Source: Myxococcales bacterium (GTDB lineage: Bacteria; Myxococcota_A; Polyangia; Palsa-1104; SHYY01). Taken from it: a stretch of DNA of 59,248 nucleotides. This document shows positions 1 through 59,248 of the stretch, in pieces; positions within the stretch are counted from its first letter, which is position 1, and the number at the start of each line of letters is the position of its first letter. A program made the position numbers and the translations under genes. Under the pieces are notes generated by a model. The model had not been told where the DNA came from. It ran no database searches and was given only the letters and a program-made list of their open reading frames with translations. The stretch spans positions 1 to 59,248 of the forward strand of contig JAHFDT010000003.1 in the NCBI GenBank assembly GCA_023248875.1. Direction: 5' to 3'.

Positions 1-3000
1 GGAGGCACACCCCTGTGGGGCATGTTGGGCCTGATCGCTCTGGGGCTGCGACGACGCTCGCTCCGCCGAGGCCTGCTTGCTCTCTTTGTTCTCGGTTCAG
101 TGGCGCAGGCTTCACCGAAGATCTTGATCTGCGCCGAAGACGATGGCGATGGCAGCGGCGCTGAGATCCAGGCCAAACTACAGGCCACCGGCTCTTTTTC
201 TGTCGTCGACCTGGTCGATTGCGGCGCGAGCACGCCCACGCTCGCCAAGCTCAAGGGCTATGACGGCGTTTTGGCGTTCAACTACGTTGGTTTCGCCGAC
301 CCTTCGACCTTGGGCGATCATCTCGCTGACTACGTCGATGGCGGCGGCGGCGTGGTCAACATGATGTTTGCCGTCGATCAGTGGGATGCACTCGCAGGTC
401 GCTGGCAAAGCGAGGAGTATGATTGCATCACTCCCGCCGGAGCGCTCTTCACCTCGTCGGCGCTCAAGCCGCAGGCCAATGCGCCGCAGAGCTCCGTGGT
501 CCAGGGGGTCGTGGGTCTGTCGACCAGCGAGCGGGCCGGAGGTGCACTCAACGCGAAGCGCGGTGCGATTTCGTTGTGGGACTACCAGGACGGCAAGGTG
601 GGCGTGTGCCAGATGACGGTGGGGCAGGCGGTGCGTGTCGACCTCAACTACTATCCCAACAAGGTCTACTACAAGGAGTCGCAGCCGGGCGACGGCATGA
701 AGCTGATCGCTAATGCGCTTCTGACGGTCACCAACGGACTCAGCCCCCTCAAAGCGGCACCGAGCCTGGTGACCTTCGTCGATACAGGAGTGGGCGGAAG
801 TTCGGCGGCGCAGACGGTTACCTTTACCAACAGCGCCGTGGCGGCGAAGAAAGTGAACCAGCTGCTCATCGCCGGTGTAAATGGTGGCGACTTCGCGATC
901 GTCAAGGCGCCGCAGCTGCCGCTTATGGTCGATGCTCAAAAGACGTTCACGGTGGAGGTGGTCTTCCAGCCCAGCAAGAGTGGTTCGCGCATCGCCTCGC
1001 TGCTCGCGGGTGTGAGCGGATTTCCCGGGCTGGCCAGTGTCGATCTCGTGGGCACTGGCCTGTCGTCGCAGGTGGTGGCGACGCCCACTGCGCTCGATGT
1101 GGGTCCCACCCAACTGGGCATAGCGATCACGAAGGACCTAACGATCAGCAACCTGGGGGGAGCGACGGTGACGGTCACAGGCGCCTCGGTGACGAGTGGC
1201 CAGGCCGACTACAGCCTGCTTGGATTGCCGGCTCTGCCCATTGCCCTAGGGCCGAGCGCCAGCTTTAAGGTGACGGTTCAGTACAAGCCCCAGAAGGGCG
1301 GTACTTCCGTCGGCAAGCTCACCCTCACCACCAACGACCCCAATACTCCCTCGTTCGACGTGGTGCTTTCGGGTTGTGCAGGGCCGGCAAAAATCAATCT
1401 GGATTCGTTGACGCTGCTATTTGGCAGCGTCAACGTGGGCGCCACCGCCAGCCAGACGCTCCTTCTCAGCAACGCCGGCTGTGCCGACCTCAGCGTCACG
1501 GGCTTGAAGATCACAGGGGCGGCCGACTATTCACTCGAACCGATCAATCCGCCCCTGGTGGTGACGCGCAAACAGAACCAGCCCCTGGTGGTGCTATTCA
1601 AACCGAAGGCCGCCGCTCAGAATCTCGCAGGGACGCTGACGGTCAGCTCCGACGACGCCAACACACCGACTCAGAATGTCAGTCTGATCGGCAGCGCCAC
1701 CAGCTCGATATTGGACACGACGCCGTCGAAGCTCAGCTTCGGCGACGTCCAGGTGAAGATGCCCTCGGCGCAGCAGGAGGTTACCGTCGCCAATTTTGGC
1801 ACCGGGTTGCTCAAGGTCATGGGAGTCACCTTCGATGTGGCTGGCTATGGCCTCAAGGGGCAGCTGCCGCCGCTATCGGTTTCGGGAGGCAATAGCACCA
1901 AGTTGGCGGTGGTCTGCACGCCGTCGACCCTCGGCGCGCTGCCGGGCAAGATGGCGATCGTCACCGATATCGCCACTCACCTGGTCGATCTCTCCTGCAA
2001 TGGGGTGGCTCCGAAGATCGCGGTGAGCCCCAACCCCATCGACCTCGGTACGACCCTCGTTGGCTTGGCTTCCGCCAAGGTCCCGGTGACCCTCAGCAAC
2101 AGCGGCAGCTACGATCTGCACATCACGGCGCTGGCGTTAGGGGGCGCGGATCAGAATGATTTCTCCTCCCCGAACGCTCCCTCGATGCTGACGCTGAAAC
2201 CCGCTGAAATGAAAACCTTCGACTTGGTTTTCACCGCATCTCGCAGTGCCAAAGAGTTGGCGGAAATCGACATTACCAGCGACGACCCGATGGTGCCCAA
2301 CCTGGCGGTTCCCATCACCGGTCTGGGCGTGCAACAGAGTTTTACGGTGACGCCACCAGTGGTCGATTGTGGCACTGTGGTTGTGGGGACGAGCAGCAAG
2401 CCGGCGGTCGTGACCATCACCAACACCGGCAATGTAGCGCTGCCTGTAAAGAGCGTTGCACTCGGAGGCACTGGTGCAGCGCTCTTTGGGATCGATATGG
2501 AGGGGCCGATTACGATCGACGTGGGCAAGAGCGCGATGGCCAACGTCACCTTTCGGCCGATTGCGATGGCGGCGGGACAAGCGGTACTGACCGTCAAGGC
2601 CGATGCGATCGCGCCAGTCACCGTGCAGATCAAGGGAGTAGGGATCCTGCCCACGCTCGGCAGCGTCATGCCGATGGCGCTCGACTTTGGCATGGTCGGC
2701 GTGGGAATCACCTCCGAGTCTCAGACGGTGACGCTCAAGAATGGTGCCGATGCGCTCGATATCGCCTCGATCGTTTCGAGCGAGGCCGACTTTGTGCTCG
2801 ACCTTGCGAAGACCACCTTGAACCTCGATCCCAATGCCACGACCACGTTCGCCGTGAGCTACCGCCCGTCGGTGGGCGTAGCCATCCATGGGGTCATCAG
2901 CCTGACCGTCAAGGGGGCGAATAGGCCGGCCATCCAGATCGCGGTCGCCGGAACTGGGGTCACGGCGCCGGCGGGCTGTTCTGTGGGCCGTCGTGCCGGT

Positions 3001-3063
3001 TCCCTCGCGCCGCTCCTGGCGCTTCTTCTGCTGGTCGTATTGCGCAGGGTGGCGCGTGGGTAG
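1..3063 (+). CDS. Large surface protein, 5'-partial: N-terminal alpha/beta domain, ~7 ASH/choice-of-anchor D Ig-like repeats, C-terminal MYXO-CTERM-type sorting tail
   Basis: Frame open from base 1 (GGTPLWG before the track's Met at 22). About seven ~105-aa repeats starting with P-x-x-L-x-F-G-like motifs and carrying T(L/I)xN.G; ends GCSVGRRAGSLAPLLALLLLVVLRR. Confidence 0.85.
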   Translation, partial: GGTPLWGMLGLIALGLRRRSLRRGLLALFVLGSVAQASPKILICAEDDGDGSGAEIQAKLQATGSFSVVDLVDCGASTPTLAKLKGYDGVLAFNYVGFADPSTLGDHLADYVDGGGGVVNMMFAVDQWDALAGRWQSEEYDCITPAGALFTSSALKPQANAPQSSVVQGVVGLSTSERAGGALNAKRGAISLWDYQDGKVGVCQMTVGQAVRVDLNYYPNKVYYKESQPGDGMKLIANALLTVTNGLSPLKAAPSLVTFVDTGVGGSSAAQTVTFTNSAVAAKKVNQLLIAGVNGGDFAIVKAPQLPLMVDAQKTFTVEVVFQPSKSGSRIASLLAGVSGFPGLASVDLVGTGLSSQVVATPTALDVGPTQLGIAITKDLTISNLGGATVTVTGASVTSGQADYSLLGLPALPIALGPSASFKVTVQYKPQKGGTSVGKLTLTTNDPNTPSFDVVLSGCAGPAKINLDSLTLLFGSVNVGATASQTLLLSNAGCADLSVTGLKITGAADYSLEPINPPLVVTRKQNQPLVVLFKPKAAAQNLAGTLTVSSDDANTPTQNVSLIGSATSSILDTTPSKLSFGDVQVKMPSAQQEVTVANFGTGLLKVMGVTFDVAGYGLKGQLPPLSVSGGNSTKLAVVCTPSTLGALPGKMAIVTDIATHLVDLSCNGVAPKIAVSPNPIDLGTTLVGLASAKVPVTLSNSGSYDLHITALALGGADQNDFSSPNAPSMLTLKPAEMKTFDLVFTASRSAKELAEIDITSDDPMVPNLAVPITGLGVQQSFTVTPPVVDCGTVVVGTSSKPAVVTITNTGNVALPVKSVALGGTGAALFGIDMEGPITIDVGKSAMANVTFRPIAMAAGQAVLTVKADAIAPVTVQIKGVGILPTLGSVMPMALDFGMVGVGITSESQTVTLKNGADALDIASIVSSEADFVLDLAKTTLNLDPNATTTFAVSYRPSVGVAIHGVISLTVKGANRPAIQIAVAGTGVTAPAGCSVGRRAGSLAPLLALLLLVVLRRVARG

Positions 3064-4504
3064 CAGTCGGTGTGCTCTTGCGCTCCTAGTTCTCGCGACC
3101 AGCTGCCGACCGAGTCCGCAGCCGCTCGCTCCGCTCCCTTTCGTCAAGCCGGCGATCCCTCCGATCGCGACTCTTGATGACCCCACATTCTTCGGCTATC
3201 TGCGCGTGCGCGATCCCCTCGGTCTCGCTCGACGATTCGGTGGCAAGCTCCCCGCGCTCGCGGCGAGCTCACTCGAAGCGCTTCCGGTCGATCGAGCCTC
3301 TGCCCTCTTCGCCTGGCGGCCGGAAAACGACCTACCCAAAGACCTTCCTCTGGTCGGCCTGGTCCCGCTGCCGGAGAGCTCGCAGCTGGTCGGGCTAGCC
3401 AAGCTTTTCGTTCCGACTGTGCAGACAGCGCCGCTCGGTCGTGACACCCTCGTTGCGCTCAACGCCGAGGGCTTGGCTCGGGCTCAGACGAGGGGCGACT
3501 GGCTGACCCGGGTCATCGAAACGGGGCCGGGCGACCTGCTGCTACAGGTTCAGCTGGACGCGCTGATCCAGAAGTATGGCGCCGCGCTTGCCAAGAGGCC
3601 GCGCGCGCTCCTCGAGCGGTGGCAGTCGCTGGTGTTGGGCCTCTCTGTAGAGCCGCAAACGATCGAGCTGTTCGCGATCACGCGCGGTCGGCGCCCCGCG
3701 ATGGCGCGGCCTGCGCTCCATCCCGAGTTGGGACGGTTTCTTCCTCCAGGTGACGTCCGCTTTCAGGCCGCCGCCGGGGCCTTCGCTGAGGTGCCACTCC
3801 CCGGCCTGGAGCCATGGCAGAAGCAGTGGGCTGAGACCGTCGGCGAGCGCGGCGAGTGGGCGCTGAGCGCCTCCTTCAATGCACAGCGAGGGCTGCGTAT
3901 TACACAGATCGTCTTCTCCGATCGAGCGGAGGAGCTGCTGCGCGTCTGGCGGCAGCTCCATACCGGCATCCGCGATGCGGCGTTTCGATCGAACTTTGAT
4001 CGGCAGGGGATTTTGAGCCAATACCGCGATGCCGGGGAGGTGCGAAAGATTCTCGGCTGGCCGGTCTATCGTGAAGAGCTTCCAGTGACGGTCAAAGAGC
4101 CCAGCAAGATGGGTGAGTGGGTGCTCCGCCTGTTTGGAGAACGCATCGAGATGGAGACGCTACGCATCGGCCCCTACTTGGTGTGGATGATGAACGGTAG
4201 CGCCGACGAACTCGAGTCTATCGCCCGCGCGCTTGCCCACGGTGAGCCGTCTCAGCCCGGATTGGTGGCACAGCGCGTCTGGCCGGGCGGCGGTCTCGTC
4301 TATGGGGATGTCGATGTGCAGCGGTTGTGGAACAGCTATGCGGTGCTGGTGCAGCCCACTCTGCCGAGGCCCCTGCCCCAGATCGATCGCGCCCTGCCGA
4401 TCGTGACGCTGGCCGGCTACGAGCGCGGGCCAGAGACCTACTACCGGCTAAAGGTTCCTGAAGTGGTGCTTGCGCAGGTACGGGAGATACTGAGCCATCG
4501 CTAA
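3056..4504 (+). CDS. Hypothetical lipoprotein
   Basis: In-frame GTG at 3056, 8-bp overlap with upstream gene; N-terminus ...CALALLVLATSC is lipobox-like. No family recognised. Confidence 0.65.
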   Translation: MGSSRCALALLVLATSCRPSPQPLAPLPFVKPAIPPIATLDDPTFFGYLRVRDPLGLARRFGGKLPALAASSLEALPVDRASALFAWRPENDLPKDLPLVGLVPLPESSQLVGLAKLFVPTVQTAPLGRDTLVALNAEGLARAQTRGDWLTRVIETGPGDLLLQVQLDALIQKYGAALAKRPRALLERWQSLVLGLSVEPQTIELFAITRGRRPAMARPALHPELGRFLPPGDVRFQAAAGAFAEVPLPGLEPWQKQWAETVGERGEWALSASFNAQRGLRITQIVFSDRAEELLRVWRQLHTGIRDAAFRSNFDRQGILSQYRDAGEVRKILGWPVYREELPVTVKEPSKMGEWVLRLFGERIEMETLRIGPYLVWMMNGSADELESIARALAHGEPSQPGLVAQRVWPGGGLVYGDVDVQRLWNSYAVLVQPTLPRPLPQIDRALPIVTLAGYERGPETYYRLKVPEVVLAQVREILSHR

Positions 4505-6003
4505 CGCGGCTTCTCGCTCTCCATCAGAGGCGAGAAGAAATTGTCTTTCTTGGTGTACTCATCGACCACGAAGGCAAACTTGTAGCTGGGTGCAGCGCGC
4601 TGGTTGCAGTCGGTGCGTTCGCAAAAGGCGCAGCTCGAACCGGTGGGGATCGCCATTTTTTGCGGATCGGTCAGCGGCACATCCTGGGCATAGGCGAGAT
4701 GGCGCGCCGCATCGGCGTGGGTCCCGAGACCGATCGAGTAGCTGGTACCGCGGATGATCGAGCCCTGCGCCGGCTGCACCATCACCTTGGCGAAGCAGAA
4801 GTAGGTGGTGCGGTCGGGCATCAGGCTGTATTGCCGGGTGATCGACGAGGGGTTGAGAAAGGCGGAGTGCACCGCCCATTTGGGACAAGAGCCCGACGCG
4901 ACCGGTACTTTCAGGCCGGTCGCCGAATAGACCTTCGAGATGTTACCGGCGATATCGCTGCGCAGAAAATGCATCGGGATGCCGGGACGGCGAGGGTCCG
5001 CGAGATTGCATACGCGGTGGGCGACCGCCTCGTAGGAGACCTCAAACAGATTCGAAAGCAGCTCGATGTCGTATCGGGTGCGCTCCACCTCGCGATGAAA
5101 ATCCTCGTAGGGCAGGAGCAGCGCGCCGCCGAAATAGTTGCCGAGGTGGATCTTGATGAGGCGCGAGGTCTCCGCATGGCGGGGCTTGAACTCGCGCGCA
5201 AGTCGCTCGTCGAGGGCGCTTTCGTCGAGAACGCGTAGGCCAATCGAGGTGGCCAGCTGAAATTTGAGCGGCTGTTCGAGCAGATTGGGTGAAAAAGTGA
5301 GCGTGTTGCGCTCGGAATCATAGTGGCGGACCACTGAACCGGCGCGCGGTGCGGCCCAGGCCACCTTGGTGCGAAACTCCTTCTTGAGCACTTCGATCAG
5401 ATTCTCGGAGAGCACGCGGCGCGGCAGCTTGTAGTCGCGTCGTAACCGTTCGGCGGCGGCTTCCAGCTCCGGAAAATAGTTCTTTTGCCGCTGGAGAAAA
5501 TCGGTCACCTCGTCGAAAGGCGAATAGCCGAGGCGCCGGGGGTTCTCATCGCTGCCGCTACCGCGCCGTCGCACGCTCGCCTTGGCCGTCGCCTGGCGGT
5601 GCATGCGCTCGAGCACGCTTTCAAGCTGTGTGCGGGTGTTCTTGTAAAGGTTAAACAGCGCCGCGATGGTTGCCGCCATTTTCGGTTCCGTGGAAAAATC
5701 AGCGAGGTCTTGCGAGGTGATATTCAGCGATTTGAGCAGCGGCTCATCGAGCAGGCGTGCCAGCCCCTCTTCCACACGCTGCTTGCCGAGCGATCCCATG
5801 AAGGTCTCGACCTCTACGTCGTACAGCGACAGCGCCTTCCAGAGCAGCGGTAGCTGGACGGTTCGCTTTCCCTTTTCGATCAGATTCATGTAGGCCGCTG
5901 AAATGCCCAGCTGACGGGCCACCTCCGCCTGCTCCCGGCCTCGTTCGAGTCGCAACTCACGGAGTCGGTGGCCAATGCTGGCATTGACCCGCTGGGTCTC
6001 CAT
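4501..6003 (-). CDS. ScfR/RamB/PccR-family short-chain fatty acyl-CoA regulator (XRE HTH, C-terminal Cys motif)
   Basis: N-terminal HTH (QAEVARQLGISAAYMNLIEKGKR), RSDIAGNISK, CPKW, and C-terminal CAFCERTDCNQRA motif typical of the family; divergent from acyl-CoA assimilation operon. Confidence 0.9.
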   Translation of the reverse strand: METQRVNASIGHRLRELRLERGREQAEVARQLGISAAYMNLIEKGKRTVQLPLLWKALSLYDVEVETFMGSLGKQRVEEGLARLLDEPLLKSLNITSQDLADFSTEPKMAATIAALFNLYKNTRTQLESVLERMHRQATAKASVRRRGSGSDENPRRLGYSPFDEVTDFLQRQKNYFPELEAAAERLRRDYKLPRRVLSENLIEVLKKEFRTKVAWAAPRAGSVVRHYDSERNTLTFSPNLLEQPLKFQLATSIGLRVLDESALDERLAREFKPRHAETSRLIKIHLGNYFGGALLLPYEDFHREVERTRYDIELLSNLFEVSYEAVAHRVCNLADPRRPGIPMHFLRSDIAGNISKVYSATGLKVPVASGSCPKWAVHSAFLNPSSITRQYSLMPDRTTYFCFAKVMVQPAQGSIIRGTSYSIGLGTHADAARHLAYAQDVPLTDPQKMAIPTGSSCAFCERTDCNQRAAPSYKFAFVVDEYTKKDNFFSPLMESEKPR

Positions 6004-6030
6004 ATTCGAATCCAAGGGAAGGGCCTCCTG

Positions 6031-6081
6031 TTTAATTTACAAGCAGTTTACTTGTAAACTGGATTGGTAATCCATTGTAAA
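6031..6081. promoter_or_regulatory. Putative ScfR operator region
   Basis: AT-rich; TTTACAA 6036-6042, TTGTAAA 6052-6058 and 6075-6081; palindrome CAGTTTAC-TT-GTAAACTG 6044-6061; resembles TTTGCAAA boxes known for RamB/PccR. Confidence 0.6.
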
Positions 6082-6114
6082 TCTCCAGTAAAGCGTAACC
6101 ATTGACTTTGTTTG

Positions 6115-6144
6115 TTGACACTTTATCCGCCTGCAGAGGAAGAT
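6115..6144 (+). promoter_or_regulatory. Possible sigma70 promoter of the ethylmalonyl-CoA operon
   Basis: Perfect TTGACA at 6115-6120; only a weak -10 (GAAGAT 6139-6144). Confidence 0.4.
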
Positions 6145-6184
6145 GGCATTAGCCTGTTAACTAGAAAATCTCTTGGAGGAGCTG

Positions 6185-7357
6185 GTGACCCAGAGTGAAG
6201 TCCAGGCCGCACACCACGAGATTCGCGCGTCGGTGCGGGAATTCGTCGAGCGGGAAGTCCTCCCCATTTGTGACGAGCTCGACAACCGCGATCAGGAGAT
6301 CCCGCTTTCGGTCATCGGCAAGATGGCCGAGCTCGGCTACTTTGGCCTCATCTTCCCGCCGGAATACGGCGGCATGGGGCTCGATACGGCAGCGATGGCG
6401 ATCGTGACCGAAGAGCTCTCACGTGGTTGGCTTTCGGTGGGCAGTGTGATGACGCGCATGCTGATCACGGGCTCGCTTATCATGGCTCACGGCACCGAGG
6501 AGCAGAAGCGGCGCTTTCTGCCCAAGATCTGCTCGGGTGAACTACTGACCGCGGCCGCCTTTACCGAGCCCGACGTGGGCAGCGATACCGCCGCCATGAA
6601 GCTGCGCGCCGAGCGTCACGGCGATCGCTACCTTCTCACCGGTGAGAAGACCTGGTGCACCTTTGCCAACCGCGCCCATGTGCTCACAGTGCTCGCGCGC
6701 ACTCACGCCGACGCCAAGCCGAAGCACAAGGGGCTGTCTATTCTGCTGGTGGAGAAGATCCCCGGCGACAGTTTTGCGCCACCCGAGCTGGGGGGATCGC
6801 CCATCCCGACCATCGGCTACAAGGGGATGCGCTCCTATTCTCTCCAGTTCGACGGCTACGCCTGCCCCGCCGAAAATCTGCTCGGCGGTGAGGAGGGCAA
6901 GGGCTTTTACCAGCTGATGGCTACCTACGAATACGCGCGCATTCAGACTGCCGCGCGCGCGGTCGGCGTCGCTCAGGCCGCCTACGAAGCGGCCCTTGAC
7001 TATTCACGCGAGCGTGTTCAGTTCGACCAGCCGATCGCCTCCTTTCAGGTGATCCGACACAAGCTCGCCCACGCGGCGACCGAGATCGAAGCCGCCAGGA
7101 GGCTCTGCTACTACGCCGCGGAGATGAAGGACACGGGGAGGCGGTGCGATCTCGAGGCCGGCATGGCCAAGGTGTTCGCGGCCGAGATGGCGGAACGGGT
7201 AACCTCCGAAATGCTCCAGGTTTTCGGCGGATACGGCTACTCGCGCGAATACCCGGCGCAGCGCTTCTGGCGGGATGCGCGGGTCTTTCGCATTTTCGAA
7301 GGCACCTCCGAAATTCAATATGAAGTGATCGCCAGGAGGCTGATCGGAGACAAATGA
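6185..7357 (+). CDS. mcd: Acyl-CoA dehydrogenase, probable (2S)-methylsuccinyl-CoA dehydrogenase
   Basis: ACAD motifs FTEPDVGSD, FGGYGY, IFEGTSEIQ; Mcd-like IGYKGM and ARIQTAARAVGVAQ; context with mch and ccr. GTG start chosen for GGAGGA RBS (track uses TTG 6173). Confidence 0.8.
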   Translation: MTQSEVQAAHHEIRASVREFVEREVLPICDELDNRDQEIPLSVIGKMAELGYFGLIFPPEYGGMGLDTAAMAIVTEELSRGWLSVGSVMTRMLITGSLIMAHGTEEQKRRFLPKICSGELLTAAAFTEPDVGSDTAAMKLRAERHGDRYLLTGEKTWCTFANRAHVLTVLARTHADAKPKHKGLSILLVEKIPGDSFAPPELGGSPIPTIGYKGMRSYSLQFDGYACPAENLLGGEEGKGFYQLMATYEYARIQTAARAVGVAQAAYEAALDYSRERVQFDQPIASFQVIRHKLAHAATEIEAARRLCYYAAEMKDTGRRCDLEAGMAKVFAAEMAERVTSEMLQVFGGYGYSREYPAQRFWRDARVFRIFEGTSEIQYEVIARRLIGDK

Positions 7358-7407
7358 AGGTAAACGTTCACGGGGTGAGAAATGGAACGTTGTGATTTTG
7401 GGCACTT

Positions 7408-7482
7408 CCGCGCGGTCCTCGCGCGGTGGGGGGGCGGCTCGACGAGCTTTGCTCGTCGAGGGGGGGACGGGAAAGTCCCCCC
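7408..7482. repeat. Three-hairpin intergenic element, copy 1
   Basis: CCGCGCG-N5-CGCGCGG (7408-7426), CTCGACGAGC-TTT-GCTCGTCGAG (7438-7460), GGGGGGAC-GGGAAA-GTCCCCCC (7461-7482); homologous to 45732-45803. Confidence 0.85.
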
Positions 7483-7505
7483 TGTGAACGGAGACAAATA
7501 AAACA

Positions 7506-8594
7506 ATGAGCGTGCTGACCCCTCGCTACGGGCGCCTGCTCGGCGATTTTACCGTTGGTGCCACCTATCAGCATCCCTGGGAGGTGACGATCGACGAGGG
7601 CATGGTGGCGCTGTTTGCGGCCTCGTTCCAGGACGCTATGCCGCTGTTCGCTTCGAACGCCTTTGCTCAGGCGATGAACTTTCCCTCGCGGCCGCTCCAT
7701 CCGCTCCTGTGCCTCAACCTGGCGCTGTCCTTCTCGGTGCACGATGTTTCCGAACAGGCCATCGCGCATCTCGCCTACCTCGATGTCCGTTTTCCCGATG
7801 CCGGCTTTGTCGGCGATACGGTCACCGCACGCTCTACCGTCATCGACGTCAGAACTGCATCGAGCGGTGACAAGGGCGTCGTGCATGTGCGCACGGCGCT
7901 CGAAGAGACGAATGGCCGTGTGCTCTGCATCTTCGAACGGAAGGCGCTCATTCGCGCCGGCCACAGTGAATCCTCCCTGCTCGTCGCCTCGGATGCGTAC
8001 GCCGTGCCGCCGCTCGTTGAGGTGCACGAACTGCCGGTGGAGTTCGCCCGGGTTACACCGCCGCACCGGCCCGCCCGTTTTGGCCGCTACTGGGAGGATT
8101 TTTCAGTCGGTCAGACGTTCGCCCATGGCATCGGCCACACCATCGGCGAGAGCGAGCACATGCAGCTGACCACGATCCTTCGCAACAGCCATCCGCTCCA
8201 CTTTGATCAGCTCTACTGTGCCGACCACTCCTTCACCAAAGAGCGCGTGGTCTACGGCGGGCTGGTGTTCGCCTGGACGGCCGCAGCGAGCTCTCGCGAT
8301 CTTGCCGGCCAGGCGGTATGGGATCTGCAGTATCGCCAAGGAGCCCATCCGGCATCGGTGGCGGCGGGCGATACAATTTATGCAGCGTCGCGCATCCTCG
8401 CTCTCACGGATCGTGGAATGCTGGGTGCTGTGACAACGACGCTGGTGGGCCTCAAGAACATCACGGCGCGTGCGGCCGTCGAGCGCTATGGCGAGGCGCT
8501 GTTCGCAGAGGAGCTGTTGAAAAAGGAGCACAAGATCGGTGAAAAGGTGTTCGAAATTCAACGCACGATGCTGGTGCAAAAGAGGCCCGCGTAA
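7506..8594 (+). CDS. mch: Double MaoC/hotdog hydratase, probable mesaconyl-CoA hydratase
   Basis: Two MaoC-like halves (GRLLGDFTVG; GRYWEDFSVG...NSHPLHFD...VYGG); ethylmalonyl-CoA pathway context. Confidence 0.8.
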   Translation: MSVLTPRYGRLLGDFTVGATYQHPWEVTIDEGMVALFAASFQDAMPLFASNAFAQAMNFPSRPLHPLLCLNLALSFSVHDVSEQAIAHLAYLDVRFPDAGFVGDTVTARSTVIDVRTASSGDKGVVHVRTALEETNGRVLCIFERKALIRAGHSESSLLVASDAYAVPPLVEVHELPVEFARVTPPHRPARFGRYWEDFSVGQTFAHGIGHTIGESEHMQLTTILRNSHPLHFDQLYCADHSFTKERVVYGGLVFAWTAAASSRDLAGQAVWDLQYRQGAHPASVAAGDTIYAASRILALTDRGMLGAVTTTLVGLKNITARAAVERYGEALFAEELLKKEHKIGEKVFEIQRTMLVQKRPA

Positions 8595-8597
8595 CGG

Positions 8598-10181
8598 ATG
8601 AGAGAGCCGCACACCACGCGTTCGGGGACGCCGATCAAGCCGATCTACGGGCCCGCCGATATCGCTCATCTCGATTCCGAGCGCGATTTGGGACAGCCGG
8701 GCCAGTTTCCCTTCGTGCGCGGCATCTACCCCGATATGTACCTCGGCAAACCCTGGACGATGCGTCAGTACGCCGGCTTTGGCACGCCGCGCGATACCAA
8801 CACGCGGTTCAGGTACCTGCTCGAGTCGGGGCAGACCGGCCTTTCGGTGGCGCTCGACTTGCCTACTCAACTTGGACTCGATTCGGATGCGGCCGAGGCG
8901 GCGGGCGAAGTGGGGCGCGTGGGCGTGGCGATCGATTCGCTCGCTGATATGGAGACCATTTTCGAGGGGATCGACCTCGGCAAGGTAACCACTTCCTTCA
9001 CCATCAATGCGACCGCGCCGATCCTGCTGGCGATGTATCAGGCGGTGGCGGTGAAGCGGGGCGTGCCTCGCGAGCGCATCGCCGGCACCGTGCAGAACGA
9101 TCTACTCAAAGAGTTTGGCGCCCGCGGCGCCTGGGTGTTTCCCATCGCACCCTCGATGCGGCTGTGCGTCGACGTGATCGAGTACTGCGCGGCGGAGCTA
9201 CCGCGGTTCAATCCGATTTCGATCGCCTCCCATTTTCGCGATGCGGGAGCGACTCCCGCCGAAGAGATGGCCTACACGCTCGCCGACGGTCTCGCCTACG
9301 TGCGCGCCACGCTGGACCGCGGCCTGGCGATCGACACCTTCGCGCCGCGGCTGAGCTTCTTCTTCTACACCTACGTCAATTTCTTCGAGGAGGTGGCCAA
9401 GTATCGCGCCGGGCGGCGCATTTGGGCTCGCCTCATGCGGGACAAGTTCGGGGCCCAACTACCCGATTCGCAGAAGCTCCGCGCCGCCTGCGTATGCGGC
9501 GGCCATTCGCTCACGCAGGCGGAGCCGCTCAACAACATCGCGCGCACAACCATCGAAACCATGGCGGTGGCCTGCGCGGGACTGCAGTCGGTGTTTACCG
9601 CGGCCTACGACGAGGCCTTTGCCATCCCGACGGAATTGGCGGCACGCACGGCGCTGCGCGTACAGCAGATCGTCGCGCTCGAATCGGATGTCGCGAAGAC
9701 CATCGATCCGTTGGCCGGCTCCTATTTTGTGGAAGCGCTGACCGATGAGATGGAGCGCACCATCACTGCGTTGATGAACGAGATCGAGGAGCGCGGCGGC
9801 ATGGTGCGCTGCCTCGAGGAGGGATGGATCCAGCGGCGCATCGCCCAGCGCGCGTTCGAATATCAGCGTGCGCTCGATGGTGGCAAGGTTCCTGTGGTCG
9901 GCGTCAATGTCCATCGGACGGAGGCGGATGCGGCGCCCGAGATCCACCGCGGCGATGCCAGCGCCGAACGGGAGAAGATCGACGAGCTCAACGCGCTGCG
10001 CGGCCGTCGCAGTGCGACAGCAGTCGCTCGTGCCCTCGATCGCCTCGAGGAGGCAGCGCGTAGCACCGAGAATCTCATGAAGCCCATCTACGAGGCGGTA
10101 GAGGCCTACGCCACGGTCGGTGAGATCGGCGATCGCTTGCGGCGGGTGTTTGGCACCTACACGCCACCGACGGGGTTTTGA
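8598..10181 (+). CDS. B12-dependent acyl-CoA mutase large (substrate-binding) subunit, methylmalonyl-CoA mutase family
   Basis: PGQFPFVRGIYP, WTMRQYAGF, GQTGLSVALDLPTQLG, GTVQNDLLKE, YDEA, DPLAGSYFVE; no B12 domain in this chain. Confidence 0.9.
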   Translation: MREPHTTRSGTPIKPIYGPADIAHLDSERDLGQPGQFPFVRGIYPDMYLGKPWTMRQYAGFGTPRDTNTRFRYLLESGQTGLSVALDLPTQLGLDSDAAEAAGEVGRVGVAIDSLADMETIFEGIDLGKVTTSFTINATAPILLAMYQAVAVKRGVPRERIAGTVQNDLLKEFGARGAWVFPIAPSMRLCVDVIEYCAAELPRFNPISIASHFRDAGATPAEEMAYTLADGLAYVRATLDRGLAIDTFAPRLSFFFYTYVNFFEEVAKYRAGRRIWARLMRDKFGAQLPDSQKLRAACVCGGHSLTQAEPLNNIARTTIETMAVACAGLQSVFTAAYDEAFAIPTELAARTALRVQQIVALESDVAKTIDPLAGSYFVEALTDEMERTITALMNEIEERGGMVRCLEEGWIQRRIAQRAFEYQRALDGGKVPVVGVNVHRTEADAAPEIHRGDASAEREKIDELNALRGRRSATAVARALDRLEEAARSTENLMKPIYEAVEAYATVGEIGDRLRRVFGTYTPPTGF

Positions 10182-10577
10182 TTGAGGCGCGTCCGCGTAC
10201 TGGTAGGAAAACCGGGACTCGATGGGCACGATCGCGGCGCGCGCGTGGTGGCGAGTGCGCTGCGCGACGCGGGCATGGAGGTGATCTATACGGGGCTGCG
10301 CGCCAGTCCGGAAGGGATCGTGAAGACTGCGATCGAAGAGGCGGTGGATGTGATTGGTCTTTCGGTGCTTTCGGGTGCGCACGAGCCGATCGCGGAGAAG
10401 GTGATCGCACTCTTGAAGAAGGAGGAGCTGAAGGTACCGATCGTCATGGGCGGGGTGATCCCGCCTGAGGATCGGGTGCGTTTGAAGGAGCTGGGCGTGG
10501 CGGCGGTGTTCGGGCAGGAGGCAAAGCTGGAGGAGATCGTGGCAGCGGTACGACAGTTGGCAAGCACGAGCACCTAA
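10182..10577 (+). CDS. Cobalamin-binding small subunit of the mutase
   Basis: KPGLDGHDRG (DxHxxG), GLSVLSGAH, MGGVIP; TTG start directly after upstream stop. Confidence 0.92.
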   Translation: MRRVRVLVGKPGLDGHDRGARVVASALRDAGMEVIYTGLRASPEGIVKTAIEEAVDVIGLSVLSGAHEPIAEKVIALLKKEELKVPIVMGGVIPPEDRVRLKELGVAAVFGQEAKLEEIVAAVRQLASTST

Positions 10578-10591
10578 CGAGGAGGCCACCT

Positions 10592-11515
10592 ATGAGCATT
10601 CAGAGCATTGCAGTAGTCGGTGCAGGGGCCATGGGGAAGGGGATCGCCGAAGTGGCAGCAGCGAGTGGGATCACCACGACGCTGGTCAAGGCGACGCCCG
10701 GATTGCTGGATGAGCCGCGGCGTGCGGTCGCCGCTTCGCTTGACCGTGCGGTCAAGCGCGGCAAACTCGATCCCGTACGCCGCGATGAAACGCTGGGCCG
10801 CATTGCCTTTACCCATGACCTCGAGGCCGTCGCCAGCGCTGATCTGGTGATCGAATCGGTGGTCGAAGAGCTTCCCATCAAACAGCAGCTGTTCGTAGAA
10901 CTCGAGCGGCTGGCGATGGCCGATGCGGTTCTGGCGACCAATACCTCATCGCTTCGTGTGGCCCAGATCGGTGAGCGGCTGGAGCGCAGCGGCCGACTTC
11001 TCGGGCTCCACTTTTTTTCCCCGGTTCCAGTGATGAAGTTGGTGGAGATCGCGCTGACCCGCGAGACTGCGCCCTTTGCCGTCGAACGCACCCACAAGTT
11101 TGTTCAGGCGATCGGGAAGACTCCCGTCCTGGTCGGCGATAGTTCGGGCTACATCGTCAACCGACTGCTCGTCCCCTACCTCCTCGATGGCATTGCCGCG
11201 CTCGAAGCGCGCGTGGCTTCGGCCGCCGATATCGATACCGCGATGAAGCTCGGCTGCGGCCATCCCATGGGACCGCTCGGGCTGGCCGACGCCATCGGCA
11301 TCGATATCGTCTATGCGATGGCGCGCACGCTCTACCGCGAATTCAACGATCCGCGCTATTCGCCGCCTGCCCTGCTGCGGCGCCTGGTGCTGGCCGGCCA
11401 CCTCGGAAAAAAGAGCGGGCTGGGGGTCTATGACTATTCGGCCGACCCTGCACTGGAGAACCCGGCTCTTCACGCCTTTCCGGTCGAGGAATCAGAGGAG
11501 GACTTTCGCTCGTGA
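10592..11515 (+). CDS. hbd: 3-hydroxybutyryl-CoA / 3-hydroxyacyl-CoA dehydrogenase
   Basis: GAGAMG Rossmann motif, TNTSSL, GLHFFSPVPVM, GHPMGPL. Confidence 0.9.
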   Translation: MSIQSIAVVGAGAMGKGIAEVAAASGITTTLVKATPGLLDEPRRAVAASLDRAVKRGKLDPVRRDETLGRIAFTHDLEAVASADLVIESVVEELPIKQQLFVELERLAMADAVLATNTSSLRVAQIGERLERSGRLLGLHFFSPVPVMKLVEIALTRETAPFAVERTHKFVQAIGKTPVLVGDSSGYIVNRLLVPYLLDGIAALEARVASAADIDTAMKLGCGHPMGPLGLADAIGIDIVYAMARTLYREFNDPRYSPPALLRRLVLAGHLGKKSGLGVYDYSADPALENPALHAFPVEESEEDFRS

Positions 11516-11943
11516 AGATTCTGGGCATCGACCACGTCGCGGTGTGTGTGCCTGATGTGGGCGACGCATCGGAGCTGTGGCGCAGCCTGCTGGGTCTCGC
11601 CGGCGGACCCCGTGAGGTGGTCGAAGCACAAAAGACCGAAGCCGCCTTCTTGCTCACGCCCGAAGAGGCGGGGGCCTGCGTGGAGCTGATCGCACCGGCG
11701 GGCGGTAACCCCGGCCTCGAGAAATTTCTCGAGCGGCGTGGCGGGCTGCACCATATTGCATTCACCGTCGAAGATCTGGCGGGCGCGCTGCATGAACTCG
11801 ATGAGCGGGGGGTGCAGCTCATCGACAGGGTCCCCCGGCCCGGCGCGCGGGGCCACACGGTTGGATTCCTGCATCCCTCGGCGTGCGGTGGCACACTCAT
11901 CGAATTGGTGGAACATGCCCAGGTTAGAGGATTGGAGAGATGA
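11512..11943 (+). CDS. mce: Methylmalonyl-/ethylmalonyl-CoA epimerase (VOC fold)
   Basis: IDHVAVCV, GGLHHIAF, FLHPSACGGTLIELVE. Confidence 0.88.
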   Translation: MKILGIDHVAVCVPDVGDASELWRSLLGLAGGPREVVEAQKTEAAFLLTPEEAGACVELIAPAGGNPGLEKFLERRGGLHHIAFTVEDLAGALHELDERGVQLIDRVPRPGARGHTVGFLHPSACGGTLIELVEHAQVRGLER

Positions 11944-13128
11944 ATGAATCGCATTGAGCTGGGAACGGTTCCTACCCCCCTCGGCGAGCTGCCGGAGAGC
12001 ATGTTGGCTTGCACGATTCGCAAAGAGCGGGAAGGCGAGCCGGCGAAATCGATGCAGATCGAGGAGGTGCCGATCCCTGAGATCGGTGCCAACGAAGCGC
12101 TCGTGCTGGTGATGGCGGCCGGGGTCAACTTCAATGGCGTGTGGGCCGCGCAGGGCAAACCGATTTCGGTCTTCCGTATGCACAAAGATCCGTTCCATAT
12201 CGCCGGCAGTGATGCGGCGGGGATCGTCTGGAAGGTGGGCAGCGATGTGCGGCGCTGGAAGCCGGGCGACGAGGTGGTGGTCCACTGCAACCAGTCGTGC
12301 GGCCAGTGCCCCGAGTGCAACGGGCTCGATCCGATGGCCTGCTCCGAGCAAAAGATCTGGGGCTACGAGACCAACTGGGGATCGTTTGCGCAGTTTACCA
12401 AGGTGCAGGCGCAGCAGCTCGTGCGCAAACCGAAGCAGCTTGGCTGGATCGAGTCAGCCAGCTATGGACTCACCTACTTTACCGCCTATCGCATGCTGGT
12501 CGACCGCGCGGAGGTGAAGCCGGGCGACCACGTGCTGGTGTGGGGAGCGGCGGGCGGTCTCGGCATTTTCGCGGTGCAGCTCTGCCGCCTGATGGGGGCG
12601 CATCCCGTTGCGGTAGTCTCCTCGGCGAGCAAAGCGGAGCTGGTGCGGAAACTGGGCGCCAACTTGGTGATCAATCGTCGCGAGTATGATTTCGTGCGGC
12701 GGCCTGACGATACTCCCGAGTTGGCCAAGCATCGCCAGGCCGAGCTCAAGCGCTTCGGCGGCGAGATCCGGCGGCTCACCCAGGGCAAAGATCCCGATAT
12801 CGTGTTCGAACATGTGGGGCGGGAGACCTTTTCCTCGTCGGTGTTTCTCGCCAAGCGCTTTGGCAAGATCGTGATCTGCGGTGCCACTTCCGGCTATGAG
12901 CTCGATTTCGACGTGCGCCATCTGTGGATGCGGCAGAAGTCGATCATCGGCTCCCATTTTGCCAACGCCTATCAGGCGGAGCGCGCCAACGAGCTCATTC
13001 TCGATGGGCGAATCAGACCGGTCCTCGATCAGGTGTTCGAGTTTCACGACACGCCGCAGGCGCACCAACTCATGAAAGAAAACCGCCACCAGGGCAAGCT
13101 AGCGATCCGGATCCAGGCGCCGAAGTAG
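11944..13128 (+). CDS. ccr: Crotonyl-CoA carboxylase/reductase
   Basis: VMAAGVNFNGVW, HIAGSD, IWGYETNWGSFAQF, LWMRQKSIIGSHFAN. Confidence 0.93.
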   Translation: MNRIELGTVPTPLGELPESMLACTIRKEREGEPAKSMQIEEVPIPEIGANEALVLVMAAGVNFNGVWAAQGKPISVFRMHKDPFHIAGSDAAGIVWKVGSDVRRWKPGDEVVVHCNQSCGQCPECNGLDPMACSEQKIWGYETNWGSFAQFTKVQAQQLVRKPKQLGWIESASYGLTYFTAYRMLVDRAEVKPGDHVLVWGAAGGLGIFAVQLCRLMGAHPVAVVSSASKAELVRKLGANLVINRREYDFVRRPDDTPELAKHRQAELKRFGGEIRRLTQGKDPDIVFEHVGRETFSSSVFLAKRFGKIVICGATSGYELDFDVRHLWMRQKSIIGSHFANAYQAERANELILDGRIRPVLDQVFEFHDTPQAHQLMKENRHQGKLAIRIQAPK

Positions 13129-13164
13129 TCGACGAACTCGGTGAAAGTAATGGTGCGCCTTTAA

Positions 13165-13195
13165 AATGTAGCTACTTCGACGTATAATGTAGCTA
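13165..13195 (+). promoter_or_regulatory. TA promoter/operator: TATAAT plus repeated AATGTAGCTA
   Basis: AATGTAGCTA at 13165-13174 and 13186-13195 (palindromic GTAGCTAC core in copy 1); TATAAT 13183-13188, 6 nt before the ATG. Confidence 0.7.
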
Positions 13196-13482
13196 TGTCG
13201 CGACGAACCAATACTCGCGCCGTTGGCGTGAAGGATCTGAAGAACCGGCTCAGCGAGGTGCTGCGCCGAGTGCGCAAGGGCGAGGCTGTCACCGTCACCG
13301 ATCGCAGTCGGCCTGTCGCCATCCTGGTGCCGCTACCTGCCGGCGATCGCAGCGACACGGTTCGCGAACTGGTGCGCGCAGGCCGGCTCGCCTGGGCGGG
13401 GAGTAAGCCGACCGGATCGGCTCATCCTTCTTCGCTCAGCGGCCCTTCCGTCTCTGACGCGGTGGTCGAGGATCGTCGGTGA
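13195..13482 (+). CDS. Phd/YefM-family antitoxin
   Basis: VGVKDLKNRLSEVLRRVRKGEAVTVTDRSRPVAILVP; overlaps PIN toxin start. Confidence 0.9.
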   Translation: MSRRTNTRAVGVKDLKNRLSEVLRRVRKGEAVTVTDRSRPVAILVPLPAGDRSDTVRELVRAGRLAWAGSKPTGSAHPSSLSGPSVSDAVVEDRR

Positions 13483-13901
13483 CGGTCTATTTCGACACCA
13501 GTGCACTCGTGAAGCTGTACGTGCGCGAAGTGGGTTCTCGAAGGGTCCGCGATTGGATGGGTCGAGCGACGATGGCGGCATCATCGCGGGGGGCCTACCC
13601 TGAGGCAAGGGCCGCGTTCGCTCGCCGTCACCGAGAAGGGGGCCTTTCTGTCGCCGGCTTGCGCAGGGCGGTCATAGACTTGGATCGGGATATGGGTTCG
13701 TTCGTTACCGTTGAGTTGGCGCACTCTGTCGCTCGCAGGGCAGGAGAGCTCGCCGAACGGCACGCGCTGCGCGGGTTCGATGCAATTCATCTTGCGAGCG
13801 CTCTCGAGCTAGGCCACCTACTGGGAGAGGGACCGACTTTTCTCGCGTTTGATGAGCGGCTTGTTAGGGCAGCAGCGGCAGAGGAGCTCAGGGTGGGGTG
13901 A
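13479..13901 (+). CDS. vapC: VapC/PIN-domain toxin
   Basis: YFDTSALVK, LRGFDAIHLASA, FDERL. Confidence 0.9.
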   Translation: MTVYFDTSALVKLYVREVGSRRVRDWMGRATMAASSRGAYPEARAAFARRHREGGLSVAGLRRAVIDLDRDMGSFVTVELAHSVARRAGELAERHALRGFDAIHLASALELGHLLGEGPTFLAFDERLVRAAAAEELRVG

Positions 13902-13942
13902 GCGGTGTCGGTCCGTCAGCATCAGTGGTATACTCGCTTGCC

Positions 13943-15091
13943 ATGCGGCGAGTTCTCGCTCAAATTGTCGGTTTACTGTTACTCGGGAGTGCTAGCGCCT
14001 ACGCGGGCGGCTCCTGTTTGCCATCGCGGCTGATGTTGGTGATCGACAAGTCGTCGAGCATGCTCGGCCTCATCAATGGCACCAATACCAGCAAATGGTC
14101 GGCGGCGCGCGATGCGGTCAAGATGCTCACTACGAAGTATGAGAATCAGATCGATCTCGGACTGATGATTTTTCCCCAGCCCGATAAGTGCGGCCCCGGC
14201 ACGGTGCTGGTGGAGATGGCCTCTGGCAACAGCGCTAAGATCGAAGCACAGATGAAGAGCGAACCGCCTTCCAAGGGCAACTACACGCCGATGTCGCAGT
14301 CGATCGACGCGGCCATCGAAGATCCGCTGCTGGGGGACTCGGCGCGCAAGCCTTCGATTCTTCTCGTGACCGATGGCTGGCAATGGTGCTCACCGTATGA
14401 TTCGTCCACTCGCTTCTGGCCGGTGGAGTCGGTGATGACTGCGCACGATCTCGGAATCAACGTCTATGTGGTGGGATTTGGTTCGGATGTCGATGTGCTG
14501 ACGCTCAACAAGATGGCGCATGTTTCGGGCACAGAGATCAAGGGCTGCGATCCCAAGGGATCGATGCTGAGCTCGCCCAACAAGTGCTACTACCAGGTCG
14601 ACGACCTGCCTTCGCTCACGACCGCTTTGGACCAGATTGGCCTCATGGTGTCGGCGGAAGTGTGCGACGGCGCGGATAACAACTGCGATGGCCAGGTGGA
14701 TGAGAATCTGCAACGCACGTGCGTCAGTGCCTGCGGTAGCGGGATGGAGACCTGCGACAAGGGTACCTGGCTGGGCTGTTCGGCGCTGCTGCCCACCATG
14801 GAGGTTTGCAACGGCAAGGACGACGATTGCAACAACATCGTCGACGATCCCACTTTGGTGAAGTGCCCCGAGGGACAGAAGTGTGAGGAGGGGCAGTGCG
14901 TACCCACGGTGAAGGCCGATCTCGGGGTGGAGCCCGATATGTCCATCAAGCATCTGGAGGCGCCGGTCGCCGATGTGCCGGCGGGCTGTGGCTGCGTGCT
15001 CGGAGGGCGAGGCGCGGGTCGGATGGGGACGCTGCTCCTCGGCGTGGGGCTCGCGCTTCTTCTGTCGCGGCGGCGCCTCCCGGTTGCGTGA
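13943..15091 (+). CDS. Secreted vWA-domain protein with Cys-rich EVCDG/EVCNG repeats and MYXO-CTERM-type tail
   Basis: Signal peptide; MIDAS DKSSSM, TP, TDG; EVCDGADNNCDGQVDE and EVCNGKDDDCNNIVDD; GCGC...LALLLSRRR. Confidence 0.85.
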   Translation: MRRVLAQIVGLLLLGSASAYAGGSCLPSRLMLVIDKSSSMLGLINGTNTSKWSAARDAVKMLTTKYENQIDLGLMIFPQPDKCGPGTVLVEMASGNSAKIEAQMKSEPPSKGNYTPMSQSIDAAIEDPLLGDSARKPSILLVTDGWQWCSPYDSSTRFWPVESVMTAHDLGINVYVVGFGSDVDVLTLNKMAHVSGTEIKGCDPKGSMLSSPNKCYYQVDDLPSLTTALDQIGLMVSAEVCDGADNNCDGQVDENLQRTCVSACGSGMETCDKGTWLGCSALLPTMEVCNGKDDDCNNIVDDPTLVKCPEGQKCEEGQCVPTVKADLGVEPDMSIKHLEAPVADVPAGCGCVLGGRGAGRMGTLLLGVGLALLLSRRRLPVA

Positions 15092-15118
15092 GGTCGGGAA
15101 TTCACCGATAGTCCGCGC

Positions 15119-16447
15119 ATGGCCGAAATCGCTCCGTTCCGCGGCATTCTCTACGCACCGTCGGCAGGCGATCCGTCACAGCTCTTGGCGCCGCCCTACG
15201 ATGTGATCTCTGACGAGGAGCGGCGGGCTTTGGAGGCACGCGATCCACACAATTGTGTTCGCCTGATACTGCCCCAGCCCGAGCCGGGGGAGGAGGACGA
15301 TTCCAAGTACTCGCGTGCGGCAACGACGCTCAAGAGCTGGATCGACGACAAGACGCTGCAGCGCGATGCGGAGCCGGCACTGTATCGCTACCACCAGGAG
15401 TTTTCAGTCGATAACGTTCCAGTGGTGCGCAAAGGCTTTATCGCGCGCATTCGGTTGGCTCGCTTCGACGAGGGCGTCGTGCTACCGCACGAGCGGACGC
15501 TATCGGGCCCCAAGGTGGACCGGCTCAAGCTCATGCGTGCGTCCCGTACACACTTTTCTCAGATCTTCGGGCTCTACTCCGATAAGGATCGCAAAACGGA
15601 CGAGCCGTTTGCGAGCCTGGAGAAGACTCCGCCGGCGCTGGTTGGCAGCACCAGCGATGGCGTGACGCATCGGCTGTGGCGTCTGACCGATCGGGCGGCC
15701 ATCGCAGAGGTGGCACGCTTTCTCCAGGGCGAAAAGGTCTACATCGCGGATGGCCACCACCGCTACGAAACGATGTTGGCGTTGCGGGAGGAGCTGCGGC
15801 CCGGCATAAGGCCCGAGGTCGGCGCTCGCTCAGCGGCCGAATATGGCGTGATGTTCTTCTGCAATCTCGATGATCCCGGACTGGTGGTATTCGCTACCCA
15901 TCGAGTTTTGTATGGGCTTCCCACGTTCGACCGTGCTTCATTCCTTCAGCGGTCGCGCGAGTTTTTTACGGTCACGGAAGGGCCGATGGCCGACCCGGCG
16001 GTGGTCAAGCGTGCCCTCGGGGGCTATGTCAAGCGCGGCCCCACGGTGGCGCTGGTCTGCCCAGGCCACGATCGCATCGCCTATCTGCGGGTGCGGGGCG
16101 ATCTGATTGTTTCCAGTGTCCCGGCGATGGCGGGACCGAAGGTGCTGGCCGAGCTAGATGTCGCGCTGCTCCATGGACTGGTGTTCGAAACGCTGCTCGG
16201 GATCGATCGCGCCGCCCAGGAAAAGCAGACTCACTTGCGCTACGTCAAGGATTGGCAGAAGGCCTTCGCAGAACTTTCTCAGCCGGGTGTGCAAGGGGTA
16301 TTCTTGATGAATCCCACGCCCGTGAAACAGGTAAAAGCCGTCGCCGACGCGGGCGAAGTGATGCCACAAAAGTCGACCTTCTTCTACCCCAAGATCGCCT
16401 CCGGCCTGGTGATCAATCCGATCGACCCCAACGAAATCGTGGAATGA
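15119..16447 (+). CDS. DUF1015 family protein
   Basis: APPYDVI, VLPHERT, IADGHHRYET, MPQKSTFFYPK. Confidence 0.9.
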   Translation: MAEIAPFRGILYAPSAGDPSQLLAPPYDVISDEERRALEARDPHNCVRLILPQPEPGEEDDSKYSRAATTLKSWIDDKTLQRDAEPALYRYHQEFSVDNVPVVRKGFIARIRLARFDEGVVLPHERTLSGPKVDRLKLMRASRTHFSQIFGLYSDKDRKTDEPFASLEKTPPALVGSTSDGVTHRLWRLTDRAAIAEVARFLQGEKVYIADGHHRYETMLALREELRPGIRPEVGARSAAEYGVMFFCNLDDPGLVVFATHRVLYGLPTFDRASFLQRSREFFTVTEGPMADPAVVKRALGGYVKRGPTVALVCPGHDRIAYLRVRGDLIVSSVPAMAGPKVLAELDVALLHGLVFETLLGIDRAAQEKQTHLRYVKDWQKAFAELSQPGVQGVFLMNPTPVKQVKAVADAGEVMPQKSTFFYPKIASGLVINPIDPNEIVE

Positions 16448-17184
16448 CTTCTGCCCAGGCGACGTGCGATGAGATTTTGCGCGGTCGCCTCCGGCTCTGG
16501 CAGCCGAGTCTCGGCTATCGCTTCAACGTCGATTCGCTACTCTTGGTGGACTTTGCCGCCCAGGGAACGCAGGTGGCGCGAGTCGTCGACCTCTGCGCGG
16601 GCGTGGGCGTGATCGGGCTGGCGCTGGCGGTACGCTGGCCCGAGGCGCGGGTGACTCTGGCTGAACTGCAGACGGAGATGGCCGGGCTGGCGCGCCGCAA
16701 TATCGAGGAGAATCGCCTCGCGGAACGGGCCGACCTCGTGCAAACCGATCTGGCGAACCGTGCGGCTGCCCGCGCTGCGCTCCCGGGTGCCTCGTTCGAC
16801 CTCGCGCTGGCCAGCCCGCCCTATTTTTCTCCCTCGGCGGGGCCGCCCGTGTCGCTCGAGGGGGAGGCGATCGCGCGCCATGAGCTTCGGATCGATATTG
16901 CTACACTGGCGCAGGAGATGCGACGGTTGCTCGTGCCCGGCGGCCGATCGCTCGTGGTTTTTCCCTCGGAGCGGCTGGTGGCGCTACTGGCGGCCTTCGC
17001 GGGGGCAAGGCTGCAACCGCTTCGGCTGCGCTTCGTCTACCCGCGGCCGGGCAGTACCGCGAGCCGAGTACTGGTCGAAGCTCAGAAGGGGAGCCGAGGC
17101 CCGCTCGTCGTGGAACCGCCGCTGCTGGTTCGCGATGAGAAGGGGCACTACACCGAGGAGGCGCGCCGCGCGCTGGGAGATTAG
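16444..17184 (+). CDS. tRNA1(Val) adenine(37)-N6-methyltransferase-like SAM methyltransferase
   Basis: GYRFNVDSLLL, DLCAGVG, SPPYF, IARHE; ATGA overlap with upstream gene. Confidence 0.85.
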   Translation: MTSAQATCDEILRGRLRLWQPSLGYRFNVDSLLLVDFAAQGTQVARVVDLCAGVGVIGLALAVRWPEARVTLAELQTEMAGLARRNIEENRLAERADLVQTDLANRAAARAALPGASFDLALASPPYFSPSAGPPVSLEGEAIARHELRIDIATLAQEMRRLLVPGGRSLVVFPSERLVALLAAFAGARLQPLRLRFVYPRPGSTASRVLVEAQKGSRGPLVVEPPLLVRDEKGHYTEEARRALGD

Positions 17185-17185
17185 G

Positions 17186-17935
17186 TTATGGCTGTATCAG
17201 CTCCTCTTGCTCCTGGGGATGCGTCCCACGTCCTCGCACGTTTCGGCGCGGTTCGGGCACGGGCTCCGGGGCCGTCGGCGCATAGTAGACCGGTGCAGTA
17301 TTGTAGCTGGGTGGTGGGGGCGCAGTGTAGACCGGGGCAGGCGGCGGGTTCGTATATGCGGGTGCGGAGGGTGCGGCGGCGGGGCGCTCATACACGACGC
17401 GCGGCGCACGTCCTCCGGTGGCCGCCAGGACGCTGATGGAGCGGTTGGCAACGGCGTTGAGGCTCGCCGCCGCGGTGGTGAGGGGACCCGGCTCATCGAG
17501 CAGATGGGTCAAGCTGCAGATCAGCGTGGCGAAGCCGCGGCCGGTGGTCGAATTGGCGCTGAGGGAGAGGTCGACTGCGGCCGAGTCGATTTCGAAACCG
17601 AGGTGGGTCAGACGGATCGTCGAATTGGTCACGGCCATCGACTCGCAGACGCCCTCGACATCCGACAGGCGCATGGCCACGCTGGGGATCGTTTGCGTCG
17701 CCCGTCCGACACTCGCCGTGAGCGGACCGCTCAGCGAGAGCTCGCCGTTTCGGACTTCGCTTTTGCGCAGGTGAAGCACGAAGGTACCGGAGTTGGCTCC
17801 GCCGATCTCGATCACTCCACTGATGGTCCCAGCGTCGCCACTCAGTACCACTTCCGATAGTGCCGCACGGGGCTCGGCTGCTGCCGGCGCGCACAGTGCG
17901 AAAACCAGTGCTGCGATTGAGACTGACCGTTCCAT
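17186..17935 (-). CDS. Secreted hypothetical protein with Pro/Tyr-rich tail
   Basis: Signal peptide MERSVSIAALVFALCAPAAA; two-Cys domain; repeated PxY(T/N)xP tail. Confidence 0.7.
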   Translation of the reverse strand: MERSVSIAALVFALCAPAAAEPRAALSEVVLSGDAGTISGVIEIGGANSGTFVLHLRKSEVRNGELSLSGPLTASVGRATQTIPSVAMRLSDVEGVCESMAVTNSTIRLTHLGFEIDSAAVDLSLSANSTTGRGFATLICSLTHLLDEPGPLTTAAASLNAVANRSISVLAATGGRAPRVVYERPAAAPSAPAYTNPPPAPVYTAPPPPSYNTAPVYYAPTAPEPVPEPRRNVRGRGTHPQEQEELIQP

Positions 17936-17974
17936 GGTCCTCCTTTGGCCCTTCCTCAAGTGGAAGTGCATGGG

Positions 17975-18346
17975 TCAATTGCCTTCGTTGTGGCGCTGGA
18001 CGCAGTGCTCGAATTGGGCGCTATCGCTATCCGGCCGATAGCTGACCGCAATGCCTCGTACGCTGACCGAACAGGTCGGTAGAAAGAACAGCAGCCAGCG
18101 CGCAGGCTCGACGCAGTCGCCCTCTTCATAAACATCGACCACCTGGTCGGCGCCGCAGGCGTGCGCGGTCTCCTGCGCCTCCTCGTGCGCGCGCCCGGCG
18201 GCGATCCCCGCGTTGTATCCGGTGCCGGTGCCCGAGACCGATCCGAGCCGGCGGATGCGTGCGTCGTTGGGAGCGATGGGTCCGCGGTAGAGCGGGCCGT
18301 AGCCACAGGCCCCCAAGAGCGCGCAGAATGCAACATACCGCTTCAT
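17975..18346 (-). CDS. Small hypothetical lipoprotein
   Basis: MKRYVAFCALLGAC lipobox; GGAGG RBS upstream. Confidence 0.7.
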   Translation of the reverse strand: MKRYVAFCALLGACGYGPLYRGPIAPNDARIRRLGSVSGTGTGYNAGIAAGRAHEEAQETAHACGADQVVDVYEEGDCVEPARWLLFFLPTCSVSVRGIAVSYRPDSDSAQFEHCVQRHNEGN

Positions 18347-18467
18347 CTGAGACTCCTCCTTCCTGGCCTCTTGACGGAGTGTCGAGGCGCTTCCCCAAGC
18401 GATATGCACTCGGCTTGCCGATCAGCTCTTGGTGAGCGATGGGGGTTGAGAAGGGAGCGAGCGTTTC

Positions 18468-19880
18468 CTAATACTCGAATGCGCCGATCGAGTAGCCGCT
18501 CTTGCCCGGCCGCGGACGGCCGTCGTGGTCGGCGAGCGGTGCGCTGGTGCCCTGTGAGCTCGGCACACCACGACCGACAAGCGTACAGTTCACAGAGTGA
18601 TTGACCAGATGGTAGTCGTCGCTGCTGGCGGCTTTGAACGTCATGTCTGCCATACAGCCGCTGAGATTGAGGTTGCCGTTTTGTGAAGCGCCGCTGTAGG
18701 CGCAATGGTCGAGCTGGCAGCTGCCACTGACCTCGGCGGCGGCTCCGCTATTCCCAAACCAAACTGAATTTGCGACCAGCGGCGCCTGCAGACAGTGGAG
18801 ACCCGATGCGGTGGCATTCGCCTTGGCCTGGTTGTAGGCCACCGTGTTGTTGAGTAGCACGGTAGCGCCGCTGCCGTGCGATGAAATGTAGAGGCCGCCG
18901 AAGGTCGCATCGCTACCCCCATTGCGCGCCACCAGGGTGTTGGTGATGACAAAATTGCTCGACTGCAAAAGCAGTCCCCCCTGCGCATTGCCGGGACCGA
19001 TGGTGTCCGCATCGAATTCGAGCTCGCACGAGTTGCTATCGACGCCGTGTTGAAGGTTCTTCCTCACCGTCGAGCGGATCAGTTTTATCCGCGTGGTCGC
19101 AGGATCGCCCAAGCTCTTGCACTGGATGCCATGGCCGTTGGCGCCGACGGCATTTTCGATCACGAAGCCGTCGAGGCTTAGTGAAATCTTGTGGCTCCCG
19201 TCGGAAGAGAGCAGGAGCACCGGCTGGTTGATGAGATTGGCGGTGAGCACTGGCTGCCCGAGGCCGACCAGGGTGACGATGAAGTCGCCCGCCGGATTCT
19301 GCACCTTGAGGTTTTCCATGTAGCTGCCAGTCGCCACCACGACAACCTTCTTCGTTGCGGCGCCCGCATCGAGGCCGCTCTGGAAGGTACAAAAGGGGGC
19401 GCCTACAGTTCCACTGCCGGGGCAATTCTTGGCCGCCGCGTTGACGTAGATCAGCTCCGCAGGGTCGCCGCAGAAACCCTGGCTGCAATAGCCGCTCGTG
19501 CATTCGCTGTGGGCACTGCAGGCGCCGCAATTGCCATCGCTCTGGCAGGCGAAGTGGCGGGCGGCGCAGTCGCTGGCGCTGAAGCACTCGAGGCAGGCAC
19601 CGCTCTGGGCGCATAGCGGGCGAGTAGGATGGCTCACCGCACAATCGTCGGTGCCACCATCGTTGTGGCCGCAGGAGACACATTTTCCACCGCTGCAGAT
19701 CGGCCGGCTGGGATCGAGGCACTGGCTGGCGCTCGTACATTGGACCCCGCCATCGCCTCGCGGCCGACAGGTGTGGGTGCGCAGATCACACAACTCCGTC
19801 GGATTCGCGCAGCTCGATGCGCAGTAGAGCGGATCGAGCTCGGTGCAGCCCCAGAGGAGAAGCAGCAGCGCGTACTTCAT
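18468..19880 (-). CDS. Lipoprotein with Cys-rich repeats and right-handed beta-helix domain
   Basis: MKYALLLLLWGC lipobox; C-x4-C repeats; GTVGAPFCTF, N..GG/ITNTLVARN/NNTVAYN rungs; ends SIGAFEY. Confidence 0.8.
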   Translation of the reverse strand: MKYALLLLLWGCTELDPLYCASSCANPTELCDLRTHTCRPRGDGGVQCTSASQCLDPSRPICSGGKCVSCGHNDGGTDDCAVSHPTRPLCAQSGACLECFSASDCAARHFACQSDGNCGACSAHSECTSGYCSQGFCGDPAELIYVNAAAKNCPGSGTVGAPFCTFQSGLDAGAATKKVVVVATGSYMENLKVQNPAGDFIVTLVGLGQPVLTANLINQPVLLLSSDGSHKISLSLDGFVIENAVGANGHGIQCKSLGDPATTRIKLIRSTVRKNLQHGVDSNSCELEFDADTIGPGNAQGGLLLQSSNFVITNTLVARNGGSDATFGGLYISSHGSGATVLLNNTVAYNQAKANATASGLHCLQAPLVANSVWFGNSGAAAEVSGSCQLDHCAYSGASQNGNLNLSGCMADMTFKAASSDDYHLVNHSVNCTLVGRGVPSSQGTSAPLADHDGRPRPGKSGYSIGAFEY

Positions 19881-19954
19881 GCCGACCCAATACCTTTGTG
19901 GGGAAACTGCTGCAAGTGCTATCGTCGCCGGCGCCATCATCACGGAGGAGAGCG

Positions 19955-22495
19955 ATGGAACGGGAGATGATCTGCAAGCGCTGTGCGGGTGGTGGCAGCG
20001 GCCCCTTCGTGCTGCCGGGCGCGCGCCCCTACTACGTGCCCGATCGCGTGTGCGATGTGCGCCACATCCGCGTCGAGGTCGAGCTCGATTTCGCCACTGG
20101 GCGAGTGGCGGGCCGCTGCACTCAGTTTGTGTCGCCGATCAACAGCGGCTCGACGCGGCTGGTGCTCGATGCCGTCGAAATGGGGGTCGAAGCAGTGACA
20201 GTGGCTTCCCACGAGTGGAAGTTCGACTACGATGGGAAGAAGCTGGTTCTCGATCTCGGCGATCGAAAGGCCGGCGAGGAGATCGAGCTGACCGTCCGCT
20301 ACGCCTGCACACCGCGACGCGGGCTCTACTTCATCCGTCCCGATCGCTACTACCCGAACCGCCCGACGCAGGTTTGGTCGCAGGGTCAGGACGAGGACAA
20401 CCGCGCCTGGTTCCCCTGCTTTGACCATCCGCACGAGAAGTCGACGTCGGAGGTAATTGCAACAGTGCCGGAAAAGATGACGGTGGTATCGAACGGCCGC
20501 CTCGTTGAAGTGCGGCCGGGAAATGGCACGCGTACGTTCCACTATCGCCATGAGGTGCCGCACTCGAGCTATCTCATCACGTTGGTCGCGGGCGAATATG
20601 TCGAGCTCAAAGGCGCCGCGGCCGGTGTCGAGCTCAAGTACCTCGTGCCGCGTGGCCGCGAGGAGGAGGCGCAGCGCTCGTTTGGTCGCACGGGGGAAAT
20701 GATCGAGCTCTTTTCGCGCCTCACCGGCCAGCCCTATCCCTACCCGAACTACACTCAGGTGGTGGTGGCGGAGTTCATCTTCGGCGGCATGGAGAATACC
20801 TCCGCGACCACGCTCACCGACAACACGCTGCACGATGCCCGCGCCCACCTCGATTTCTCATCGGAGCCGCTGGTTTCGCATGAGCTCGCCCATCAATGGT
20901 TCGGCGATCTTCTCACTTGTCGTGACTGGTCGCAGGGGTGGCTTAACGAAGGGTTTGCCACCTATTTTGAGATTCTCTGGAAGGAGCACAGCGAGGGGGG
21001 CGATGCGGCCGACTACGATCGGCTGCTCGATCAGGAGGCCTACCTCGAGGAGGATGGCGATCGCTACCGTCGCGCGATCGTCTCGAATCTGTTCCACGCG
21101 CCGATCGATGTGTTCGACCGCCACCTCTACGAAAAGGGCGGCACGGTGTTGCACATGCTGCGCCACCAGCTCGGCGACGAGCGCTTCTGGAAGGCGATCC
21201 GTCACTACGTCGCCAAGCATCGCGGCGGCTCGGTGGAGAGCCGCGATCTGGCTCGCGCGGTGGACGAAGCGACCGGCGTCAACGTCGACCGTTTCTTCGA
21301 ACAATGGGTGTTCAAGGCGGGTTATCCCGATCTTCATGCTGAGTATTCCTGGGATGACGAACACAAGTTGGCGCGAATCGTGGTCGAGCAGAAGCAGGAG
21401 GTGAAAGATCTCACGCCGCTGTTTGCGCTGCCCCTCACTGTGCACTTCGTCATCGATGGCCAGGAGCGCGACGTGAAGATCGATTTCGAAGAGGCCAAGA
21501 CCACGTTTCTGTTGCCGCTCGGCGCCAAGCCGACGCAGGTGGTGCTCGATCCGGGAAATCATTTCTTGAAGGCGCTCGATTTCAAGAAGCCGGAGGAGCT
21601 GTGGCACGCGGAACTTGCCGGCGCACGCTCGGCGATCGATCGAATTCGCGCCGCGCGGGCGCTCGGCAAAGCGGCCGATCCGTCGGCGATCGCGCCGCTC
21701 GAAAGGGCGCTGCAAAGCGATCCCTTTTGGGCCGTGCGCGGCGAAGCGGCGGCGGCGATCGGCGCCATTCGCACCGAGGCTGCCCGGGTGGCGCTCGGCG
21801 CCGCCGCACCGAAGGAGTCCCATCCCAAAGCGCGCCGGATGATCGTGCGCGCGCTCGGCGCGTTCCGCCACGATGAGCAGGCGGGAGCCGCGGCCGGCCA
21901 GCTGCTGGCAGGCGATGCCAGCTACTTCGTCGAGGCCGAGGCGGCGCTAGCACTGGCCAAAACGCGCAGCCCGAGCGCCTACGAGAAATTGCTGGAGGCG
22001 ATGGCGCGCCCCTCCTACCTCGAGGTGATCCGCTGCAATTGCCTCTCAGGTCTCGCCGAGCTGCGCGATGAGCGGGCCGTCGCAGTCGCGATCACGGAAG
22101 CGGCGCGCGGCAAACCGCCCACTTCACGCCGCGCGGCCATCAGTGCACTCGGACTGCTCGGTGACGAATTCCTTTCTGCCCGCCGGCCCGCGCTCGAGGC
22201 GCTCACCGAACATCTCGAGGATCCCGATTTTCGCGCCCGGATTGCCGCCGTCGAGGCCCTGAAAACCCTGGGCGACCGGCGCGCGATCGGTGCGCTCCAG
22301 CGGGCGGTCGAGTCCGACCTCGATGGGCGCGTCCGCCGGCGGGCGCGCGAGGTGGCACGCCTTTTGGCGGAGGGGCTGCGCGCGGAAGAGAAGAGCTCGC
22401 AGCTGCGCGAAGAGCTCGACAAGGTGCGCCAGGCGGGCGCCGAGCTGCGGGAGCGGCTGCTTAAGCTCGAGGCGATCAACGCGGTGCGTCAGTAG
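19955..22495 (+). CDS. M1 family aminopeptidase with C-terminal HEAT repeats
   Basis: WFPCFDHP, GGMEN, HELAHQWFG..NEGFA, YEKG; HEAT repeats and coiled-coil end. Confidence 0.93.
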   Translation: MEREMICKRCAGGGSGPFVLPGARPYYVPDRVCDVRHIRVEVELDFATGRVAGRCTQFVSPINSGSTRLVLDAVEMGVEAVTVASHEWKFDYDGKKLVLDLGDRKAGEEIELTVRYACTPRRGLYFIRPDRYYPNRPTQVWSQGQDEDNRAWFPCFDHPHEKSTSEVIATVPEKMTVVSNGRLVEVRPGNGTRTFHYRHEVPHSSYLITLVAGEYVELKGAAAGVELKYLVPRGREEEAQRSFGRTGEMIELFSRLTGQPYPYPNYTQVVVAEFIFGGMENTSATTLTDNTLHDARAHLDFSSEPLVSHELAHQWFGDLLTCRDWSQGWLNEGFATYFEILWKEHSEGGDAADYDRLLDQEAYLEEDGDRYRRAIVSNLFHAPIDVFDRHLYEKGGTVLHMLRHQLGDERFWKAIRHYVAKHRGGSVESRDLARAVDEATGVNVDRFFEQWVFKAGYPDLHAEYSWDDEHKLARIVVEQKQEVKDLTPLFALPLTVHFVIDGQERDVKIDFEEAKTTFLLPLGAKPTQVVLDPGNHFLKALDFKKPEELWHAELAGARSAIDRIRAARALGKAADPSAIAPLERALQSDPFWAVRGEAAAAIGAIRTEAARVALGAAAPKESHPKARRMIVRALGAFRHDEQAGAAAGQLLAGDASYFVEAEAALALAKTRSPSAYEKLLEAMARPSYLEVIRCNCLSGLAELRDERAVAVAITEAARGKPPTSRRAAISALGLLGDEFLSARRPALEALTEHLEDPDFRARIAAVEALKTLGDRRAIGALQRAVESDLDGRVRRRAREVARLLAEGLRAEEKSSQLREELDKVRQAGAELRERLLKLEAINAVRQ

Positions 22496-22549
22496 CCGCT
22501 TCTTGGCGACCTTCCCATTTACCAATAAGCCCTGTATGCTGAATTATAT

Positions 22550-22852
22550 ATGGGTTCTCTCGATCTGAGCTTTCGCAAGCAGGGCGATCCGGTGACGCGA
22601 ACGCTCGCGCAGGAGACACTGATTGTTCCGGTGGCGAGCAGCTACGTCGACCTCGATTCCGTCTACGTACTGGACGATGTGGGGGCGCTCCTCTGGGGGT
22701 TGGTCGATGGCACGACGACGGTGCGCGGCATGGTCGAGGCGGTGACGCGCGAATTCGAAGTGGCGGAGGAGCAAGCAGAAAGCGACATTCTGTCCTTTCT
22801 GGGTTCGCTCCAGCAGAGCGGACTCATCGAACCCTGTGAGCGCGCCGGATGA
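22550..22852 (+). CDS. PqqD-family RiPP recognition element
   Basis: 100 aa; LDDVGALLWGLVDG...EFEV...DILSFLGSL...GLI pattern; overlaps rSAM start. Confidence 0.9.
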   Translation: MGSLDLSFRKQGDPVTRTLAQETLIVPVASSYVDLDSVYVLDDVGALLWGLVDGTTTVRGMVEAVTREFEVAEEQAESDILSFLGSLQQSGLIEPCERAG

Positions 22853-24099
22853 TCGAGCGCTCCTACAGCGAGTTCAGCCTGGGCGTCACGCAACGGGCCC
22901 TCGGCGCGGGCCGCGTACCACTCAATGGAACCCTCGAGCTGACCCGCCGCTGTCCCCTCGAATGCACCCACTGTTATAACAATCTTCCCGTCGGTGACCG
23001 GTCGGCGATCGCAGGCGAACTCAGCTACGCCGAGCTGTGCCGGGTGATGGAGGAGATGGCCGAAGCCGGGACGTTATGGCTGCTCCTCACCGGCGGCGAG
23101 ATCCTAGCGCGCCCGGATTTTCTAGAAATTTATACCTATGCCAAAAAGAAGGGCTTTCTGATCACGCTCTTTACCAATGGCACGATGATCACCGCGGAGA
23201 TCGCCGACCATTGGGCGCGCTATCGCCCCTTCGCGATCGAGATCACGCTCTACGGCCACACGCGCGAGACTTACGAACGTCTCACCCGTGTGCCGGGATC
23301 GTTCGATCGCTGCCGGCGTGGGATCGAGCTCCTGCTCGAACGAAAATTGCCGCTCCGGCTCAAGACCGTGGGAGTGGCGACTACGCGCCACGAGATTCTC
23401 GAGATGAAACGCTTTGCCGAGGAGCTTGGGCTCGAGTTCAAGTTCGACTCGATGATCAACCCGCGCATCGATTGCTCGTTGAGCCCGCTGGAGGAGCGAA
23501 TGACCCCGCAGCAGATCGTCGAATTCGATCTCGACGATCCCAAGCGCACCGAGGGCTGGCTGCGCTTTGCCGAGGCCTACAACCACCCGATGCACGAAAC
23601 GACCGGCCAGCGCGACCAGCTCTATCATTGTGGTGGCGGCGTCAATGCCTTTGCGATCGATCCCTCCGGCCATCTGAGCATCTGCGTGCTCTCGCACAAC
23701 GATCGGTACGATCTCCGCCGCGGTAGCTTCCGCGAGGGCTGGCAAGAGTTTCTCGGCAAGGTGCGGGACCGGCGCACCACGCGCCCGACCCGCTGCGTCG
23801 AGTGCGGACTCAAGGCGATGTGCGGCATGTGTCCCGCCAACGGGGAGCTCGAGAATCGGGATCCCGAGGAGCCGGTGGACTTTTTGTGCCACGTGGCCCA
23901 TCTGCGCGCGGCCTCGCTCGATATTCCGGTGCGCCCGCACGGCGAATGTCCCTACTGCACGAGCGGCGTTCACCATGAGGCGCTCATGCAATCGTCGCGC
24001 GAGATCAAGAGTGGCATAAGAGATCGCCAACCGCGGACGCGGCTGCAGGTGGTGCGGGAGGCGGCGGGGGGCGGCTGCACGAGCTGTGGGGGTTCATGA
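22849..24099 (+). CDS. Radical SAM/SPASM peptide maturase
   Basis: CPLECTHCY (CxxxCxxC), TGGE, TNG; SPASM C..G....IDPSG...C and CVECGLKAMCGMC. Confidence 0.93.
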   Translation: MIERSYSEFSLGVTQRALGAGRVPLNGTLELTRRCPLECTHCYNNLPVGDRSAIAGELSYAELCRVMEEMAEAGTLWLLLTGGEILARPDFLEIYTYAKKKGFLITLFTNGTMITAEIADHWARYRPFAIEITLYGHTRETYERLTRVPGSFDRCRRGIELLLERKLPLRLKTVGVATTRHEILEMKRFAEELGLEFKFDSMINPRIDCSLSPLEERMTPQQIVEFDLDDPKRTEGWLRFAEAYNHPMHETTGQRDQLYHCGGGVNAFAIDPSGHLSICVLSHNDRYDLRRGSFREGWQEFLGKVRDRRTTRPTRCVECGLKAMCGMCPANGELENRDPEEPVDFLCHVAHLRAASLDIPVRPHGECPYCTSGVHHEALMQSSREIKSGIRDRQPRTRLQVVREAAGGGCTSCGGS

Positions 24100-24266
24100 G
24101 CGGAGCCGACCTGAGCAGGCGTAGGCCCTACCGGCGCCCCGAGCTGGTGCGGGTGCCGCTGCGTCCGGAAGAGGCGGTGCTCGGCAACTGCAAATCCTCA
24201 GCGACGACTGGGCCGATCCAGGCCTCCTGCACCGTGCCGGTGACCTGTTCGGGAACAGGATCCTAG
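24096..24266 (+). CDS. Putative RiPP precursor peptide, 56 aa (not in ORF track)
   Basis: MSGADLSRRRPYRRPELVRVPLRPEEAVLGNCKSSATTGPIQASCTVPVTCSGTGS; ATGA overlap with rSAM stop; YxxPxL leader motif; three Cys in a Ser/Thr/Gly-rich C-terminal half. Confidence 0.85.
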   Translation: MSGADLSRRRPYRRPELVRVPLRPEEAVLGNCKSSATTGPIQASCTVPVTCSGTGS

Positions 24267-24428
24267 TGTCCTGTCTCAGAAATTCGCGCCATATCTCGCC
24301 GGTCTCTTTCGTCCCTACCGTCGTTGCTCGTCGGTTAAATACCGCCAGTATTCACCCTCCTCGCGCCTCGGCAGGAACGAAACATCCTCGCCGATATATG
24401 GCGCGAATTTCTGAGACAGGACACTAGG
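24262..24428. mobile_element. MITE-like element with 33-bp perfect terminal inverted repeats
   Basis: CCTAGTGTCCTGTCTCAGAAATTCGCGCCATAT (24262-24294) and its exact reverse complement (24396-24428); CTAG at both ends; no transposase. Confidence 0.85.
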
Positions 24429-24436
24429 TCGGCGAG

Positions 24437-25330
24437 GTGATGGAACCCGAGCAGTTTCAACTCCGGATCGCCGGCCTTACTCTCCAAGTGAACCGCCAGC
24501 TGGATGGACCGCAGTTCATGCTGCCGATGCCGACGGCGCGGTTTGAGGTGGAGCCGACCTCTCCTCCCGATGCGGTCTTCGACGTGGCCTGGGCCGATCT
24601 GCCCTGCGAGGCCACGGGGCGCCCGGTGTTCGACTCGGGCGGCGTCTGGCGCCTGCACGAGCAGGGCGATGAGCTGGTTTTCTCCCTGCGCGCCAGCACT
24701 TTTGGTGAGCAGCCCTACCAGCTCTCTCGCTGTGCCCCCAATTTTCGCCACGGCACGGTGCTGCTCCACCGCGGCTGCCACAATGCAGCCCAGCCGCTCT
24801 ATCCGCTCGCCTATCCGCTCGATGAGCTGCTGATGGTCCACCTGTTTTCGCGCGGCTACGCCGTCGAGGTGCACGCCGCGGGGGTGGTCGATGCGAAGGG
24901 CATAGGGCAGCTCTTCCTCGGCGCCTCGGGAGCGGGCAAGAGCACCACCGCCAAGCTGTGGGAAAAGGAGCCGGGTGTGCGCCTCCTCTCCGACGACCGT
25001 ATCGTGCTGCGGGAGCAGGAGGGGGCGATCTGGATGCATGGCACCCCCTGGCATGGTGAAGCCGGTCTAGCGTCGCCCGATTTGGCGCCGCTCGGCAACC
25101 TTTTCTTCCTGCAACAGGCGCGCGAGAATCGGCTTGCACCCCTCGGAGGCGCCACCGCGGCCGCGCAGCTCTTGGCCTGCGCGTTTTTCCCCTTTCACGA
25201 ACGTTCCGGGATCGATTTTACGATCTCCCTCTGCCAGCGCATCACCCGCCGTGTTCCGTGCCACGAGCTTTCGTTTGTGCCCGACCGATCTGTCATCGAG
25301 CGGCTACGCAGCGAAGGCGTGGTGGCATGA
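24437..25330 (+). CDS. HPr kinase-related P-loop protein
   Basis: VHAAGV, GASGAGKST Walker A, LLSDDRIVL, GTPWHG. Confidence 0.8.
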   Translation: MMEPEQFQLRIAGLTLQVNRQLDGPQFMLPMPTARFEVEPTSPPDAVFDVAWADLPCEATGRPVFDSGGVWRLHEQGDELVFSLRASTFGEQPYQLSRCAPNFRHGTVLLHRGCHNAAQPLYPLAYPLDELLMVHLFSRGYAVEVHAAGVVDAKGIGQLFLGASGAGKSTTAKLWEKEPGVRLLSDDRIVLREQEGAIWMHGTPWHGEAGLASPDLAPLGNLFFLQQARENRLAPLGGATAAAQLLACAFFPFHERSGIDFTISLCQRITRRVPCHELSFVPDRSVIERLRSEGVVA

Positions 25331-25758
25331 TCGCAAAACAGCTGTTCCCGGATCTCCTTCGGGAGGCGTTGTCGCTGGGGCGCAGGGTTCGCTTTCATGC
25401 CATGGGCCGCAGCATGAATCCCACCATCGTGGATGGGGATGCCATCCGCTTGGCTTCCGTGATCCCCGCTGCGATCGAAGTGGGCGATGTGGTGCTGTTC
25501 CAGCTCCCGCGCGGTCTCGTGGCCCACCGGGTGGAGCGGATCGAAGTACGCCAAGACGATGCGCTGGAATTCCTGGTGAAGGGCGATGCTGCCGAGAGCA
25601 CTGGCGAGTGGGCGACCGCCCATGAGGTCGTCGCGCGGGTAGAGGCGGTGGAGCGCGATGGCCAGCTGATCTCGCTCGGAGGCATTGGAGAGAGATGGCG
25701 CCATTCCCTATGGGAGCTGTGCGCGGGCATCGTACAGCGGGTGAGGCGTATGCGATGA
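25327..25758 (+). CDS. S24/S26-family peptidase (Ser-His type, no obvious TM)
   Basis: GRSMNPTIVDGD, VGDVVLF, VAHRV, KGD. Confidence 0.82.
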   Translation: MIAKQLFPDLLREALSLGRRVRFHAMGRSMNPTIVDGDAIRLASVIPAAIEVGDVVLFQLPRGLVAHRVERIEVRQDDALEFLVKGDAAESTGEWATAHEVVARVEAVERDGQLISLGGIGERWRHSLWELCAGIVQRVRRMR

Positions 25759-27983
25759 GAACGCTGGCGATGACCCTGTTGGTGTCGACGATGGCGGCGG
25801 CGGCCGAGGTGCGAATTCGTATCGCCGTCCACCACGAGGGCTACTATCGCGTGACCCAGCCCGAGCTCGTGGCAGCGGGGCTCGATCCCACGGTCGACCC
25901 ACGCAAGCTGAGCCTCTTTGTCGACGGTGCCGAGCAGGCGATGCGGGTGTTGGGCGAAGCGGACGGCCGCCTCGACCCGGCCGACGCGGTGGAATTTTAT
26001 GGCACCGGCATCGATAGCCCCTTTAGTGATCGCCACATCTATTGGCTATCCATCAGTGACCCGCCCAGTCTGCGCATCGCCGAGCACTCCAACGATGGCT
26101 CAGGCGCTGCCATCACCAGCTTTTCCCACCGGATCGAGCGCCGCGTGCGCTCCTGGTATTTCGCCGGCCTTCTCAATGGCGAGGCATCCAATTTCTTTGA
26201 AGCTCCCACGGGAAAATGGCCCCTCGACGAGCCGATCGACATTTCCCATCTCGATGACAAGAGCGGCGCCTCGCTGCAGGTCATCCTGCAGGGCGTGACG
26301 ACCGCTCAGCACCATCTTTTGGTGAGTCTCAATGGGCTCGCCATCGCGGAAATGCACTTTGCCGGGCAGGCGCAGTCTACGCTCGACGTGGCGCTCACAG
26401 CGGGCAAGCTTCAAGAGGGCACCAATCTCGTGACCCTCACGCCGCTCGAGGATTCAAAGGCCATCCACGCGGCGGTGGAGCGCATTCGTATCGGCTATTC
26501 GCACACCCTGGCGGTCGATGGCGCGGTACAGCCACTTGGGGCCCCCGGGGGCGCGCAGGTGGCGCTGCATGGTTTTTCCAGCGATGCCATCCACGTGCTC
26601 GATGTCACCGATCCGAAGGCGCATACGGAGCTCGCGGCCCAGATCCTGGCCGAGGGCAAGAGTTTTGCAGCGACAGTGCAGCCGGGAGGCACCGGGATGC
26701 GCCGGCTGTTCGCTTACCAAGGGAAGGCGGTGAGCCACCCGCTCGAAGTGCGCGCGGTTCACTCCAGCGATTGGCTCCATACCGGGCGTGCCGAGCTGGT
26801 GATCATTACGCACCGCGATTTCTATACCGCCGCGGAGGCGCTAGCCAATCTGCGGCGCGGGCAAGGTTGGCAGGTGGCGCTCATCGACGTCGACGAGATC
26901 TTCAACGAGCTCAACGGCGGGCAGCGCGATCCGCTGGCGATCAAGCAGCTGCTGGAAACGGCCTGGAAGAGCTGGGCGGTGCGGCCGCGGTTTGCCCTTC
27001 TCATCGGCGATGCTAGCGTCGATCCGCGCAATTTCCTCGGCAAAGGATCGTTTGATTTCGTCCCGACCCAATTGCTTGATGCGCGCAGCTCCGGGGTGGC
27101 GATGGAGACTGCTTCGGACGACTGGTTCGGTGATTTCGATGGCGATGGGCTGGCCGAAGTGATGGTTGGACGCCTGCCCGTGCGCACCGCGACCGAGGCG
27201 GAGCACGTGCTCCAGAAGATCATCGGCTACGGCTGGGCGGGGGACGATGACTCGTGGCGCAAGCGGGCGCTCTTCATCGCCGATGAAAAGCTCGGCTACG
27301 ATTTCGAGGACCAGGCCCATCGCGCGGAGAAGCGTCTTCCCGCGGGCTTCGAGGCCCTGGAGGTGTTTGCTGGGCAGCAGGGCAAACTGCAGCGCGAGGC
27401 CATCGTCGCCGCGATCAATCAGGGCGCGCTGCTGGTCAACTACTCGGGCCATGGCGCTCAGGGGCAGTGGAGCGATTTTTTCAAGAACGCCGACATTATG
27501 GGGCTGACCAATGGCGCCCGCCTGCCGGTATTTTTCAACATGACGTGCCTCAACGGGATGTTTCACGACGCGCTTTTCGGCGATGTCCTCGCGGAGGCGC
27601 TGCTCAAGGCGCCCAGTGGCGGTGCGGTGGCGGTGATCGCCTCGTCCATGTTGCTCGATGCCGGCCCCCAAGATCAGTTGAACCAGGGGTTGGTCGAGCA
27701 GTTCGGCAAGGCGTCGCTCGGCGAAGTGCTGCGGTATGGCAAGAGCACGACCACCGATGGCGATACGCGAAATACCTACCTCCTGTTCGGCGATCCATCG
27801 CTGTTTGGCCAACCCCTCGCACCGCAGCCCCAACCTGACATGGGTTCGCCGATGCCCGATGGGGGAATGGGGGGCATGATGGGTGGATGCGGGGTGGGTT
27901 TGCATCGCCCTGCCGCAGCGGGGGGGCTAGCCATCGCCGGCCTGCTACTCCTCGCGCTGTGCCGACGTATGCTACTTTTCTAG
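25755..27983 (+). CDS. Secreted C25 (gingipain-like) cysteine peptidase with MYXO-CTERM-type tail
   Basis: Signal peptide; GYYRVT N-domain; LIGD, SDDWF, GRLP, NYSGHG (His), MTCLNG (Cys), LFGDP; GCGVG...LLLLALCRR. Confidence 0.87.
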   Translation: MRTLAMTLLVSTMAAAAEVRIRIAVHHEGYYRVTQPELVAAGLDPTVDPRKLSLFVDGAEQAMRVLGEADGRLDPADAVEFYGTGIDSPFSDRHIYWLSISDPPSLRIAEHSNDGSGAAITSFSHRIERRVRSWYFAGLLNGEASNFFEAPTGKWPLDEPIDISHLDDKSGASLQVILQGVTTAQHHLLVSLNGLAIAEMHFAGQAQSTLDVALTAGKLQEGTNLVTLTPLEDSKAIHAAVERIRIGYSHTLAVDGAVQPLGAPGGAQVALHGFSSDAIHVLDVTDPKAHTELAAQILAEGKSFAATVQPGGTGMRRLFAYQGKAVSHPLEVRAVHSSDWLHTGRAELVIITHRDFYTAAEALANLRRGQGWQVALIDVDEIFNELNGGQRDPLAIKQLLETAWKSWAVRPRFALLIGDASVDPRNFLGKGSFDFVPTQLLDARSSGVAMETASDDWFGDFDGDGLAEVMVGRLPVRTATEAEHVLQKIIGYGWAGDDDSWRKRALFIADEKLGYDFEDQAHRAEKRLPAGFEALEVFAGQQGKLQREAIVAAINQGALLVNYSGHGAQGQWSDFFKNADIMGLTNGARLPVFFNMTCLNGMFHDALFGDVLAEALLKAPSGGAVAVIASSMLLDAGPQDQLNQGLVEQFGKASLGEVLRYGKSTTTDGDTRNTYLLFGDPSLFGQPLAPQPQPDMGSPMPDGGMGGMMGGCGVGLHRPAAAGGLAIAGLLLLALCRRMLLF

Positions 27984-27986
27984 GAC

Positions 27987-28919
27987 ATGGCGATCCCCAC
28001 CTATTTAATGTCCTACCCGGCCGCGCAGTGGTCGATCCGTGGGGCGGCCAACTTTCGTTCGCAGGCGCGTAGCACCACCAGCCCCCGTCGCGCCTTTCGC
28101 GAATGGCTGACGCTCGCCGATGCCATCCTGCGCGCCGGCGGCCCCATTCTCGTGATGCCGCCGGCGGCGACTGAAACCCCGTTGACCGGGATGATCTACA
28201 CCGCCAACCTCGGCCACCTATTTCGCGACCAGTTTCTACTGTCCAACATGTCGGTCGCGCATCGCCGGGCCGAGCGCGACATCGTCCGCTCCTTTATGGA
28301 AAAGGCGGGTGTTTCGACTCGGGACGCCTCGGCCGAATGGGAGGGCCAGGCCGAACTGCAGTGGCTCGGCGGAAATCGTTTTGTGGCTACCTACGGGGTC
28401 CGCTCGGCACGCGAGAGTGTGGCCGAGCTGCGACCGCTCTTGCCGCCCAATACGAAGCTCCTCGAGCTCCAGATCCGTGACCCCTTCTTTCATGGCGATA
28501 CCTGCTTGAATCCGATCACCAACCGCGCAGGCGATCTCGTCCTGTTGGCGCACGGCAGTGCGTTCATCGGTGCGACGCTCGAAACGCTGCGCGACTTTCT
28601 TGGTTCGACGGGGGAGGTGGTGGCACTCGACGAAGGGGACACGCTGGCCTACGCCTGCAACGCGCTATGCGTGGGCGGTACGCTGCTCATGCCCTCGGGG
28701 GTCTCCGCCTCGCTCCGCGGGCAGCTGGTGCGCCGGGGTTTTGTGCTCGAAGAGCTGGAGCTCCCCGAGCTCTTCGGCAAGGGTGGTGGCGGACCACGCT
28801 GTCTGGTCAACGAGCTGCGCGGCCTCGTGCTAAACCCGGGTGCGCCCTCCTATGCGGAGCTGCGCGACGAGCTTTACAAACTGGTCGAAAGCTATCCGGA
28901 AGGGGCGCTAAACGCTTGA
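27987..28919 (+). CDS. Amidinotransferase / dimethylarginine dimethylaminohydrolase family protein
   Basis: MIYTAN, WEGQAE, FFHGDT, ACNAL, KGGGGPRCL. Confidence 0.8.
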   Translation: MAIPTYLMSYPAAQWSIRGAANFRSQARSTTSPRRAFREWLTLADAILRAGGPILVMPPAATETPLTGMIYTANLGHLFRDQFLLSNMSVAHRRAERDIVRSFMEKAGVSTRDASAEWEGQAELQWLGGNRFVATYGVRSARESVAELRPLLPPNTKLLELQIRDPFFHGDTCLNPITNRAGDLVLLAHGSAFIGATLETLRDFLGSTGEVVALDEGDTLAYACNALCVGGTLLMPSGVSASLRGQLVRRGFVLEELELPELFGKGGGGPRCLVNELRGLVLNPGAPSYAELRDELYKLVESYPEGALNA

Positions 28920-28943
28920 CACCCCATGAGCTTCCGATATAGT
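28916..28943 (+). promoter_or_regulatory. Sigma70-type promoter of the motor operon
   Basis: TTGACA 28916-28921, 16-bp spacer, TATAGT 28938-28943. Confidence 0.65.
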
Positions 28944-29012
28944 TGCTGCCTCAAAGTATCGCAGGCAAAAGTGACACAGACCTAGCGGCTCACCCCGCCG
29001 TGGAGGGAGGAC

Positions 29013-29663
29013 ATGCAGGGACTTGCCGAGTTTATCGAGAAGGGCGGGTTTTTTATGTACCTCAACTTGGTCTGCTCGGCGGCCACGTTGGCAATCATCG
29101 TCGAGCGGATCATCTTTTTCCTCGGGAAAGGCTCCGTGAATGCGCGGGCCTTCCTCGAGCAGATCCGCAAGCTGGTGATGGCCAATAACGTCGACCGCGC
29201 GGTCAAGCTCTGCTCAGCGACCGAAGCGCCGGTGGCGCGGGTGGCCAAAGCGGGGCTCTCCCGACTCTCGAAGGGGGAAGCGGCGGTAGCGACCGCGATC
29301 GAAGAGATGATGGTCGACGTGATGCCGGAGCTCAAGAAGCGGATCCAGGCGCTCTGGTCGGTCGCCAACATCGCGACGCTGCTCGGCCTGCTGGGGACGA
29401 TCACCGGTCTGATCCGATCGTTTGCCGCGGTCGGTTCGGCCAGTCCGGAGATGCGCTCGAAGATGCTCTCCGACGGCATCGCTGAGGCCATGCACAACAC
29501 CGCGATGGGTCTGGGCATCGCGGTATTGTGCATGATCGGGCACGTGTTCCTTTCTGCCGCGTCCAAGAAGCAGCAGAGCGAGCTCGAGGCTTTCTCCATG
29601 AAACTCGAGAACATGCTGGCCGACACTGCGCACGCGGCGCCCGGCCAGCTCCAGGCTCGGTAG
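29013..29663 (+). CDS. MotA/TolQ/ExbB proton channel (AglR-like)
   Basis: IIVER, ATLLGLLGTITGLI, GIAEAMHNTAMGL. Confidence 0.92.
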   Translation: MQGLAEFIEKGGFFMYLNLVCSAATLAIIVERIIFFLGKGSVNARAFLEQIRKLVMANNVDRAVKLCSATEAPVARVAKAGLSRLSKGEAAVATAIEEMMVDVMPELKKRIQALWSVANIATLLGLLGTITGLIRSFAAVGSASPEMRSKMLSDGIAEAMHNTAMGLGIAVLCMIGHVFLSAASKKQQSELEAFSMKLENMLADTAHAAPGQLQAR

Positions 29664-29675
29664 GCGGAGGCGCAG

Positions 29676-30254
29676 GTGACCGCCGGCAAGCTTCGCGCGA
29701 AAATGCGCAAGCTGCGCGAAGATTTCGAGGATGAGGAGATGGAGAACGGCGAGCTCAACCTCGTCCCCTATCTCGACATCGTCACCAACGTGATCATGTT
29801 CCTCATGATGACGACCTCCTTTGCGGCAGCGCTCGCCAATATCAATGTGAGCGCACCGACGACCAGTTCGGCTGCCGCGGTGGCGGCTAACACCGAACCG
29901 GAACAGAAGCACAACGACCTCAATCTCACCGTGCAGATTTCCGATAAGGGATTTACCGTGGCGGCCGCGGGCGGGGTGCTCCACCGCAACGCGGTCCCTG
30001 GACACGAGAAGGATCCGCCGACTCTGCCGACGATTCCGAAGACCGCGCCCGACTACAACTACGCGGAGCTGACCAAGCTCATGCGGGCGATCAAGGAGGA
30101 TCCTGCCAACGACGCGTCGAAGGAAACCAAGGTGATCATCAACGCCAACCCGGAGATCACCTACGAGATGATCGTCGCGGCGATGGACGCGATTCGCAAC
30201 GATGGGGGCAAAGTGCTGTTTCCGGGAGTACTTCTCTCGGCAGGTGTAAACTAG
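29676..30254 (+). CDS. ExbD/TolR protein (AglQ-like)
   Basis: ELNLVPYLDIVTN TM with conserved Asp; ITYEMIVAAMDAIR. Confidence 0.9.
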   Translation: MTAGKLRAKMRKLREDFEDEEMENGELNLVPYLDIVTNVIMFLMMTTSFAAALANINVSAPTTSSAAAVAANTEPEQKHNDLNLTVQISDKGFTVAAAGGVLHRNAVPGHEKDPPTLPTIPKTAPDYNYAELTKLMRAIKEDPANDASKETKVIINANPEITYEMIVAAMDAIRNDGGKVLFPGVLLSAGVN

Positions 30255-30811
30255 TGGCCAAGGATCTTTCGCGCAAAGAGGCGCGGCGCCAGCTCGACAA
30301 GTTCAAGACCAAGATCGGCGACGCGGGCGAAGTGGGCCACCTCAATATCACCGCGATGATGGATATGATGTCCATCTTGCTGGTGTTCATGCTCAAGCAG
30401 TTCGCCGTGGCTCAAGCGTCGATGAACCTAGACCAGGGCCAATTGCAGCTGCCCAAGTCGAGTGCCGATCTCAAGCCGCCCCCTTCGGTGAACGTGACGG
30501 TGACCACCTCGGCGATCATCGTCGAAGGCGATGCGGTGGCGCCCGTGCGCGCTGGCGCAGTCGATCCCAGTACCAAGCGCGATGGTGCCAGCGGCTACTA
30601 CATCACCCCGCTGGTCGAGACGCTGCAGAAGCACGCCAACCGCCTCAAGAAACTGGAAGTGCTCACCCATGGCGGGTCCAAGTTCGAAGGGACGATGCTG
30701 ATGCTCGTCGACCGCTCCATCCCCTATCGCCTCTTGACGGAAGTCCTCTACTCGGCCGGCCAGGCCGAGTTTCGCAACTACAAGTTGGTCGTTCTTAGCA
30801 AAGCCGAGTAA
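30254..30811 (+). CDS. ExbD/TolR protein (AglS-like)
   Basis: LNITAMMDMMSILLVF; DRSIPYRLLTEVLYSAGQAEF. Confidence 0.9.
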   Translation: MAKDLSRKEARRQLDKFKTKIGDAGEVGHLNITAMMDMMSILLVFMLKQFAVAQASMNLDQGQLQLPKSSADLKPPPSVNVTVTTSAIIVEGDAVAPVRAGAVDPSTKRDGASGYYITPLVETLQKHANRLKKLEVLTHGGSKFEGTMLMLVDRSIPYRLLTEVLYSAGQAEFRNYKLVVLSKAE

Positions 30812-30868
30812 AGAGGGTTGCATCACTGCGACGCTGTTTATGACGGTGCTCATTCGGATTGATAGGAA

Positions 30869-30985
30869 GCGGTGCTCGGGCACGTTCAGCGCGAGTGCCC
30901 CCGGACCGAGGCCGAGGAGCATACTTTTTGTATGTGACGAGGCCGAGGGAGGAGGTAAGCCGCGATCAACGTGCCCGAGCACCGC
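30869..30985. repeat. Palindromic MITE/REP-like element
   Basis: 18-bp perfect inverted repeat GCGGTGCTCGGGCACGTT (30869-30886) / 30968-30985; central CATAC-N5-GTATG hairpin. Confidence 0.75.
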
Positions 30986-31103
30986 GTAAGTCTCGTCTCC
31001 CCGCTTGACGTCGTGGAGCCGAGCATGTTACGAGGCTGCGCCCGGCGGCGACGAGGGTAGGCCGCTCCGCTTGAGGCATTCCTATCGAGGAGGACTTCTG
31101 AAG

Positions 31104-33560
31104 ATGGCGTCGAAGATTCGTAGGATCGCTAGCTGTTTGGCCCTGTTGCCGCTGTTTTCTGGCGTCGCGCGCGCCGCGGAAGAGAAGCTCAAGATGCCTC
31201 CCCAGTTTTACGATGGCTCGGTCCAGTTCATGGGCGTCGACGGCCGGATGCTGCTGATGGCGGGGCTCGGCGTGTGCGCGCTGGGGTTGGTTTTTGGTCT
31301 TGTGATTTTCAATCAGCTCAAGAACATGCCCGTTCACCGCTCGATGCGCGAAATCTCCGAACTGATCTACGAAACCTGCAAGACTTACCTCATCACCCAG
31401 GCCAAGTTCATTCTGGTGCTCGAGGCCTTCATCGGCACCATCATCGTCATCTACTTTTATTTTCTGCAGCACATGTCGCTTGGCACCGTGGGCCTCATCG
31501 TGCTGTTCAGCCTCGTCGGCATCGCCGGCTCGATGGGCGTCGCCTGGTTCGGCATCCGTGTCAATACCTTCGCCAATTCGCGCACCGCCTTCGCCAGCTT
31601 GAAGGGCAAGCCGTTTCCTACCTACGCGATCCCGCTCAAGGCCGGCATGAGCATCGGCATGCTGCTCATCTCCGTCGAGCTCGTCATGATGCTTGCCATC
31701 ATGCTCTTTCTCCCCGATGTTGCCGGCGTCTGCTTTCTCGGCTTTGCCATCGGAGAGTCGCTCGGCGCTTCGGCGCTGCGCATCGCCGGCGGCATCTTTA
31801 CCAAGATCGCCGATATTGGCTCGGACCTGATGAAGATCGTCTTCAATATCAAAGAGGACGACGCGCGTAACCCCGGAGTCATCGCCGACTGCACCGGTGA
31901 CAACGCGGGCGATTCGGTAGGTCCCAGCGCCGACGGCTTCGAGACCTACGGCGTGACTGGCGTCGCGCTTATCACCTTCATTCTGCTCGCGCCCGGCCTC
32001 GAGGCGGTCAACCAGGTCAAGCTCCTGGTCTGGATCTTCTCGATGCGTATCATGATGATCGTTGCCAGCGGTGTCTCCTACCTCATCAACGAGATGCTGG
32101 CCAAGGCCAAGTATGGCAACGCCGACAAGATGAACTTCGAGCATCCGCTCACCTTTCTGGTGTGGCTGACCTCGATCGTTTCGGTCGGCATGACCTTCGT
32201 GGTCTCCTACTTCCTCATTCACGACCTCGGCGATCTCTGGTGGCAGCTTTCGGCCATCATCACTTGCGGCACGCTGGCGGGTGCCATCATCCCCGAGTTG
32301 ATCAAGGTCTTCACCTCGACTGAATCGGCCCATGTGAATGAGGTGGTCACCGCCTCACGTGAGGGTGGCGCTTCGCTCAACGTCCTGTCGGGTCTCACCG
32401 CTGGCAATTTTTCTGCCTACTGGATGGGCATCGTCATCGTCATTCTGATGGGCACAGCCTACGGGATCAGCACCCTGGGCCTGCACGATCTCCTGGGCGC
32501 CACCGCCTCCATGACTGCGCCGGTTCTGGCCTTCGGACTAGTCGCCTTCGGCTTCCTTGGAATGGGACCGGTCACCATCGCGGTCGACTCCTATGGTCCC
32601 GTGACCGACAACGCCCAGTCGGTCTACGAACTGTCGACCATTGAGACGCTTCCCAACATCAAAGAGGAGATCAAGAAGGAGTTTGGCTTCGACGTGAACT
32701 TCGATAAAGCCAAGCACTTTCTCGAAGAGAACGACGGCGCCGGCAACACCTTTAAAGCGACAGCGAAGCCGGTCTTGATCGGTACGGCAGTGGTCGGTGC
32801 CACCACCATGATCTTTTCGATCGTGATGGCGCTCACCAACGGTCTCACCGGCGATCTCTCTGGATTGTCGATGCTACATCCACCGTTTTTGCTGGGTCTC
32901 ATCACCGGCGGCGCGGTGATTTACTGGTTCACCGGCGCCACCATACAGGCGGTGTCGACTGGCGCTTACCGCGCGGTCGAGTTCATCAAGGCCAACATCA
33001 AGCTCGAAGGGGCCGAGAAGGCTTCGATCAGCGACAGTAAGAAGGTGGTGGCCATCTGCACGCAGTATGCGCAGAAGGGCATGTTCAATATTTTCCTCAC
33101 GATTTTCTTCTCGACGCTGGCCTTCGCCTGTCTGGAGCCCTACTTCTTTGTCGGCTACCTCATCTCGATCGCTTTGTTCGGCCTTTACCAGGCGATTTTT
33201 ATGGCCAACGCCGGTGGCGCCTGGGACAACGCCAAGAAGGTGGTCGAGGTCGAGCTCAAGGAGAAGGGCTCGCCGCTCCACGCCGCCTGTGTGGTCGGCG
33301 ACACCGTGGGTGATCCCTTCAAGGACACCTCATCGGTGGCAATGAACCCGGTCATCAAGTTTACGACCCTGTTCGGCCTTCTTGCCGTCGAGCTCGCGCA
33401 CCAGCTGAGCGAACAGGGGCTCACCCACGTATCGCGCTCGATTTCAGCGGTGCTATTCCTCGTATCACTGGTGTTCGTGTGGCGCTCATTTTACGGCATG
33501 CGGATCCAGTCGGAGAGCGCCAAGGAGACGACGGCCATCGCTGCCAAAGCATCGACCTGA
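31104..33560 (+). CDS. hppA: Membrane ion-translocating pyrophosphatase, K+-independent signature
   Basis: GGIFTKIADIGSDL, EDDARNP, DNAGD, DSYGPVTDNA, GNTFKA, GGAWDNAKK, GDTVGDPFKDTS. Confidence 0.95.
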   Translation: MASKIRRIASCLALLPLFSGVARAAEEKLKMPPQFYDGSVQFMGVDGRMLLMAGLGVCALGLVFGLVIFNQLKNMPVHRSMREISELIYETCKTYLITQAKFILVLEAFIGTIIVIYFYFLQHMSLGTVGLIVLFSLVGIAGSMGVAWFGIRVNTFANSRTAFASLKGKPFPTYAIPLKAGMSIGMLLISVELVMMLAIMLFLPDVAGVCFLGFAIGESLGASALRIAGGIFTKIADIGSDLMKIVFNIKEDDARNPGVIADCTGDNAGDSVGPSADGFETYGVTGVALITFILLAPGLEAVNQVKLLVWIFSMRIMMIVASGVSYLINEMLAKAKYGNADKMNFEHPLTFLVWLTSIVSVGMTFVVSYFLIHDLGDLWWQLSAIITCGTLAGAIIPELIKVFTSTESAHVNEVVTASREGGASLNVLSGLTAGNFSAYWMGIVIVILMGTAYGISTLGLHDLLGATASMTAPVLAFGLVAFGFLGMGPVTIAVDSYGPVTDNAQSVYELSTIETLPNIKEEIKKEFGFDVNFDKAKHFLEENDGAGNTFKATAKPVLIGTAVVGATTMIFSIVMALTNGLTGDLSGLSMLHPPFLLGLITGGAVIYWFTGATIQAVSTGAYRAVEFIKANIKLEGAEKASISDSKKVVAICTQYAQKGMFNIFLTIFFSTLAFACLEPYFFVGYLISIALFGLYQAIFMANAGGAWDNAKKVVEVELKEKGSPLHAACVVGDTVGDPFKDTSSVAMNPVIKFTTLFGLLAVELAHQLSEQGLTHVSRSISAVLFLVSLVFVWRSFYGMRIQSESAKETTAIAAKAST

Positions 33561-33577
33561 CTTGCACTTTGTGGGTT

Positions 33578-34306
33578 CTATCTATCGGGTCTTAAATAGG
33601 CGAGAGCAGGGAGGATGAACGGGCACACGGCCGCAATCAGTAGGCCGCCCGAGAGGACCCCCAACGCTGGAAAATAGCCAGCGGCAGTCAAGGCGACCGT
33701 CATCGCACCGGTCGTGCCGAGCAGCACTACACCCCAGGTGCGGCCGCGCAGCACTCCGCTGAGCCCGAGCGCCGCCAGGCCCAGCAGTGCCGCGGTTTCG
33801 CCATCCGGTCGCGGCGCCAGTGCCCACATGATCATCGTCGGCAGTCCGCTCGCTGCACGCGTTACCGAGCGCTGCAGCTTGAGGGCGCCACGGTCGTCGA
33901 GCTTCCAGCGCTGGCGCCATTCGGTCCGTGCGTCATACTGCGCCGCCATTTTTTCGCCCAGCAGGCATAGCGCCACCAGCCCGTGCATGACGCCGAATAC
34001 CACCATGGGCGTGTGCAGCTCGTGCGTGGCGACGATGGACATCCCGGTGATCGTCAGCCCCGAATAGCCTAGACCGATCGCAAACCAGCGACCCCAGAAC
34101 CAGCCCGCCGCGACCGCAAAAAAGCCGATCCCGTAGCAGGCGCCGAGGCCGAAGAAGCAGGGCGCCCACTCCGGCAGCTGGATGCCGACGATGAGACCCA
34201 TCAACGTAAAAAGGGTGGCGTAGAAGCTGAGACACAGCAGTGCCACCGCCCGCCGCTCTCCGACTAGGTCAATTTTGGATAGTTGGGCGAGCTGTGGCAG
34301 GTTCAT
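33578..34306 (-). CDS. Hypothetical multi-pass membrane protein
   Basis: Several hydrophobic segments; GAGGAG RBS upstream of ATG. Confidence 0.75.
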   Translation of the reverse strand: MNLPQLAQLSKIDLVGERRAVALLCLSFYATLFTLMGLIVGIQLPEWAPCFFGLGACYGIGFFAVAAGWFWGRWFAIGLGYSGLTITGMSIVATHELHTPMVVFGVMHGLVALCLLGEKMAAQYDARTEWRQRWKLDDRGALKLQRSVTRAASGLPTMIMWALAPRPDGETAALLGLAALGLSGVLRGRTWGVVLLGTTGAMTVALTAAGYFPALGVLSGGLLIAAVCPFILPALAYLRPDR

Positions 34307-34398
34307 CGACGAACTCCTCAGTTGATTATACGCCGAAAACCACCGCGTCGCGCTCCGCTCGGTCGTGTCGAGTCAGGCCGTAAAAGGCCGTAAAAGGC

Positions 34399-34427
34399 TT
34401 GACACCGCCCCAGCCGCTCGGTAGATT
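34399..34427 (+). promoter_or_regulatory. Sigma70 promoter of rpsP operon
   Basis: TTGACA 34399-34404, 17-bp spacer, TAGATT 34422-34427. Confidence 0.7.
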
Positions 34428-34472
34428 CCCCGTCCTTCCGAGTATATCGACAGATTTGGAGGCATCAGCACC

Positions 34473-34730
34473 ATGGCGGTACATCTCAGACTCTCCCGGC
34501 TTGGCGGCAAGAAGACCCCGTTCTATCGTGTGGTTGCGGCTGATTCGCATTCGCCCCGCGACGGGCGTTTTATCGAGCACATCGGCGTCTACGATCCACG
34601 CACTACGCCCGTGCAGATCAAGTTCGATGAGCCGCGCCTCGGTCACTGGCTATCGGTGGGCGCCCAGCCGTCGGTGACGGTGAAGGAGCTCATCAAGGTG
34701 TCGCGCAAGGCCGCACCCGCTGCCAAGTAG
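34473..34730 (+). CDS. rpsP: 30S ribosomal protein S16
   Basis: [33 protein letters not shown]. Confidence 0.97.
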
Positions 34731-34734
34731 TTCC

Positions 34735-34989
34735 GTGAGCGCTCAAGACACCGCGGCCTTGAAGGAATTGGTTCGCTTCATGGCGACCCAGCTGGTCGAT
34801 CATCCCGATGACCTCGAGGTGACCGACGTCCAAGAGGGCGATACCACCGTCTTCGAACTCGATGTCGCCGACGATGACCTCGGCAAGGTGATCGGTAAGC
34901 AGGGCCGCACGGCTCGGGCGATGCGCACTTTGCTTTCGGCCGCAGCCTCGCGTACTCGCCGGCGCGTGTCGCTCGAAATCCTCGAATAG
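34735..34989 (+). CDS. khpA: KH-domain RNA-binding protein
   Basis: DLGKVIGKQGRTARAMR; between rpsP and rimM. Confidence 0.92.
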   Translation: MSAQDTAALKELVRFMATQLVDHPDDLEVTDVQEGDTTVFELDVADDDLGKVIGKQGRTARAMRTLLSAAASRTRRRVSLEILE

Positions 34990-34997
34990 CCGCACGC

Positions 34998-35486
34998 ATG
35001 GAGGTCGTGAAAGTGGGGTATGTGGTGCGTGCCCACGGCCTACGCGGCCAGCTCCGGGTGCACTCCGATTCGGTGCTCTTGCGCATCGCTCGACAGGTTT
35101 TCGTCGCCGAGCGGGAGTATGAGGTGGTGGCGGCCCAGCCCCTCGCAAAGGGCTACTTGCTGAAGCTGCAAGGCGTCGACGATCGCGACCAGGCCGCCCG
35201 GCTCCAGGGGACCACCGTCTCGCTACCGCGGGAGCAGCTTCCACCCCTCGAAAGTGGAGAGGTCTACGTAGCCGATCTCACCGGCTGCCAGCTCGTGGAT
35301 CTCGGCGGAATCGCGATCGGTGAGGTCCAGGGTACGCAGAACACCGGCGCGCAAGAGCTGCTGGTGGTGGCTCTGCCGTCAGGGCGCGAGGCGCTGGTGC
35401 CGCTGGTCGAGCCGATCGTTCAGTCGATCGATCTCGCCGCCCGGCGCATCGTGTGCGATCTCCCGGAAGGGCTACTCGAACTATGA
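34998..35486 (+). CDS. rimM: Ribosome maturation factor RimM
   Basis: AHGLRG, YVADLTG, TGAQELL, PEGLL. Confidence 0.93.
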
Positions 35487-36202
35487 CGCAGTTCGAGGTC
35501 ATCACGATTTTTCCCGAGATGTTTCCATCGCTGCTGGGCGCATCGCTACTCGGCAAGGCGATTGAAAAGCGACTCGTCGAGGTTCATCTCACCGATCCGC
35601 GCGATTTTGCGCTCGGCCGCCATCGCAGTGTCGATGATGCCCCCTACGGGGGGGGCAGTGGGATGGTGATGCGGCCCGAGCCCCTGGCGGCCGCCATCGA
35701 GCAGGCCGAAGCACTGCGTGGTTCGGCTCACCGGGTCCTACTCTGTCCCACGGGACGACCGCTCCGCCAGGGCGAGGTGGTGCGGCTCTCGGCCCACCCA
35801 CGGCTGCTCTTGGTTTGCGGGCGCTATGAAGGGATCGACGAGCGGGTCCATGCGCTGTGCCATGAAGAGATTTCGCTGGGCGACTATGTTCTCACAGGCG
35901 GTGAGCTCGGAGCCCTGGTCTTGATCGATGCCATTGCCCGCCGACTGCCCGGCGTGCTGGGCAACGCCGAATCGCCACTCGAGGAGTCGTTCGAGGCGGG
36001 GCTCTTGGAATATCCCCACTACACGCGGCCGCCCGAATTTCGCGGCCAGAGCGTCCCCGAAGTGCTGCTCTCCGGCGACCATGAGCGCATTCGCCGCTGG
36101 CGCTTGCGCCAAGCGCTGCGCCGCACTCGCGAGCGCCGGCCCGATCTATGGGCGCGACTGCCCCCGGAGCGGCAGCAGCTCGCCGACGAAGAGGAGCGAT
36201 GA
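35483..36202 (+). CDS. trmD: tRNA (guanine37-N1)-methyltransferase
   Basis: [39 protein letters not shown]. Confidence 0.96.
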
Positions 36203-36768
36203 CCCTCGCCGCCCGGACCTATGTCGCGCTCGTGCACTACCCGGTCTATGACCGCGACCGCCAGCTCATCACGACCGCGATCACTAATCTGGATATCCAT
36301 GATTTGGCAAGATCTTCAATGACTTATGGGATATCCGGCTACCACCTCATCACGCCGATTGCCGCCCAGCGCGAATTGGCCAGCCGGATCCTGCGCCACT
36401 GGACCCCGGGCCAAGGACCCGCCAGCAACGATTTCCGGCGCCAGGCGCTCGAGCGGGTCGAGGTGCTGCCCAGCATCGAGGACTCCATCGCTCGGATCAC
36501 CCAGATCGCGGGCGCACCGCTCGTGTGTGCCACCAGCGCGCGTTCCTCCGGCCGCGCCATCTCCTACGGCGGACTGCCGAAAGATCCGGCTCTTTCGGGG
36601 CGACCGCTCCTGCTTTTGTTTGGCACCGGATGGGGACTTGCGGAAGAGGTGGTAGATCGAGTAGATCGTGTGCTCGCCCCGATCCAGGGGGGCGCAGAAT
36701 ACAATCATTTATCGGTTCGTTCCGCCGCGGCGATCGTACTCGATCGGCTGTTTGGCGATCGAAATTGA
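36199..36768 (+). CDS. SPOUT-family RNA methyltransferase (trmD-associated)
   Basis: [35 protein letters not shown]. Confidence 0.88.
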
Positions 36769-36787
36769 AGGAGCGAGGAGCACAACC

Positions 36788-37144
36788 ATGAGCGATGTAT
36801 CCCCCACGATGGCAGCGATTGAAGCCCGACAACTGCGCAAGAAGCCGCTTCCCGATTTTCGCGTCGGTGACACGGTGAAGGTGTACGTCCTCATCAAAGA
36901 GGGCGAGAAGGAGCGCTCGCAGGTGTTCGAGGGCGTCGTGATGAAAAAGCACCACGCCGGCGTGCGCGCCTCCTTTGCAGTGCGCAAGGTATCGTACGGC
37001 GTGGGCGTCGAGCGCGTCTTTCCGCTGCACACGCCGCGCATCGATCGGATCGAGGTGGTTGCCAAGGGCCGTGTGCGTCGCGCTCGGCTCTACTACTTGC
37101 GCGATCTGGCCGGTAAGGCCGCCCGCATCCGTGAGCAAGAGTAG
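36788..37144 (+). CDS. rplS: 50S ribosomal protein L19
   Basis: [40 protein letters not shown]. Confidence 0.97.
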
Positions 37145-37162
37145 CAATCTGCCCGGTCGCAA

Positions 37163-37516
37163 ATGAATTTTAGTCGGGCCGATGGCGCCGCCGCCGAGCG
37201 GATCGCTGCCGAGTATCTCGCCCAGCAAGGCTACAAGATTCTCCACCGGAATTTTACCTGCCGGCTGGGCGAGATCGATCTGGTGTGCGAAGAGGGGCCG
37301 ATCCTCTGCTTTGTCGAAGTCCGGATGCGGCGGGTCGATCGCTATGGCGTAGCGCTCGAGACCATCACGCCCAAGAAGCTAGAGCGGATCGTGCGTACGG
37401 CGCGCTACTTTCTTATGAAGCACAACATGGAGGAGCGCGAGTGCCGGTTTGACGTGGTGACGATTCAGGGGGGAGAGGCGCCCGAGCTGGCCCGCAACGC
37501 TTTTCAGGCGGATTAG
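37163..37516 (+). CDS. yraN: YraN family endonuclease-like protein
   Basis: GEIDLV, FVEVR, CRFDVV. Confidence 0.9.
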   Translation: MNFSRADGAAAERIAAEYLAQQGYKILHRNFTCRLGEIDLVCEEGPILCFVEVRMRRVDRYGVALETITPKKLERIVRTARYFLMKHNMEERECRFDVVTIQGGEAPELARNAFQAD

Positions 37517-37941
37517 TTGCAAGACGGTGTCGGACTGGGGCTCGGGCACTGCGCCGGTGTGATTACGCCACCATCGGCGTCGGAGTTGTAACCGCACAGA
37601 AGATCCGACTTGCACACGCAGGCCTTCTTGCAGGCGAATGGACCCGCCACCGCAGCGACCGCACAGACGAAATTGGAATCGCACAGCCCATCGGCGGGCT
37701 TGCCGATGGTCGCAGGCTTGCAATCGTCATCGGTCTTGCATTCGGTGATGGTGCACACCGCACGCGGCGGATCGCCCATCGCCTTCGGCTGGTGGATGAG
37801 GCACAGGCGGGTCAAGCATTCGAGTGAGGGCGAGGCGATCTGGATGCCCGTACCACCATCGGTACCGACGCACTTGCGCCCGATCCCCTGGTCAGCACAG
37901 CCAGTAAACGCCACCAGCGCGAGGGCGCACATCCATTTCAT
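37513..37941 (-). CDS. Cys-rich lipoprotein, possibly CglC/GltK-like
   Basis: Lipobox FTGC; IGRKC...ECLTRLC...CT..EC pattern reminiscent of myxobacterial CglC (from memory, unverified). Confidence 0.55.
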   Translation of the reverse strand: MKWMCALALVAFTGCADQGIGRKCVGTDGGTGIQIASPSLECLTRLCLIHQPKAMGDPPRAVCTITECKTDDDCKPATIGKPADGLCDSNFVCAVAAVAGPFACKKACVCKSDLLCGYNSDADGGVITPAQCPSPSPTPSCN

Positions 37942-38012
37942 GAGCGTAACTCCATGGAAAAGGCTCGCTCATCCTACACGTCGAAGGGGGCAAGTCAAGC
38001 GCTTGTCCGGCG

Positions 38013-38728
38013 CTACTTCACCTGCTCGGCAGCGCCCCCGGCGGGTTCGGGGCCGAGCAGCGCATCATCGGTCATCTTGTTGAAATCCTCGAGGGTCGCC
38101 ACCGGAATGCCAATCGGTCCGACCCGTTCGTTACCCGCATGGATGAGGCGCGGCGCCAGCACCTCCGGCCCCTTGGCGCGACGGACGCCCATCGCGGTCG
38201 CGAGATTCTGCCCCGGGGCGAGCTCGGCATGCACCAGCCACCACATGCAGCCGCCGTGGACGACATTGGTGCCCGGCATTCGATATTTATGCTGCCCATC
38301 ATAGAGCACGGTTCCCTCGGGCACATATTGCTTAAGCATTCCGTCCCAGTGTTTGAACTCAGGCTCGTCCATCGCCAACGTGAGGTAGTGGCCGCCTTGG
38401 GATGATCTGCGACCGGTGTCTCCGGCCCCGAGTAGTGGTGCAGGGCTAGATGGGGGCGAACGCTGACCGCAGGGTGAACCGCATCGGTCCCGGAGGCACG
38501 CCACACGATGGCGCCATGGTCGAGTTGAAAGGTGGCGAGGAAGTCGTCGTGCGTCTTGGGCAGGACTGGCACGAAATGGCGCTCGATTTGACGGGTGCCA
38601 AGGTCGCGCTGCACCACGCGAACGGGCAGGCCATGTTTGTCGGCATAGGTTTTGGTGAGGGCCGCTAACTTGGGTGGAGCAGCCAGGGCTATGCTGCTCA
38701 GCAGCGATATGCAAAGAGCTCGCCTCAT
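38013..38728 (-). pseudogene. Array paralogue F, frameshifted by a 1-nt deletion near 38400
   Basis: N-half in ORF 38072..38728 (to ...PVADH), C-half in ORF 38013..38714 (QGGHYLTL...EQVK); one extra base at the GGG 38399-38401 would join them. Confidence 0.85.
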
Positions 38729-38817
38729 AGCTTCACCTGCTCCGCCGCGCCGCCGGCGGGTTCGGGGCCGAGCAGCTCATCGTCGGTCAGCTTCTTGAAG
38801 GCCGCGATGGAGGGCAC
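38693..38817. repeat. 125-bp exact direct repeat (second copy 40116-40240) spanning array gene junctions
   Basis: E/F junction identical to C/D junction, offset 1423 bp. Confidence 0.9.
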
Positions 38818-39447
38818 TGGGATGCCGATCGGGCCGACGAGCTCATTGCCGGCGTGGATGAGGCGGGGCGCCAGCACTTCGGGCCCCTTGGCACGACGCA
38901 CGCCCATCGCGGTTGCGAGGTTGAGCCCGTCGGCTAACTCGGCATGCACCAGCCACCACATGCAGCCGCCATGGACCACGTTGGTGCCCGGCATGCGATA
39001 GCGCTCTCGCCCCTCGAAGAGGTTACCGCTGTCGGGGGCCCACTTCTTGATGAAGTCACGCCAATGGGCGTACTGCTTCGGGTCGATGGCCAGGGTGAGG
39101 TAGTGGCCTCCCAGGTCGTGTCCGGGGGCCGACATGTTGGGCGGCGCCTGGAAATGCAGCGTTTCGCCGGGACGAATGCTGACCGCGGGGTGGATGGGAT
39201 CTCCAATGCTGGCGCGCCACACCACTGCACCCTTCTTGACGTTGAAGGTCGCCAAGAAATCGTCGTGGGTCTTCTCCAAGACGGGAACGAAGTGGCGCTC
39301 GATCTCGCGGGTTCCGAGGTCGCGCTGGACCACGCGCACGGGCAGACCGTTCTTCTCCGCATAGGCCTTGGCCAGCGCCGCGAGTGTGGGCGGGTCGGCC
39401 GCTGCAACGCGGCTCGCCACCACCCAGAGGATCAGCAACCGCCTCAT
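38725..39447 (-). CDS. Array paralogue E, secreted protein with H-x11-H and HGGCMWW motifs
   Basis: Signal peptide; shared constant N- and C-blocks; ATGA overlaps on both sides. Confidence 0.9.
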   Translation of the reverse strand: MRRLLILWVVASRVAAADPPTLAALAKAYAEKNGLPVRVVQRDLGTREIERHFVPVLEKTHDDFLATFNVKKGAVVWRASIGDPIHPAVSIRPGETLHFQAPPNMSAPGHDLGGHYLTLAIDPKQYAHWRDFIKKWAPDSGNLFEGRERYRMPGTNVVHGGCMWWLVHAELADGLNLATAMGVRRAKGPEVLAPRLIHAGNELVGPIGIPVPSIAAFKKLTDDELLGPEPAGGAAEQVKL

Positions 39448-40151
39448 GGCTTCACCTGCTCAGCAGCGCCGCCTGCGGGCTCGGGGCCGAGCAGCTCGTC
39501 GTCGGTCATCTTGTTGAAGGCCTCGAGGTTGGGCACGGGAATGCCGACCGGGCCCACGCGCTCGTTCCCCGCGTGGATCAGACGTGGTGCCAGCACTTCC
39601 GGCCCTTTGGCGCGGCGGACCCCCATCACCGTGGCGAGGTTTTGTCCTGGCGCCAGCTCGGCATGCACCAGCCACCACATGCAGCCGCCGTGGACCGTGG
39701 TCGTGCCGGGCATTCGGTACGTAGCATTCCCGGTATGGAGGACGCCCCCCTCGGGGACGTGCTGCCTGATCATCCCCTGCCAATGGTTGAACTCCGGCTC
39801 GTCGACCGCCAGGGTCAGGTAGTAGCCGGCGCCGTGCCCCGGGAACGCTTTGGCATAGAAGTCGAGGACCATGCCAGGACGAATGCCGATGGTCGGGTGC
39901 ACGTGATCGCCTGCGCTGCGCCACACGATCGCACCGCTGCCCACGTGAAAGGTGGCGAGGAAGTCGTCATGCGTGTTGGGAAGCACCGGAACGAAATGGC
40001 GCTCGATCTGGCGCGTGCCGAGGTCGCGCTGCACCACACGAACGGGCAGGCCATGCTTATCGGCGTAGGCCTTGGTAAGCGCGGCCAACTTGGGCGGCGG
40101 CGCGGCGAATGCCAAGCTGCTCAGCAGCGATATGCAAAGAGCTCGCCTCAT
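39444..40151 (-). CDS. Array paralogue D
   Basis: As above; H-x11-D variant. Confidence 0.9.
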   Translation of the reverse strand: MRRALCISLLSSLAFAAPPPKLAALTKAYADKHGLPVRVVQRDLGTRQIERHFVPVLPNTHDDFLATFHVGSGAIVWRSAGDHVHPTIGIRPGMVLDFYAKAFPGHGAGYYLTLAVDEPEFNHWQGMIRQHVPEGGVLHTGNATYRMPGTTTVHGGCMWWLVHAELAPGQNLATVMGVRRAKGPEVLAPRLIHAGNERVGPVGIPVPNLEAFNKMTDDELLGPEPAGGAAEQVKP

Positions 40152-40861
40152 AGCTTCACCTGCTCCGCCGCGCCGCCGGCGGGTTCGGGGCCGAGCAGCT
40201 CATCGTCGGTCAGCTTCTTGAAGGCCGCGATGGAGGGCACGGGAATGCCGATCGGGCCGACGAGCTCATTGCCGGCGTGGATGAGGCGCGGCGCGAGAAC
40301 CTCGGGCCCTTTAGCGCGCCGAACGCCCATCGCCGTGGCTAGGTTGAGCCCTTTGGCAATCTCCGCATGCACGAGCCACCACATGCAGCCGCCATGGACG
40401 ACCTTGGTACCCGGCATGGTGTAGTTGGTCACGTAGATCTGCCCTTCGTCGGGCGCCCACTTCTTGATGAAGCGATGCCAGTGGTCGAACTGCTTTTTAT
40501 CGACTGCCAAAGTGAGGTAGTAGCCACCTGCATCGTGCGCCGCGACTGGCGTTGCGGGAAGGTGCATGTAGTGCAGGGCCAAGTTGGGATGGATGCTGAC
40601 CGCTGGGTGGACCGGATCCTGGCCGAGTGCACGCCATACGATCGCGCCCTTGTCGATCTGAAAGGTGGCGAGGAAGTCGTCGTGCGTCTTGGGCAGGACC
40701 GGCACAAAGTGGCGCTCGATTTGGCGGGTGCCGAGGTCGCGCTGGACCACGCGCACCGGCAGTCCATGTTTCTTGGCGTAGGCTTGGGCCAGGGCCGCGA
40801 GCTTGGGCGGCGCGGCGAAGGCCAGGCTGCTCAGCAGCGATAAGCAGAGAGCGCGGATCAT
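40148..40861 (-). CDS. Array paralogue C
   Basis: As above. Confidence 0.9.
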   Translation of the reverse strand: MIRALCLSLLSSLAFAAPPKLAALAQAYAKKHGLPVRVVQRDLGTRQIERHFVPVLPKTHDDFLATFQIDKGAIVWRALGQDPVHPAVSIHPNLALHYMHLPATPVAAHDAGGYYLTLAVDKKQFDHWHRFIKKWAPDEGQIYVTNYTMPGTKVVHGGCMWWLVHAEIAKGLNLATAMGVRRAKGPEVLAPRLIHAGNELVGPIGIPVPSIAAFKKLTDDELLGPEPAGGAAEQVKL

Positions 40862-40922
40862 TGTTTCACCTGCTCGGCAGCGCCGCCCGCGGGCTCGGGG
40901 CCGAGCAGCTGGTCATCGGTCA
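40797..40922. repeat. 126-bp exact direct repeat (second copy 41516-41641) spanning array gene junctions
   Basis: B/C junction identical to A/B junction, offset 719 bp. Confidence 0.9.
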
Positions 40923-41580
40923 GTTTTTTGAACTCTTCGATGGTCGCCACGGGAATGCCGATCGGGCCGACGAGCTCATTGCCGGCGTGGATGAGGCGCG
41001 GCGCCAGCACCTCCGGCCCCTTGGCGCGCCGCACGCCCATCGCCGTGGCGAGGTTCAGGTTGGGCGCGATGTGGGCGTGGACGAACCACCACATGCAGCC
41101 GCCGTGGAGGGTGCCGCCATTCTCCTTCTGGAAGCTGGGGCCGCCGTTCCAGGGAGTCTGCCCCTGTGTGGCGGCGATGTGCTTATCGAGGAACTGCTCA
41201 TAGTGGGCAACCTGCTCTGGGGTGAGCGCCAGGGTAAGGTATTGGCCACCGATCGCATGGGGCATGACATCGGCTGACTTGCGTTTGAAATAGGAGATCG
41301 AATAGCCGGGTTGGATGGTCAGCTCGCCATGGACCTTGTCGTTGTTGGTCCGCCAGAGGATGGCCCCCTTGCCGGACTGAAACGTAGCGAGGAAATCGTC
41401 ATGGGTGGCGGGCAGCACGGGCACGAAGTGGCGCTCGATTTGGCGGGTGCCGAGATCGCGCTGCACCACGCGAACGGGCAGACCGTGCTTGTCGGCATAG
41501 ACCTTGGTGAGCGCGGCGAGCTTGGGCGGCGCGGCGAAGGCCAGGCTGCTCAGCAGCGATAAGCAGAGAGCGCGGATCAT
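40858..41580 (-). CDS. Array paralogue B (most divergent centre)
   Basis: As above; H-x11-S variant. Confidence 0.9.
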   Translation of the reverse strand: MIRALCLSLLSSLAFAAPPKLAALTKVYADKHGLPVRVVQRDLGTRQIERHFVPVLPATHDDFLATFQSGKGAILWRTNNDKVHGELTIQPGYSISYFKRKSADVMPHAIGGQYLTLALTPEQVAHYEQFLDKHIAATQGQTPWNGGPSFQKENGGTLHGGCMWWFVHAHIAPNLNLATAMGVRRAKGPEVLAPRLIHAGNELVGPIGIPVATIEEFKKLTDDQLLGPEPAGGAAEQVKQ

Positions 41581-42320
41581 TGTTTCACCTGCTCGGCAGC
41601 GCCGCCCGCGGGCTCGGGGCCGAGCAGCTGGTCATCGGTCATTTTGTTGAAATCCTCGATCGTCGCCACCGGGATGCCAATCGGACCGACGCGCTCGTTG
41701 CCCGCATGGATGAGGCGGGGCGCCAGCACCTCCGGCCCCTTGGCACGGCGAACGCCCATCGCGGTAGCAAGGTTGAGATTGGGGGCGAGCTCGGCGTGGA
41801 CCAGCCACCACATGCAGCCGCCGTGGATGATGTTGGTCCCCGGCATTTTGTAAGTCAGGCCCCCCATGGAGAGCGTCTTGTCTCCACCCACATGCGGCTT
41901 GAGCATCCCCTCCCAGTGTTTGACCTCCGGTTCGTCGACCGCCAGGGTCAGGTAATGGCCGCCCTGTAGGTGGGGGAAGACGGCCTGGGCGGCAGCCGGC
42001 GATCGGGCTGGCGAATAGTAATGGAGTGCTTGGCCGGGGCTGAGGCTGATCACGGGGTGAACCGCGTCGCGGCTCGCCCGCCAGACGATCGCTCCCTGGC
42101 CGATTTGGAAAGTATTCAGGAAATCGTCATGGGTGGCGGGCAGCACCGGTACGAAATGGCGCTCGATCTGGCGCGTGCCGAGATCGCGCTGGACTACCCG
42201 CACCGGCAGCCCGTGCTTGTCGGCATAGACCTTGGTGAGCGCGGCGAGCTTGGGCGGCGCGGCGAGGGCCGCGCTGCTGGCGAGAGAGAGCAGGACCAGA
42301 AGCGAGCGCCTCATGGCCAT
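41577..42320 (-). CDS. Array paralogue A
   Basis: As above; AAGGAG RBS, 5 bp downstream of the CoA-transferase homologue. Confidence 0.9.
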   Translation of the reverse strand: MAMRRSLLVLLSLASSAALAAPPKLAALTKVYADKHGLPVRVVQRDLGTRQIERHFVPVLPATHDDFLNTFQIGQGAIVWRASRDAVHPVISLSPGQALHYYSPARSPAAAQAVFPHLQGGHYLTLAVDEPEVKHWEGMLKPHVGGDKTLSMGGLTYKMPGTNIIHGGCMWWLVHAELAPNLNLATAMGVRRAKGPEVLAPRLIHAGNERVGPIGIPVATIEDFNKMTDDQLLGPEPAGGAAEQVKQ

Positions 42321-42325
42321 CTCCT

Positions 42326-43846
42326 TTATTGAGCGGCGGGAGGCGCTGCCACCACCGGCAGCCCCTCGATAAGCTTGGCGTGCTGCTCGGCTGTGACCAG
42401 CTGTCGCTTGAGTGCCTCGTCCGCCACGTCGCGGCGCATTTCAGCGGGTGCCAGCCGGATCGAGTGGTAGACGCTGCGGACCAATTTATCGAACTGTGCC
42501 TGCTGGAGGAGGCCGGCCTTCAGCGGCGCGGCGGCCAGCTCGGCACGCAGCACCGGATGCGCCACTCTCAACATTTCGTAGGTTCGCTGCGCATCCGAGA
42601 GCCCGCGCAGTTTACGCGTTGCGCCCCACTCGGTGACGATGTGGTCGACGTGCTCCTTCGGGGTGGTGACCACGTCCCCGTTGAGCTTGGGAACGATCGT
42701 CGAGCCGCCGTCCTTGTTGCGCGAGCGCAGCGCGAGAATGGCGAGCCCTTTCTTCGACAACGAGGCGCCCTCCATGAAGTCGGGCTGGCCGCCGGGGAAG
42801 CTGATGATCCGATCGCCGATCCGCTCAGCGTTGACATTGCCGGTGAAGTCGACCTCGAGCGCGGTGTTGATGGCGCGCATGCGCGGCTGGGCAGCGATAT
42901 TGGCTGGGTCGTTGACTTCGCCAGTGGTCGCCATGCGGATCTTCGGGTTGTTGCCGGCCAGGCCGTAGAGTGCGTTCGTGCCATGGAGGAAGCTGAAGAC
43001 CGCCTCCTTGACCGCCGGCTTGTCGCCCACCATGAGCTCGCGTACCCAGTCGGAGCCCATTTCGCTCCAGATGCGCATCTTCCGCTTCTGCTGGAGCGCC
43101 GCGCCAACGCCATTGAGCGAGTTGCCGATGCCGACCTGGATGGTGGTGCGCAGGCGGTTCGGCACGAGACGCGCAATGTGGCTGGCGATCGCCTTTTCGG
43201 GCGCGCCCGGCTGGATGCCGTTGTGCTCCGAGAGGATGCCGCCGCCGTCGATCACCGCAGTGAGCTCGTCATATTTGATGCGGTTGCCGTAGGTGTGGGC
43301 GACGTTGGGGTTCACTTCCGCGATGATGCGGCCGCCGCGCGCCTGCGCCGCGCGCAGGGCCATCAGCGTCAGATCGCCCGCCGAACCGAGGCTAACGTAG
43401 CCATCTTTATCGGGCGGGCTCACGCGGACCACCACGGTATCGATCGGCATTTCGCCCGACTGGATCTTCTTGCCCAAATTGAACAGCGAGGCGCGGTGCA
43501 GCGTGGCCGTGCCATCTTTGGCGGCCTGGCGGTTTTGCGGCGAAACGAATAGCAGATTGGGGTGCCACTTGTCCGCCACCTTGGCATCGAAGTTCTGCGA
43601 CGTAGCAAAGGTCGACATGTAGTAGACGTTGGTGCGGTGGGGTCGCGCGAGCGCGGTGGCTCGCATCGCCGGGACCAGATTGGAGGGCATGGCCGAGCCG
43701 GTGGCGAAGAAGACATGGTTGCCCATCTCTTTGGCGGCATCCCCGATCGAAAGCTTCTTCGGTGCGGCGGAGGCTCGTGGCAAAAGAGCCAGTGCGGAGA
43801 GCACCAAAAGGAGCGGGCGGAGGCGTCGGTTAGCGGAAAGGGACAT
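42326..43846 (-). CDS. Acetyl-CoA hydrolase/transferase family protein (4-hydroxybutyrate CoA-transferase-like) with predicted signal peptide
   Basis: VSPPDKDGYVSLG, IAEVNPN, TIQVGIG, WSEM (catalytic Glu position), AINTALEVDFTG, GGQPDF, IVTEWG; N-terminus MSLSANRRLRPLLLVLSALALLPRASA-APKK. Confidence 0.88.
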   Translation of the reverse strand: MSLSANRRLRPLLLVLSALALLPRASAAPKKLSIGDAAKEMGNHVFFATGSAMPSNLVPAMRATALARPHRTNVYYMSTFATSQNFDAKVADKWHPNLLFVSPQNRQAAKDGTATLHRASLFNLGKKIQSGEMPIDTVVVRVSPPDKDGYVSLGSAGDLTLMALRAAQARGGRIIAEVNPNVAHTYGNRIKYDELTAVIDGGGILSEHNGIQPGAPEKAIASHIARLVPNRLRTTIQVGIGNSLNGVGAALQQKRKMRIWSEMGSDWVRELMVGDKPAVKEAVFSFLHGTNALYGLAGNNPKIRMATTGEVNDPANIAAQPRMRAINTALEVDFTGNVNAERIGDRIISFPGGQPDFMEGASLSKKGLAILALRSRNKDGGSTIVPKLNGDVVTTPKEHVDHIVTEWGATRKLRGLSDAQRTYEMLRVAHPVLRAELAAAPLKAGLLQQAQFDKLVRSVYHSIRLAPAEMRRDVADEALKRQLVTAEQHAKLIEGLPVVAAPPAAQ

Positions 43847-43888
43847 GGGTACCCTCGGCCGCATACCATTCGCGGCGCCTCTCCTCTA

Positions 43889-43905
43889 CGCAATGGCCAT
43901 GCCAA
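43889..43905 (-). promoter_or_regulatory. Putative sigma54 -24/-12 promoter
   Basis: Minus strand TTGGCATGGCCATTGCG fits TGGCAY-N5-TTGC, ~43 bp upstream of the ATG at 43846. Confidence 0.6.
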
Positions 43906-43991
43906 GGGAAAGGGCTGCAAAGAGCCGGTTTTTCCGTTCCTGGCCTGGCCAGTCGAGCTGCCATGGCCGGCGGGAATGGCTGCTATTTTCC

Positions 43992-44020
43992 TTGAACCCC
44001 TCTCGCCCAACAATTATGCT
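43992..44020 (+). promoter_or_regulatory. Possible sigma70 promoter of glt operon
   Basis: TTGAAC, 17-bp spacer, TATGCT. Confidence 0.5.
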
Positions 44021-44055
44021 TCCGCTTCCTCGGGAATCCGACCGAAAGGGAGACC

Positions 44056-45705
44056 ATGGACCTTCGTCGACTGGGCGGAATGGCTGTCATTTTTGCACTG
44101 CTTCTTCCTGCGCTCGCGGATGCAAAAAAGAAGACCAAGCCGGAGGAGGGGGGCGAAACCATGACCTTCACGCCCGAGGAGACGGGCGCGGCCAAAGCCA
44201 AGCGGGCGGCGGTGATCGATGAGAAGGCGGCCGCGGGAACCGCTTCGAAGGTGCTCGATAGCGCCCTCAAGCTGTACGAGAAAGAGGACTACTATTCGGC
44301 CACCATCGGGTTGAACAAGGTGATGGAGGGTCAGACCACCGACGATGAGATCAATCGTCAGCGCGCCGAATTCTTTATGGGCAAGGCGCTCTTCAATATG
44401 GGCTACTACTCGGCGTCGCTCTCCTATTTCGACCGCATCGTCCAGCGGGGGGGCGAGCACCACTACTACGCCAAAACGCTGCAGTGGCTGGCATCGCTGT
44501 CGCAAAAGCTGCCCGAGTCGGCGGGCGTGCTCGATAAGATCGGCAAGTACACGCGCGAGGATCTCGACCAGCCGGCGCTCGAATCGGTGCGGGACCAGCT
44601 CTTTTTTCTACTGGGCCGCTACCACTACACGAAGGGCAATTTCAAAGAGGCGGTGGGGCTGTTTCAGGCGCTGCCCGAGGCGAGCGAATTCTACGCCCGC
44701 GCCAAGTTTTTCGAAGGCATCACCTACGTGCGCCAGTACCAGGCGCAGCCCGCTGCCGAGGCCTTCAAGGCGATCTTGCGCAAAGCCAAGGAGCACCCCG
44801 ATAAGGCCACCCAGGAGTTCGAGGAGCTGGCCAACATTTCCTTGGCGCGCACCTTTTATTCCCTATCGCAGTTCGACAAGGCGGTGAAGTATTTCGACCG
44901 TGTGCCGACCGAATCGGCCGACTGGTTGGCGTCGCTGTTCGAGTCGGCCTGGGCGCAGTTCCAGATCGACGGCGACTCGAAGGCGCTCGGCAATATCCAT
45001 TCGATCAACGCGCCATTTTTCGAGAACGAATTCTATCCCGAGTCGCTGATTTTGAAGGCGGTCATCTACTTCCAACGCTGCAACTACGAGCTGGCGATGG
45101 CGGCGGTGGCGGAGTTCAACGAGACCTATCCGGGGCTGAAGAAGGACATCGAAAAGGTAATCAACAAGTACCCGGACAACGCGGCTTTTTACAAGTATGT
45201 GCTCCGGATCCGCCGCGGCGAATCGGGGCTACCCGACCGTGTGCAGCGCGCGGCCGAGGGGGCGCTGTCGGACAAGACGCTGGTCAAGACGCTCGACTAT
45301 GTCGCCGAGCTCGACCGCGAGCTGCACCAGGTGGAGAAATCAGACCCGGCCTGGAAGTCGACGGCCATCGCTGGCAACATCTTGCAGGATCTGACGCTAC
45401 AGCAGTCCCTGGCGCAGAACGATGCCGGCACCATGGCACGTGATCGCCTCAAGCGGCTCTCGACGGAGATCCAGGAGCTGGTGAAGCAGGCGCTCAAGAT
45501 CGAGTACGAAACGCTGAATGCGCAAAAGGGCGTGCTGGAGGCGTCGCTGCGGAGCGAGCAGTCGGTCGCGAGCGGCACCGCGCGCAAGAATGCCGAGGTG
45601 GTCGCCGATGATGAGCACGAGAAGTGGCCCTTCGACGGCGAGTATTGGCAGGACGAGCTCGGGTACTATAAGTCCCGCATCGTCAACAAGTGCTCGGCCA
45701 AGTGA
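44056..45705 (+). CDS. gltC: Adventurous gliding motility TPR protein GltC-like
   Basis: Signal peptide, TPRs, C-terminal DDEHEKWPFDGEYWQDELGYY motif. Confidence 0.8.
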   Translation: MDLRRLGGMAVIFALLLPALADAKKKTKPEEGGETMTFTPEETGAAKAKRAAVIDEKAAAGTASKVLDSALKLYEKEDYYSATIGLNKVMEGQTTDDEINRQRAEFFMGKALFNMGYYSASLSYFDRIVQRGGEHHYYAKTLQWLASLSQKLPESAGVLDKIGKYTREDLDQPALESVRDQLFFLLGRYHYTKGNFKEAVGLFQALPEASEFYARAKFFEGITYVRQYQAQPAAEAFKAILRKAKEHPDKATQEFEELANISLARTFYSLSQFDKAVKYFDRVPTESADWLASLFESAWAQFQIDGDSKALGNIHSINAPFFENEFYPESLILKAVIYFQRCNYELAMAAVAEFNETYPGLKKDIEKVINKYPDNAAFYKYVLRIRRGESGLPDRVQRAAEGALSDKTLVKTLDYVAELDRELHQVEKSDPAWKSTAIAGNILQDLTLQQSLAQNDAGTMARDRLKRLSTEIQELVKQALKIEYETLNAQKGVLEASLRSEQSVASGTARKNAEVVADDEHEKWPFDGEYWQDELGYYKSRIVNKCSAK

Positions 45706-45731
45706 GGGCGCAGATGAAACTAGCGAAAACA

Positions 45732-45803
45732 CCGCGCGGGGAGCGCGCGGCAGGGGGAGGCTCGAGCGAGCTTGGATCGCTGGAGGGGGACGGGAAGGTC
45801 CCC
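45732..45803. repeat. Three-hairpin intergenic element, copy 2
   Basis: CCGCGCG-N5-CGCGCGG (45732-45750), imperfect CTCGAGCGA/TCGCTGGAG stem, GGGGAC-GGGAAG-GTCCCC (45786-45803). Confidence 0.85.
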
Positions 45804-45812
45804 GAGTATGCC

Positions 45813-45863
45813 GAGCTTGGGTACTACAAATCGCGCATCGTCAACAAGTGCTCGGCCAAGTGA
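45813..45863 (+). repeat. 51-bp duplicate of gltC 3' end (45655-45705)
   Basis: Encodes the same ELGYYKSRIVNKCSAK-stop; 47/51 identical, four third-position synonymous differences. Confidence 0.95.
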
Positions 45864-45877
45864 GAGGTTAGGTTCCG

Positions 45878-48800
45878 ATGAATCGAGTTGCCTTCGGGAG
45901 CACCCTTTTGTGGGTAGCCGTCGCCACCGCTGTTCCTCCTAAATACACCAAAAAAGAGGCGTCGGTGACGTCGCAGCAGACCGCGCTCACCAAGCCGGCG
46001 CAGCGGGCCAAAGAGGAAAAACAGCGGCCCACCATCGATGCTTCCGATGTATTCGGCGGCGTGGGTGAGCAGCTCAAAGCGGTCACAGATCAGCAGATCA
46101 AAGTGATGCAGCGCCTCATCGAGAACACCGGTGACGACGATCCGGAAAAGCCCGACTATCATTTCCGCATCGCGGAGCTCTACGCGCAGCAGGAGCACTA
46201 CTACAGCTTCCGCGCCCGCGAGCTCGACCAAAAGATCTTCGAAGCGGTGCAGGCGAACAAGGCGGCGGTGGCCGAGCAGTTCAAGAAGCAGCAGACCGAT
46301 TACGAAAACCGCGAGAAAACTTGGCTCAAGGCCGCGGTCAAGGAGTACCTGAAGGTCACCGAGAATCCCAAGTTCAATGGCTACAAGCGCATGGACGAGG
46401 TGCTGTTCTACCTCGCCTTTCTTTTGACGCAGCAGAAGCGCGAAGATCTGGCGCGACCGATCTTCAAGCGCCTCATCAAGGACTATCCCGATTCGAAGTA
46501 CATCCCCGATGCACTGCTCTCCTTCGGGGAGTACTACTTCGAGCAGAAGGACATCGAGAATGCGCTGCGTTTTTACGACAAGGTGCTGCAGTATCCGCAA
46601 TCGCGCGTCTTTGGCTACGCGCTCTATAAGAAGGGTTGGTGCTACCTCAACCTGCAGGACTTCAAATCGGCCCTGCAGATTTTCGAGAGGGTGATCCTCG
46701 AAACCAAAGTCGACAAGAAGGACACCAACAAGCTATCGCTTTTGAAAGAGGCGAAGAAGGATTCGGTGCGCGCCTACTCGCAGATTTCGTCGGCGCCGCC
46801 CGACAAGGCGTGGCCCTATTTTCAGCGCATCGGCGGCGATTTTGCGCCGACCATGCTCGAGCAGCTGGGGGAGCTCTACAACGCGCAGGGCAAATTCCCC
46901 GAGAGCATCGTGATCTATCGGCAGCTCATCAAGCTCAACCCCACTTCGCCCAAGCTCTGTTCGTGGCAGGAGGAGATCCTGCGCAACACACTGTCGAAGA
47001 CCGGTTCGCGCGCTACCCCCGAGGCGGTGCAGGAGCTCGAGCGCCTATCGGCGGTGCTGGAAAAGTTCAAGACCATGGCGGGCGTGAAGAGGGAGGCGGT
47101 CGAGGAGTGCCGCGATAACACCGCTGGCTCGCTGCGCGAGCTCGCGACGACCTGGCACAAAGAGGCGCAGAAGACCAACGTCAAGGAGACCTACGCGCTC
47201 GCCCAGTCGCTCTACAAGGAGTACATCACGAAGTTTCCCGAGGAGAAGGATGTCTACCCGATGACCTTCTACTACGGCGAACTCCTGTTCAAGTTGGAGA
47301 AGTTCTGCGATTCGGCGCCGGTCTATACCAACGTTGTCACGATGAACGGGGGCAACGACGCGCGCTATCGCAACGAGTCGGCCTACGCGGCGGTCATTTC
47401 GTGGAAGAACTGCCTCGCGGTTGACGACCAGGAGCATGTCGACGAGAGCCAGCGCAAGGGGGTGGTGAAGGACGTTCGCGACCAAAAGAAGGGCAAGGGC
47501 AAGGAGAAGGACCCGGAGAAGAGCCGGGCCGAGGAGCTGGCGAAGTTCAAGCCGCTCGAGATCCCGGAGAAGTGGCACAAGATGCTCGACGCCTTCGACA
47601 CCTACATCAAGTACGTGCCGAATTCTCCCGAGCTTCCGACCATCCGCTACCGTAAAGCGCGCGTTTTCTACGAATACAACCACTTCGAAGATGCGGCGAA
47701 GTTTTTCCGCGAGGTGGTCGAAAACCATCGCGATTCGGAGCTCGCGCCGGTAGCGGCCAACCTGCTTTTCGATTGCGATAACATTCTGCGGCAGGCGCAA
47801 AGCGGCACCTTTGAGCAGCTGCGCGGCGATACCAAGAAGTACTGCAGCTGGCCCGATCTCATCAAGGATGGCGACTTCGTCAAGCAGTGCGACACCATCA
47901 CGGCGAATCTGACCCGCATGGAGATCGAGGACTTCGAGCACAAGGGGGAAAAGGACATCAAGTACTATCGCAAGGCCGCCGATATGTACTGCAAGCTGGC
48001 GGAGGAGCACCCTGAAGACCCGAAGGTGGACGAGGTCTGGTACAACTGCGCGATCGATTACGAGCGCGCCAAGCAGCTTGGCAAGGCGATCGAAACGCGC
48101 ATCAAATTGATCAAGTTGAAGCCTGTCAGCATACTCGCGCAAAAGTCGGTCTTTTTCCTGGGGCGCGCCTACCGCGACATCGCCGCCTACGACAAGGCGG
48201 CGGAGCAGTTCGAGACCTTTGCCGTCAAGTATCCGGGGGAGAAGGCCAAGCCGGGCGACCGCAGTGCGCCCGACGCTGCGACCGCGCTCTATTCCGCGTC
48301 GATCTATCGGCGCGGCCTCGGCGAGGTGGAAAAGGCGGTCGAGGATGCTAAGAAGTTCGTCGATCTTTACGGCAATCGCGGTAAGGAGAACGAAGACAAG
48401 GCGGCGGGCGTCTTCTTTGGTCTGGCGCAGATCTATGAGCAGCAGAAGGATCGCGTGAAGCTGGCGAAGCATCTGAACGACTATCTGAAGGCCTGGGGGC
48501 AAAAGGGTGGCGCGGATCGACAGATCATCGCCAATGTGAAGCTGGGCGAGCTCGCCTGGGCCGATAGCTGCCCGGTGGCGGGGGTCAACGGCGCCTGCAT
48601 CGAGGTGACCCGCGTGCGTGCTTCGTCGGCGACGCGCGTGGCAGAAAGAGCGAGCAAGGGCAAGAAGGGCAAGAAGCTGAAGAAGAAGGGCGCGGTGCTG
48701 CCGGCGCAGTGCGGGCCGGAGACCAAATCGAAGATCACGCTGCATGAGCGCAAGCCGGCGCTGATCAAGCAGGCGCAGGACTACTTTGCTGCAGCGATGA

Positions 48801-49516
48801 AGGAGTATGCGAACGGCGCGGCAGTGAAGAAGATCCCCGGCAAAGACGAGGCGGAGCGGGCGGCGCGGGCCGATTCGATGATGTACTACGTGGCCGAGGC
48901 GCGCTCGATGGAGGGCAATCGGGAGTATGAGAAGCTGATTGGAATGAAGATCCCGGACAAGCTCGACTTTACGCCCGTCGATGTCAGCGCGTCGAAGGCC
49001 AAGCAGGCCAAGGACAAGAAGCGGCTCGACGACAACAGCAAGAAGTTTAAGACCTGGTACGAGACCAAGATCAAGCAGGTCGATACGGCGCAGAAGATCT
49101 ACCAGCAGGTGATTCTGTTCAAGCAGGCCCACTGGGCGATCGCAGCGGCGGCACGAATCGGTCAGATCTTCCAGGACTTCTCGGGTCAGCTCTACACTGC
49201 ACCGGTGCCGAAGGCAGGCAAGGCGCCGGAGGGGATGTCGCAGGAGGAGTTCGACCAACTCTTCCATGACTCCTACTGCGACCAGATGACCGATACCGCC
49301 GAGCCGCTCGAGACCAAGGCGGTTGAGGGGCTTTCGACCTGTCTCAAGAAGTCGACCGACCTGCAGTGGTTCAACGAGTGGTCGGCGCTGTGCGAGGCGG
49401 AGCTCAACCAGATCAAGCCGCAGGAGTACCCGCTCGCGTCGGAGATCCGCGGCGTGCCTGGCTACTTCGATAAACGGCCCGATTCGGCGTCCTTGATTAC
49501 GGAGCTCAAACAATGA
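45878..49516 (+). CDS. gltD: Large periplasmic TPR gliding protein GltD/AgmU-like
   Basis: 1212 aa, signal peptide, many TPRs, C-terminal WAIAAAARIG...EPLE.KA...FNEWS; upstream of gltE/F/G-like genes. Confidence 0.8.
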   Translation: MNRVAFGSTLLWVAVATAVPPKYTKKEASVTSQQTALTKPAQRAKEEKQRPTIDASDVFGGVGEQLKAVTDQQIKVMQRLIENTGDDDPEKPDYHFRIAELYAQQEHYYSFRARELDQKIFEAVQANKAAVAEQFKKQQTDYENREKTWLKAAVKEYLKVTENPKFNGYKRMDEVLFYLAFLLTQQKREDLARPIFKRLIKDYPDSKYIPDALLSFGEYYFEQKDIENALRFYDKVLQYPQSRVFGYALYKKGWCYLNLQDFKSALQIFERVILETKVDKKDTNKLSLLKEAKKDSVRAYSQISSAPPDKAWPYFQRIGGDFAPTMLEQLGELYNAQGKFPESIVIYRQLIKLNPTSPKLCSWQEEILRNTLSKTGSRATPEAVQELERLSAVLEKFKTMAGVKREAVEECRDNTAGSLRELATTWHKEAQKTNVKETYALAQSLYKEYITKFPEEKDVYPMTFYYGELLFKLEKFCDSAPVYTNVVTMNGGNDARYRNESAYAAVISWKNCLAVDDQEHVDESQRKGVVKDVRDQKKGKGKEKDPEKSRAEELAKFKPLEIPEKWHKMLDAFDTYIKYVPNSPELPTIRYRKARVFYEYNHFEDAAKFFREVVENHRDSELAPVAANLLFDCDNILRQAQSGTFEQLRGDTKKYCSWPDLIKDGDFVKQCDTITANLTRMEIEDFEHKGEKDIKYYRKAADMYCKLAEEHPEDPKVDEVWYNCAIDYERAKQLGKAIETRIKLIKLKPVSILAQKSVFFLGRAYRDIAAYDKAAEQFETFAVKYPGEKAKPGDRSAPDAATALYSASIYRRGLGEVEKAVEDAKKFVDLYGNRGKENEDKAAGVFFGLAQIYEQQKDRVKLAKHLNDYLKAWGQKGGADRQIIANVKLGELAWADSCPVAGVNGACIEVTRVRASSATRVAERASKGKKGKKLKKKGAVLPAQCGPETKSKITLHERKPALIKQAQDYFAAAMKEYANGAAVKKIPGKDEAERAARADSMMYYVAEARSMEGNREYEKLIGMKIPDKLDFTPVDVSASKAKQAKDKKRLDDNSKKFKTWYETKIKQVDTAQKIYQQVILFKQAHWAIAAAARIGQIFQDFSGQLYTAPVPKAGKAPEGMSQEEFDQLFHDSYCDQMTDTAEPLETKAVEGLSTCLKKSTDLQWFNEWSALCEAELNQIKPQEYPLASEIRGVPGYFDKRPDSASLITELKQ

Positions 49517-50799
49517 CCCGCGCTATCCTGATCACTCTTTTCATGGCAGGTGTGGCGAGTGCCAAGAGTGAGCCCAAGTCGGTGGCCCCGGACTTTGCCA
49601 AGCTGGTAGTGAAGGTGGCGGAGGCGCGCAAGGCGGTGCCAGGGGGCAAGCTCACCGCCGATCTGAGCGTGCGCTTCGCCAGCGATTTCATGTCGCTAGG
49701 AAAGGAGGGCGCTTCGGCCGAGTCCTACTTTAACGCCGGGGTGCTGTCGGCCCAGGCGGGGGATACCGCGGCCGCGGAACGCGCCTATCGCGCGGCGATC
49801 GATGCCAACACCAACTTTGCGCCGGCCCACGCCAATCTCGGGGAGCTCGCCTACAAGGCGGGCAAGATCGACCTGGCGCAGCAGGAGTTTGAGACGGCGC
49901 TCAAGCTCGATCCCAAGAATGTGGCGGCCTACAACGGCAGCGCCCTCTTGCTGTTCGAAAAGGCGGCGGCGACCAACAACGCGGTGCTGCTCAAGGAGGC
50001 GGTCGGCAAGTTGCGGCGCGCACTGGCGGTCGACGCCGAATCGATGCCCGCCTATTCGCTGCTCGCCCTCATCTATTATGCGCTGGCCGAGGCCGACCCG
50101 TCGAAGCTCGATCTGGCCAAGCTCGTGTGCGAGCAGGGGCTCGAGGTCGATAAGGAGCATCCGCAGATCTACAACACGCTTGGGCTCATCTACCTCGAGC
50201 GCAAGAACGTGACGCTCGCGCTCCAGCAGTTTCGTAACGCGGTGAAGTACGATCCCAAGTACGTGGAGGCCCAGCTCAACATCGGCGCAATCACGCTTAA
50301 TGCGCGTGGGTATCAGGAGGCGGAGGCGGCGTTTAAAGCGGTGCTTGAGGCCAAACCAACGCTTGAGCAGCAGTTCGATGCCACGGTCGGGATGGGGGTG
50401 GCGCTGCGGGGGCAGCGGCGCGTCGATGAGGCGGAGCAGTGGTATGCCAAGGCCAAGGCACTTTCGCCGGGAGCCTGCGCGCTGTCCTACAACTTGGGGG
50501 TGCTCTACCAGGACTACAAGTCGGGGAACGAGGCCGATCAGACCAAGGCCAAGGGGCTGTTTCAGGAGTTTCTCAAGTGCGGCCAGGCGGATCCCGACAA
50601 GCTCAAGGATGGCGCTCGCCGGATCAAGGACATCGACGACTACTTCAAGGCACTGGTCGAGCAGAAGAAGCTGGAAGAGGAGAATCGCAAGCTGCAGGAA
50701 GAGGCGGAGAAGATGATGAAGCAGCAGCAGGAGCAGGAGCGGCTGCAGCAGCAACAGGCTTCGCCACCGCCCGCTCCGGGGCCGCCGGTCAAGAAATAG
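49513..50799 (+). CDS. gltE: TPR gliding protein GltE/AglT-like
   Basis: Signal peptide, TPRs, GVALRGQ, YNLGVLY, Gln/Glu coiled-coil and Pro-rich tail. Confidence 0.75.
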   Translation: MTRAILITLFMAGVASAKSEPKSVAPDFAKLVVKVAEARKAVPGGKLTADLSVRFASDFMSLGKEGASAESYFNAGVLSAQAGDTAAAERAYRAAIDANTNFAPAHANLGELAYKAGKIDLAQQEFETALKLDPKNVAAYNGSALLLFEKAAATNNAVLLKEAVGKLRRALAVDAESMPAYSLLALIYYALAEADPSKLDLAKLVCEQGLEVDKEHPQIYNTLGLIYLERKNVTLALQQFRNAVKYDPKYVEAQLNIGAITLNARGYQEAEAAFKAVLEAKPTLEQQFDATVGMGVALRGQRRVDEAEQWYAKAKALSPGACALSYNLGVLYQDYKSGNEADQTKAKGLFQEFLKCGQADPDKLKDGARRIKDIDDYFKALVEQKKLEEENRKLQEEAEKMMKQQQEQERLQQQQASPPPAPGPPVKK

Positions 50800-50845
50800 T
50801 GGGAACCCTTGGGTTGCACGGTTGTCAAAGGCTAGGAGGATCCAG

Positions 50846-51112
50846 ATGAAGCGCGCGATTTTCGCCTCTTGGGTATTGCTTTCAGCTCCCCTGGGGGCGC
50901 AAAAGCCGGCCGCGACGCCGGCGCCAGCAGCCGCTGGGGTCAGCTACAAGCAGAAGACCGTCTACGACTTCGACGATGATGTGGTCGAGGGCGATCTGGT
51001 GCGACCCGACGGTGATTTTGTCGACACCCGCAAGGCGGCGAAGCACTCGTCGCTCATCAAGATGCGCGCGAACTTCATCCCTGAGATGCTCAAGTCGGCT
51101 GAAGATATCTAG
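50846..51112 (+). CDS. gltF: Gliding protein GltF/CglF-like
   Basis: YKQKTVYDFDDDVVEGDLVRPDG...HSSLIKMRANF. Confidence 0.85.
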   Translation: MKRAIFASWVLLSAPLGAQKPAATPAPAAAGVSYKQKTVYDFDDDVVEGDLVRPDGDFVDTRKAAKHSSLIKMRANFIPEMLKSAEDI

Positions 51113-51123
51113 GAGCCTTTCCG

Positions 51124-53265
51124 ATGCCCAATGGCGTGACGATCCCTCTCCAGTTTGAGATCTACAAAGGGGGCGAACTGGTTCGTACCGAGACCCTGAC
51201 CCAAGATGTCATCAAGGTCGGCAAGCTCTCCTCCTCGCATCTGCGGATCGAAGACGAGAATGTTTCGCGGATGCATGCGGTGATCGAAATCACCAGCCCG
51301 ACGGAGATTTCGATCATTGATCTGGGTTCATCCAAGGGAACGATCGTCAATGGGCAGAAGGTCAACAAGGGCCGCCTCAAATCGGGGGATGAGATTCTCC
51401 TCGGCAATACGCGTCTGGTGCTGACCGTCGGAGAGCCGGTGGCGGCTGCGGCGCAGGCGACGATCGTTTCGGCGCCGGCCCCGGTGCCCTCGCCCCTCCC
51501 AGCGCCGGTCGTCCCTCCTCCCCAGTATGCCCCCCCTCTATTGGCACCGCTCTCCCTGGAAGCGGTCGAAGTGCGCGATGGCTCGCAGGCCATCGAAGTG
51601 GTGGCGCTGTTCGAAAACGCCATCCTCGATACGCGCCACTACACCAACCCGGCCGCGGGCGATGTGCAGGGCAGCACCAAAGGGATCCTGGCCGGCGCTG
51701 CGGGTTCGCTGTTTGGCGCCTTCGTGTTGTTCGTGGTCGCCTGGTTTCAGGTCGATCGGCTCCAGCAGGTGCGCGAGGCGTGGGAGAAGGCCAATCCTGG
51801 CAAGGGCACCAATGAGTTTCCCATGCCCCACGAGGGGCCGTGGATGGATATCGTCGTGGCGGTGCTGCTGGTGTCGGGCCTTTCGCTTTTGATCTGGGGC
51901 CTGCTGCGCCTCTTCGAAGAGCGCCAGCCGCGCCACTTTACGATCGGCCCGGCCGCGGATGCACTGGTCAACGTCCCGGCGAATCTTGTGCCCACAGCAA
52001 ACTTTCCGCTGGTCCGCTCGACCGGCAGCGCCTATGAGCTGCTCTTTACCCCGGCGATGCAGGGCGATGTTACCCTCGCAGCGCGCGTGCATACGCTGCA
52101 GGAGCTGGTGGCCCAGGGGCGCGCCCCGGCTTCGAGTGCGGTGGCGGGCGCCCATGCGTTTGCCATCCCCGAGGGCGCACGCGCGCGTGTCGACCTCGAC
52201 CAGGCGACCTTTCTGGTCAATTCGGTGGCGCCGCCGCGCCGCCATCCGGTGCCATTCAAACTCGATTGGGATCTTTTGGCGCCGCTGGTCGGCTGCTTCG
52301 TCGGTGGCGCCCTGTTCCTCGGGATGATTTTTTCAATTCCGCCCGATCCCAAATCACTGTCGCTCGATGCCTTTTTGAACGACCAGCGCTTCGCCAAATT
52401 CGTCATCAAGCCGCCCGAGGAGAAGGAGGAGCAGATCCCCGAGTGGCTCAAGAAGAAGGGGCCCGATGAGGCGGGTGGCAAGGGCAAGCGCCACAAGGGC
52501 GAAGAGGGCAAGATGGGCAAGAAGACCTCCAAAAACAAGGCGGGTCTCTATGCGCTCAAGGGGCCGAAAGACAACACCGACCCGCATCTGGCCAAGCAGC
52601 TGGCCACCGAGGCGGCGCAAAAGGCGGGCGTACTCGGGATCTTGAAGGCCAACGAGGGATCGCACCTGGCCTCGATCTTTGGGCGCGACTCGGCGCTCGG
52701 TAACGATGCGGAGAATGTGCTCGGCGGGCTGGTCGGAACGCAGGTGGGCGAGGCGTATGGCGTCGGCGGCCTGGGGCTCGTCGGATCGGGGCGCGGTGGA
52801 GGCGGCACGGGCGAAGGGACGATCGGTCTTGGCAATCTCGGAACCATCGGCAAAGGCGGCGGCGGTGGCTCGGGTTCAGGCTATGGCCGCGGAGCCGGCG
52901 GGCTCGGTGGGCGGCGCGCGCACGCCCCCGATGTGGTGCCCGGCACGGCGCAGGTGCGCGGCTCGCTGGATAAAGAGATCATCCGCCGCATCATCCGCCG
53001 CCATATCAACGAGGTGAAGTTCTGCTACGAGAAGGAGCTGACGAAAAACCAGAATCTTTACGGGCGCGTGATCATTCAGTTCACGATCGCCGGCACCGGA
53101 CAGGTGGTGGCCTCCCTGGTGCAGCAGTCGACCATGAACAACCCGCCGGTCGAGCAGTGCATCGCGGGTGCGCTGCGGCGTTGGGAGTTCCCGAAGCCGA
53201 ATGGCGGCGGCATCGTCATCGTCTCCTATCCCTTCGTTCTCAAGTCCGCCGGCGGGGAGGAATAG
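51124..53265 (+). CDS. gltG: GltG/PglI-like FHA + TM + Gly-rich linker + TonB-C protein
   Basis: FHA (IKVGK..VSRMHA..DLGSSKGT.VNG), TM segments, Gly-rich linker, GSLDKEIIRRII...CYE...WEFPKP..GG..IVSYPF. Confidence 0.85.
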   Translation: MPNGVTIPLQFEIYKGGELVRTETLTQDVIKVGKLSSSHLRIEDENVSRMHAVIEITSPTEISIIDLGSSKGTIVNGQKVNKGRLKSGDEILLGNTRLVLTVGEPVAAAAQATIVSAPAPVPSPLPAPVVPPPQYAPPLLAPLSLEAVEVRDGSQAIEVVALFENAILDTRHYTNPAAGDVQGSTKGILAGAAGSLFGAFVLFVVAWFQVDRLQQVREAWEKANPGKGTNEFPMPHEGPWMDIVVAVLLVSGLSLLIWGLLRLFEERQPRHFTIGPAADALVNVPANLVPTANFPLVRSTGSAYELLFTPAMQGDVTLAARVHTLQELVAQGRAPASSAVAGAHAFAIPEGARARVDLDQATFLVNSVAPPRRHPVPFKLDWDLLAPLVGCFVGGALFLGMIFSIPPDPKSLSLDAFLNDQRFAKFVIKPPEEKEEQIPEWLKKKGPDEAGGKGKRHKGEEGKMGKKTSKNKAGLYALKGPKDNTDPHLAKQLATEAAQKAGVLGILKANEGSHLASIFGRDSALGNDAENVLGGLVGTQVGEAYGVGGLGLVGSGRGGGGTGEGTIGLGNLGTIGKGGGGGSGSGYGRGAGGLGGRRAHAPDVVPGTAQVRGSLDKEIIRRIIRRHINEVKFCYEKELTKNQNLYGRVIIQFTIAGTGQVVASLVQQSTMNNPPVEQCIAGALRRWEFPKPNGGGIVIVSYPFVLKSAGGEE

Positions 53266-53266
53266 G

Positions 53267-54097
53267 ATGCGTTGTTTCTGTCTCTTGGTGCTGCTGACCG
53301 GCTGCTTCGAGCAGCGCAATCGATCGATTACATTGATGAACAGTGGCGTGGAGGCGGGGCGTCAGAAGCTCTACGATACCGCCGTTCGCGACCTCAAGCA
53401 GGCGGCTCAAGTCGATCCTTCGAACCATCTTGCCTGGTACAACCTGGGTGTTATCTACAAGGACCAGAAGAAGTGGGGCGACGCCGCCGGGGCGTTTAAC
53501 GAAGCCGTCAAGGTGCAGGGCGATAATCCGAGCTACCACTACGAGTTGGCCAACGCCTACCAGGAAAATGGCCAACTCGATCTGGCGCGCAGCGAGTACG
53601 AGAGCTGCATCAAGACCGACGGCAAGCTCTACAAGGCGCACTATCGCCTCGGCACGGTGCTGGAAAAACAGGACAAGCTGCGCGAGGCGGACGCCGAGTA
53701 CCGCAAGGCGATCGAAACCAACCCGCGGTTTACGGCCGCCTTTATCAAGCTGGGCTATCTTTACTACGACCATGACTATGACAAAGAGGCGGTTCTGGTG
53801 TTCCAGAACGCCATTTTGGGCAACGATTCCGATGGCGAGGCCCACCTCGGGCTGGGGTTGGCGCTGCAGAAGACCAAGCAGTACGAGCCGTCGGTGGACG
53901 AGTTCAAGAAGGCCTATCAGCTGAATCCGGAGCTGTTTCTGGCGGTCTACAACCTCGGCATCACCTACAAGGCGATGGACGACAAGAAGAACGCCCGCGA
54001 GTGGCTAAAGAAGTTCGTCGACGGCGCCGGTTCGAAGGGCGGCCCAGAGCTGGTCAAGGCGGCTTCGGATTCGCTGTATCAGCTCGACGCACCCTAG
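53267..54097 (+). CDS. TPR lipoprotein
   Basis: MRCFCLLVLLTGC lipobox; tandem TPR repeats. Confidence 0.85.
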   Translation: MRCFCLLVLLTGCFEQRNRSITLMNSGVEAGRQKLYDTAVRDLKQAAQVDPSNHLAWYNLGVIYKDQKKWGDAAGAFNEAVKVQGDNPSYHYELANAYQENGQLDLARSEYESCIKTDGKLYKAHYRLGTVLEKQDKLREADAEYRKAIETNPRFTAAFIKLGYLYYDHDYDKEAVLVFQNAILGNDSDGEAHLGLGLALQKTKQYEPSVDEFKKAYQLNPELFLAVYNLGITYKAMDDKKNAREWLKKFVDGAGSKGGPELVKAASDSLYQLDAP

Positions 54098-54130
54098 TAT
54101 TCTCCGACGGGAAAAGGGTTCAGTTGGCGG

Positions 54131-54159
54131 TTGATCAAGCCCTCACCGGATGTTATAAA
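54131..54159 (+). promoter_or_regulatory. Possible sigma70 promoter of the giant TPR gene
   Basis: TTGATC, 17-bp spacer, TG-N-TATAAA. Confidence 0.55.
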
Positions 54160-54191
54160 AACACTCCCCCACATCCGGTCTAGAGGTACTG

Positions 54192-57100
54192 ATGGATCCT
54201 CGCACCCAGCTTATAAGCCGCCTGCGCAGTGCGCGCAGCTGGAGCAAACTACCCCAAGTATTGGAGGAGCTTGAGCGGGGTCTGGCAGAGCTGGACAAGG
54301 AGGCGCGCACAGCGGGGCTGGTAGAGCTCGGCCTGCAGTGCGAGGAGCTCCTCTTGCAGTCCGATCGCGCACTTGGCTACTACCGCGCCGCACTGGCGCT
54401 GGACGCGCGAAACAAGAGGGCCCGCGAGGGTATCGAACGGATCGGCTGGGAGCTGGGCGACCTCGGGCTGGTGGCGGAGATGCTCGGCCAGGCACTTTCA
54501 GCCGCACGCAGCCAGAAGGCCAAAGCGGCGCTGCAGGGGCGGCTCGGCTGTTTGCAGCTCGATCTCGGACAGCTCGACGAGGCGCGCACCAATCTCGAGG
54601 TTGCGCGGGAGGCGAAGCTCGAAGCTGTGGACGCGAAGCCGTGCCAAGAGGCGCTGGCGGCGCTCGACCACGATCGCAAGGAATGGCTCGACGAGGCCGA
54701 GGCGCTGATCAAGCAGGCGGAGGGAGCCGAGCCGGGGGCGGCTGCGCAGCTCTATCTGCGGGTCGCGCGGATCTATCGGATCGAGATGCCGGGCGACCCG
54801 GCGATCATCGATGTGTTGCAGCGTGCCATGGCCAGCGATCCGGACCTGGAAGAGGCGGCGCTGCTGCTCGAACGGGTGCTGGTGGCGGCCGAGGCGTGGG
54901 ACGATCTCATGGGGGTGCACGAGGGACGTGCGCGCTTCCTCGCCGACCCGACCGCGCGGCTCGCCCTCTTGCGTCGTATGGGAACGCGCTGGGCGGTGCA
55001 GTTCAAGGATCCTGAAAGGGCTGTCTTTTTCTATCGCAAGGCGCTCGAGCAGCACTACTTGCCACGCAAGCAGGGGGAGGCGGATGGCTTTGCCGGCCAC
55101 CTGGCGGCGTTTCGGCAGGTTTGCGAGGTGCTCGGCGCGCACGGCGAATGGGGGGAGCTTCTGCAGCTGGTCGATCTCGGGCTGCAGGGGCAACGGAAAG
55201 GCGACGAGCGTGTGGTGCTCGCTGGCGCAGCCGGAGAGATCGCCTGGCAGGCGATGAAGGATCGCGAACGGGCGCAGCGCTACTTTTCCGTGGTGCGCGA
55301 GCTCGATCCGCACAGTGAGGAGCTGCGCGATTTCATGGGCCACGTCGGCGAGATCGTTCAGGAGGTGGCGGATACCTCGGACACCGCCAAGGTGGCGATG
55401 GCGGCAGGTGGGGTGGTGGAGGCGGCCCCTGCACCGAACGAGGAGCTGCCGCCTGACGCGGTGGCGACGGCACGTGCAGCGGAAGCGAGCAGCGTCGACA
55501 AGGGGATCGAGGCCTGGCGCAAGTTGGCGGCAGCCCACCCGACGGCACACGCGCCGAGGATCGAGCTCGGACGGATCTACCGCAAGGCTGAACGCTGGAG
55601 TGCGCTGGCGGAGCTTCTGCGCGAGCAGGCCGAGAAGCACTCGGTGGGCGACGAAAAGATCGCGACCTATTTCGATTTGGCGGAGCTCTATAAGGAGAAG
55701 CTGCGCAACGACGGGCTGGTGGTCACCGCGCTCAACACGGTGCTCGGCCTTGCGCCGCACCATCCTCGTGCGCTCGACGCACTGCTCGGGCAGTACGAGC
55801 ACATGAAGCGCTGGCCCGATCTCGCCGGAGTGCTGCAGAAGAAGGCTGCCGCTGCCACCAGCGATGGGGAGAAGATCGAGCTCTACGGCCGCCTGGCGCA
55901 GCTCTACCAGGAGCGCTTCTCCAACGTGGCGGAGGCGATCAAGGCCTACGAAAAGGTGCTGGAGATCGATCCGCGCCATTCGGCGGCCATCGCCTTTCTC
56001 AAGGCCAACTACGAAAAGCGGCGCGATTGGGAGAAGTTGATCGCGGTCGAGCTGCGTGAGATTGCCGAGCTGCCGGCAGCTGAGCAGCCCGCCCGTTTCG
56101 TGGCGGTGGCGAAGGTGGCGTCAGAGAAGTTGAAGAAACCGCTGGTGTGCATCGATTTGTGGGAAAAAGTGCTCGCCGCGGAACCGGGCCATGGCGAAGC
56201 GCTGGGCGAGCTCGAGAAGCTCTATGAGCGGGAGAAGCAGTGGGACAGGCTGGCGGCAGTGTGTCAGCAGCAGGCGGAGGCGACCACTGATCCGGCGCGA
56301 CGTTCGGCAGCGCTCCAGAAGCTGGGGCTGCTGTTCACCGAGAAGGTGGTCGATGGCGATCGGGCGCTGGCCGCGTGGCGTGCACTCTTGGCGATCGAGC
56401 CGGAGAATCGGCGCGCTCAGGAGGCGCTCAAGAAGGTTTATCTGCAGCAGCGGAATTTTGCCGAGCTCGAGGCCTTTTTCGCGGCCCAGAATAAGCTCGA
56501 CGAATATGCTCGCGTGCTCGAGCGCCAAGCGGAGAGCGAGGACGATCCGACCAAGATCCAGCTCCATCTGCGGATTGCCGAACTCTACCGCGACCGACTC
56601 GGCAAGGCGGATCGGGCGCTGCGCGCCTACGAGCGCGTGCTGACGCTCGACGCCCAGCACCTCGGTGCTGCGGAAGCGCTCATTCCGCTTTACGAAGCGA
56701 CGCGCGAGCCGCGCAAGCTGGCGGCGGTGCTCGAGGTCCAGCTTCATGCGACCCAGGAGGCGGGTGTGCGGCGCCAGCGGATGCAACATCTGGCCGAGCT
56801 CTGCGAGGGCATGCTGCGCGACAAGGCGGCCGCCTACGGTTGGTGCCTGCGTGGTTTTGCCGAAGAGAACGATTCGACTTGGGCGCGCAGTGGCGTGGAG
56901 CGTCTCGCCAAGGAGACGGGCGGCTTCGCGGAGCTGGTGGCGGCCTATGAGAAGGCGGCTGAGGCACTTCTCGCCGCACGGTCGCCGGCCCTGGCGCTGT
57001 CACTGTTGGCGATGGTAGCGCAGGTGTATGAAACGGAACTCGGCGATACCGATCGAACCTTGGCGGTCAATCGCCAGATCCTTGCGCTGGATGAGCACCA

Positions 57101-59248
57101 CGCGGGCGCGCTGGCGGCGCTCGAACGGCTCTACATTGCCACCCAGAGGTTTTCCGAGCTGCTCGAGATCTACGAGCGCAAGTTGGCGGTTGAGACCGAC
57201 CCAGCGGTGCAGCGTGACCTTCGCTATCGCATGGCCCACCTCTTCGAAGAGGAGCTGCGCGATCGCAAGCGGGCGGCGGAGGTCTATCGGACGATCTTGG
57301 CGGAGGGCGATGTCCTTCCGGCGCTGCGGTCGCTCGATCGGCTGATGGTCGCCGAGGGACAGTGGAAGGAGATCGGGAATCTGATCGAGCGGCAACTCTT
57401 GCTGGTCGACACCGATGACGCGCGTGCGCAGCTCAAGTTCCGCTTTGCCGAACTGCACGAGCAGCACCTCGACGACGTGGAGGGCGCGATCGCCTGCTAT
57501 CGCGAACTCCTCGAGCTCGCTCCCGAGCATGCCGGCGCGCGGGCCGCGCTCGAGCGCCGGCTTTCGGACCGGACGCACCAGCTGGCGGCAGCGGAGCTCC
57601 TGGAGCCGATCTATCAGCGCAGCGAGTCTTGGCGCGAGCTCATCGATCTGCACGATGTGCAGCTCGGGCGCGAGACGGAGGGGGTGCGCCGCGGGGAGCT
57701 CTTGGCTGCGATCGGCGAGCTGTGGGCCCACCGACTGGGCGATGGTGACAAAGCGTTCGAGGCCTACAGTCGCTGCTTTCAGGAGCAGCCGGCGAGCCCG
57801 GTGCGGGGCGAGCTCGAACGCCTCGCGGCCCATCTCGACGAATGGAAACGGCTGGTGCGGCTCTACGAAGGAGTGCTGGAGAAGAACTCGCTCGAGCGGG
57901 GCGATCCGGGGCTGCTCCGCGAACTATTGCACAAGGTCGCCGAGGTCTATTCCGAAAAACTGGGGGATGCTCCCAAGGCGGTCGAAGTGTATCGGCGCGC
58001 GCTCAGCGCGGATCCGGACGATCTCGGCGCGCTCGAAGCGCTTGAGCGGCTCTACACGAAACAGGAGAAGTGGCCCGAGCTGCTCGAGGTCTACCGGCGG
58101 CAGATCGAGTTGCTCCCTCTGGCGCGCGAGGCGGCACGCGAGGCGCTCTATTTCCGCGTGGCCTATCTCTGGGACGAGGTGCTGCAGAATCCCGATGAGG
58201 CGATCGCCGCCTACCGAGAGATCCTCGGCTTTTCGGGCGGCCAGGCGAAGGCGCTCACAGCGCTCGATCGGCTCTATCAAGGAAAACGAGCCTGGCACGA
58301 ACTTGCGGACAACCTCGGGCAGCAGCTCAGCCTGACGGCGGAGCAGGGCGATCGGGCTGAATTGCTGGCGCGGCTGGCTGCGCTGCGAGAGCGCCAACTC
58401 GGTGAGGTAGCGGCAGCGATCGATACCTATCGGCAGGTGCTCGAACTTGCACCCGATCATGAAGTGTCGCGAACAGCGCTCGATCGGCTGATCAAGGTGC
58501 CCGAACATGAGCTTCAGGTGGCACAGATCTTGGAGCCGATCTATCGCACCGGCGGCGAGTCGACCCAATTGGTCGAGGTGTACGAGGTGATGGCCCGCCA
58601 CACGTTCGATCCGGCGCGCAAGATCGAGCTCTTCGAGCAGATCGGCGAGCTACATGAGCTCGGCGGCGATGATCCAGGCAAGGCCTTTTCCGCCTACGAC
58701 CGGTCTCTGCGCGAAGATCCGGCGCGCTTGGCCACCCACGATCGGTTGCAACGGCTCTCGCGCGCCATCGGGCGTTTTGGCGAGCTGGTGCAACTGTATC
58801 GTGAGATTGCTGAGAAGACGACCGACACCGAACTCCGGGCAGAGATGTGGCAGCGCGTGGCACAGCTCTCGGCGAGCGAGCTCAACGACATCCACGGTGC
58901 TGCTGAGGCCTATGGCCAGGTGCTCGAGGCCGATCCCAAGAACCTCGACGCGGCCGATGCGCTGGAAGCGATCTATTTGAGCGCTGCCGACTTCACCCAC
59001 TTGGTCGAAGTGGTCTTGCGAAAAGTCGAGATGGTCGAGGAGCTCACCACCAAGAAGGAGCTGTGCTTCAAGGCGGCCAAGCTGTTCGAAGAGGTGCTCG
59101 AAAGCGGTCCACGGGCGATCGAGGCCTATCGGCTGGTGCTGTCACTCGACGAGAGTGACGTGCAAGCGCTCGACGCACTGGAGCGCCTGTGCATCCAACA
59201 CGAGCGGTGGAGCGACCTCAAGGAGATCTACGCCAAGAAGGCGGCGAT
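54192..59248 (+). CDS. Giant TPR protein, GltI/AgmK-like, 3'-truncated by window (absent from ORF track)
   Basis: ATG 54192 (MDPRTQLISRLRS...) after GAGG; same frame still reads KEIYAKKAA at the window end; recurring AL.ALERLY...W..L helical repeats. Confidence 0.85.
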   Translation, partial: MDPRTQLISRLRSARSWSKLPQVLEELERGLAELDKEARTAGLVELGLQCEELLLQSDRALGYYRAALALDARNKRAREGIERIGWELGDLGLVAEMLGQALSAARSQKAKAALQGRLGCLQLDLGQLDEARTNLEVAREAKLEAVDAKPCQEALAALDHDRKEWLDEAEALIKQAEGAEPGAAAQLYLRVARIYRIEMPGDPAIIDVLQRAMASDPDLEEAALLLERVLVAAEAWDDLMGVHEGRARFLADPTARLALLRRMGTRWAVQFKDPERAVFFYRKALEQHYLPRKQGEADGFAGHLAAFRQVCEVLGAHGEWGELLQLVDLGLQGQRKGDERVVLAGAAGEIAWQAMKDRERAQRYFSVVRELDPHSEELRDFMGHVGEIVQEVADTSDTAKVAMAAGGVVEAAPAPNEELPPDAVATARAAEASSVDKGIEAWRKLAAAHPTAHAPRIELGRIYRKAERWSALAELLREQAEKHSVGDEKIATYFDLAELYKEKLRNDGLVVTALNTVLGLAPHHPRALDALLGQYEHMKRWPDLAGVLQKKAAAATSDGEKIELYGRLAQLYQERFSNVAEAIKAYEKVLEIDPRHSAAIAFLKANYEKRRDWEKLIAVELREIAELPAAEQPARFVAVAKVASEKLKKPLVCIDLWEKVLAAEPGHGEALGELEKLYEREKQWDRLAAVCQQQAEATTDPARRSAALQKLGLLFTEKVVDGDRALAAWRALLAIEPENRRAQEALKKVYLQQRNFAELEAFFAAQNKLDEYARVLERQAESEDDPTKIQLHLRIAELYRDRLGKADRALRAYERVLTLDAQHLGAAEALIPLYEATREPRKLAAVLEVQLHATQEAGVRRQRMQHLAELCEGMLRDKAAAYGWCLRGFAEENDSTWARSGVERLAKETGGFAELVAAYEKAAEALLAARSPALALSLLAMVAQVYETELGDTDRTLAVNRQILALDEHHAGALAALERLYIATQRFSELLEIYERKLAVETDPAVQRDLRYRMAHLFEEELRDRKRAAEVYRTILAEGDVLPALRSLDRLMVAEGQWKEIGNLIERQLLLVDTDDARAQLKFRFAELHEQHLDDVEGAIACYRELLELAPEHAGARAALERRLSDRTHQLAAAELLEPIYQRSESWRELIDLHDVQLGRETEGVRRGELLAAIGELWAHRLGDGDKAFEAYSRCFQEQPASPVRGELERLAAHLDEWKRLVRLYEGVLEKNSLERGDPGLLRELLHKVAEVYSEKLGDAPKAVEVYRRALSADPDDLGALEALERLYTKQEKWPELLEVYRRQIELLPLAREAAREALYFRVAYLWDEVLQNPDEAIAAYREILGFSGGQAKALTALDRLYQGKRAWHELADNLGQQLSLTAEQGDRAELLARLAALRERQLGEVAAAIDTYRQVLELAPDHEVSRTALDRLIKVPEHELQVAQILEPIYRTGGESTQLVEVYEVMARHTFDPARKIELFEQIGELHELGGDDPGKAFSAYDRSLREDPARLATHDRLQRLSRAIGRFGELVQLYREIAEKTTDTELRAEMWQRVAQLSASELNDIHGAAEAYGQVLEADPKNLDAADALEAIYLSAADFTHLVEVVLRKVEMVEELTTKKELCFKAAKLFEEVLESGPRAIEAYRLVLSLDESDVQALDALERLCIQHERWSDLKEIYAKKAA

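Follow-up and report, generated by a model that had tools for sequence, protein, structure and literature searches.

A family of small three-hairpin elements in the Haliangiales/Kofleriaceae whose insertion is accompanied by long, variable duplications of the target

Introduction

In a myxococcal contig (JAHFDT010000003.1 of assembly GCA_023248875.1; the window analysed here is its first 59,248 nt), the gene for an mcd-like acyl-CoA dehydrogenase is followed by three hairpins and then, just before a gene for a mesaconyl-CoA hydratase-like protein (mch), by what looks like a second copy of its own last codons. What is the structured stretch, and how did the end of a gene come to lie on both sides of it? 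A sequence-only reading of the window, made by a model, had proposed a small mobile or structured RNA element that targets gene 3' ends inside operons. We know of no described element of such a size that repeats up to ~100 bases of a neighbouring gene's end.

Results

An insertion in the mcd-mch junction

The junction holds a 133-nt insertion (7356-7488), copy A, whose parts are given in Table 1. The strings from which the element had been recognized are all in place, namely TGATCGGAGACAAATGAA (7341-7358) and TGAACGGAGACAAATAAA (7485-7502) for the two gene ends, and CGTTCACGGGG (7365-7375) and CCCTGTGAACG (7480-7490) for a bracketing inverted repeat. The mcd-like gene has orthologs of 81-91% identity, and in 5/5 of these the mcd-mch junction carries no insert and the stop overlaps or adjoins the start. 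With the orthologous sites empty, the element has clearly been inserted into a tight junction, as its supposed mobility implied.

The duplicate of the mcd gene end is real, but its exact extent is 11 nt, because the 'TGAA' ahead of the downstream duplicate is copy A's own tail (..CCCCCCTGTGAA), which is also found in the sister copy G000:C123:61785-61873. The swapped stop codon can likewise be refined. There are indeed two different stops, and the present mcd stop TGA (7355-7357) takes its T from the duplication and its GA from the insert (TAA having become T/GA), whereas the TAA of the downstream duplicate (7499-7501) agrees with the ancestral stop position, 4 nt 5' of the mch start. An 11-nt flank match is below the 99th percentile (12) of 1500 random sites and hence within the chance range, so that the duplication at copy A rests on the 5/5 empty orthologous sites and on the pattern across the family. 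The inverted repeat belongs to the element and recurs, with wobbles, in the C123 sister, but as an 11-nt imperfect repeat it is found only in these two copies and is missing from most family members; no terminal inverted repeats were found at the other insert ends bounded by duplications. Besides stop codons and one arm of the repeat (7365-7375), the leader has an ATG at 7382 and a G-rich SD-like motif; the RNA folding z-score of copy A is -4.1. Contigs from two DNA runs of one study enter the insert (X1, 6700-7473 and 7459-8037; X2, 7203-7370); no empty allele was seen in the contigs of these runs, which proves nothing.

Table 1. Features of the two element copies in the window and of the genes beside copy A.
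Feature	Position	Strand	Basis or remark
Acyl-CoA dehydrogenase (mcd-like), left of copy A	6173..7357	+	ORF list; Pfam Acyl-CoA_dh_N/M/1
Upstream copy, 11-nt target duplication CGGAGACAAAT	7345..7355	+	sequence match
Copy A 5' leader	7356..7407	+	homologous to leader of sister copy G000:C123:61785-61873
Copy A stem 1, CCGCGCG / 5-nt loop / CGCGCGG	7408..7426	+	family-wide sequence conservation; 97.6% cells paired
Copy A stem 2, CTCGACGAGC-TTT-GCTCGTCGAG	7438..7460	+	variable, covarying; both sides changed in 8/9 pairs
Copy A stem 3, GGGGAC-GGGAAA-GTCCCC	7463..7480	+	nearly invariant in family; 99.4% cells paired
Copy A 3' tail, CCTGTGAA	7481..7488	+	overlaps second inverted-repeat arm (7480-7490)
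Downstream copy, 11-nt duplication CGGAGACAAAT	7489..7499	+	sequence match and empty orthologous junctions
Copy A small ORF, 39 codons	7382..7501	+	leader ATG, through three hairpins, to TAA of downstream duplicate; predicted, with putative function
Mesaconyl-CoA hydratase-like (MaoC), right of copy A	7506..8594	+	ORF list and Pfam
Copy B upstream duplicate, 53 nt	45654..45706	+	end of TPR protein gene (44056-45705), stop included
Copy B insert, 105 nt	45707..45811	+	leader 45707-45731; tail to 45811
Copy B stems	stem 1 45732-45750; imperfect stem 2 ~45761-45785; stem 3 45786-45803	+	alignment
Copy B downstream duplicate, 53 nt	45812..45864	+	4 mismatches vs upstream copy
Copy B small ORF, 49 codons	45714..45863	+	leader SD-like GAGGG and ATG; predicted

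The second three-stem core that had been noticed in the window, at 45732-45803, was confirmed. It belongs to copy B, a 105-nt insert whose flanks carry a 53-nt duplicate of the upstream gene's end. This duplicate had been overlooked in the sequence-only reading. The four mismatches between the two duplicates all lie at synonymous third-codon positions in the frame of the gene. The site is empty in 4/4 orthologs in which the motif located the gene end, from 7 ortholog loci (the motif failed at L142, L144 and L146, which were left out). The RNA folding z-score is -2.2. The predicted small ORF of copy B keeps to the frame of the gene as it crosses first the element and then the downstream duplicate, and ends at the duplicate's TGA, 14 nt 5' of the next gene's ATG (45878).

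A family with a covarying three-hairpin core

The suggested scan of the genome for further copies gave 14 full copies (nhmmer E-values 2.6e-7 to 2.3e-17, 12/14 of them at 5e-13 or better), and more than 200 copies were found in Kofleriaceae/Haliangiales contigs and metagenomes, nhmmer confirming 97/114 loci from the genome collection and 120/120 from metagenomes. The 18-mer of stem 3 is present in 12/41 relatives (reversed control, 0); its one match in viral contigs was unconfirmed as a full element. Family f2 is where both the element family and the Y1 transposase family are concentrated.

The ~85-nt core has conserved stems 1 and 3, with a strongly covarying stem 2 between them, and closes with a defined 3' tail; in an alignment of 90 copies its hairpins, all three different, lie in direct series and are joined by conserved linkers. 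Overall, 92.1% of cells are paired, compared with 82.9% in shuffles (0/500 of which reach the observed value) and 42-54% when the partner is slid. The hairpins are thus maintained by compensatory change, and the small non-coding element with a covarying three-hairpin structure that had been proposed is well supported. One-sided changes in stem 1, read on the + strand, are G-U/U-G compatible in 23 cells and unpaired in 15. An Rfam family would have offered another account of the structure, but there were no matches at gathering score over the window and none at E up to 10 over 7300-7550. Furthermore, a term search of the open-access literature on myxobacterial MITEs, palindromic repeats or RAYTs met no description of the family.

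Both neighbouring genes were called for 63 element blocks. Convergent genes flank 37 of these blocks and divergent genes 3; the other 23 have co-directional neighbours, with the element in sense orientation in 11 and antisense in 12. The prevalence of convergent neighbours (37/63) speaks against specific targeting of gene 3' ends inside operons. Nor are gene 3' ends the only targets, since some copies are located after tRNA genes or at the starts of minus-strand genes, and two reside in frame, in different frames, inside proteins (a RecQ-like helicase and TrmFO).

Target duplications and a polar layout

Gene-end duplicates do recur at other copies. Adjacent target duplications of 15-104 nt were found at 28/217 tested copies; the 99th percentile of flank match length expected by chance was 12 (n=1500), and a second control gave 13.7, with a maximum of 18 (n=117). 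Left out of this count were copies whose flank is another element unit in a tandem array (L034, L043, L069, L017, L079:662, L255, L211 and L179), the 3' ends of two paralogous tRNA-Ser at C69, L010 with a 32-nt repeat that is not adjacent, L227 (where the repeat is itself a small palindromic element), and the low scorers copy A (11), L094 (12) and L226 (14). Across the family, insertion is accompanied by a direct duplication of the target whose length runs from 11 to at least 104 nt. About 87% of copies have no detectable duplication; such copies could be old, could carry short duplications or could have come by another route.

The layout is always polar. The 3' tail adjoins the downstream copy, which begins 0-8 nt beyond the end of the 86-position model except at L266 (where the extra 10 nt are part of the duplication), while the upstream copy stops at the left-hand gene boundary and is followed by a variable leader. 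The gene's stop lies no more than 2 nt from the end of the duplication in 13/18 duplications with a clear left-hand ORF; one duplication terminates at the 3' end of a tRNA-Arg, three (L148, L237 and L008) include the start of a left-hand gene that is on the minus strand, and none lies within the right-hand gene. Two insertions at the same gene end (L161 and L232) have duplications of ~30 and 73 nt and differ in leader and stem 2. Arrays of the form (target+element)n are common (L161, L236, L228, L080 and L061). In arrays, 5'-partial units are found ahead of full units.

Paired duplicates differ by 16 synonymous and 3 non-synonymous changes (266 codons), a bias with P of about 1e-4 to 3e-4 if the downstream copy is assumed to drift freely. 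In L008, L030 and L038 the duplicate is perfect and the leader is a degraded copy of the native sequence 3' of the downstream duplicate. L079 also scores for leader resemblance, its downstream flank being the next array unit. Stem 2 was considered as a guide and rejected, as in the 28 cases it shows neither complementarity to the target at either junction nor identity with it (longest common substrings averaged 5.1 and 5.4, against 5.2-5.3 for mismatched pairs). The frame of the duplicate is open through the element in 14/18 cases, compared with 22/36 for the other two frames; the predicted small ORF is a feature of both window copies and appears not to be general across the family.

Discussion

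The element and known systems

The REP or REPIN unit is an imperfect palindrome of 20-40 nt, usually found as inverted doublets (REPINs). Like REPs, BIMEs and REPINs, the elements described here are GC-rich extragenic hairpins that are built as modular mosaics and occur preferentially at gene 3' ends and in convergent intergenic regions, in a genome that has Y1 transposase genes; they differ in their distinct hairpins in series, their polar 5' leader and 3' tail, and the length of their target duplications. We found no single-copy RAYT flanked by the repeats, and of the six Y1_Tnp paralogs only one has a copy, placed after the stop as with other genes. The link to RAYTs is weak, and across genomes it is imperfect.

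MITEs carry terminal inverted repeats that match a partner insertion sequence and make a short duplication of fixed length. Our elements are likewise small, non-autonomous, interspersed and rich in hairpins, but they mostly lack inverted termini and their duplications (11-104 nt) are not fixed. A CTAG-ended 250-bp MITE of this genome carries an identical stem-2 hairpin. Three matches to DDE_Tnp_1, known at domain level, lie in the genome; one belongs to a DDE_5 insertion sequence whose end is also that of the CTAG MITE. Rickettsia palindromic elements can sit in frame inside protein genes, as our elements do in the RecQ-like helicase and TrmFO; we know of no target duplications described for them and of no relation between them and the present element.

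MIRUs (mycobacterial interspersed repetitive units) are likewise short and non-coding and lie at gene junctions, in some cases as tandem units, and they are reported to insert at start codons and to have an internal ORF translationally coupled to the gene (PMC12548453). The ORFs of both window copies similarly end at a stop-start junction. However, MIRUs belong to another phylum and are compared with our elements by description; the passage of PMC12548453 on their insertion reports no long target duplication, and the present family has three GC hairpins, occurs in both orientations and has an ORF feature that appears not to be general. A term search of a REP survey gave no mention of myxobacteria (PMC3733652).

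The closest parallels to the duplications come from larger elements. Insertion with long target duplication (ILTD; Furuta et al., 2010; PMC2853133) is described for kb-scale restriction-modification units, each found once, with long, variable direct target duplications, no recognizable mobility gene, a repeat that can overlap a gene or tRNA 3' end, and a mechanism given as unknown. All of these traits of the flanks, and the lack of a recognizable mobility gene, are shared by our elements, which differ in being 100-nt repeated non-coding units at dozens of independent sites with one polar layout. Copy B has a duplication above the 30 bp used for ILTD, 53 nt, that is single in the empty site of 4/4 orthologs, and 18 further copies have duplications of 32-104 nt, known from filled sites alone; the insert is a non-coding repeat of 105-133 nt and not a gene unit such as an R-M system. 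IS1549 and IS1634, of the IS1634 family, are also described as making long, variable direct repeats on insertion (8-514 bp), with no mechanistic model (PMC2266710). The likeness lies in long duplications of variable length; those insertion sequences are autonomous, of 1.5-2 kb, with a DDE transposase and terminal inverted repeats, whereas we found neither related ends nor a linked transposase for our element, which has no ORF for one.

How the duplications might arise

Our preferred explanation, held with somewhat better than even confidence, is that these are selfish, non-autonomous, non-coding three-hairpin elements of ~85-130 nt, of the REP/BIME/MITE/MIRU kind, in the Haliangiales/Kofleriaceae (Myxococcota), which insert with a long, variable target duplication. 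Integration would be a polar, two-step reaction at the DNA level, with joins that are widely and variably staggered as in ILTD and IS1549/IS1634, catalysed in trans by a putative enzyme. One join would be made at the gene boundary, where the DNA is richer in AT, and the other inside the left-hand gene, at a distance of up to ~100 nt. Because the sequence between the joins would be duplicated, the end of the left-hand gene and the native upstream context of the right-hand gene would both be kept, and such intact neighbours would account for the persistence of insertions in junctions only 0-20 nt wide. A stop codon would often come from the leader, which in both window copies also provides an SD-like motif and ATG; the small ORF opened in this way, running to the duplicated stop, could restore termination-reinitiation coupling, as proposed for MIRUs.

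Several observations sit uneasily with this explanation. A linked transposase or reverse transcriptase, which the sequence-only reading had suggested looking for, was not found, nor was any other enzyme, and with terminal inverted repeats missing from most copies, the element matches no known transposase mechanism. The 16:3 synonymous bias is not expected of a passive by-product of insertion, and the large majority of copies (~87%) show no duplication. The leaders of L008, L030 and L038, degraded copies of the sequence past a perfect downstream duplicate, do not follow from it either. The upstream boundary at gene ends is more exact than random insertion plus selection would predict, and we can offer only the AT-richness of the boundaries as its cause. 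Finally, the small-ORF idea appears not to be general (14/18 against 22/36 in control frames).

Some of these observations would be better served if the long duplications were not made at transposition at all. In one-sided homologous recombination from filled into empty alleles or between sister chromosomes, completed by an illegitimate join at the element's 3' end, as in homology-facilitated illegitimate recombination or unequal exchange, the upstream copy and leader would be donor sequence and the downstream copy recipient sequence. In favour of this, the differences between duplicates are mostly synonymous (16:3) and include third-position swaps of G and C such as are usual between functional alleles that have diverged, leaders look like degraded recipient downstream sequence, (target+element)n arrays are common (as at L161, L236, L228, L080 and L061), and two lineages have unequal duplication lengths at one gene end. 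We nevertheless regard this route as unlikely. It requires a break at the element's 3' end each time; the junction there with the downstream copy is sharp and by eye shows no microhomology with the sequence 5' of the upstream copy; it would be inefficient over 53-73 nt at 7% divergence; and since it needs a donor with the element already at the locus, arrival at more than 200 different loci is left unexplained. Ordinary homologous exchange with the empty alleles of the population could refresh the downstream copy instead. The defined 3' tail, the variable 5' leader, the arrays of 5'-partial then full units and the variable length of the duplications also recall SINE-like retroposition, in which element RNA would be reverse transcribed from a target nick to give a precise 3' end and variable 5' ends and duplications, and the excess of G-U/U-G compatible over unpaired one-sided changes in stem 1 (23 against 15 cells) points the same way. 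This is nonetheless the least probable of the readings weighed here. There are no RVT_1 matches in this genome (88% complete), none in 5/12 element-positive relatives (G000, G012, G020, G026 and G032), of which G020 has six matches to the stem-3 18-mer, and reverse transcriptases are present in 21/22 genomes of family f3, where the element is found in only 2/22; some leaders, moreover, are clearly derived from the target. Without RVT_1 in G000 and without co-distribution with the element, a link to reverse transcriptase was rejected. A DGR-like template and variable repeat was rejected as well, because by eye adenines are not where the duplicates differ, and a reverse transcriptase is lacking.

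That a REP-associated Y1 (HUH) transposase moves a REP/REPIN-type element appears very unlikely. GC-rich hairpins lie at gene 3' ends, convergent intergenic regions are preferred and divergent ones avoided, one of the six Y1_Tnp paralogs (C135) has a copy directly after its stop codon, and the element and the Y1 family are both concentrated in family f2; but the three different hairpins in series form no inverted REP doublet and the conserved GTAG/CGTC head is not seen at any hairpin base. Moreover, the Y1 genes share a conserved 5' region with a hairpin of its own, have unrelated 3' flanks and look like IS200-type units, and their family is missing from 5/12 element-positive genomes and present in 7/29 element-negative ones. 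To our knowledge, REP/REPIN and IS200/IS605 insertions make no target duplication. We give equally little credence to a mainly functional cis-acting RNA (an mRNA 3' stabilizer, an insulator or a translational coupler), recruited by the host and not currently mobile. The strong covariation, the conservation of stems 1 and 3 across genera, the predicted small ORFs of both window copies, ending at the duplicated stop, and the intactness of copy B beside an old duplication (7.5% divergence) are all consistent with such a role. Against it are the empty sites of relatives, the perfect duplications of 40-104 nt, which imply recent events, the use of both orientations between co-directional genes (11 and 12), the two copies translated inside proteins in different frames, and the lack of an Rfam match even at E up to 10. 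Function and mobility are, in any case, compatible with each other.

Returning to polar insertion of a selfish element, we tentatively consider a more specific possibility, to which we give well below even weight. Integration may be of an undescribed polar kind, in which the 5' end is joined at a gene boundary and the defined 3' end at a point that lies upstream of it by up to ~100 nt. The element would then always bring along the end (or start) of the neighbouring gene as a spare copy, insulating both neighbours from its own insertion. The enzyme may be a host or domesticated protein and not a classical transposase, and the codon-aware conservation may mean that the spare copy has a use, such as in reversible excision or in exchange with empty alleles, if either is frequent.

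In summary, long, variable target duplications had been reported for a few large elements, without a known mechanism. Here they are seen dozens of times with one tiny element and with junctions readable to the base, so that the mechanism becomes testable. For the annotation of Kofleriaceae genomes, the family accounts for spurious 'gene-end fragments', altered stops, short ORFs, in-frame protein insertions and contig breaks at repeats. Furthermore, duplication at the junction leaves the neighbouring genes intact, and is thus a way for selfish DNA to colonize genomes in which genes touch or overlap.

Insertions at two gene ends

Copy A is the element copy between the mcd-like and mch genes (see the table), and its 133 nt represent an insertion because they are absent from all five orthologous mcd-mch junctions (81-91% protein identity), where the stop adjoins or overlaps the start. 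Every string quoted in the sequence-only reading was found in the window where that reading had placed it. Its claim of a downstream duplicate of the mcd end holds for an exact 11-nt direct repeat, CGGAGACAAAT, which bounds the insert, but not for the preceding 'TGAA', which is the element's own 3' tail and is common to a sister copy on contig C123. The present mcd stop is T|GA, in which the T is derived from the repeat and the GA from the insert, and the older TAA is retained in the downstream repeat, 4 nt ahead of the mch start. In copy A and at locus L038, TAA or TAG has been swapped for TGA by the insert, with its position unchanged.

The core of copy B was also located as described, together with a flanking duplication that had been missed: a 53-nt repeat of a TPR-protein gene's end, including its stop, with four mismatches. 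The site is empty in all four of the seven orthologous loci at which motif search located the gene end. Outgroups, compared by eye, suggest that three of the four differences arose in the downstream copy.

In both window copies, a Shine-Dalgarno-like motif and an ATG in the leader open a small ORF (39 codons in copy A, 49 in copy B) that crosses the hairpins and ends at the downstream duplicate's stop codon; the next gene begins 4 nt further on in copy A and 14 nt further on in copy B. These ORFs recall the account of mycobacterial interspersed repetitive units in a review (PMC12548453). The small ORF is not general, the relevant frame being open in 14/18 cases vs 22/36 in other frames.

Features and coordinates (window positions, or contigs of this genome, G000; L, locus)
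Feature	Location	Detail
Acyl-CoA dehydrogenase (mcd)	6173-7357	upstream gene of copy A
Copy A insert	7356-7488	133 nt between mcd and mch
Copy A direct repeat	7345-7355; 7489-7499	11 nt
Mesaconyl-CoA hydratase-like protein (mch)	7506-8594	downstream gene of copy A
Copy B core	45732-45803	
Copy B duplication	45654-45706; 45812-45864	TPR-protein gene end
Target duplication	L038	104/104
Target duplication	L029	101/101
Target duplication	L008	85/85
Target duplication	L232	73
Target duplication	L236	67
Target duplication	L005	65
Target duplication	C200	50/50
Y1/HUH transposases (IS200/RAYT-like)	C135:13550-14122; C33:4540-5100; C229:5455-6009 and 7684-8235; C123:32908-33468; C1:8779-9336	six paralogs
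~250-bp MITE	C85:1324-1650; C96:18179-18505; C125:24555-24881; C197:3913-4239	also several contig ends
DDE_5 transposase gene	C230:6992-8230 (L127:1992-3230)	MITE partner
Copy in RecQ-like helicase	C230:6566-6643 (L127:1567-1644)	26 codons
Copy in TrmFO	C175:18240-18319 (L116:741-820)	in-frame
Element copies in tRNA clusters	C69:205-469; C113:5323-5541	flanked by tRNA-Ser genes
Other multi-hairpin element	C110 ~6150-6420 (L125)	44-nt duplication

A new family of hairpin elements

A profile of the cores found 14 full copies, plus fragments, in this genome (4.0 Mb, 304 contigs, 88% complete). Among 41 relatives from this order, 12 contain the 18-mer of stem 3 and none the reversed pattern. Scanning a single genome for each species gave at least 114 loci with this 18-mer; among the matches listed, 97 were identified as the element by nhmmer, nearly all of them from MAGs labelled Kofleriaceae, Haliangiales, Polyangia or Myxococcales. 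The other 17 listed loci lack the element; most belong to other phyla, and they resemble chance matches to the 18-mer. When metagenomes were scanned with a more stringent pattern, all 120 loci were confirmed. Two subfamilies differ by linker, GGGGGGAGG (as in the window) or GGGGTGAAT; some copies carry optional 5' modules, and tandem arrays with a period of ~84 nt also occur. The element has no match in Rfam, and term searches of the open-access literature found no myxobacterial counterpart. These copies make up a new family of small interspersed elements built of hairpins, whose mobility is shown by empty sites.

Across 90 distinct copies, 92.1% of cells are paired, vs 82.9% after shuffling (0/500 shuffles as high) and 42-54% with slid partners. 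The sequence of stems 1 and 3 is conserved, and stem 2 shows both-sided changes in 8/9 pairs. These counts show selection for the hairpins, which may fold as RNA or as DNA. One-sided changes in stem 1 (23 cells G-U-type, 15 unpaired) lean weakly towards the + strand. A role of stem 2 as a guide for the target was ruled out when it was compared with the target.

The sequence-only reading had placed the element inside operons. Both neighbours could be called for 63 of 216 element blocks, and of these 37 are convergent, 11 co-directional sense, 12 co-directional antisense and 3 divergent. In this genome, two proteins include a translated, in-frame element copy: a RecQ-like helicase, between Helicase_C and its zinc-binding domain (RecQ_Zn_bind), and TrmFO, at a variable loop (..RYGKRH[insert]EGDYVNCP..). 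The TrmFO insert is missing from the seven relatives shown, and the same loop in relative G003 holds another long insertion. Element copies also lie in two tRNA clusters, of which that on C113 includes a 5' half-copy (stem 1 and linker only).

Long target duplications

When 150 nt on each side were compared for 217 copies (14 + 98 + 105), adjacent target duplications of 15-104 nt were found in 28, after exclusion of flanks that are another element unit, paralogous tRNA ends, one non-adjacent repeat and one small palindromic repeat. The 99th percentile was 12 at 1500 random sites and 13.7 (maximum 18) at 117 shifted sites. The layout is invariably identical. The downstream duplicate abuts the element tail, 0-8 nt beyond the end of the 86-position model, except in L266, where an additional 10 nt are part of the duplication; the upstream duplicate ends 0-47 nt from stem 1, with the leader occupying the gap. 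No microhomology was seen by eye at the 3' junction.

Where a clear left-hand ORF is present, its stop and the end of the upstream duplicate are at most 2 nt apart in 13/18 cases; all 18 stops fall between -14 and +7 nt, a range that is partly by construction, as stops were sought only from -20 to +12. On C200, the duplication comprises a tRNA-Arg gene from the anticodon stem through the 3' end. The left-hand gene of L148, L237 and L008 runs on the opposite strand and has its start at the boundary, which falls 1 nt into the start codon, 2 nt past it and 26 nt past it, respectively. No stretch duplicated from the right-hand gene was found among the duplications. L161 and L232 are insertions at the same gene end that differ in duplication length, leader and stem 2.

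L030 (genome collection) and L252 (metagenome) share a gene end and an upstream duplication boundary in two organisms, and their elements differ in stem 2 (4/7 pairs), tail and 5' octamer, which suggests that the element or its variable stem was replaced by conversion from another copy. In L236 (metagenome), an rpoD-like gene (C-terminus ..KALRKLRHPSRSKRLKAFVEN) has an array directly at its stop codon, in the order target-element-target, a 15-nt element stub, a 26-nt target piece in which TAG is now CAG, and a further element. The other multi-hairpin element, on C110, has a near-identical stem-2 hairpin. A perfect direct duplication of 44 nt, with a terminator-like hairpin and a T-run inside it, brackets the element; more than one repeat family in this genome thus shows long target duplication.

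Discussion

Insertion of the element is accompanied by long, variable and polar target duplications at gene boundaries; the mechanism is one that we infer. Long variable duplications are known for kb-scale restriction-modification gene insertions, described as 'insertion with long target duplication' in PMC2853133, and for IS1549/IS1634 (8-514 bp), for which PMC2266710 gives 'no mechanistic model'.

A search for an enzyme found no RVT_1 (reverse transcriptase) domain in this genome (88% complete); reverse transcriptases are missing from 5/12 element-positive genomes and present in 21/22 genomes of a family mostly without the element. The Y1 family occurs in 7/12 element-positive vs 7/29 element-negative genomes, and both it and the element are found mainly in one family of the order. 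Its paralogs here (62-68% identity to the C135 query) have in common a conserved upstream region of ~250 nt with its own long hairpin, and their 3' flanks are unrelated; one has an element copy directly after its stop, as at other genes. Relative G016 carries 30 Y1 copies, and the Y1 family was not found in family f3. A separate ~250-bp MITE has CTAGTACCCTGG... termini and a run of GC hairpins, one of which matches the stem-2 hairpin of copy A exactly; many of the assembly's contig ends are breaks at this MITE. The same terminus precedes its DDE_5 partner, which sits immediately at the RecQ-like gene's TAG stop.

Random insertion, with tolerance of every boundary-spanning duplication, would be expected to place the boundary anywhere within the duplicated stretch. 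It is not spread in this way, so the polarity belongs to the process itself, or to some selection. Duplicates compared over 266 codons differ at 19, of which 16 are synonymous and 3 non-synonymous; the synonymous share expected under free drift of the downstream copy is 0.40-0.43 (P ~1e-4 to 3e-4). In L008, L030 and L038 the duplicate is perfect and the leader is a degraded copy of sequence 3' of the downstream duplicate. L079 also scores in this test, but its downstream flank is the next tandem-array unit. Other copies, copy A and its C123 sister among them, have a leader that is part of the element. Neither the synonymous bias nor the target-derived leaders are predicted by passive duplication. 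Homologous exchange of the usual kind with empty alleles from the population could continually refresh the downstream duplicate, or else one-sided recombination from a filled donor could produce the duplications.

Follow-up and report, generated by a model that had tools for sequence, protein, structure and literature searches.

In lasso-peptide clusters, HPr-kinase homologues are reported to modify linear precursors by phosphorylation at the C-terminal Ser, showing little further specificity, after which a nucleotidyltransferase attaches sugar to the phosphate (PMC8498205). A locus within the 59,248-nt stretch of Myxococcales DNA analysed here (the window) resembles the paeninodin/pseudomycoidin-type clusters in its discrete PqqD-like RRE, Y-x-x-P leader, HPr-kinase homologue and peptide ending in Ser. 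It is unlike lasso clusters in that a radical SAM (rSAM)/SPASM enzyme and a Ser-His-Asp peptidase replace the cyclase and the B2 protease, the cores carry conserved Cys and hardly any Asp or Glu, and a C25 peptidase belongs to the set.

Sactipeptide and ranthipeptide pathways (CteB, SkfB, PapB) share with the locus a seven-Cys SPASM rSAM enzyme, a core with Cys residues and leader recognition through an RRE. The structural neighbours of the rSAM protein include CteB and SkfB, and models of PapB and StsB match it weakly. Unlike in those pathways, the RRE here is a separate protein and not an N-terminal domain of the rSAM enzyme, which is 13-19% identical to the nearest solved enzymes (PqqE, SuiB, anSME and CteB) and scores far under the cut-offs of curated models. 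To our knowledge, a kinase, a Sec11-like peptidase and a C25 peptidase are not part of sactipeptide or ranthipeptide pathways.

SynChlorMet (SCM) is the only curated system that gives best or near-best matches for three of the proteins, with the NCBIfam models ScmC matching the kinase-like protein, ScmD the PqqD protein, and ScmE and ScmF the rSAM protein, but at scores of 27.7 against a cut-off of 125 (ScmC), 31.2 against 100 (ScmD), 78.7 against 400 (ScmE) and 56.5 against 400 (ScmF). These scores fall under the cut-offs, so the locus is not a member of the SCM cassette; it also has one rSAM gene where SCM has two. We know of no characterised product of the SCM cassette.

A conserved gene cassette around a Cys-containing peptide

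A preliminary description of the window had proposed a candidate new RiPP system made of six co-oriented genes with ATGA overlaps at every junction except one that holds a MITE. All six ORFs are present on the + strand:

22550-22852, + strand: discrete PqqD-family RRE protein, 100 aa (Pfam PqqD 4.1e-16, above cut-off)
22849-24099, + strand: radical SAM enzyme, 416 aa, including a full SPASM domain (Pfam Radical_SAM 4e-18)
24096-24266, + strand: candidate precursor peptide, 56 aa, with a three-Cys core and a Ser end (homologues adjoin rSAM genes)
24262-24428, no strand: MITE-like insertion, 167 nt (40-nt terminal inverted repeats)
24437-25330, + strand: HprK/PEPCK-fold P-loop protein, 297 aa, a probable kinase (weak sequence matches, fold and motifs)
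25327-25758, + strand: soluble Sec11/SipW-like (S26B-type) Ser-His-Asp peptidase, 143 aa (alignment with SEC11A)
25755-27983, + strand: PorU/gingipain-like C25 cysteine peptidase, predicted to be secreted, 742 aa (Pfam Peptidase_C25 6.5e-79)

ATGA overlaps are read at four of the five junctions, namely 22849-22852 (PqqD/rSAM), 24096-24099 (rSAM/peptide), 25327-25330 (kinase-like/peptidase) and 25755-25758 (peptidase/C25), of which the overlaps at 25327 and 25755 use internal ATG starts and not the longest ORFs. The MITE occupies the fifth junction, between the peptide gene and the kinase-like gene, and the latter starts at GTG 24437 or ATG 24440. The Pfam matches listed above bear out the earlier domain calls of RRE, rSAM and C25. 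The earlier statement that lasso cyclase and B2 protease are missing also stands, as a Pfam scan of the window ORFs revealed neither an asparagine-synthase-like cyclase nor a transglutaminase-like B2 protease.

The cassette was found again in several hundred bacteria of soil and groundwater, with at least 581 related loci, mostly in Acidobacteriota and Myxococcota. Co-occurrence was measured in the best 80 of these loci, using the window proteins as tblastn queries and counting only loci with enough flank, and the rates therefore hold for the close family rather than for all 581. Among these best 80, the rSAM/SPASM gene is central in every locus, a homologous peptide adjoins it in 76 of 77 evaluable loci, the PqqD gene lies upstream of it in 71 of 77, the kinase-like gene is present in 67 of 68 and the Sec11-like peptidase gene in 53 of 58, and a C25 homologue lies no more than 8 kb away in 34 of the 42 loci with both flanks. 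In 24 loci the genes follow PqqD>rSAM>peptide>kinase>peptidase>C25, more than share any other order, and the enzymes are ~60% identical across phyla. That gene order and a homologous peptide are shared across 80 related loci indicates that the arrangement is beyond chance. In the remaining six of the 77 loci evaluable for PqqD, no PqqD gene was found in the fetched flanks even by profile search, and hence the RRE is not obligatory. An NTP_transf_5 gene, which is not among the genes of this window, occurs in 30 of the 80 loci.

These data support the reading as a candidate new RiPP system on the two points by which it could have failed computationally: a conserved peptide does lie beside homologous rSAM genes, within a six-gene cassette that is itself a conserved family, and no identity with a characterised cluster was found, all NCBIfam matches being far below curated cut-offs. 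Full-text literature searches found no description of the six-gene set or its product.

The peptide and its predicted RRE partner

The YxxPxL leader proposed earlier is present as Y12-x-x-P15-x-L17, and Y12 and P15, together with L29, C32 and K33, never vary among 45 aligned homologues. A 22-residue leader block, Y..P...EAVLGxCK, is ungapped in 79/79 peptides, with a mean pairwise identity of 0.68, and the CK motif is found in every one. The core is Ser/Gly-rich, 18-26 residues long and variable (mean pairwise identity 0.40 among the 44 peptides of modal length), and yet its end is nearly constant: the last Cys stands five residues ahead of the C-terminal end in 76/79 peptides, and 76 peptides close with Ser, the other 3 with Thr. 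Three Cys are present in 72/79 peptides, and 77 of 80 loci contain a single peptide motif. The precursor peptide has no Pfam or NCBIfam match.

The discrete PqqD protein, in which R17 and W49 are invariant (72/72), would bind the leader (Y-x-x-P ... EAVLG-x-CK) and present the peptide, as judged from family knowledge and from a complex prediction. The latter gives weak support, with a score of 0.47 against 0.00 for the best control, and its pass may mirror likeness to RRE-leader complexes already solved. The runs share at least 92% of contacts, and the partner pLDDT is at least 52. Of 80 solved complexes, 58 reach the mark that defines a pass, against 2 of 110 mismatched pairs; at scores of 0.60 or below it was reached by 7 of the 80 solved complexes and by both of the passing mismatches.

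Proposed modifying enzymes

In the rSAM protein, the CX3CX2C cysteines (C35, C39, C42), the seven SPASM cysteines (C261, C279, C316, C319, C325, C328, C347) and likewise C367 and C370 are invariant in 21 aligned homologues. Its fold neighbours are the peptide-modifying SPASM enzymes PqqE (2.5e-11), SuiB, anSME, CteB, ChlB and SkfB, and its NCBIfam matches all lie far under cut-off. The enzyme may add at least one cross-link through the conserved Cys residues of the peptide. Thioethers of the sactipeptide/ranthipeptide type would be the likeliest product, a tentative choice to which we give somewhat less than an even chance; fold search does not tell thioether, C-C, epimerase and oxidase chemistries apart, and neither sequence nor fold allows one of them to be assigned.

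The call of an HPr-kinase-like protein was upheld by weak matches to ScmC (1.5e-6) and HprK (8.3e-5) in NCBIfam and to Hpr_kinase_C (1.1e-4) in Pfam, by the HprK/PEPCK fold and by an invariant P-loop. The AF2 model (pLDDT 95.3) has PEPCK (2.3e-7) and HprK/P (3e-5) as its top Foldseek folds, Pfam ScmC is found in 17-51% of the members of the nearest ESM-Atlas clusters, and residues G162, S164, G167, K168, T170, S185, D186 and R188 are invariant in 38 sequences, as are the motifs GxSGxGKT and SDD-R. Although the sequence matches (E 1e-4 to 1e-6) are under curated cut-offs, together with the modelled fold and the motifs they make a kinase the probable assignment. By analogy with the lasso kinases, this protein would phosphorylate the terminal Ser/Thr hydroxyl of the linear peptide, and an NTP_transf_5 protein, at loci that have one, may further decorate the phosphate. 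The idea is strengthened by the Ser/Thr ends of the peptides, by the kinase P-loop and fold, and by the lasso-kinase precedent reported in PMC8498205; on balance we lean slightly towards phosphorylation of the terminal Ser.

Two peptidases, one soluble and one likely at the surface

The smaller peptidase aligns with human SEC11A (E 1.2e-4) and has Ser, His and Asp in the same motifs, SM.P, HRV and GD, as the S26B signal peptidases SEC11A and SipW; S29 (62/62), H67 (62/62) and D87 (61/61) are invariant. Matches to sigpep_I_arch (9.6e-11) and to TIGR02228 (41.8 against a cut-off of 51.85) are under the cut-offs. Unlike SEC11A and SipW, the stand-alone enzyme lacks both a signal peptide and a hydrophobic segment typical of a membrane anchor, and it is encoded in a peptide-modification operon context. 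Its active site is thus expected in the cytoplasm, where it may cut off the leader, most likely after V-L-G of EAVLG, with small residues at -3 and -1.

Fusions link this peptidase to its neighbours. It is joined through a transmembrane segment to C25 in the related loci L065 and L038, and to NTP_transf_5 in L009. Twelve of the best 150 of 45,596 matches to the peptidase profile are at least 338 aa long, and Pfam found C25 in three of 15 long matches, NTP_transf_5 in two (P0144, P0172) and an N-terminal P-loop region in one, suggesting that the peptidase is probably fused to the kinase in other genomes. An optional nucleotidyltransferase that is sometimes fused to the leader protease is also a feature of lasso clusters; in those the fusion is to B2 (PMC8498205), whereas in L009, P0144 and P0172 it is to the Sec11-like peptidase. 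A leader-peptidase role fits the invariant Ser-His-Asp residues and these fusions, and we give it an even chance.

The C25 protein aligns with RgpB (1e-15) and PorU 6za2 (1.7e-15), catalytic His and Cys included, and H566 and C598 are invariant in 33/33 sequences. As in PorU and the gingipains, the catalytic domain is of the C25 type, and the likeness to PorU extends N-terminal of it, although the NCBIfam PorU model, matched over residues 41-703, gives 237 bits against a cut-off of 420. The protein is shorter than PorU (742 versus 1,156 residues in 6za2), and the host phyla of the related loci, judged from their record titles, are not Bacteroidota; the window shows no T9SS context. No NCBIfam sorting-signal model matches the protein, and a signal-like segment at the N terminus and a hydrophobic tail at the C terminus suggest a surface location, where the exported product or a partner may be its target. 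C25 is linked genetically to the cassette; in some species a single membrane segment joins it to the cytoplasmic peptidase.

Interpretation and alternative readings

These sequences are best read as a new family of RRE-dependent rSAM RiPPs, with phosphorylation of the C-terminal Ser as in lasso clusters and a leader peptidase of a new type; the product would be a small peptide, cross-linked and possibly phosphorylated. That the set is a RiPP maturation cassette for this peptide, working by rSAM modification, terminal Ser phosphorylation and proteolysis, is, in our judgement, likely, each single step being less certain. Counting against it, none of the gene families neighbouring the 80 loci is a conserved exporter that could bring a cytoplasmic product to an extracellular C25 enzyme (the next commonest family, an ABC-type ATPase, occurs in only 10/80), 8 of the 42 loci with both flanks have no C25 gene within 8 kb, and the same genome encodes another C25 paralogue in an unrelated setting. 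The missing exporter would suit a system centred on the protease, in which the modified peptide is no free natural product but a dedicated C25 partner (an inhibitor in the cytoplasm or at the surface, a maturation factor or a substrate attached to the cell surface by transpeptidation), as would the nearness of C25 in the 34 other loci, the ATGA overlap of its gene with the peptidase gene, the peptidase-C25 fusions (L065, L038 and three of 15 long profile matches) and the similarity to the PorU sortase model and 6za2. A core as variable as this one (pairwise identity 0.40) is, however, ill suited as the ligand of one conserved active site, the other five genes stay together in the eight loci without C25 nearby, the PorU score is under its cut-off, and attachment chemistry is not readable from sequence; we regard such a system as unlikely. 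The architecture, in which a PqqD protein and an rSAM/SPASM enzyme work on a small peptide before peptidases do, also recalls PQQ and mycofactocin, and a peptide-derived small cofactor or other intracellular metabolite that keeps few residues and stays inside the cell would likewise suit the missing exporter. PqqE is the closest solved relative of the rSAM enzyme, MftC is among its best NCBIfam matches, the enzymes are well conserved across phyla, and the CK motif, the C-x4-Ser end and a hydroxyl on the last residue do not vary. The cores differ from those of PqqA or MftA in that they vary in length and sequence, the curated models are missed by far (PqqE 66 against 381, PqqD 27 against 46, MftC 89 against 265), no conserved oxidoreductase, cofactor-tailoring or cofactor-using gene lies near the related loci, and a kinase and a secreted protease belong to the set, which leaves this alternative decidedly unlikely.

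Two further explanations appear far weaker than our reading as a RiPP maturation cassette. A divergent lasso-peptide cluster, with its cyclase and B2 protease elsewhere in the genome, would account for the YxxP leader, HPr-kinase homologue and C-terminal Ser known from paeninodin-type clusters (PMC8498205) and for the best NCBIfam match of the PqqD protein, which is to the lasso PqqD chaperone model, though with 38.6 bits where the cut-off is 80. An rSAM/SPASM gene is nevertheless central to 80/80 loci, no cyclase or B2 gene is among the window ORFs, and the near absence of Asp and Glu from the cores (26 of ~1,830 residues) means that the acidic residue for a macrolactam is mostly missing, making this highly improbable. 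It is hardly credible that the small ORF stays open merely by chance, with the enzymes acting on another substrate: although the peptide of the window has no family match and is not a called gene in the protein collection (no 100% match), the ORF is conserved as protein in 76/77 loci from several phyla, with an ungapped 22-residue block and a stop fixed directly after Ser or Thr.

A repeat family inserted at the peptide stop codon

The MITE, ~163 nt plus a duplicated CTAG, sits in the TAG stop codon of the peptide gene, and its 40-nt inverted arms are 95% complementary. Five further full-length copies, 97-99% identical, are present in the same genome (contigs C52, C287, C124, C143 and C128), along with three copies ended by contig ends and two diverged ones (77-78%). 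In the six-copy alignment, identity starts and stops precisely at CTAG, with unrelated sequence on either side; the MITE is a real repeat family. The insertion is recent and lineage-specific and leaves both neighbouring reading frames intact. The predicted transcript fold of the element is very stable (-93.1 kcal/mol, z -9.8), and the hairpin could lower expression of the downstream genes in this one genome.

A six-gene cassette on one strand

The preliminary description had placed six genes in one orientation with ATGA overlaps at every junction except one, which is occupied by an inverted-repeat insertion (MITE). All six open reading frames are real and run in the + direction, with the internal ATG starts at 25327 and 25755, rather than the longest frames, taken for the last two genes, and the four overlaps can be read directly at 22849-22852, 24096-24099, 25327-25330 and 25755-25758. 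These frames and overlaps, together with the recurrence of the set in related loci, confirm the six-gene system as it was described.

Genes of the cassette (coordinates, strand, product and database matches)
22550-22852, +, PqqD/RRE protein (Pfam PqqD, 4.1e-16)
22849-24099, +, Radical_SAM (rSAM)/SPASM protein (Pfam, 4e-18)
24096-24266, +, 56-aa peptide (without a Pfam or NCBIfam match)
24437-25330, +, kinase-like protein (weak matches: ScmC, 1.5e-6; HprK-related kinase B, 5.3e-5; HPr(Ser) kinase, 8.3e-5; Hpr_kinase_C, 1.1e-4)
25327-25758, +, archaeal-type signal peptidase I (TIGR02228, 9.6e-11, 41.8 bits vs cut-off 51.85)
25755-27983, +, Peptidase_C25 (Pfam, 6.5e-79, 266 bits vs cut-off 23)

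None of the six proteins reaches a curated NCBIfam cut-off. The base composition of the cassette is unremarkable against its surroundings, and the rSAM and kinase-like genes are each present in a single copy in the genome. Rfam at the gathering score gave zero matches within the window, and promoter and terminator counts in the window were not above those of shuffled sequences, with no consensus promoter 5' of the PqqD gene; the same scan placed an 11-of-12 promoter-type site at 28916-28943, 5' of an exbB-like gene. The sequencing runs that contain this stretch are DNA contig runs of one study, none of them RNA.

Two flanking genes were considered as further parts of the cassette. An M1 aminopeptidase whose C-terminal part carries HEAT/PBS-lyase repeats (19817-22495, +) lies directly upstream, and a co-oriented amidinotransferase/dimethylargininase-like gene (27987-28919, +; NF045659, 2e-22, below the cut-off) begins 4 nt past the C25 stop codon. 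Because a homologue of either was found in 0 of 80 related loci, we regard both as neighbours and not as parts; the amidinotransferase-like gene is probably a neighbour only. One homologue of the cassette peptidase (P0146) is fused to HEAT repeats, and a link to the repeats of the M1 aminopeptidase may be coincidence.

A MITE inserted into the stop codon of the peptide gene

The MITE (24262-24428), which has 40-nt inverted ends, separates the peptide gene from the kinase-like gene, and the reading frames on both sides are intact. Other copies in the same genome comprise five full ones (97-99% identity; contigs C52, C124, C128, C143 and C287), three cut by contig ends (C267, C182 and C280) and two that have diverged (C125 and C299); in the aligned copies, identity spans from CTAG to CTAG and the flanks are unrelated. 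The left CTAG includes the TAG stop codon of the peptide gene, and removal of the MITE leaving one CTAG restores a stop codon followed ~10 bases on by the kinase-like start, indicating that the insertion struck within the stop codon and recreated it. The ~165-nt family has at least six near-identical copies in this 4.0-Mb draft genome and was therefore active recently. The transcript is predicted to fold into a hairpin of -93.1 kcal/mol (z -9.8), which may dampen expression of the downstream genes or may only stabilize the peptide message.

The cassette recurs across phyla

Of 8,000 scored candidates, 5,676 were relatives of the rSAM at E <= 0.001, and the best 119 non-self matches were 58-67% identical to it. 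A pattern scan of a species-level genome set returned at least 600 stretches, 581 of which encode an rSAM relative. We compared the best 80 of these at least 581 loci, and the rates given here describe those 80 only. By record title they belong to Acidobacteriota (57), Myxococcota (8), Binatota (2), Nitrospirota, Chloroflexota, Armatimonadota and Bacillota (1 each), with 4 labelled Pseudomonadota and 5 unlabelled.

Locus content was determined by tblastn with the proteins of the window, counting loci with sufficient flank. A conserved peptide beside homologous rSAMs, on which the preliminary description had made its reading depend, was present in 76 of 77 evaluable loci, the kinase-like gene in 67 of 68, PqqD in 71 of 77 and the peptidase in 53 of 58; the rSAM is central in all 80. 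A C25 gene lies within 8 kb in 34 of the 42 loci with two flanks. The gene order of the window is the commonest (24 loci), and in 14 loci the C25 gene is upstream on the same strand. A nucleotidyltransferase gene (NTP_transf_5) was found within 8 kb in 30 of the 80 loci and is absent from the window; it was rejected as a part of this cassette, there being none on the window's contig, and the copies in this genome are on other contigs, one of them within a polysaccharide cluster. All-against-all clustering of neighbouring ORFs, which is noisy in GC-rich loci (antisense ORFs, merged clusters) and was used for commonness only, revealed no further common family, the next being an ABC-type ATPase in 10 of 80 loci; no conserved exporter for the peptide was found among the common neighbours of the 80 loci.

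In a tree of 80 rSAM sequences (FastTree; the window and 79 of the 80 loci, one row with a stop inside the tblastn range being left out), phylum labels were clustered, requiring 10 changes compared with 17.6 in shuffles. The rSAM of the window pairs with that of a Myxococcales MAG (L019) with support of 88 and long branches. No rSAM at E <= 1e-80 was found in 200 sampled other genomes of the same phylum, one of the same order included, which suggests that the distribution of the cassette is patchy.

Individual loci depart from the common arrangement. A PqqD profile search of the eight loci without a tblastn match gave nothing up to E = 1, and PqqD is absent from the fetched flanks by both methods in two clades (L005, L008, L010, L036, L037, L041 and L070). 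Two of these loci, L036 and L037, do not differ in their rSAM and peptide sequences, yet one MAG is labelled Acidobacteriota and the other Dehalococcoidia (Chloroflexota), likely reflecting a binning error or one contig in two bins rather than gene transfer. An Armatimonadetes locus (L064:6221-6512) keeps PqqD, rSAM, kinase-like protein and peptidase, and what separates its rSAM gene from its kinase-like gene is only a degraded leader-like frame, a decayed or mis-assembled peptide gene. Loci L050 and L074, whose peptides differ, are separate cassettes from two contigs of a single Myxococcales MAG, and the cassette is therefore multicopy in some genomes.

The peptide has a conserved leader, a variable core and a fixed C-terminus

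The peptide set comprises 79 sequences, 78 of them distinct, and the precursor motif occurs once per locus in 77 of 80 loci. A 22-residue block, Y-x-x-P...L-R-P-E-E-A-V-L-G-x-C-K, is present in 79 of 79 with zero indels and a mean pairwise identity of 0.68; 45 aligned sequences show no variation at Y12, P15, L29, C32 or K33, and the G of V-L-G is almost invariant (G in 75, A in 4). The region that follows CK is 18-26 residues long, with a mean pairwise identity of 0.40 among the 44 peptides of modal length 23. The cores consist of Ser, Gly, Thr, Ala, Cys and Pro and are nearly uncharged (15 Asp, 12 Lys and 11 Glu among ~1,830 residues). Three Cys residues are present in 72 of 79 peptides, most commonly spaced C-13-C-6-C-5-end (44/79), and the last Cys is exactly five residues ahead of the C-terminal residue in 76. 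That residue is Ser in 76 peptides and Thr in the other 3, and this invariant terminal hydroxyl is a new and telling feature of the family. With its conserved leader, variable core and fixed Cys residues, the peptide reads as a RiPP precursor.

PqqD and the rSAM/SPASM enzyme

PqqD lies above the Pfam PqqD threshold and scores 38.6 bits against the lasso model NF033536 (cut-off 80). In the RRE-Finder work, discrete lasso-type RREs are reported to co-occur with rSAM genes, with ~300 of them classed as false positives for the lasso model (PMC7470986); the PqqD family of the cassette may be among them. The predicted complex of PqqD with the peptide scored 0.47 compared with 0.00 for the best control, in a range (<= 0.60) that held passes of 7 of 80 solved complexes and of both passing mismatched pairs, the benchmark mark being reached overall by 58 of 80 solved and 2 of 110 mismatched pairs. 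Runs agreed in at least 92% of contacts, with partner pLDDT of at least 52. Because solved RRE-leader complexes exist, likeness to them may explain the pass.

The CX3CX2C motif of the rSAM (C35, C39 and C42) and seven SPASM cysteines (C261, C279, C316, C319, C325, C328 and C347) are invariant in 21 sequences, as are C367 and C370. The nearest solved sequences are PqqE (4.3e-11; 4.2e-13 by profile) and SkfB, and the fold neighbours of a moderate AlphaFold model (pLDDT 72.8) are PqqE, SuiB, anSME, MoaA, CteB, ChlB, SkfB, TigE and EpeE, at 13-19% identity. Curated maturase families (PapB, StsB, AlbA, ScmE and others) were not reached, with best scores of 50-103 bits vs cut-offs of 265-850. On sequence and model, the rSAM is predicted to be a SPASM enzyme that modifies peptides and belongs to a separate clade; the fold search does not reveal which reaction it performs.

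The kinase-like protein resembles HPr kinases

The P-loop residues G162, S164, G167, K168 and T170 of the kinase-like protein, together with S185, D186 and R188, are invariant in 38 homologues; we take the last three to resemble the HprK/P active-site motif. The model (pLDDT 95.3, pTM 0.92) matched ATP-dependent PEP carboxykinases in Foldseek (best 2.3e-7, query TM 0.45) and HprK/P (3e-5; for 1kkl_B, target TM 0.47). The features of HPr kinase/phosphorylase type are a P-loop GxSGxGK(S/T), a PEPCK/HprK fold and a putative substrate ending in Ser; the scores did not reach the cut-offs of Hpr_kinase_C (22.2 vs 33.3 bits) or TIGR00679 (22 vs 240). The nearest ESM-Atlas clusters contain Acidobacteriota proteins, with Pfam ScmC in 17-51%.

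Among 14 control genomes, only Deinococcus radiodurans and Bacteroides thetaiotaomicron had NTP_transf_5 above the cut-off, and the same two were the only ones with a ScmC match, below its cut-off. These shared matches hint at a wider kinase and nucleotidyltransferase module.

A soluble Sec11-like peptidase is coupled, and sometimes fused, to a C25 peptidase

The small peptidase aligns with human SEC11A at the Ser (SM.P), His (HRV) and Asp (GD) motifs, and S29 (62/62), H67 (62/62) and D87 (61/61) are invariant. It shares this catalytic Ser/His/Asp set with S26B signal peptidases (Sec11, SipW and archaeal forms) but lacks their membrane anchor: no anchor-like hydrophobic segment was found in the stand-alone protein, which should therefore work in the cytoplasm. 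In the C25 protein, a His (SGHG) and a Cys (TCLNG) take the places of the catalytic pair in an alignment with gingipain R and are invariant (33/33). Residues 41-703 match the PorU sortase model NF033707 with 237 bits, below the cut-off of 420; the N-terminus of the protein is signal-like, and its C-terminal tail is hydrophobic.

In two loci (L065 and L038), one open frame runs from the peptidase domain through a basic stretch and a single hydrophobic helix into C25. The basic flank of a membrane helix stays cytoplasmic (the positive-inside rule), so the peptidase of this fusion should be inside and C25 outside. In a third locus (L009) the peptidase is fused to NTP_transf_5, and the peptidase ORF of L041 is extended N-terminally by ~90 residues.

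A search of a word-indexed collection returned no longer fused relatives of the peptidase, which counts for little; a profile search did find fusions. The profile matched 45,596 cluster representatives at E <= 0.001 (14,368 at 1e-10 and 476 at 1e-30), and 12 long forms (at least 338 aa) were among the best 150 of the 45,596. A Pfam scan of these 12 and three of 285-300 aa (n = 15) detected C25 in three, NTP_transf_5 in two, and HEAT repeats, DUF7483, a methyltransferase and polysaccharide-export domains in one each; five had the peptidase only or nothing. In the remaining form (P0193), the C-terminal peptidase is preceded by ~320 residues with a weak P-loop match, which are probably the kinase-like protein.

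Relationship to known systems and alternative explanations

The nearest named system is SynChlorMet (SCM), a curated NCBIfam cassette, but scores against cut-offs exclude membership: ScmC 27.7/125, ScmD 31.2/100, ScmE 78.7/400 and ScmF 56.5/400, that is, at most about one fifth of the cut-off for ScmC, ScmE and ScmF and less than one third for ScmD. Searched against the whole genome, the ScmC model reached 27.2 bits, also below its cut-off. The cassette shares with phosphorylated lasso clusters an accessory set (discrete RRE, HPr-kinase homologue, terminal Ser and optional nucleotidyltransferase) and with sacti- and ranthipeptide pathways the type of core enzyme (rSAM/SPASM). The peptidase-NTP_transf_5 fusions closely parallel a nucleotidyltransferase-protease fusion reported for phosphorylated lasso clusters (PMC8498205). 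The cassette resembles a hybrid, with a phosphorylated-lasso accessory set around a sacti/ranthipeptide-type core enzyme, and a member of no curated family tested. Identity with a characterized cluster, which would have contradicted the claim of a new system, was found neither by curated cut-offs nor in the literature searched, mostly that outside subscription journals, where we did not find the gene set described; the available parts of PMC8692599 and PMC13642348 do not treat it.

Several other explanations can be weighed against an RRE-dependent rSAM RiPP system. That the peptide is a chance ORF is excluded by its conservation across loci. A divergent lasso cluster fails as an explanation despite the shared accessory set: PqqD is below the curated lasso cut-off, the cores are acid-poor, and neither the asparagine-synthase-like lasso cyclase (C protein), by Pfam, nor the transglutaminase-like leader protease (B2) was found among the ORFs of the window, so that the earlier statement that both are missing holds. 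The likeness to PqqD and PqqE would also suit a cofactor of the PQQ or mycofactocin kind, which we nevertheless judge very unlikely, given the poor fit of a variable core, the missing tailoring enzymes and scores well short of the curated cut-offs (PqqE 66.1/381, PqqD 26.8/46, MftC 88.8/265).

A different possibility is that the system centres on proteolysis, the peptide being a partner, inhibitor or substrate of C25. The peptidase-C25 fusions and the missing exporter speak for this arrangement, but the variable core fits it poorly and C25 is absent from 8 of the 42 loci, and we consider it improbable. As far as computation goes, the gene set, its conservation, the motifs, folds and fusions support the interpretation as an RRE-dependent rSAM RiPP system, and three features are unusual for one: a predicted C-terminal-Ser kinase, a soluble Sec11-type peptidase and a coupled PorU-like C25.

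A proposed maturation pathway

In an RRE-dependent rSAM RiPP pathway of this kind, PqqD would bind the Y-x-x-P leader, as family knowledge and the weak complex prediction suggest, and the rSAM would cross-link the core through its Cys residues; SPASM enzymes that act on Cys-rich cores most often produce thioethers (sactipeptides and ranthipeptides). The kinase-like protein would then be expected to phosphorylate the terminal Ser, by parallel with HPr-kinase homologues of lasso clusters, which are reported to phosphorylate the C-terminal Ser of linear precursors (PMC8498205). The Sec11-like enzyme is the best candidate for leader removal. Signal peptidases prefer small residues at -3 and -1, making V-L-G a plausible cut site; alternatively, the C25 enzyme may cut at the invariant Lys three residues past V-L-G.

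These steps can be joined into a more specific scheme, a new RiPP class that matures across the membrane by way of a phosphate-activated Ser and C25 surface coupling, although as a whole it is distinctly unlikely to be correct. The cytoplasmic Sec11-like peptidase, sometimes tethered by a helix to the outside C25, would pass on the Cys-cross-linked peptide. The conserved C-x4-Ser end (76/79) would imply that the terminal Ser is activated by phosphorylation, either for elimination and closure of a ring with the Cys five positions upstream or for phospho-linked attachment via NTP_transf_5, and a sortase-like C25 (cf. PorU) would join the product to a cell-surface acceptor.

If the RiPP interpretation is true, the cassette would add rSAM/SPASM maturases of a new clade that have a separate lasso-like RRE, would show HPr-kinase homologues acting on a C-terminal Ser outside lasso peptides, and would introduce a soluble Sec11-type Ser-His-Asp enzyme as a RiPP leader peptidase, a role that is not known to us, nor found in the literature searched, for any RiPP. 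The tie to C25, fusions included, raises the question of how a surface protease is linked with a peptide pathway in the cytoplasm. Both Acidobacteriota and Myxococcota are abundant in soil, and to our knowledge few peptide natural products have been characterized from Acidobacteriota; here one sharply defined cassette recurs in 581 or more of the stretches scanned from the species-level genomes, with 79 natural core variants ready for use.

Genomic surroundings

In one related locus (L002, 10738-14768), the cassette and NTP_transf_5 adjoin genes for the export and synthesis of polysaccharide (Wza-like, sugar transferase and Wzc-like), and in the genome of the window NTP_transf_5 likewise lies beside such genes (contig C10:117-5910). 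A peptidase homologue (P0258) continues into a Wza-like protein. A link of the cassette to surface polysaccharide is possible. The genome encodes a second C25 protein of 1,297 aa (contig C259:799-4692, - strand), beside FtsQ-like, AAA ATPase and eCIS-core-domain genes, and peptide-maturation genes are absent nearby. Upstream in the window, a Phd/YefM antitoxin and PIN-domain toxin pair (13195-13901, +) is located within an acyl-CoA/methylmalonyl-CoA mutase gene cluster (6173-13128).

Follow-up and report, generated by a model that had tools for sequence, protein, structure and literature searches.

An exported-type CoA-transferase homolog and a tandem array of a rare, diversified protein family in an inserted cassette of a Myxococcales genome

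What could a CoA-transferase homolog with a signal-like N-terminus do at the head of an array of six small, signal-bearing paralogs that differ from each other mostly in their central part? Textbooks place CoA-transferases in the cytoplasm, since the cofactor they need stays inside the cell, and a literature search for CoA-transferases or acetyl-CoA hydrolases that are exported or periplasmic, at the level of titles and abstract openings, returned nothing relevant. The locus lies in a groundwater MAG, within a window (the whole stretch of DNA analyzed, 59,248 nucleotides) that contains the following features:

37942-44055: inserted cassette, whole extent, about 6.1 kb, relative to two same-family genomes
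38013-38728, minus strand: paralog 6 (p6), in two reading frames in the window sequence
38725-39447, minus strand: paralog 5 (p5), 240 aa
39444-40151, minus strand: paralog 4 (p4), 235 aa
40148-40861, minus strand: paralog 3 (p3), 237 aa
40858-41580, minus strand: paralog 2 (p2), 240 aa, second center type
41577-42320, minus strand: paralog 1 (p1), 247 aa, reference for the family residue numbers
42326-43864, minus strand: CoA-transferase homolog, class I, exported-type, 512 aa, with PF13336, PF02550 and a signal-like N-terminus
43865-44055: divergent intergenic region of 191 nt between the CoA-transferase gene and a GltC-like gene, presumed promoter region of the cassette

All seven genes are on the minus strand, with the CoA-transferase homolog first and the six paralogs (38013-42320) after it. 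The stop codon of the CoA-transferase gene is separated from p1 by a 5-nt gap, exactly the spacing given in the original prediction, which was made from the sequence alone, and a 4-nt ATGA overlap is found at all five paralog-paralog junctions. The predicted chain of six overlapping genes holds for every junction and for five intact copies, but copy 6 is not an intact open reading frame: a C-run (minus strand) at 38399-38401 differs in length by 1 nt and divides the copy between two frames. Given that an intact version of p6, identical at all other residues, is present in the protein collection (P0002, 238 aa) and that the extra base occurs in a single contig from a sequencing run of a groundwater metagenome, the break reflects either strain variation or an error in the assembly. 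A promoter and terminator scan stayed at chance level.

The gliding-related genes between which the array had been placed (GltC-, GltE- and GltG-like, all scoring under the NCBIfam cut-offs) are indeed present on the 44056+ side, but only there; the opposite flank consists of rimM-trmD-rplS-yraN and a lipoprotein gene. In two genomes of the same family the cassette is absent and the lipoprotein gene adjoins the gltC-like gene. The intergenic DNA is not conserved between the window and these relatives, and the exact insertion boundaries are not mappable from this comparison. The distribution across genomes is patchy; searches of plasmid and phage collections produced no match, and scans of metagenome contigs found no locus.

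The six copies are paralogs of one family with diversified centers, as had been proposed, and the predicted constant-variable-constant layout is reflected in the mean pairwise identity of the N-block (residues 22-82; 85%), the center (83-165; 38%) and the C-block (166-246; 89%), with the motifs originally quoted for the two blocks present. The family is rare, with 119 representatives among 1.84 billion proteins, and the earlier failure to attach a family name to it persisted: none of the five intact copies matched a Pfam or NCBIfam model, and in a comparison of 46 family members with Pfam no model was matched by two or more of them, the best E being 0.075. Several positions are conserved in most of the family. 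Among 121 full-length members, R54 is conserved in 119, C169 and W172 in 113 each (C169 is missing from the remaining 8), H205 in 111 and N208 in 107, and all five are also kept in the most distant of the fusions described below. In p1, C169, within the motif HGGCMWW, is the sole cysteine of the mature protein, and H205 and N208 are within HAGNE; exactly one cysteine is found in 53 of 110 mature family proteins. In the predicted structure (pLDDT 89), C169 is located at the beginning of a helix that spans residues 168-174. Some family members are variants with a coiled coil of about 650 aa inserted in a loop (P0074, P0096, L026).

The N- and C-blocks are under strong purifying selection and the center is free to vary: the dN/dS values are 0.12 (N-block), 0.61 (center) and 0.10 (C-block), with dS of 0.8-1.2 throughout, near saturation. 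Because dN/dS is low at this level of dS, the constant ends are kept by selection rather than by recent gene conversion, and conversion as the source of the constant blocks was rejected in view of their mean dS of 0.8-1.0. With a mean dN/dS of about 0.6 and dS near saturation, positive selection on the center is not shown; values of 1 or more were obtained only for pairs that span the two center types, which align poorly. The tandem arrays show birth-and-death turnover, and p2 is the sister of a solitary copy on contig C275. Traces of conversion are local only, as in the signal-peptide DNA, which is identical between p2 and p3.

Comparison of the paralog model with solved structures gave no clear fold match. 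A Foldseek search against the PDB produced no match at E 0.001 or better (best E 0.16), a search of the ESM Atlas gave no usable match, and in the VIA structure comparison the best Z was 4.3, with none of 48,161 chains at Z of 5 or above. Three of the best four VIA matches are papain-like (3kw0, Z 4.3, rmsd 4.0, 132 residues aligned; 2if6, Z 3.8, rmsd 4.0, 121 aligned; 6v98, Z 3.7, rmsd 4.2, 122 aligned), with Z values that fall under the noise level of the tool itself, and about 20 further ones are nucleotidyltransferase-like (Z 2.2-3.1). A conserved cysteine at the start of a helix and a conserved histidine recall the papain-like hydrolases NlpC/P60 and Peptidase_C92 (YiiX), and might correspond to their pairing of a catalytic cysteine at a helix N-terminus with a histidine; against this, the VIA scores are below noise level, Foldseek finds nothing, and hhalign of the family against an alignment of 16 Peptidase_C92 sequences gives a probability of 0.25%. 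A SUMO2-like match of the N-block was judged to be due to chance: a single SUMO2 chain gave E 0.027, E 0.0011 was reached only with a tandem di-SUMO, and the match covers a helix and later elements only, with a SUMO strand aligned to a predicted helix. Since no clear fold or profile match was obtained, it is conservation that suggests a nucleophilic role for the cysteine; the one indication that the paralogs may be enzymes is the conserved set of C169, H205, N208 and R54.

The other component of the cassette, which had been described as an acyl-CoA transferase or hydrolase homolog with a signal peptide, fits this description in both respects: it matches PF13336 (1.7e-44, 151.9 bits, cut-off 23.7) and PF02550 (5.5e-6, 26.9 bits, cut-off 24) and starts with a basic, hydrophobic, ASA-type, signal-like N-terminus. 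None of the NCBIfam equivalogs was reached (best TIGR03948, 121 bits against a cut-off of 674.8), and the citF model TIGR01584 matched weakly (E 0.019). The closest solved relatives were found at 6.4e-51 and 1.7e-47 over about 400 aligned residues. E268, in an SEM motif, aligns with E238 of 3GK7, likewise in an SEM motif, and is invariant in all 44 sequences compared; E238 is given as the active-site residue in PMC11659651, and in PMC4876117 Glu294 of AarC is the nucleophilic glutamate and Asn347 the internal oxyanion asparagine. Also invariant in the 44 sequences are Q243, G245 and G247, which belong to the QxGhG loop (Q243-G247), N318, and G358, G359, Q360 and F363, which belong to GGQxDF (358-363). 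Q360 aligns with Gln337 of 3GK7; GGQxDF and the QxGhG loop are the external oxyanion and CoA-contact motifs of this enzyme type. N318 is located 50 residues past the glutamate and 41 before the GGQ glycine, compared with 53 and 41 in AarC, a spacing that suggests a possible equivalence with Asn347. Every mapped catalytic or CoA-contacting residue is kept, with Glu268 as the putative catalytic residue. The 512-aa protein falls within a separate, exported-type clade of class I CoA-transferases (Cat1 or 4-hydroxybutyrate type) that comprises about 35 protein clusters; it is 34% or less identical to the canonical forms. With the 4-hydroxybutyrate CoA-transferase AbfT (PDB 3GK7) and with AarC the window enzyme has in common both Pfam domains, the aligned glutamate, the QxGhG loop and GGQxDF; it differs from them in possessing a predicted signal peptide, no cysteine, and about 40 additional N-terminal and 60-70 additional C-terminal residues, which are clade-specific extensions.

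Export of both components is indicated by their N-termini, as judged by our own heuristic and by AxA sites located by eye rather than by a trained predictor. By this heuristic, the predicted signal peptide on each paralog is recovered as a signal-like start on all copies, and signal-like N-termini are present in 95 of the 110 family members with a length of 225-330 aa, in 29 of 33 members of the CoA-transferase clade and in 8 of 9 fusions, compared with 3 of 68 canonical homologs. Independent support for export comes from cysteine depletion in the CoA-transferase clade: beyond residue 40, cysteine is absent from 31 of the 33 members but occurs at least once (median 4) in 67 of the 68 canonical homologs, a loss of the kind that extracytoplasmic proteins tend to show.

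The original prediction also held that the array and the CoA-transferase act together, and proposed that their linkage be sought in other genomes. Such linkage was found. The family and the CoA-transferase are adjacent in 3 genomes; in G012, a CoA-transferase 72% identical to that of the window is directly upstream of a three-copy array, and in a Polyangiaceae MAG (L026/G478) the CoA-transferase is directly downstream of a coiled-coil variant. Furthermore, at least 7 protein clusters contain fusions, known at the level of predicted protein sequences, in which the family domain is N-terminal and the CoA-transferase domains C-terminal. Some of these are strong (P0054, P0185 and P0118/P0166, E 1e-33 or better) and others weaker (P0219, P0230, P0206 and P0236, E 8e-8 to 6e-6), and they span the deepest splits of both families. 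The similarity of both parts to the window proteins is correlated across 11 paired, phylogenetically non-independent units (Spearman 0.95). None of 60 relatives and none of 400 genomes of the phylum had the exported-type CoA-transferase but lacked the family; accompaniment by the partner family in all genomes searched sets this enzyme further apart from AbfT and AarC. Conversely, family members without an adjacent CoA-transferase occur at four loci (G000:C275, G022:C358, G028:C371 and G478:C71), and no exported-type CoA-transferase was found in three family-bearing genomes, G022 (76% complete), G028 (71%) and G056 (95%). The CoA-transferase is the only neighbor common to the family loci, which are linked neither to a delivery system nor to an immunity gene or a toxin-like domain. 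Co-divergence together with fusions in so many clusters argues against chance adjacency, and on these comparisons the link between the two families is real and long-standing.

The explanation that we tentatively prefer, and consider quite possibly correct, is that the cassette encodes a two-part extracytoplasmic enzyme system for thiol-dependent acyl transfer in which the variable center sets specificity. One part would be the exported class I CoA-transferase, with its nucleophilic glutamate and CoA-contacting loops; the other would consist of the six copies of a rare, unnamed exported domain of about 220 aa. The two would form a complex with an acyl or thioester relay between Glu268 and Cys169, and the variable center, which extends into the loop immediately ahead of C169, would provide the individual paralogs with different extracytoplasmic acceptors or targets. 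CoA and acyl-CoA are not known to occur outside the cytoplasm, so a CoA-dependent cycle at that location would lack a donor. A specific version of this explanation, which we regard as quite improbable, is that C169 of the partner replaces coenzyme A, such that acyl groups would be moved by the exported transferase back and forth between carboxylates and the C169 thiol, in the manner of CitF and MdcA with their carriers. This would amount to ATP- and CoA-independent activation of extracytoplasmic carboxylates, such as those of envelope or prey polymers, with the energy of an ester or amide bond that already exists being conserved as acyl-cysteine and the variable centers directing the activated group to different acceptors.

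The evidence from adjacency, fusion and co-divergence also fits a scenario in which the transferase does all the chemistry and the paralogs are non-catalytic adaptors, targeting modules or regulators, the center docking the enzyme to different substrates or surfaces and C169, H205 and N208 being structural or binding a metal or ligand. This scenario, which we consider unlikely although far from negligible, is in line with the lack of detectable homology between the paralogs and any enzyme family, with the resemblance of the coiled-coil variants to a stalk or scaffold, and with the C-terminal extension of the transferase, which could be a docking site; a single unpaired cysteine with 93% conservation, however, is unusual for a pure scaffold in an exported protein, and the three genomes that have the family without the exported-type transferase, all somewhat incomplete, also speak against it. 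The missing CoA would cease to be an obstacle if both parts were exported effectors acting inside prey or competitor cells, where acyl-CoA exists: the transferase, with its catalytic and CoA-contact residues intact, would perturb the acyl-CoA pool of the target or supply acyl-CoA, and the paralogs would be cysteine-dependent modifiers of different target proteins. The diversified centers, the turnover of the arrays, the patchy distribution, the insertion of the cassette and the presence of predators in the host phylum are all compatible with such effectors, but the transferase as the sole shared neighbor and the mean center dN/dS below 1 speak against them, and we deem them improbable.

There remains the view that the array and the CoA-transferase are unrelated neighbors, the paralogs being ordinary secreted or structural proteins, or else that the cassette combines a toxin with a set of immunity proteins, which we find very hard to credit. 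Some family loci do lack the transferase, and a tandem arrangement of genes for small, variable products is characteristic of immunity genes; but the fusions across the deepest splits, together with co-divergence, largely refute unrelated neighbors, and chance adjacency was rejected on these grounds. Immunity proteins are not normally fused to the toxin, and protection from a CoA-dependent toxin would be expected in the cytoplasm, whereas the copies have signal peptides by the heuristic. A polymorphic toxin with its immunity array was rejected on account of the signal-like N-termini on all copies, the fusions and the absence of a Pfam or NCBIfam match to any toxin or immunity family.

Known systems offer partial parallels to the two-part acyl-transfer system that we prefer. 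The nearest non-exported homologs of the clade (28-35% identical) are CoA-transferase-GNAT fusions such as P0209, in which a Cat1-type transferase is combined with another domain that acts on acyl groups; in these proteins GNAT forms the C-terminal part, the signal peptide is absent and cysteines are present, whereas the partner family is N-terminal in its own fusions and bears no relation to GNAT. By analogy, the GNAT fusions support the notion of a clade whose members tend to function together with an acyl-transfer partner of their own. In citrate lyase (CitF-CitD) and malonate decarboxylase (MdcA-MdcC), a CoA-transferase homolog uses the thiol of a partner protein instead of free CoA, a conceptual precedent for replacement of CoA by a protein; the CitD and MdcC carriers are cytoplasmic, bear a CoA-like prosthetic group on a serine and have no sequence relation to the family.

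Two outcomes can be envisaged: thioester chemistry in the envelope or outside the cell by an undescribed route, or delivered effectors of a new type. The fused forms provide a ready single-chain construct for testing. Under both of these outcomes, the cassette would represent an extracytoplasmic enzyme system of a new kind, and the paralogs a new protein family to be named.

The cassette (37942-44055) consists of a CoA-transferase homologue followed by six paralogues, p1-p6, with an ATGA overlap at all five junctions among the latter:

42326-43864, minus strand: CoA-transferase homologue, 512 aa, first gene of the cassette
41577-42320, minus strand: paralogue p1, beginning 5 nt after the transferase gene
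40858-41580, minus strand: paralogue p2
40148-40861, minus strand: paralogue p3
39444-40151, minus strand: paralogue p4
38725-39447, minus strand: paralogue p5
38013-38728, minus strand: paralogue p6, read in two frames in the window

Paralogues p1-p5 are intact open reading frames of 235-247 aa, whereas the frame of p6 breaks at 38399-38401, where the minus strand reads CCC and would need one further base. Given that the protein collection holds an intact 238-aa version of p6 (cluster P0002) on two other contigs, differing only at the residue of the break, and that one 255-nt contig from groundwater metagenome run X1 has one more G after 38398, the break reflects either misassembly or variation between strains and is not good evidence for a dead gene. 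Another X1 contig, of 372 nt, joins 39449 back to 38016 (window 39175-39449 and 38016-38111), the shorter side having 13 mismatches; most likely, adjacent copies, whose C-blocks are near-identical, were mistaken for one another during assembly or mapping. The genome has a seventh, solitary copy on a different contig (G000:C275:37023-37772), and directly upstream of it lie two tandem, secreted-looking small paralogues of 174 and 175 aa (locus L009, 6923-7447 and 7479-8006).

None of the five intact copies matched Pfam or NCBIfam, and when 46 family members were scanned singly, no Pfam family was matched by more than one of them. The family is rare: 53 proteins were found in a collection of 5.8 billion, and a profile read of all 1.84 billion proteins yielded 119 representatives, 62 of these at E 1e-30 or better. 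It is present in 4 of 60 relatives of the window genome (3 of 41 within its order), in 0 of 400 further genomes drawn from the phylum (scoring at most 6 candidates in each) and in 0 of 80 relatives of the second carrier, G478; the plasmid and phage collections gave no match. The named carriers are metagenome-assembled genomes labelled Polyangia, Myxococcales and Polyangiaceae, and the runs containing the window locus are groundwater metagenomes, all from one study.

AlphaFold2 models p1 with confidence (pLDDT 89.1, pTM 0.85). Foldseek found no clear solved relative for it (best E 0.16), and of the 48,161 chains scanned in full, none reached Z 5. The following rows, as well as some 20 nucleotidyltransferase-like folds at Z 2.2-3.1, fall below the noise level of the tool:

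3kw0, cysteine peptidase: Z 4.3, rmsd 4.0, 132 aligned residues (top row)
2if6, YiiX: Z 3.8, rmsd 4.0, 121 aligned residues
6v98, TseH: Z 3.7, rmsd 4.2, 122 aligned residues

Profile-profile comparison of the family with Peptidase_C92 (16 sequences) gave a probability of 0.25%. A SUMO2-like N-block, suggested by a borderline E of 0.027 for a single chain, was rejected because it conflicts with the predicted secondary structure. Among 121 full-length members, the residues kept (p1 numbering) are R54 (119), C169 (113), W172 (113), H205 (111), R192 (109), N208 (107) and R41 (106), a set that is also retained in the most distant fused forms. In the p1 model, C169 stands at the start of helix 168-174; in 53 of 110 members the mature protein has no other cysteine, and another 37 have two.

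Several variants reach 600-980 aa (P0074, P0096, P0088, P0093, P0084, P0106, P0090; L026 1-2853), in which a long, Q-rich repetitive coiled-coil interrupts the loop that follows the HAGNE strand, the conserved LxGPxPxGG tail reappearing at the very C-terminus. Two tandem, strongly divergent members with extra inserts and a CGH(G/A)CMDF motif are encoded at G478:C71:24656-26372 (L064 8477-10823); no transferase is found within about 8 kb of this pair.

The family shows a constant-variable-constant organization:

Table. Sequence divergence along the family (residues of p1)
N-block, 22-82: mean pairwise identity 85% in p1-p6, 57% across 46 members; mean dS 1.04; dN/dS 0.12
Centre, 83-165: mean pairwise identity 38% in p1-p6, 25% across 46 members; mean dS 1.17; dN/dS 0.61
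C-block, 166-246: mean pairwise identity 89% in p1-p6, 67% across 46 members; mean dS 0.78; dN/dS 0.10
dS and dN/dS refer to p1-p6.

The high dS throughout, together with the low dN/dS of the ends, argues that p1-p6 are old duplicates whose ends are kept by purifying selection. Recent gene conversion as the source of the constant ends is rejected, given the high dS in every block; conversion has left only local marks, such as signal-peptide DNA identical between p2 and p3. The centre, which runs into the loop immediately before C169 and varies between copies, is relaxed or diversifying. Positive selection on it is not demonstrated, because pairs with a ratio of at least 1 occur only between two poorly aligning centre types, and because dS is near saturation. 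In a quick tree, p1, p3, p4, p5 and p6 form a single clade (SH-aLRT 97) and p2 groups with the solitary C275 copy (SH-aLRT 94); the arrays of two metagenome contigs, assigned to these by equal contig size, comprise three subtypes with counterparts across both.

The 512-aa protein matches PF13336 (1.7e-44) and PF02550 (5.5e-6) but scores far under every NCBIfam equivalog cut-off, and its closest solved relatives are 4-hydroxybutyrate CoA-transferases (9vag, 6.4e-51; 3gk7, 1.7e-47). Its E268 aligns with E238 of 3GK7, which PMC11659651 identifies as the active-site glutamate, with CoA contacted by the QxGhG loop and by Gln337; the window protein has Q243-V-G-I-G247, and Q360 within GGQPDF. An alignment of homologues, 33 of them close and 11 canonical, shows E268, Q243, G245, G247, N318, G358, G359, Q360 and F363 to be invariant. 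By spacing only, N318 is probably the counterpart of AarC Asn347 (roles as given in PMC4876117). The catalytic and CoA-contact elements are intact.

A sharp gap divides the homologues of this protein into about 40 clusters at 44% identity or above (at least 358 bits) and the rest at 39% or below (at most 206 bits). By our own heuristic, on which all signal-peptide assignments here are based, 29 of 33 full-length unfused close members have a signal-like N-terminus versus 3 of 68 canonical or GNAT-fused homologues; of the four misses, one is truncated, and in the other three a His or Gln interrupts a hydrophobic core that is otherwise typical. No cysteine follows residue 40 in 31 of the 33, whereas 67 of the 68 have at least one (median 4). 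Loss of cysteine points independently to residence in an oxidising compartment. The close group also has longer termini, with medians of 60 versus 19 residues before the catalytic domain and 76 versus 13 after R440, some positions of the C-terminal extension being conserved. Twin arginines occur in only some members, so export may be by either Sec or Tat. The matches of a keyword literature search included no description of an exported CoA-transferase. Many of the nearest non-exported homologues (P0207-P0278) are 614-671-aa fusions to a C-terminal GNAT acetyltransferase; by weak analogy, the partner family in the window may also handle acyl groups.

Nine family loci in six genomes were examined. 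An exported-type transferase is directly adjacent at three: the window, G012:C61 (transferase 72% identical to that of the window, three family copies) and G478:C50 (locus L026), where it follows the only coiled-coil variant seen in a genome. Four have no such transferase in the available sequence (G000:C275, G022:C358, G028:C371, G478:C71) and two abut a contig end (G022:C33, G056:C294). Fusions with the family domain first, known here from protein sequences, include P0054, P0185 and P0118/P0166 (family-domain E 1e-33 or better), P0219, P0230, P0206 and P0236 (8e-8 to 6e-6) and, by motifs only with no HMM or BLAST match, P0233; a signal-like N-terminus was predicted in 8 of 9 fusion proteins. 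Over 11 paired units, the bit scores that the two parts obtain against their window counterparts correlate (Spearman 0.95); these units are related to one another, so the p-value overstates the case. The pair P0074/P0177 is deduced from equal contig size only, which also underlies several linkages among metagenome proteins. Among 60 relatives and 400 phylum genomes, no exported-type transferase was found without the family, the only one being that of G012, alongside it. Conversely, the family is present and no exported-type transferase was found in G022 (76% complete), G028 (71%), whose transferase homologue is canonical and cysteine-bearing, and G056 (95%).

On the 44056-59246 side, the cassette is flanked by a Glt/Nfs-like cluster in which the Glt-like matches are all below NCBIfam cut-offs:

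44056-59246, plus strand, containing:
GltC-like protein, 549 aa (5.2e-104)
TPR protein, 1212 aa
GltE-like protein (1.3e-28)
GltG-like protein with an AgmX/PglI C-terminal domain (1.6e-140)
another TPR protein
TPR protein, more than 1685 aa, running off the window

The same-family genomes G003 and G001 share the order rimM-trmD-RNA methyltransferase-rplS-yraN-lipoprotein-gltC-like-TPR; in both, the lipoprotein gene adjoins the gltC-like gene. In the window the two lie 6.1 kb apart, a stretch that coincides exactly with the cassette. In G012 the cassette lies elsewhere, with a TPR protein on one side and an alpha/beta hydrolase on the other, and the gltC-like gene is on another contig. These arrangements indicate that the cassette either was inserted or is an island lost from some genomes, and that its placement beside the Glt-like genes is incidental. 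Its G+C content is 65% (flanks 61-63%), and neither mobile-element genes nor repeats at its boundaries were found. The left edge of the insertion is marked by a 142-aa cysteine-rich lipoprotein-like gene (37513-37941, minus strand; lipobox-like FTGC, no Pfam family), kept beside the gltC-like gene in G003 (59% identical) and G001 (42%). Elsewhere in the window of this Myxococcota MAG, 25695-27983 (plus strand) encodes a 762-aa protein similar to PorU, a sortase of type IX secretion (3.2e-70; 237 bits versus a cut-off of 420).

As judged from these comparisons, the family product and the transferase form a conserved, co-inherited pair in which both parts bear export signatures and the partner retains a cysteine-centred polar set. 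Together with the intact transferase apparatus and the varying centre, these features lead us to favor, with a confidence slightly short of even, a two-part thiol-dependent relay outside the cytoplasm. The partner could instead be a non-catalytic adaptor, which we regard as rather unlikely. That both parts are delivered into other cells, which contain CoA, overlaps with the relay reading and seems improbable in its own right, and the absence of any functional link, or a toxin-immunity array, is very hard to credit.

Under the favored relay, transferase and partner would pass on an acyl or thioester group outside the cytoplasm, and the variable centre leading into the loop before C169 would determine specificity. 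Such a relay would need a source of thioester or CoA in that compartment. In CitF and MdcA, carrier proteins supply the thiol in place of CoA. The boldest reading, a long shot by our estimate, is that C169 itself takes the place of CoA as the thiol, in the role that those carrier proteins fill.

Follow-up and report, generated by a model that had tools for sequence, protein, structure and literature searches.

The array and its operon

The locus is an array of six head-to-tail paralogues, here called A–F, on the minus strand at positions 38013–42320 of the window (the whole 59,248-nt stretch of DNA analysed), with a repeat period of 704–728 nt. Paralogue A (41577..42320) encodes 247 aa if read from the ATG at 42320; as an AAGGAG sequence directly precedes this first ATG, the second ATG at 42314 is the likely start, giving a 245-aa protein (P0001) whose residue numbers are used below. 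It is followed on the same strand by B (40858..41580, 240 aa), which has the most divergent centre of the copies, C (40148..40861, 237 aa), D (39444..40151, 235 aa), and E (38725..39447, 240 aa). The start of B overlaps the stop of A in an ATGA, and so it continues down the array, with ATGA overlaps at all five copy-to-copy junctions. The reading frame of the last copy, F (38013..38728, minus strand), is broken: its N-terminal part (residues 1–108) runs in one frame to 38408 and its C-terminal part in another from 38399. Either F is a pseudogene or the assembly is in error here.

Directly upstream lies a gene for a member of the 4-hydroxybutyrate CoA-transferase/acetyl-CoA hydrolase family (42326..43864, minus strand; 512 aa, or 506 aa with the start of P0166). 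Paralogue A starts 5 nt past its stop codon, after the AAGGAG sequence, and the CoA-transferase-like gene and A–F form one translationally coupled operon with the CoA-transferase-like gene first. The intergenic region between the operon and a divergent GltC-like gene (43865..44055) is the presumed promoter region; a consensus scan of it found no sigma-70-type site.

The motifs that drew attention to the array lie in codons 74–174 of A (41800..42100, minus strand), which hold GAIVWR, DAVH, His100, and HGGCMWW. In the 247-aa form, the residues concerned are His88 (42057–42059), His100 (42021–42023), and Cys169 (41814–41816), corresponding to His86, His98, and Cys167 of the 245-aa form. Further downstream, also on the minus strand, an H-A-G-N motif at 41697..41708 (His205–Asn208 in the 247-aa form, with His203 and Asn206 in the 245-aa form) contains the best-conserved histidine of the family. 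The earlier note had reported GA(I/V)(V/L)WR, D-x-(V/I)-H, and GGCMWW from all copies, and we found them, the last as HGGCMWW, in 6 of 6, F being frameshifted. As the copies are paralogues, this agreement reflects shared descent rather than six independent observations.

The CoA-transferase-like enzyme

The upstream protein matches PF13336 (E 1.7e-44, 151.9 bits against a gathering cut-off of 23.7) and PF02550 (E 5.5e-6, 26.9 bits against 24), and its best PDB match is the 4-hydroxybutyrate CoA-transferase 9vag, with a full-length alignment (E 6.4e-51). The best NCBIfam equivalog reached 121 bits against a cut-off of 674.8, so no equivalog-level identity with a named enzyme is obtained. The protein has an N-terminal signal-like segment, Glu268 within S-E-M-G, and the G-G-Q-x-D-F motif; the SEMG aligns to SEM of 3gk7 and TEM of 9vag, and GGQPDF to GGQVDF and GGQLDF. 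Both the Glu and the GGQ are invariant in the 32 members of the CoA-transferase clade and in all 44 members of a set of fused proteins described below. Judged by its alignment, the enzyme looks intact, with the catalytic Glu retained; we take the catalytic role of the residue equivalent to Glu268 from work on AbfT.

Linkage, fusion, and probable export

The neighbourhood of the two modules recurs in L003, a Polyangia MAG, in which a CoA-transferase gene with 73% identity lies directly upstream of three array-family copies. The window and L003 are the two contigs with enough flank on which the adjacency is seen. Two further loci, L001 and L002, have arrays without the CoA-transferase gene on a short contig.

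The two modules are also fused into a single chain, in 3 proteins that are close and about 60 that are distant. The HMM of the array family matched 8 of the 120 homologues scanned, with P0054, P0183, and P0118 at E 4e-84 to 1e-33 and five others at E 8e-8 to 0.02. With the N-domain of P0217 as query, 62 proteins of 546–788 aa were returned, 61 of them with PF13336. The order in the fused proteins is the family domain at the N-terminus and the CoA-transferase domain at the C-terminus, and in P0054 the CoA-transferase part starts at the position of the mature N-terminus, so that a linker takes the place of its own signal peptide. Profile alignment of the array family against the fused proteins with hhalign (probability 99.4%, E 5.5e-22, 199 columns) indicates that the latter carry a homologous sister clade of the array family. 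The few organism names shown for the fused forms were only Bdellovibrionales and Bacteriovorax; the split, multiplied arrays are found in Polyangia. The two modules belong together across evolution, being adjacent in Polyangia and fused in relatives.

Hydrophobic segments at the N-terminus were seen in 92 of 98 array-family members, in all 32 members of the CoA-transferase clade, and in 43 of 44 fused proteins, compared to 17 of 76 more distant CoA-transferase homologues taken as a control. The score is a crude one with a background of 22% in this control set; from it we infer that the array proteins and the CoA-transferase clade are exported. Prediction of a complex between the mature CoA-transferase-like protein (residues 28–506) and mature A (residues 20–245), run without controls, gave scores of 0.75, 0.00, and 0.00, i.e. 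a median of 0.00 against a mark of 0.32, an outcome that speaks neither for binding nor against it. We found no account of exported CoA-transferases or of the array family in a literature search that covered articles without their supplements.

Conservation in the wider family and the sister clade

As a control for the motifs seen in the array, we used the wider family of 121 full-length members. The first histidine of the pair, His86, is His in 95, Tyr in 16, and Phe in 5, and the position aligned to it is Tyr in all 44 members of the fused sister clade. A polar residue 12 positions after the first His, which the earlier note had regarded as part of a catalytic pattern, is indeed present throughout the array (His in A, C, E, and F, Asp in D, Ser in B) but is not conserved in the wider family, where position 98 is Ser in 22, His in 15, Ala in 13, Gly in 11, Leu in 10, and Asn, Thr, and Phe in 8 each, besides others. 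The adjacent position 99 is often aromatic (His 32, Tyr 30, Trp 18, and Phe 12 of 121). The lack of conservation at +12 and the Tyr in the sister clade show that His-x11-polar is a feature of the array and not of the family.

A different set of residues is kept. Cys167 is found in 113 of the 121 members, Arg52 in 119, Trp170 in 112, His203 in 111, Arg190 in 109, Asn206 in 107, and Met168 in 105; His173 is found in 71, with Asn in 35, and His164 is not conserved (31 of 121). The fused clade (n = 44) has the Cys, the Trp, and R254 in all 44 members, H267 in 42, and the equivalent of Asn206 in 28. Conservation across both clades is therefore seen for Arg52, Cys167, Trp170, Arg190, and His203, and less strictly for Asn206. 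Cys167 is lost in 8 and His203 in 10 of the 121 members, with no member lacking both, and of the 26 members lacking His86, 19 retain both Cys167 and His203.

Fold and family searches

The family is new to the databases searched. Pfam at E ≤ 1 gave no family for five paralogues except a chance match to LPD22 (E 0.15), and at E ≤ 10 with 46 family members it gave no papain-like family, the hits being to six unrelated families with one member each. NCBIfam had no match for A and B, neither cysteine peptidases nor acyltransferases came up in PDB profile searches at E ≤ 10, and hhalign against E. coli YaeF (C92, permuted NlpC/P60) gave probabilities of 0.3% and 0.1%. No matches were obtained with PADLOC or by tblastn against plasmids and phages.

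The AlphaFold2 model of A is confident (pLDDT 90.9, pTM 0.87). A Foldseek search with this model against the PDB had no match at E ≤ 0.001, the best E being 0.24, with TM ≤ 0.19 and no papain-like entry among the matches listed; against BFVD there was likewise none at E ≤ 0.001 (best E 0.16). The ESM Atlas yielded no usable match for the whole protein or for residues 155–245, its own model having a pLDDT of 0.32. The array proteins form an apparently exported family of about 24 kDa without a Pfam or NCBIfam entry and without a sequence or structural neighbour in the PDB. In all, about 120 clusters at 50% identity, the fused sister clade, and a confident model define a new domain family.

In the model, strands are predicted at residues 76–80, 88–92, 95–97, and 120–124, a helix at 128–138, and the helix carrying the Cys at 166–172. 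The claim of the earlier note that the invariant Cys opens a helix holds in this model, as Cys167 is the second residue of the short helix 166–172. The excised centre, A residues 72–218, modelled poorly (pLDDT 51.5, with 12 sequences from the window and L001–L003), and the N- and C-terminal segments apparently join the centre in a single sheet.

Residue co-variation was analysed by mean-field DCA on 121 sequences (effective number about 115, 13881 pairs). Gap artefacts swamped an initial run, and the filtered data gave a weak, smeared signal that is taken as a hint only. It weakly links the Cys helix to residues 75–100, with W169–A75, L171–P87, and G166–H86 at ranks 81, 135, and 404 of 13881. 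Between the Cys helix and residues 194–208, a segment that hardly varies, 2 of 195 pairs scored above 1.0.

Two other leads were dropped. A likeness of the N-terminus (residues 25–87) to SUMO2 weakened from E 0.001 with 46 sequences to E 0.006 with 98, Foldseek gave no ubiquitin-like match, and the likeness is probably due to chance. The C-terminal tail LLGPEPAGGAAEQVK was considered as a sorting or cleavage signal; it is internal in the fused proteins P0054 and P0183, is modelled confidently within the fold, and returns after the coiled-coil inserts of P0074 and P0072.

Diversification among the copies

The copies A–E differ greatly in constraint along their length. The pN/pS among them is 0.02 at residues 39–58 and 186–205 and 1.07–1.14 at residues 128–155, just upstream of the Cys. 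The pS is 0.3–0.7 throughout, showing that the copies are old and not merely homogenised. Recent gene conversion as a source of the conserved ends was rejected, as the pS there is 0.3–0.5 with nearly no amino-acid change. The window copies together with two orthologues make up the starred clade of seven, a lineage-specific expansion. Elsewhere in the family, P0074, P0072, and P0090 have long Q/N-rich coiled-coil inserts.

A proposed partner-subunit model and its rivals

The explanation we favour, tentatively and with somewhat less than even confidence, is that the array proteins are partner subunits of the exported CoA-transferase-like enzyme, taking part in thioester or acyl transfer beyond the cytoplasm, a setting in which free CoA is not expected. 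It draws on the operon structure, the synteny in L003, the fusions, the hydrophobic N-termini, the intact look of the enzyme, the conserved core of the partner, and the pattern of selection among A–E, with CitF and MdcA as a precedent. Cys167, which follows Gly-Gly at the N-terminus of a helix, could take the place of the CoA thiol, accepting or carrying the acyl group; alternatively, it could be the nucleophile of a second transfer step. The best candidates for helper residues would be His203, Asn206, Arg52, and Arg190, and not the His-x11-His pair. The strongly constrained N- and C-terminal parts would form a common scaffold and probably the docking surface, and the fast-evolving centre (residues 88–165) may give each paralogue its own substrate or target. 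Several points tell against this explanation. Of the 121 members, 8 are without the Cys, and the losses of Cys167 and His203 never coincide; the score for export is crude; the adjacency is seen on two contigs; and the prosthetic group of the carrier precedent has no gene among the NCBIfam and Pfam matches of the window.

The earlier note had proposed a thiol acyltransferase, phospholipase, or amidase with variable loops around the active site. The more general part of this proposal, a reactive thiol in acyl chemistry with variable loops nearby, is still alive, as the Cys is near-invariant after Gly-Gly, the pN/pS upstream of it is about 1.1, and the partner is a thioester enzyme. The specific part, that the proteins belong to the circularly permuted NlpC/P60 (LRAT/HRASLS-like) group, found no support in Pfam, NCBIfam, PDB profile, hhalign, or Foldseek searches. 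The observation was confirmed in part and the interpretation is supported in part.

We regard it as distinctly improbable that the array proteins are stand-alone enzymes of the LRAT/HRASLS type with a His86–His98–Cys167 triad. The motif spacing is found in 6 of 6 copies, the Cys lies at a helix N-terminus in a predicted order of elements that does not conflict with a permuted papain-like core, and the weak DCA signal puts the Cys helix near residues 75–100. A survey cautions that automated structure comparison may miss papain-like folds (PMC10318531), so the Foldseek test is strong, not final. Set against these points are the missing profile matches at permissive thresholds, the probability of at most 0.3% against YaeF, and the lack of a Foldseek match in the PDB or BFVD, though the PDB includes LRAT-type structures. 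The residues fare no better: His occupies the +12 position in just 15 of 121 members, Tyr or Phe replaces His86 in 21, most members without His86 retain Cys167 and His203, and the fused relatives have Tyr in 44 of 44, all with the Cys. The conservation of Cys167, His203, and Asn206 in both clades would instead fit a self-contained Cys-His(-Asn) hydrolase or transferase with a new fold and the canonical order Cys167...His203...Asn206, acting on what the CoA-transferase-like enzyme makes or consumes and not as its thiol acceptor. Nucleophiles with an oxyanion hole are commonly arranged like the Gly-Gly-Cys at a helix N-terminus seen here. We nevertheless consider this reading unlikely, as the losses of Cys167 (8 members) and His203 (10) never coincide in the 121 members, a pattern that a strict Cys-His dyad would not lead one to expect. 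In the model, His203 and Asn206 are predicted three residues apart at a helix end, unlike papain-type geometry, and DCA linked the Cys helix to the hardly varying segment 194–208 by only the 2 pairs, of 195, that scored above 1.0.

The constant scaffold with its diversifying centre, the lineage-specific expansion to the starred clade of seven, and the variants with long Q/N-rich coiled-coil inserts would also fit non-catalytic recognition, specificity, or regulatory subunits, whose variable centre binds ligands or surfaces and whose Cys is structural or a soft-metal ligand within Cys-Met-Trp-Trp-x-x-His. Periplasmic Cu(I) sites typically use Cys, Met, His, and Trp as ligands, and Met168, Trp170, and His173 are kept in 105, 112, and 71 of the 121 members. 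This role, too, seems to us rather unlikely: a purely structural residue would not usually be a single free Cys kept in 113 of 121 and in 44 of 44 exported proteins, His164 is present in just 31 members and His173 is Asn in 35, and metal-handling genes were not found nearby among the Pfam and NCBIfam matches of the window ORFs. As a tandem, diversifying array beside an enzyme gene, the locus is reminiscent of orphan-immunity arrays; the named organisms, moreover, belong to predatory groups. On such a reading the CoA-transferase-like protein would be a secreted toxin, e.g. one draining the acyl-CoA of prey, and the paralogues would neutralise it or its variants. We think this highly improbable, because the two modules are stably fused in more than 60 proteins, which is unexpected for a toxin and its antidote, each array has one enzyme gene that is well conserved (73% between genomes), and PADLOC gave no match.

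Returning to the partner-subunit explanation, it can be extended to a CoA-independent acyl-transfer machine outside the cytoplasm, in which the CoA-transferase domain would load the Cys of its partner and the partner would deliver the acyl group to a target chosen by its variable centre. We consider this extension improbable as it stands, including the possibility that the machine modifies prey. The latter is tied to an activity described in the Introduction of an article (PMC7511926). It is considered because all organism names found for the system, in its split as well as its fused form, are those of predatory lineages. To our knowledge, the enzyme behind that prey-modifying activity is still unassigned. 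CoA-transferases are textbook cytoplasmic enzymes, and we found no earlier description of an exported clade tied to a Cys domain. If the Cys domain does replace CoA, it would represent a new route to thioester chemistry in the periplasm or the extracellular space, both of which lack ATP and CoA. The names of two predatory groups and the multiplied arrays with a fast-evolving centre suggest dealings with varied external targets, possibly prey.

Comparison with known systems

The likeness to SUMO and other beta-grasp proteins also concerns the order of elements, as the helix-strand-strand-helix-strand order predicted for the array protein resembles the second part of a beta-grasp. With LRAT/HRASLS (PLAAT) and C92 (YaeF/YiiX) proteins, the array proteins have in common a single Cys at a helix N-terminus, late in the sequence, and with LRAT/HRASLS also two His 12 residues apart on a predicted beta-hairpin before the Cys; thioester-based acyl transfer is possibly common to both. 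In contrast to LRAT/HRASLS, the conserved His of the array family comes after the Cys and the His pair is not conserved. The array proteins are also roughly double an LRAT domain in size, and their centre, once excised, fails to model alone.

CitF (the citrate lyase alpha subunit) and MdcA (malonate decarboxylase) are homologues of CoA-transferases whose substrate thiol is bound to a protein and takes the place of free CoA. The likeness we propose, in mode of action only, is that in CitF with CitD and MdcA with MdcC a CoA-transferase homologue works with a small thiol-supplying protein. There is no homology between CitD or MdcC and the array proteins, and the thiol differs: CitD and MdcC are cytoplasmic and carry phosphoribosyl-dephospho-CoA on a Ser, whereas in the putatively exported array protein the thiol would be a Cys side chain. 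Among the NCBIfam and Pfam matches of the window ORFs, there are none to genes for phosphoribosyl-dephospho-CoA carriers or for making this prosthetic group.

The closest known system for the operon enzyme itself is 4-hydroxybutyrate CoA-transferase (AbfT; 3gk7, 9vag), with which it has in common the Glu-containing SEM and GGQxDF motifs. Compared to the AbfT/acetyl-CoA hydrolase family, the operon clade has signal-like segments in 32 of 32 members and a C-terminal extension of about 60 residues, and it is coupled or fused to the Cys domain.

Organization of the operon and its CoA-transferase

The operon opens on the minus strand with a gene of the acetyl-CoA hydrolase/transferase family (42326-43864, directly upstream of A; PF13336 E 1.7e-44, PF02550 E 5.5e-6). 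Its product aligns over the full length with solved 4-hydroxybutyrate CoA-transferases (9vag, E 6.4e-51; 3gk7, E 1.7e-47), whose corresponding motifs are matched by Glu268 (S-E-M-G) and G-G-Q-P-D-F. The 31 other aligned members of its clade are 44-74% identical to the window enzyme and 500-566 aa long; the Glu and GGQ-motif residues are invariant in 32/32, and a signal-like hydrophobic start is found in 32/32, compared with 17/76 more distant homologues. The six paralogues A to F lie head to tail at 38013-42320 (minus strand; repeat period 704-728 nt), all five junctions between copies being ATGA stop/start overlaps. Copy A opens 5 nt past the stop codon of the CoA-transferase gene (512 codons), immediately after AAGGAG; since this AAGGAG directly precedes the first ATG, translation more likely begins at the second one, at 42314. 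Residue numbers refer to the 245-aa form of A (+2 for the 247-aa ORF).

In the Polyangia genome L003, a 73%-identical CoA-transferase gene stands immediately before three family copies. The family HMM matches 8 of the 120 CoA-transferase homologues scanned, including the proteins P0054, P0183 and P0118 at E 4e-84 to 1e-33 and five others at E 8e-8 to 0.02. The enzyme part of P0054 begins exactly at the mature start of the window enzyme, so that a linker takes the place of the signal peptide. A search with the N-domain of a more distant fusion, P0217, returned 62 proteins, 61 of them with PF13336, and the sole organism names on these are Bdellovibrionales bacterium and Bacteriovorax sp. When 44 fused proteins were aligned, 43 had a signal-like N-terminus and all 44 kept the Glu and GGQ. 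In these ~750-residue proteins, the N-terminal domain is a homologue of the array family (hhalign probability 99.4%, E 5.5e-22, 199 columns). The array family and its enzyme form a conserved two-module system that, judged from sequence, is exported; it pairs a seemingly competent CoA-transferase with a new domain in which one Cys is conserved.

Array growth and selection

None of the libraries searched holds a name for the family, and all source names are 'hypothetical protein'. A hydrophobic signal-like N-terminal segment is present in 92/98 members, the other six looking truncated, and mature A contains just one Cys. Six members are found on each of two contigs, 6220 and 6775 bases long; L003 has three copies, L001 at least three and L002 two (L001 and L002 being further contigs with arrays). 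With several members per contig, tandem arrays are the norm. A 46-member tree groups the window copies with two orthologues located on other contigs in a well-supported clade of seven, and places the L003 copies in a separate clade with their own relatives; the arrays have thus grown independently in the different lineages. In copy F (38013-38728, minus strand) the frame changes by one base between 38399 and 38408, with its motifs otherwise intact on either side; the copy is a pseudogene or else the assembly contains an error here. Central-region subtypes alternate along 38013-42320 (A/D/F alike, C/E alike, B apart), and a 78-nt stretch (repeat family D4) recurs at ~1434-nt spacings; both suggest growth by duplication of two-gene units.

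The synonymous difference between copies A-E stays at 0.3-0.7 along the whole length. By region, dN/dS is 0.14 in the N-terminal part, 0.64 in the centre and 0.11 in the C-terminal part; on a finer scale, the non-synonymous/synonymous ratio is 0.02 at residues 39-58 and 186-205 and 1.07-1.14 over residues 128-155, which immediately precede the Cys helix. This means that the scaffold is kept constant by strong purifying selection and that the centre either varies freely or is pushed to vary. In some members (P0074, of 903 aa, P0088, P0093, P0096, P0084, P0106, P0090 and P0072), a long Q/N-rich coiled-coil repeat is inserted between strand 209-215 and the C-terminal tail, which in P0074 and P0072 returns at the very end, past the insert; from this arrangement, the insert may stand out from the domain as a stalk-like hairpin.

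Residue conservation and the LRAT-like reading

The earlier note had proposed that the array proteins carry an LRAT/HRASLS-like, circularly permuted NlpC/P60 triad. The motifs it described are indeed found in all six copies, as GA(I/V)(V/L)WR, D-x-(V/I)-H and HGGCMWW, and the residue 12 positions after the first His is H in A, C, E and F, D in copy D and S in B. The part of the array that it singled out (41800-42100) covers codons 74-174 of A, with His86 at 42057-42059, His98 at 42021-42023 and Cys167 at 41814-41816 (minus strand). As the copies are paralogues, their agreement counts as one observation, not six.

Membership of the permuted NlpC/P60 group found no support in sequence searches. 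At E ≤ 1, Pfam gave nothing for four of five paralogues and a chance LPD22 match (E 0.15) for the fifth; at E ≤ 10, papain-like families were matched by 0/46 family members, and the matches obtained were to six unrelated families, one member each (best E 0.075). An NCBIfam scan of A and B gave no match. PDB profile searches at E ≤ 10 returned 17 sequences with a 46-member profile and 13 with a 98-member one, with no cysteine peptidase or acyltransferase among them, and hhalign of the family profiles against E. coli YaeF, a real permuted NlpC/P60 protein annotated as peptidase C92 family, gave probabilities of 0.3% and 0.1%. Residues 25-87 of A match SUMO2 weakly (E 0.001, or E 0.006 with a broader profile), probably by chance.

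Searching 1.84 billion representative proteins with a family profile gave 119 members at E ≤ 0.001 (102 at E ≤ 1e-10), and conservation was read from 121 domain-covering members aligned to the family HMM. Position 86 is H in 95, Y in 16 and F in 5; position 98 is S in 22, H in 15, A in 13, G in 11 and L in 10, among others; and position 99 is aromatic (H 32, Y 30, W 18, F 12). The better-conserved residues fall outside the proposed His pair: R52 (119/121), C167 (113), W170 (112), H203 (111), R190 (109) and N206 (107). Nineteen of the 26 members without His86 retain Cys167 and His203. In the fused sister clade, the position aligned with His86 is Tyr in 44/44, whereas the Cys and Trp are kept in 44/44, the His203 equivalent in 42/44 and the Asn206 equivalent in 28/44. 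With Tyr throughout that clade and an unconserved +12 position, the His-x11-His pair is not the catalytic apparatus of the family. A His partner for the Cys, if there is one, is better sought in His203, which follows it in sequence; this pairing is not clean either, since Cys is missing in eight members and His203 in ten, and the losses never coincide. The fused clade (alignment A6) also has two extra, nearly invariant Cys, at positions 29 (40/44) and 217 (43/44), the latter five residues before the conserved Cys222 within P-C-K-S-D-N-C; they may form a disulfide or offer a second thiol.

Structure model

An AlphaFold2 model from the 46-sequence alignment reached a mean pLDDT of 90.9 and a pTM of 0.87, with no segment below 50. 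The centre excised and modelled alone reached a pLDDT of only 51.5, which fits a hint from co-variation that the N- and C-terminal parts share one sheet with it: strand 76-80 pairs with strand 209-215, and strand 39-44 adjoins residue 216. Cys167 follows Gly-Gly and begins a helix in the model, as the earlier note had anticipated, and the predicted order of strands and helices in A does not contradict a permuted papain-like core. Co-variation between the Cys helix and residues 75-100 is weak (W169-A75 rank 81, L171-P87 rank 135 and G166-H86 rank 404 of 13881 pairs, with an effective number of sequences of ~115). The papain-like fold was not recovered by Foldseek, the model having no neighbour in the PDB at E ≤ 0.001 (best E 0.24) or in BFVD (best E 0.16); among the PDB matches listed, TM was at most 0.19 and papain-like entries were absent. 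As stated in a survey of papain-like enzymes (PMC10318531), their structural diversity can go beyond the reach of automated comparison.

Other genes in the window

Downstream of copy F, after a gap of 71 nt, comes a 142-codon ORF with a lipoprotein-like N-terminus and many Cys (37513-37941, minus strand), which was unmatched in Pfam, NCBIfam and PADLOC and has no counterpart downstream of the L001 and L003 arrays. Divergent from the operon is a gliding-motility-type cluster (44056-54097, plus strand) with GltC-like (E 5e-104, below cut-off), GltE-like and GltG-like (E 1.6e-140, below cut-off) genes, a 1212-aa TPR protein and a further TPR protein. The L001 and L003 arrays adjoin a TPR protein and a class A penicillin-binding protein, with ExbB/ExbD-like genes further along. 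The window also encodes a PorU-like type IX secretion sortase homologue (25695-27983; E 3e-70, below cut-off). At 22-3063 lies the gene for a 1013-aa protein in which four choice-of-anchor D domains occur. An acyl-CoA metabolism cluster (6173-13128) comprises acyl-CoA dehydrogenase, the large and small parts of methylmalonyl-CoA mutase, 3-hydroxybutyryl-CoA dehydrogenase, methylmalonyl-CoA epimerase and, above its cut-off, crotonyl-CoA carboxylase/reductase, and resembles an ethylmalonyl-CoA pathway set.

Discussion

Family I CoA-transferases work via acyl-Glu and Glu-thioester intermediates, and no free CoA would be expected beyond the cytoplasm; for these reasons, the thiol may come from the Cys domain. 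The domain could accept or carry the acyl group, or its Cys could be the nucleophile in a subsequent transfer step, and the variable centre would pick the substrate or target. That the Cys domain is the thiol-supplying partner of an exported CoA-transferase, with the centre setting specificity, is a real possibility that we put forward tentatively.

The domain might instead be a self-contained Cys-His-Asn enzyme with a new fold, which we consider unlikely given the non-coinciding losses of Cys and His203 (8, 10 and 0 members without the Cys, the His and both); a non-catalytic recognition or metal-binding partner would likewise be an improbable role. For an LRAT-like enzyme, the Cys opening a helix after Gly-Gly, the compatible element order and the weak co-variation with residues 75-100 have to be set against the missing profile and Foldseek matches and a His pair that is unconserved and has Tyr in place of its first His in the sister clade, and we hold this reading to be very doubtful. 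That the copies make up an immunity array has a slight chance at best.

No published account of the family or of exported CoA-transferases was found in the libraries or literature searched; with this and no structural neighbour, we regard the family, like its pairing with the CoA-transferase, as outside known kinds, its function being putative. A precedent for the proposed thiol-supplying domain is offered by CitF with CitD of citrate lyase and MdcA with MdcC of malonate decarboxylase, where the thiol on which the CoA-transferase homologue works is carried by a protein.
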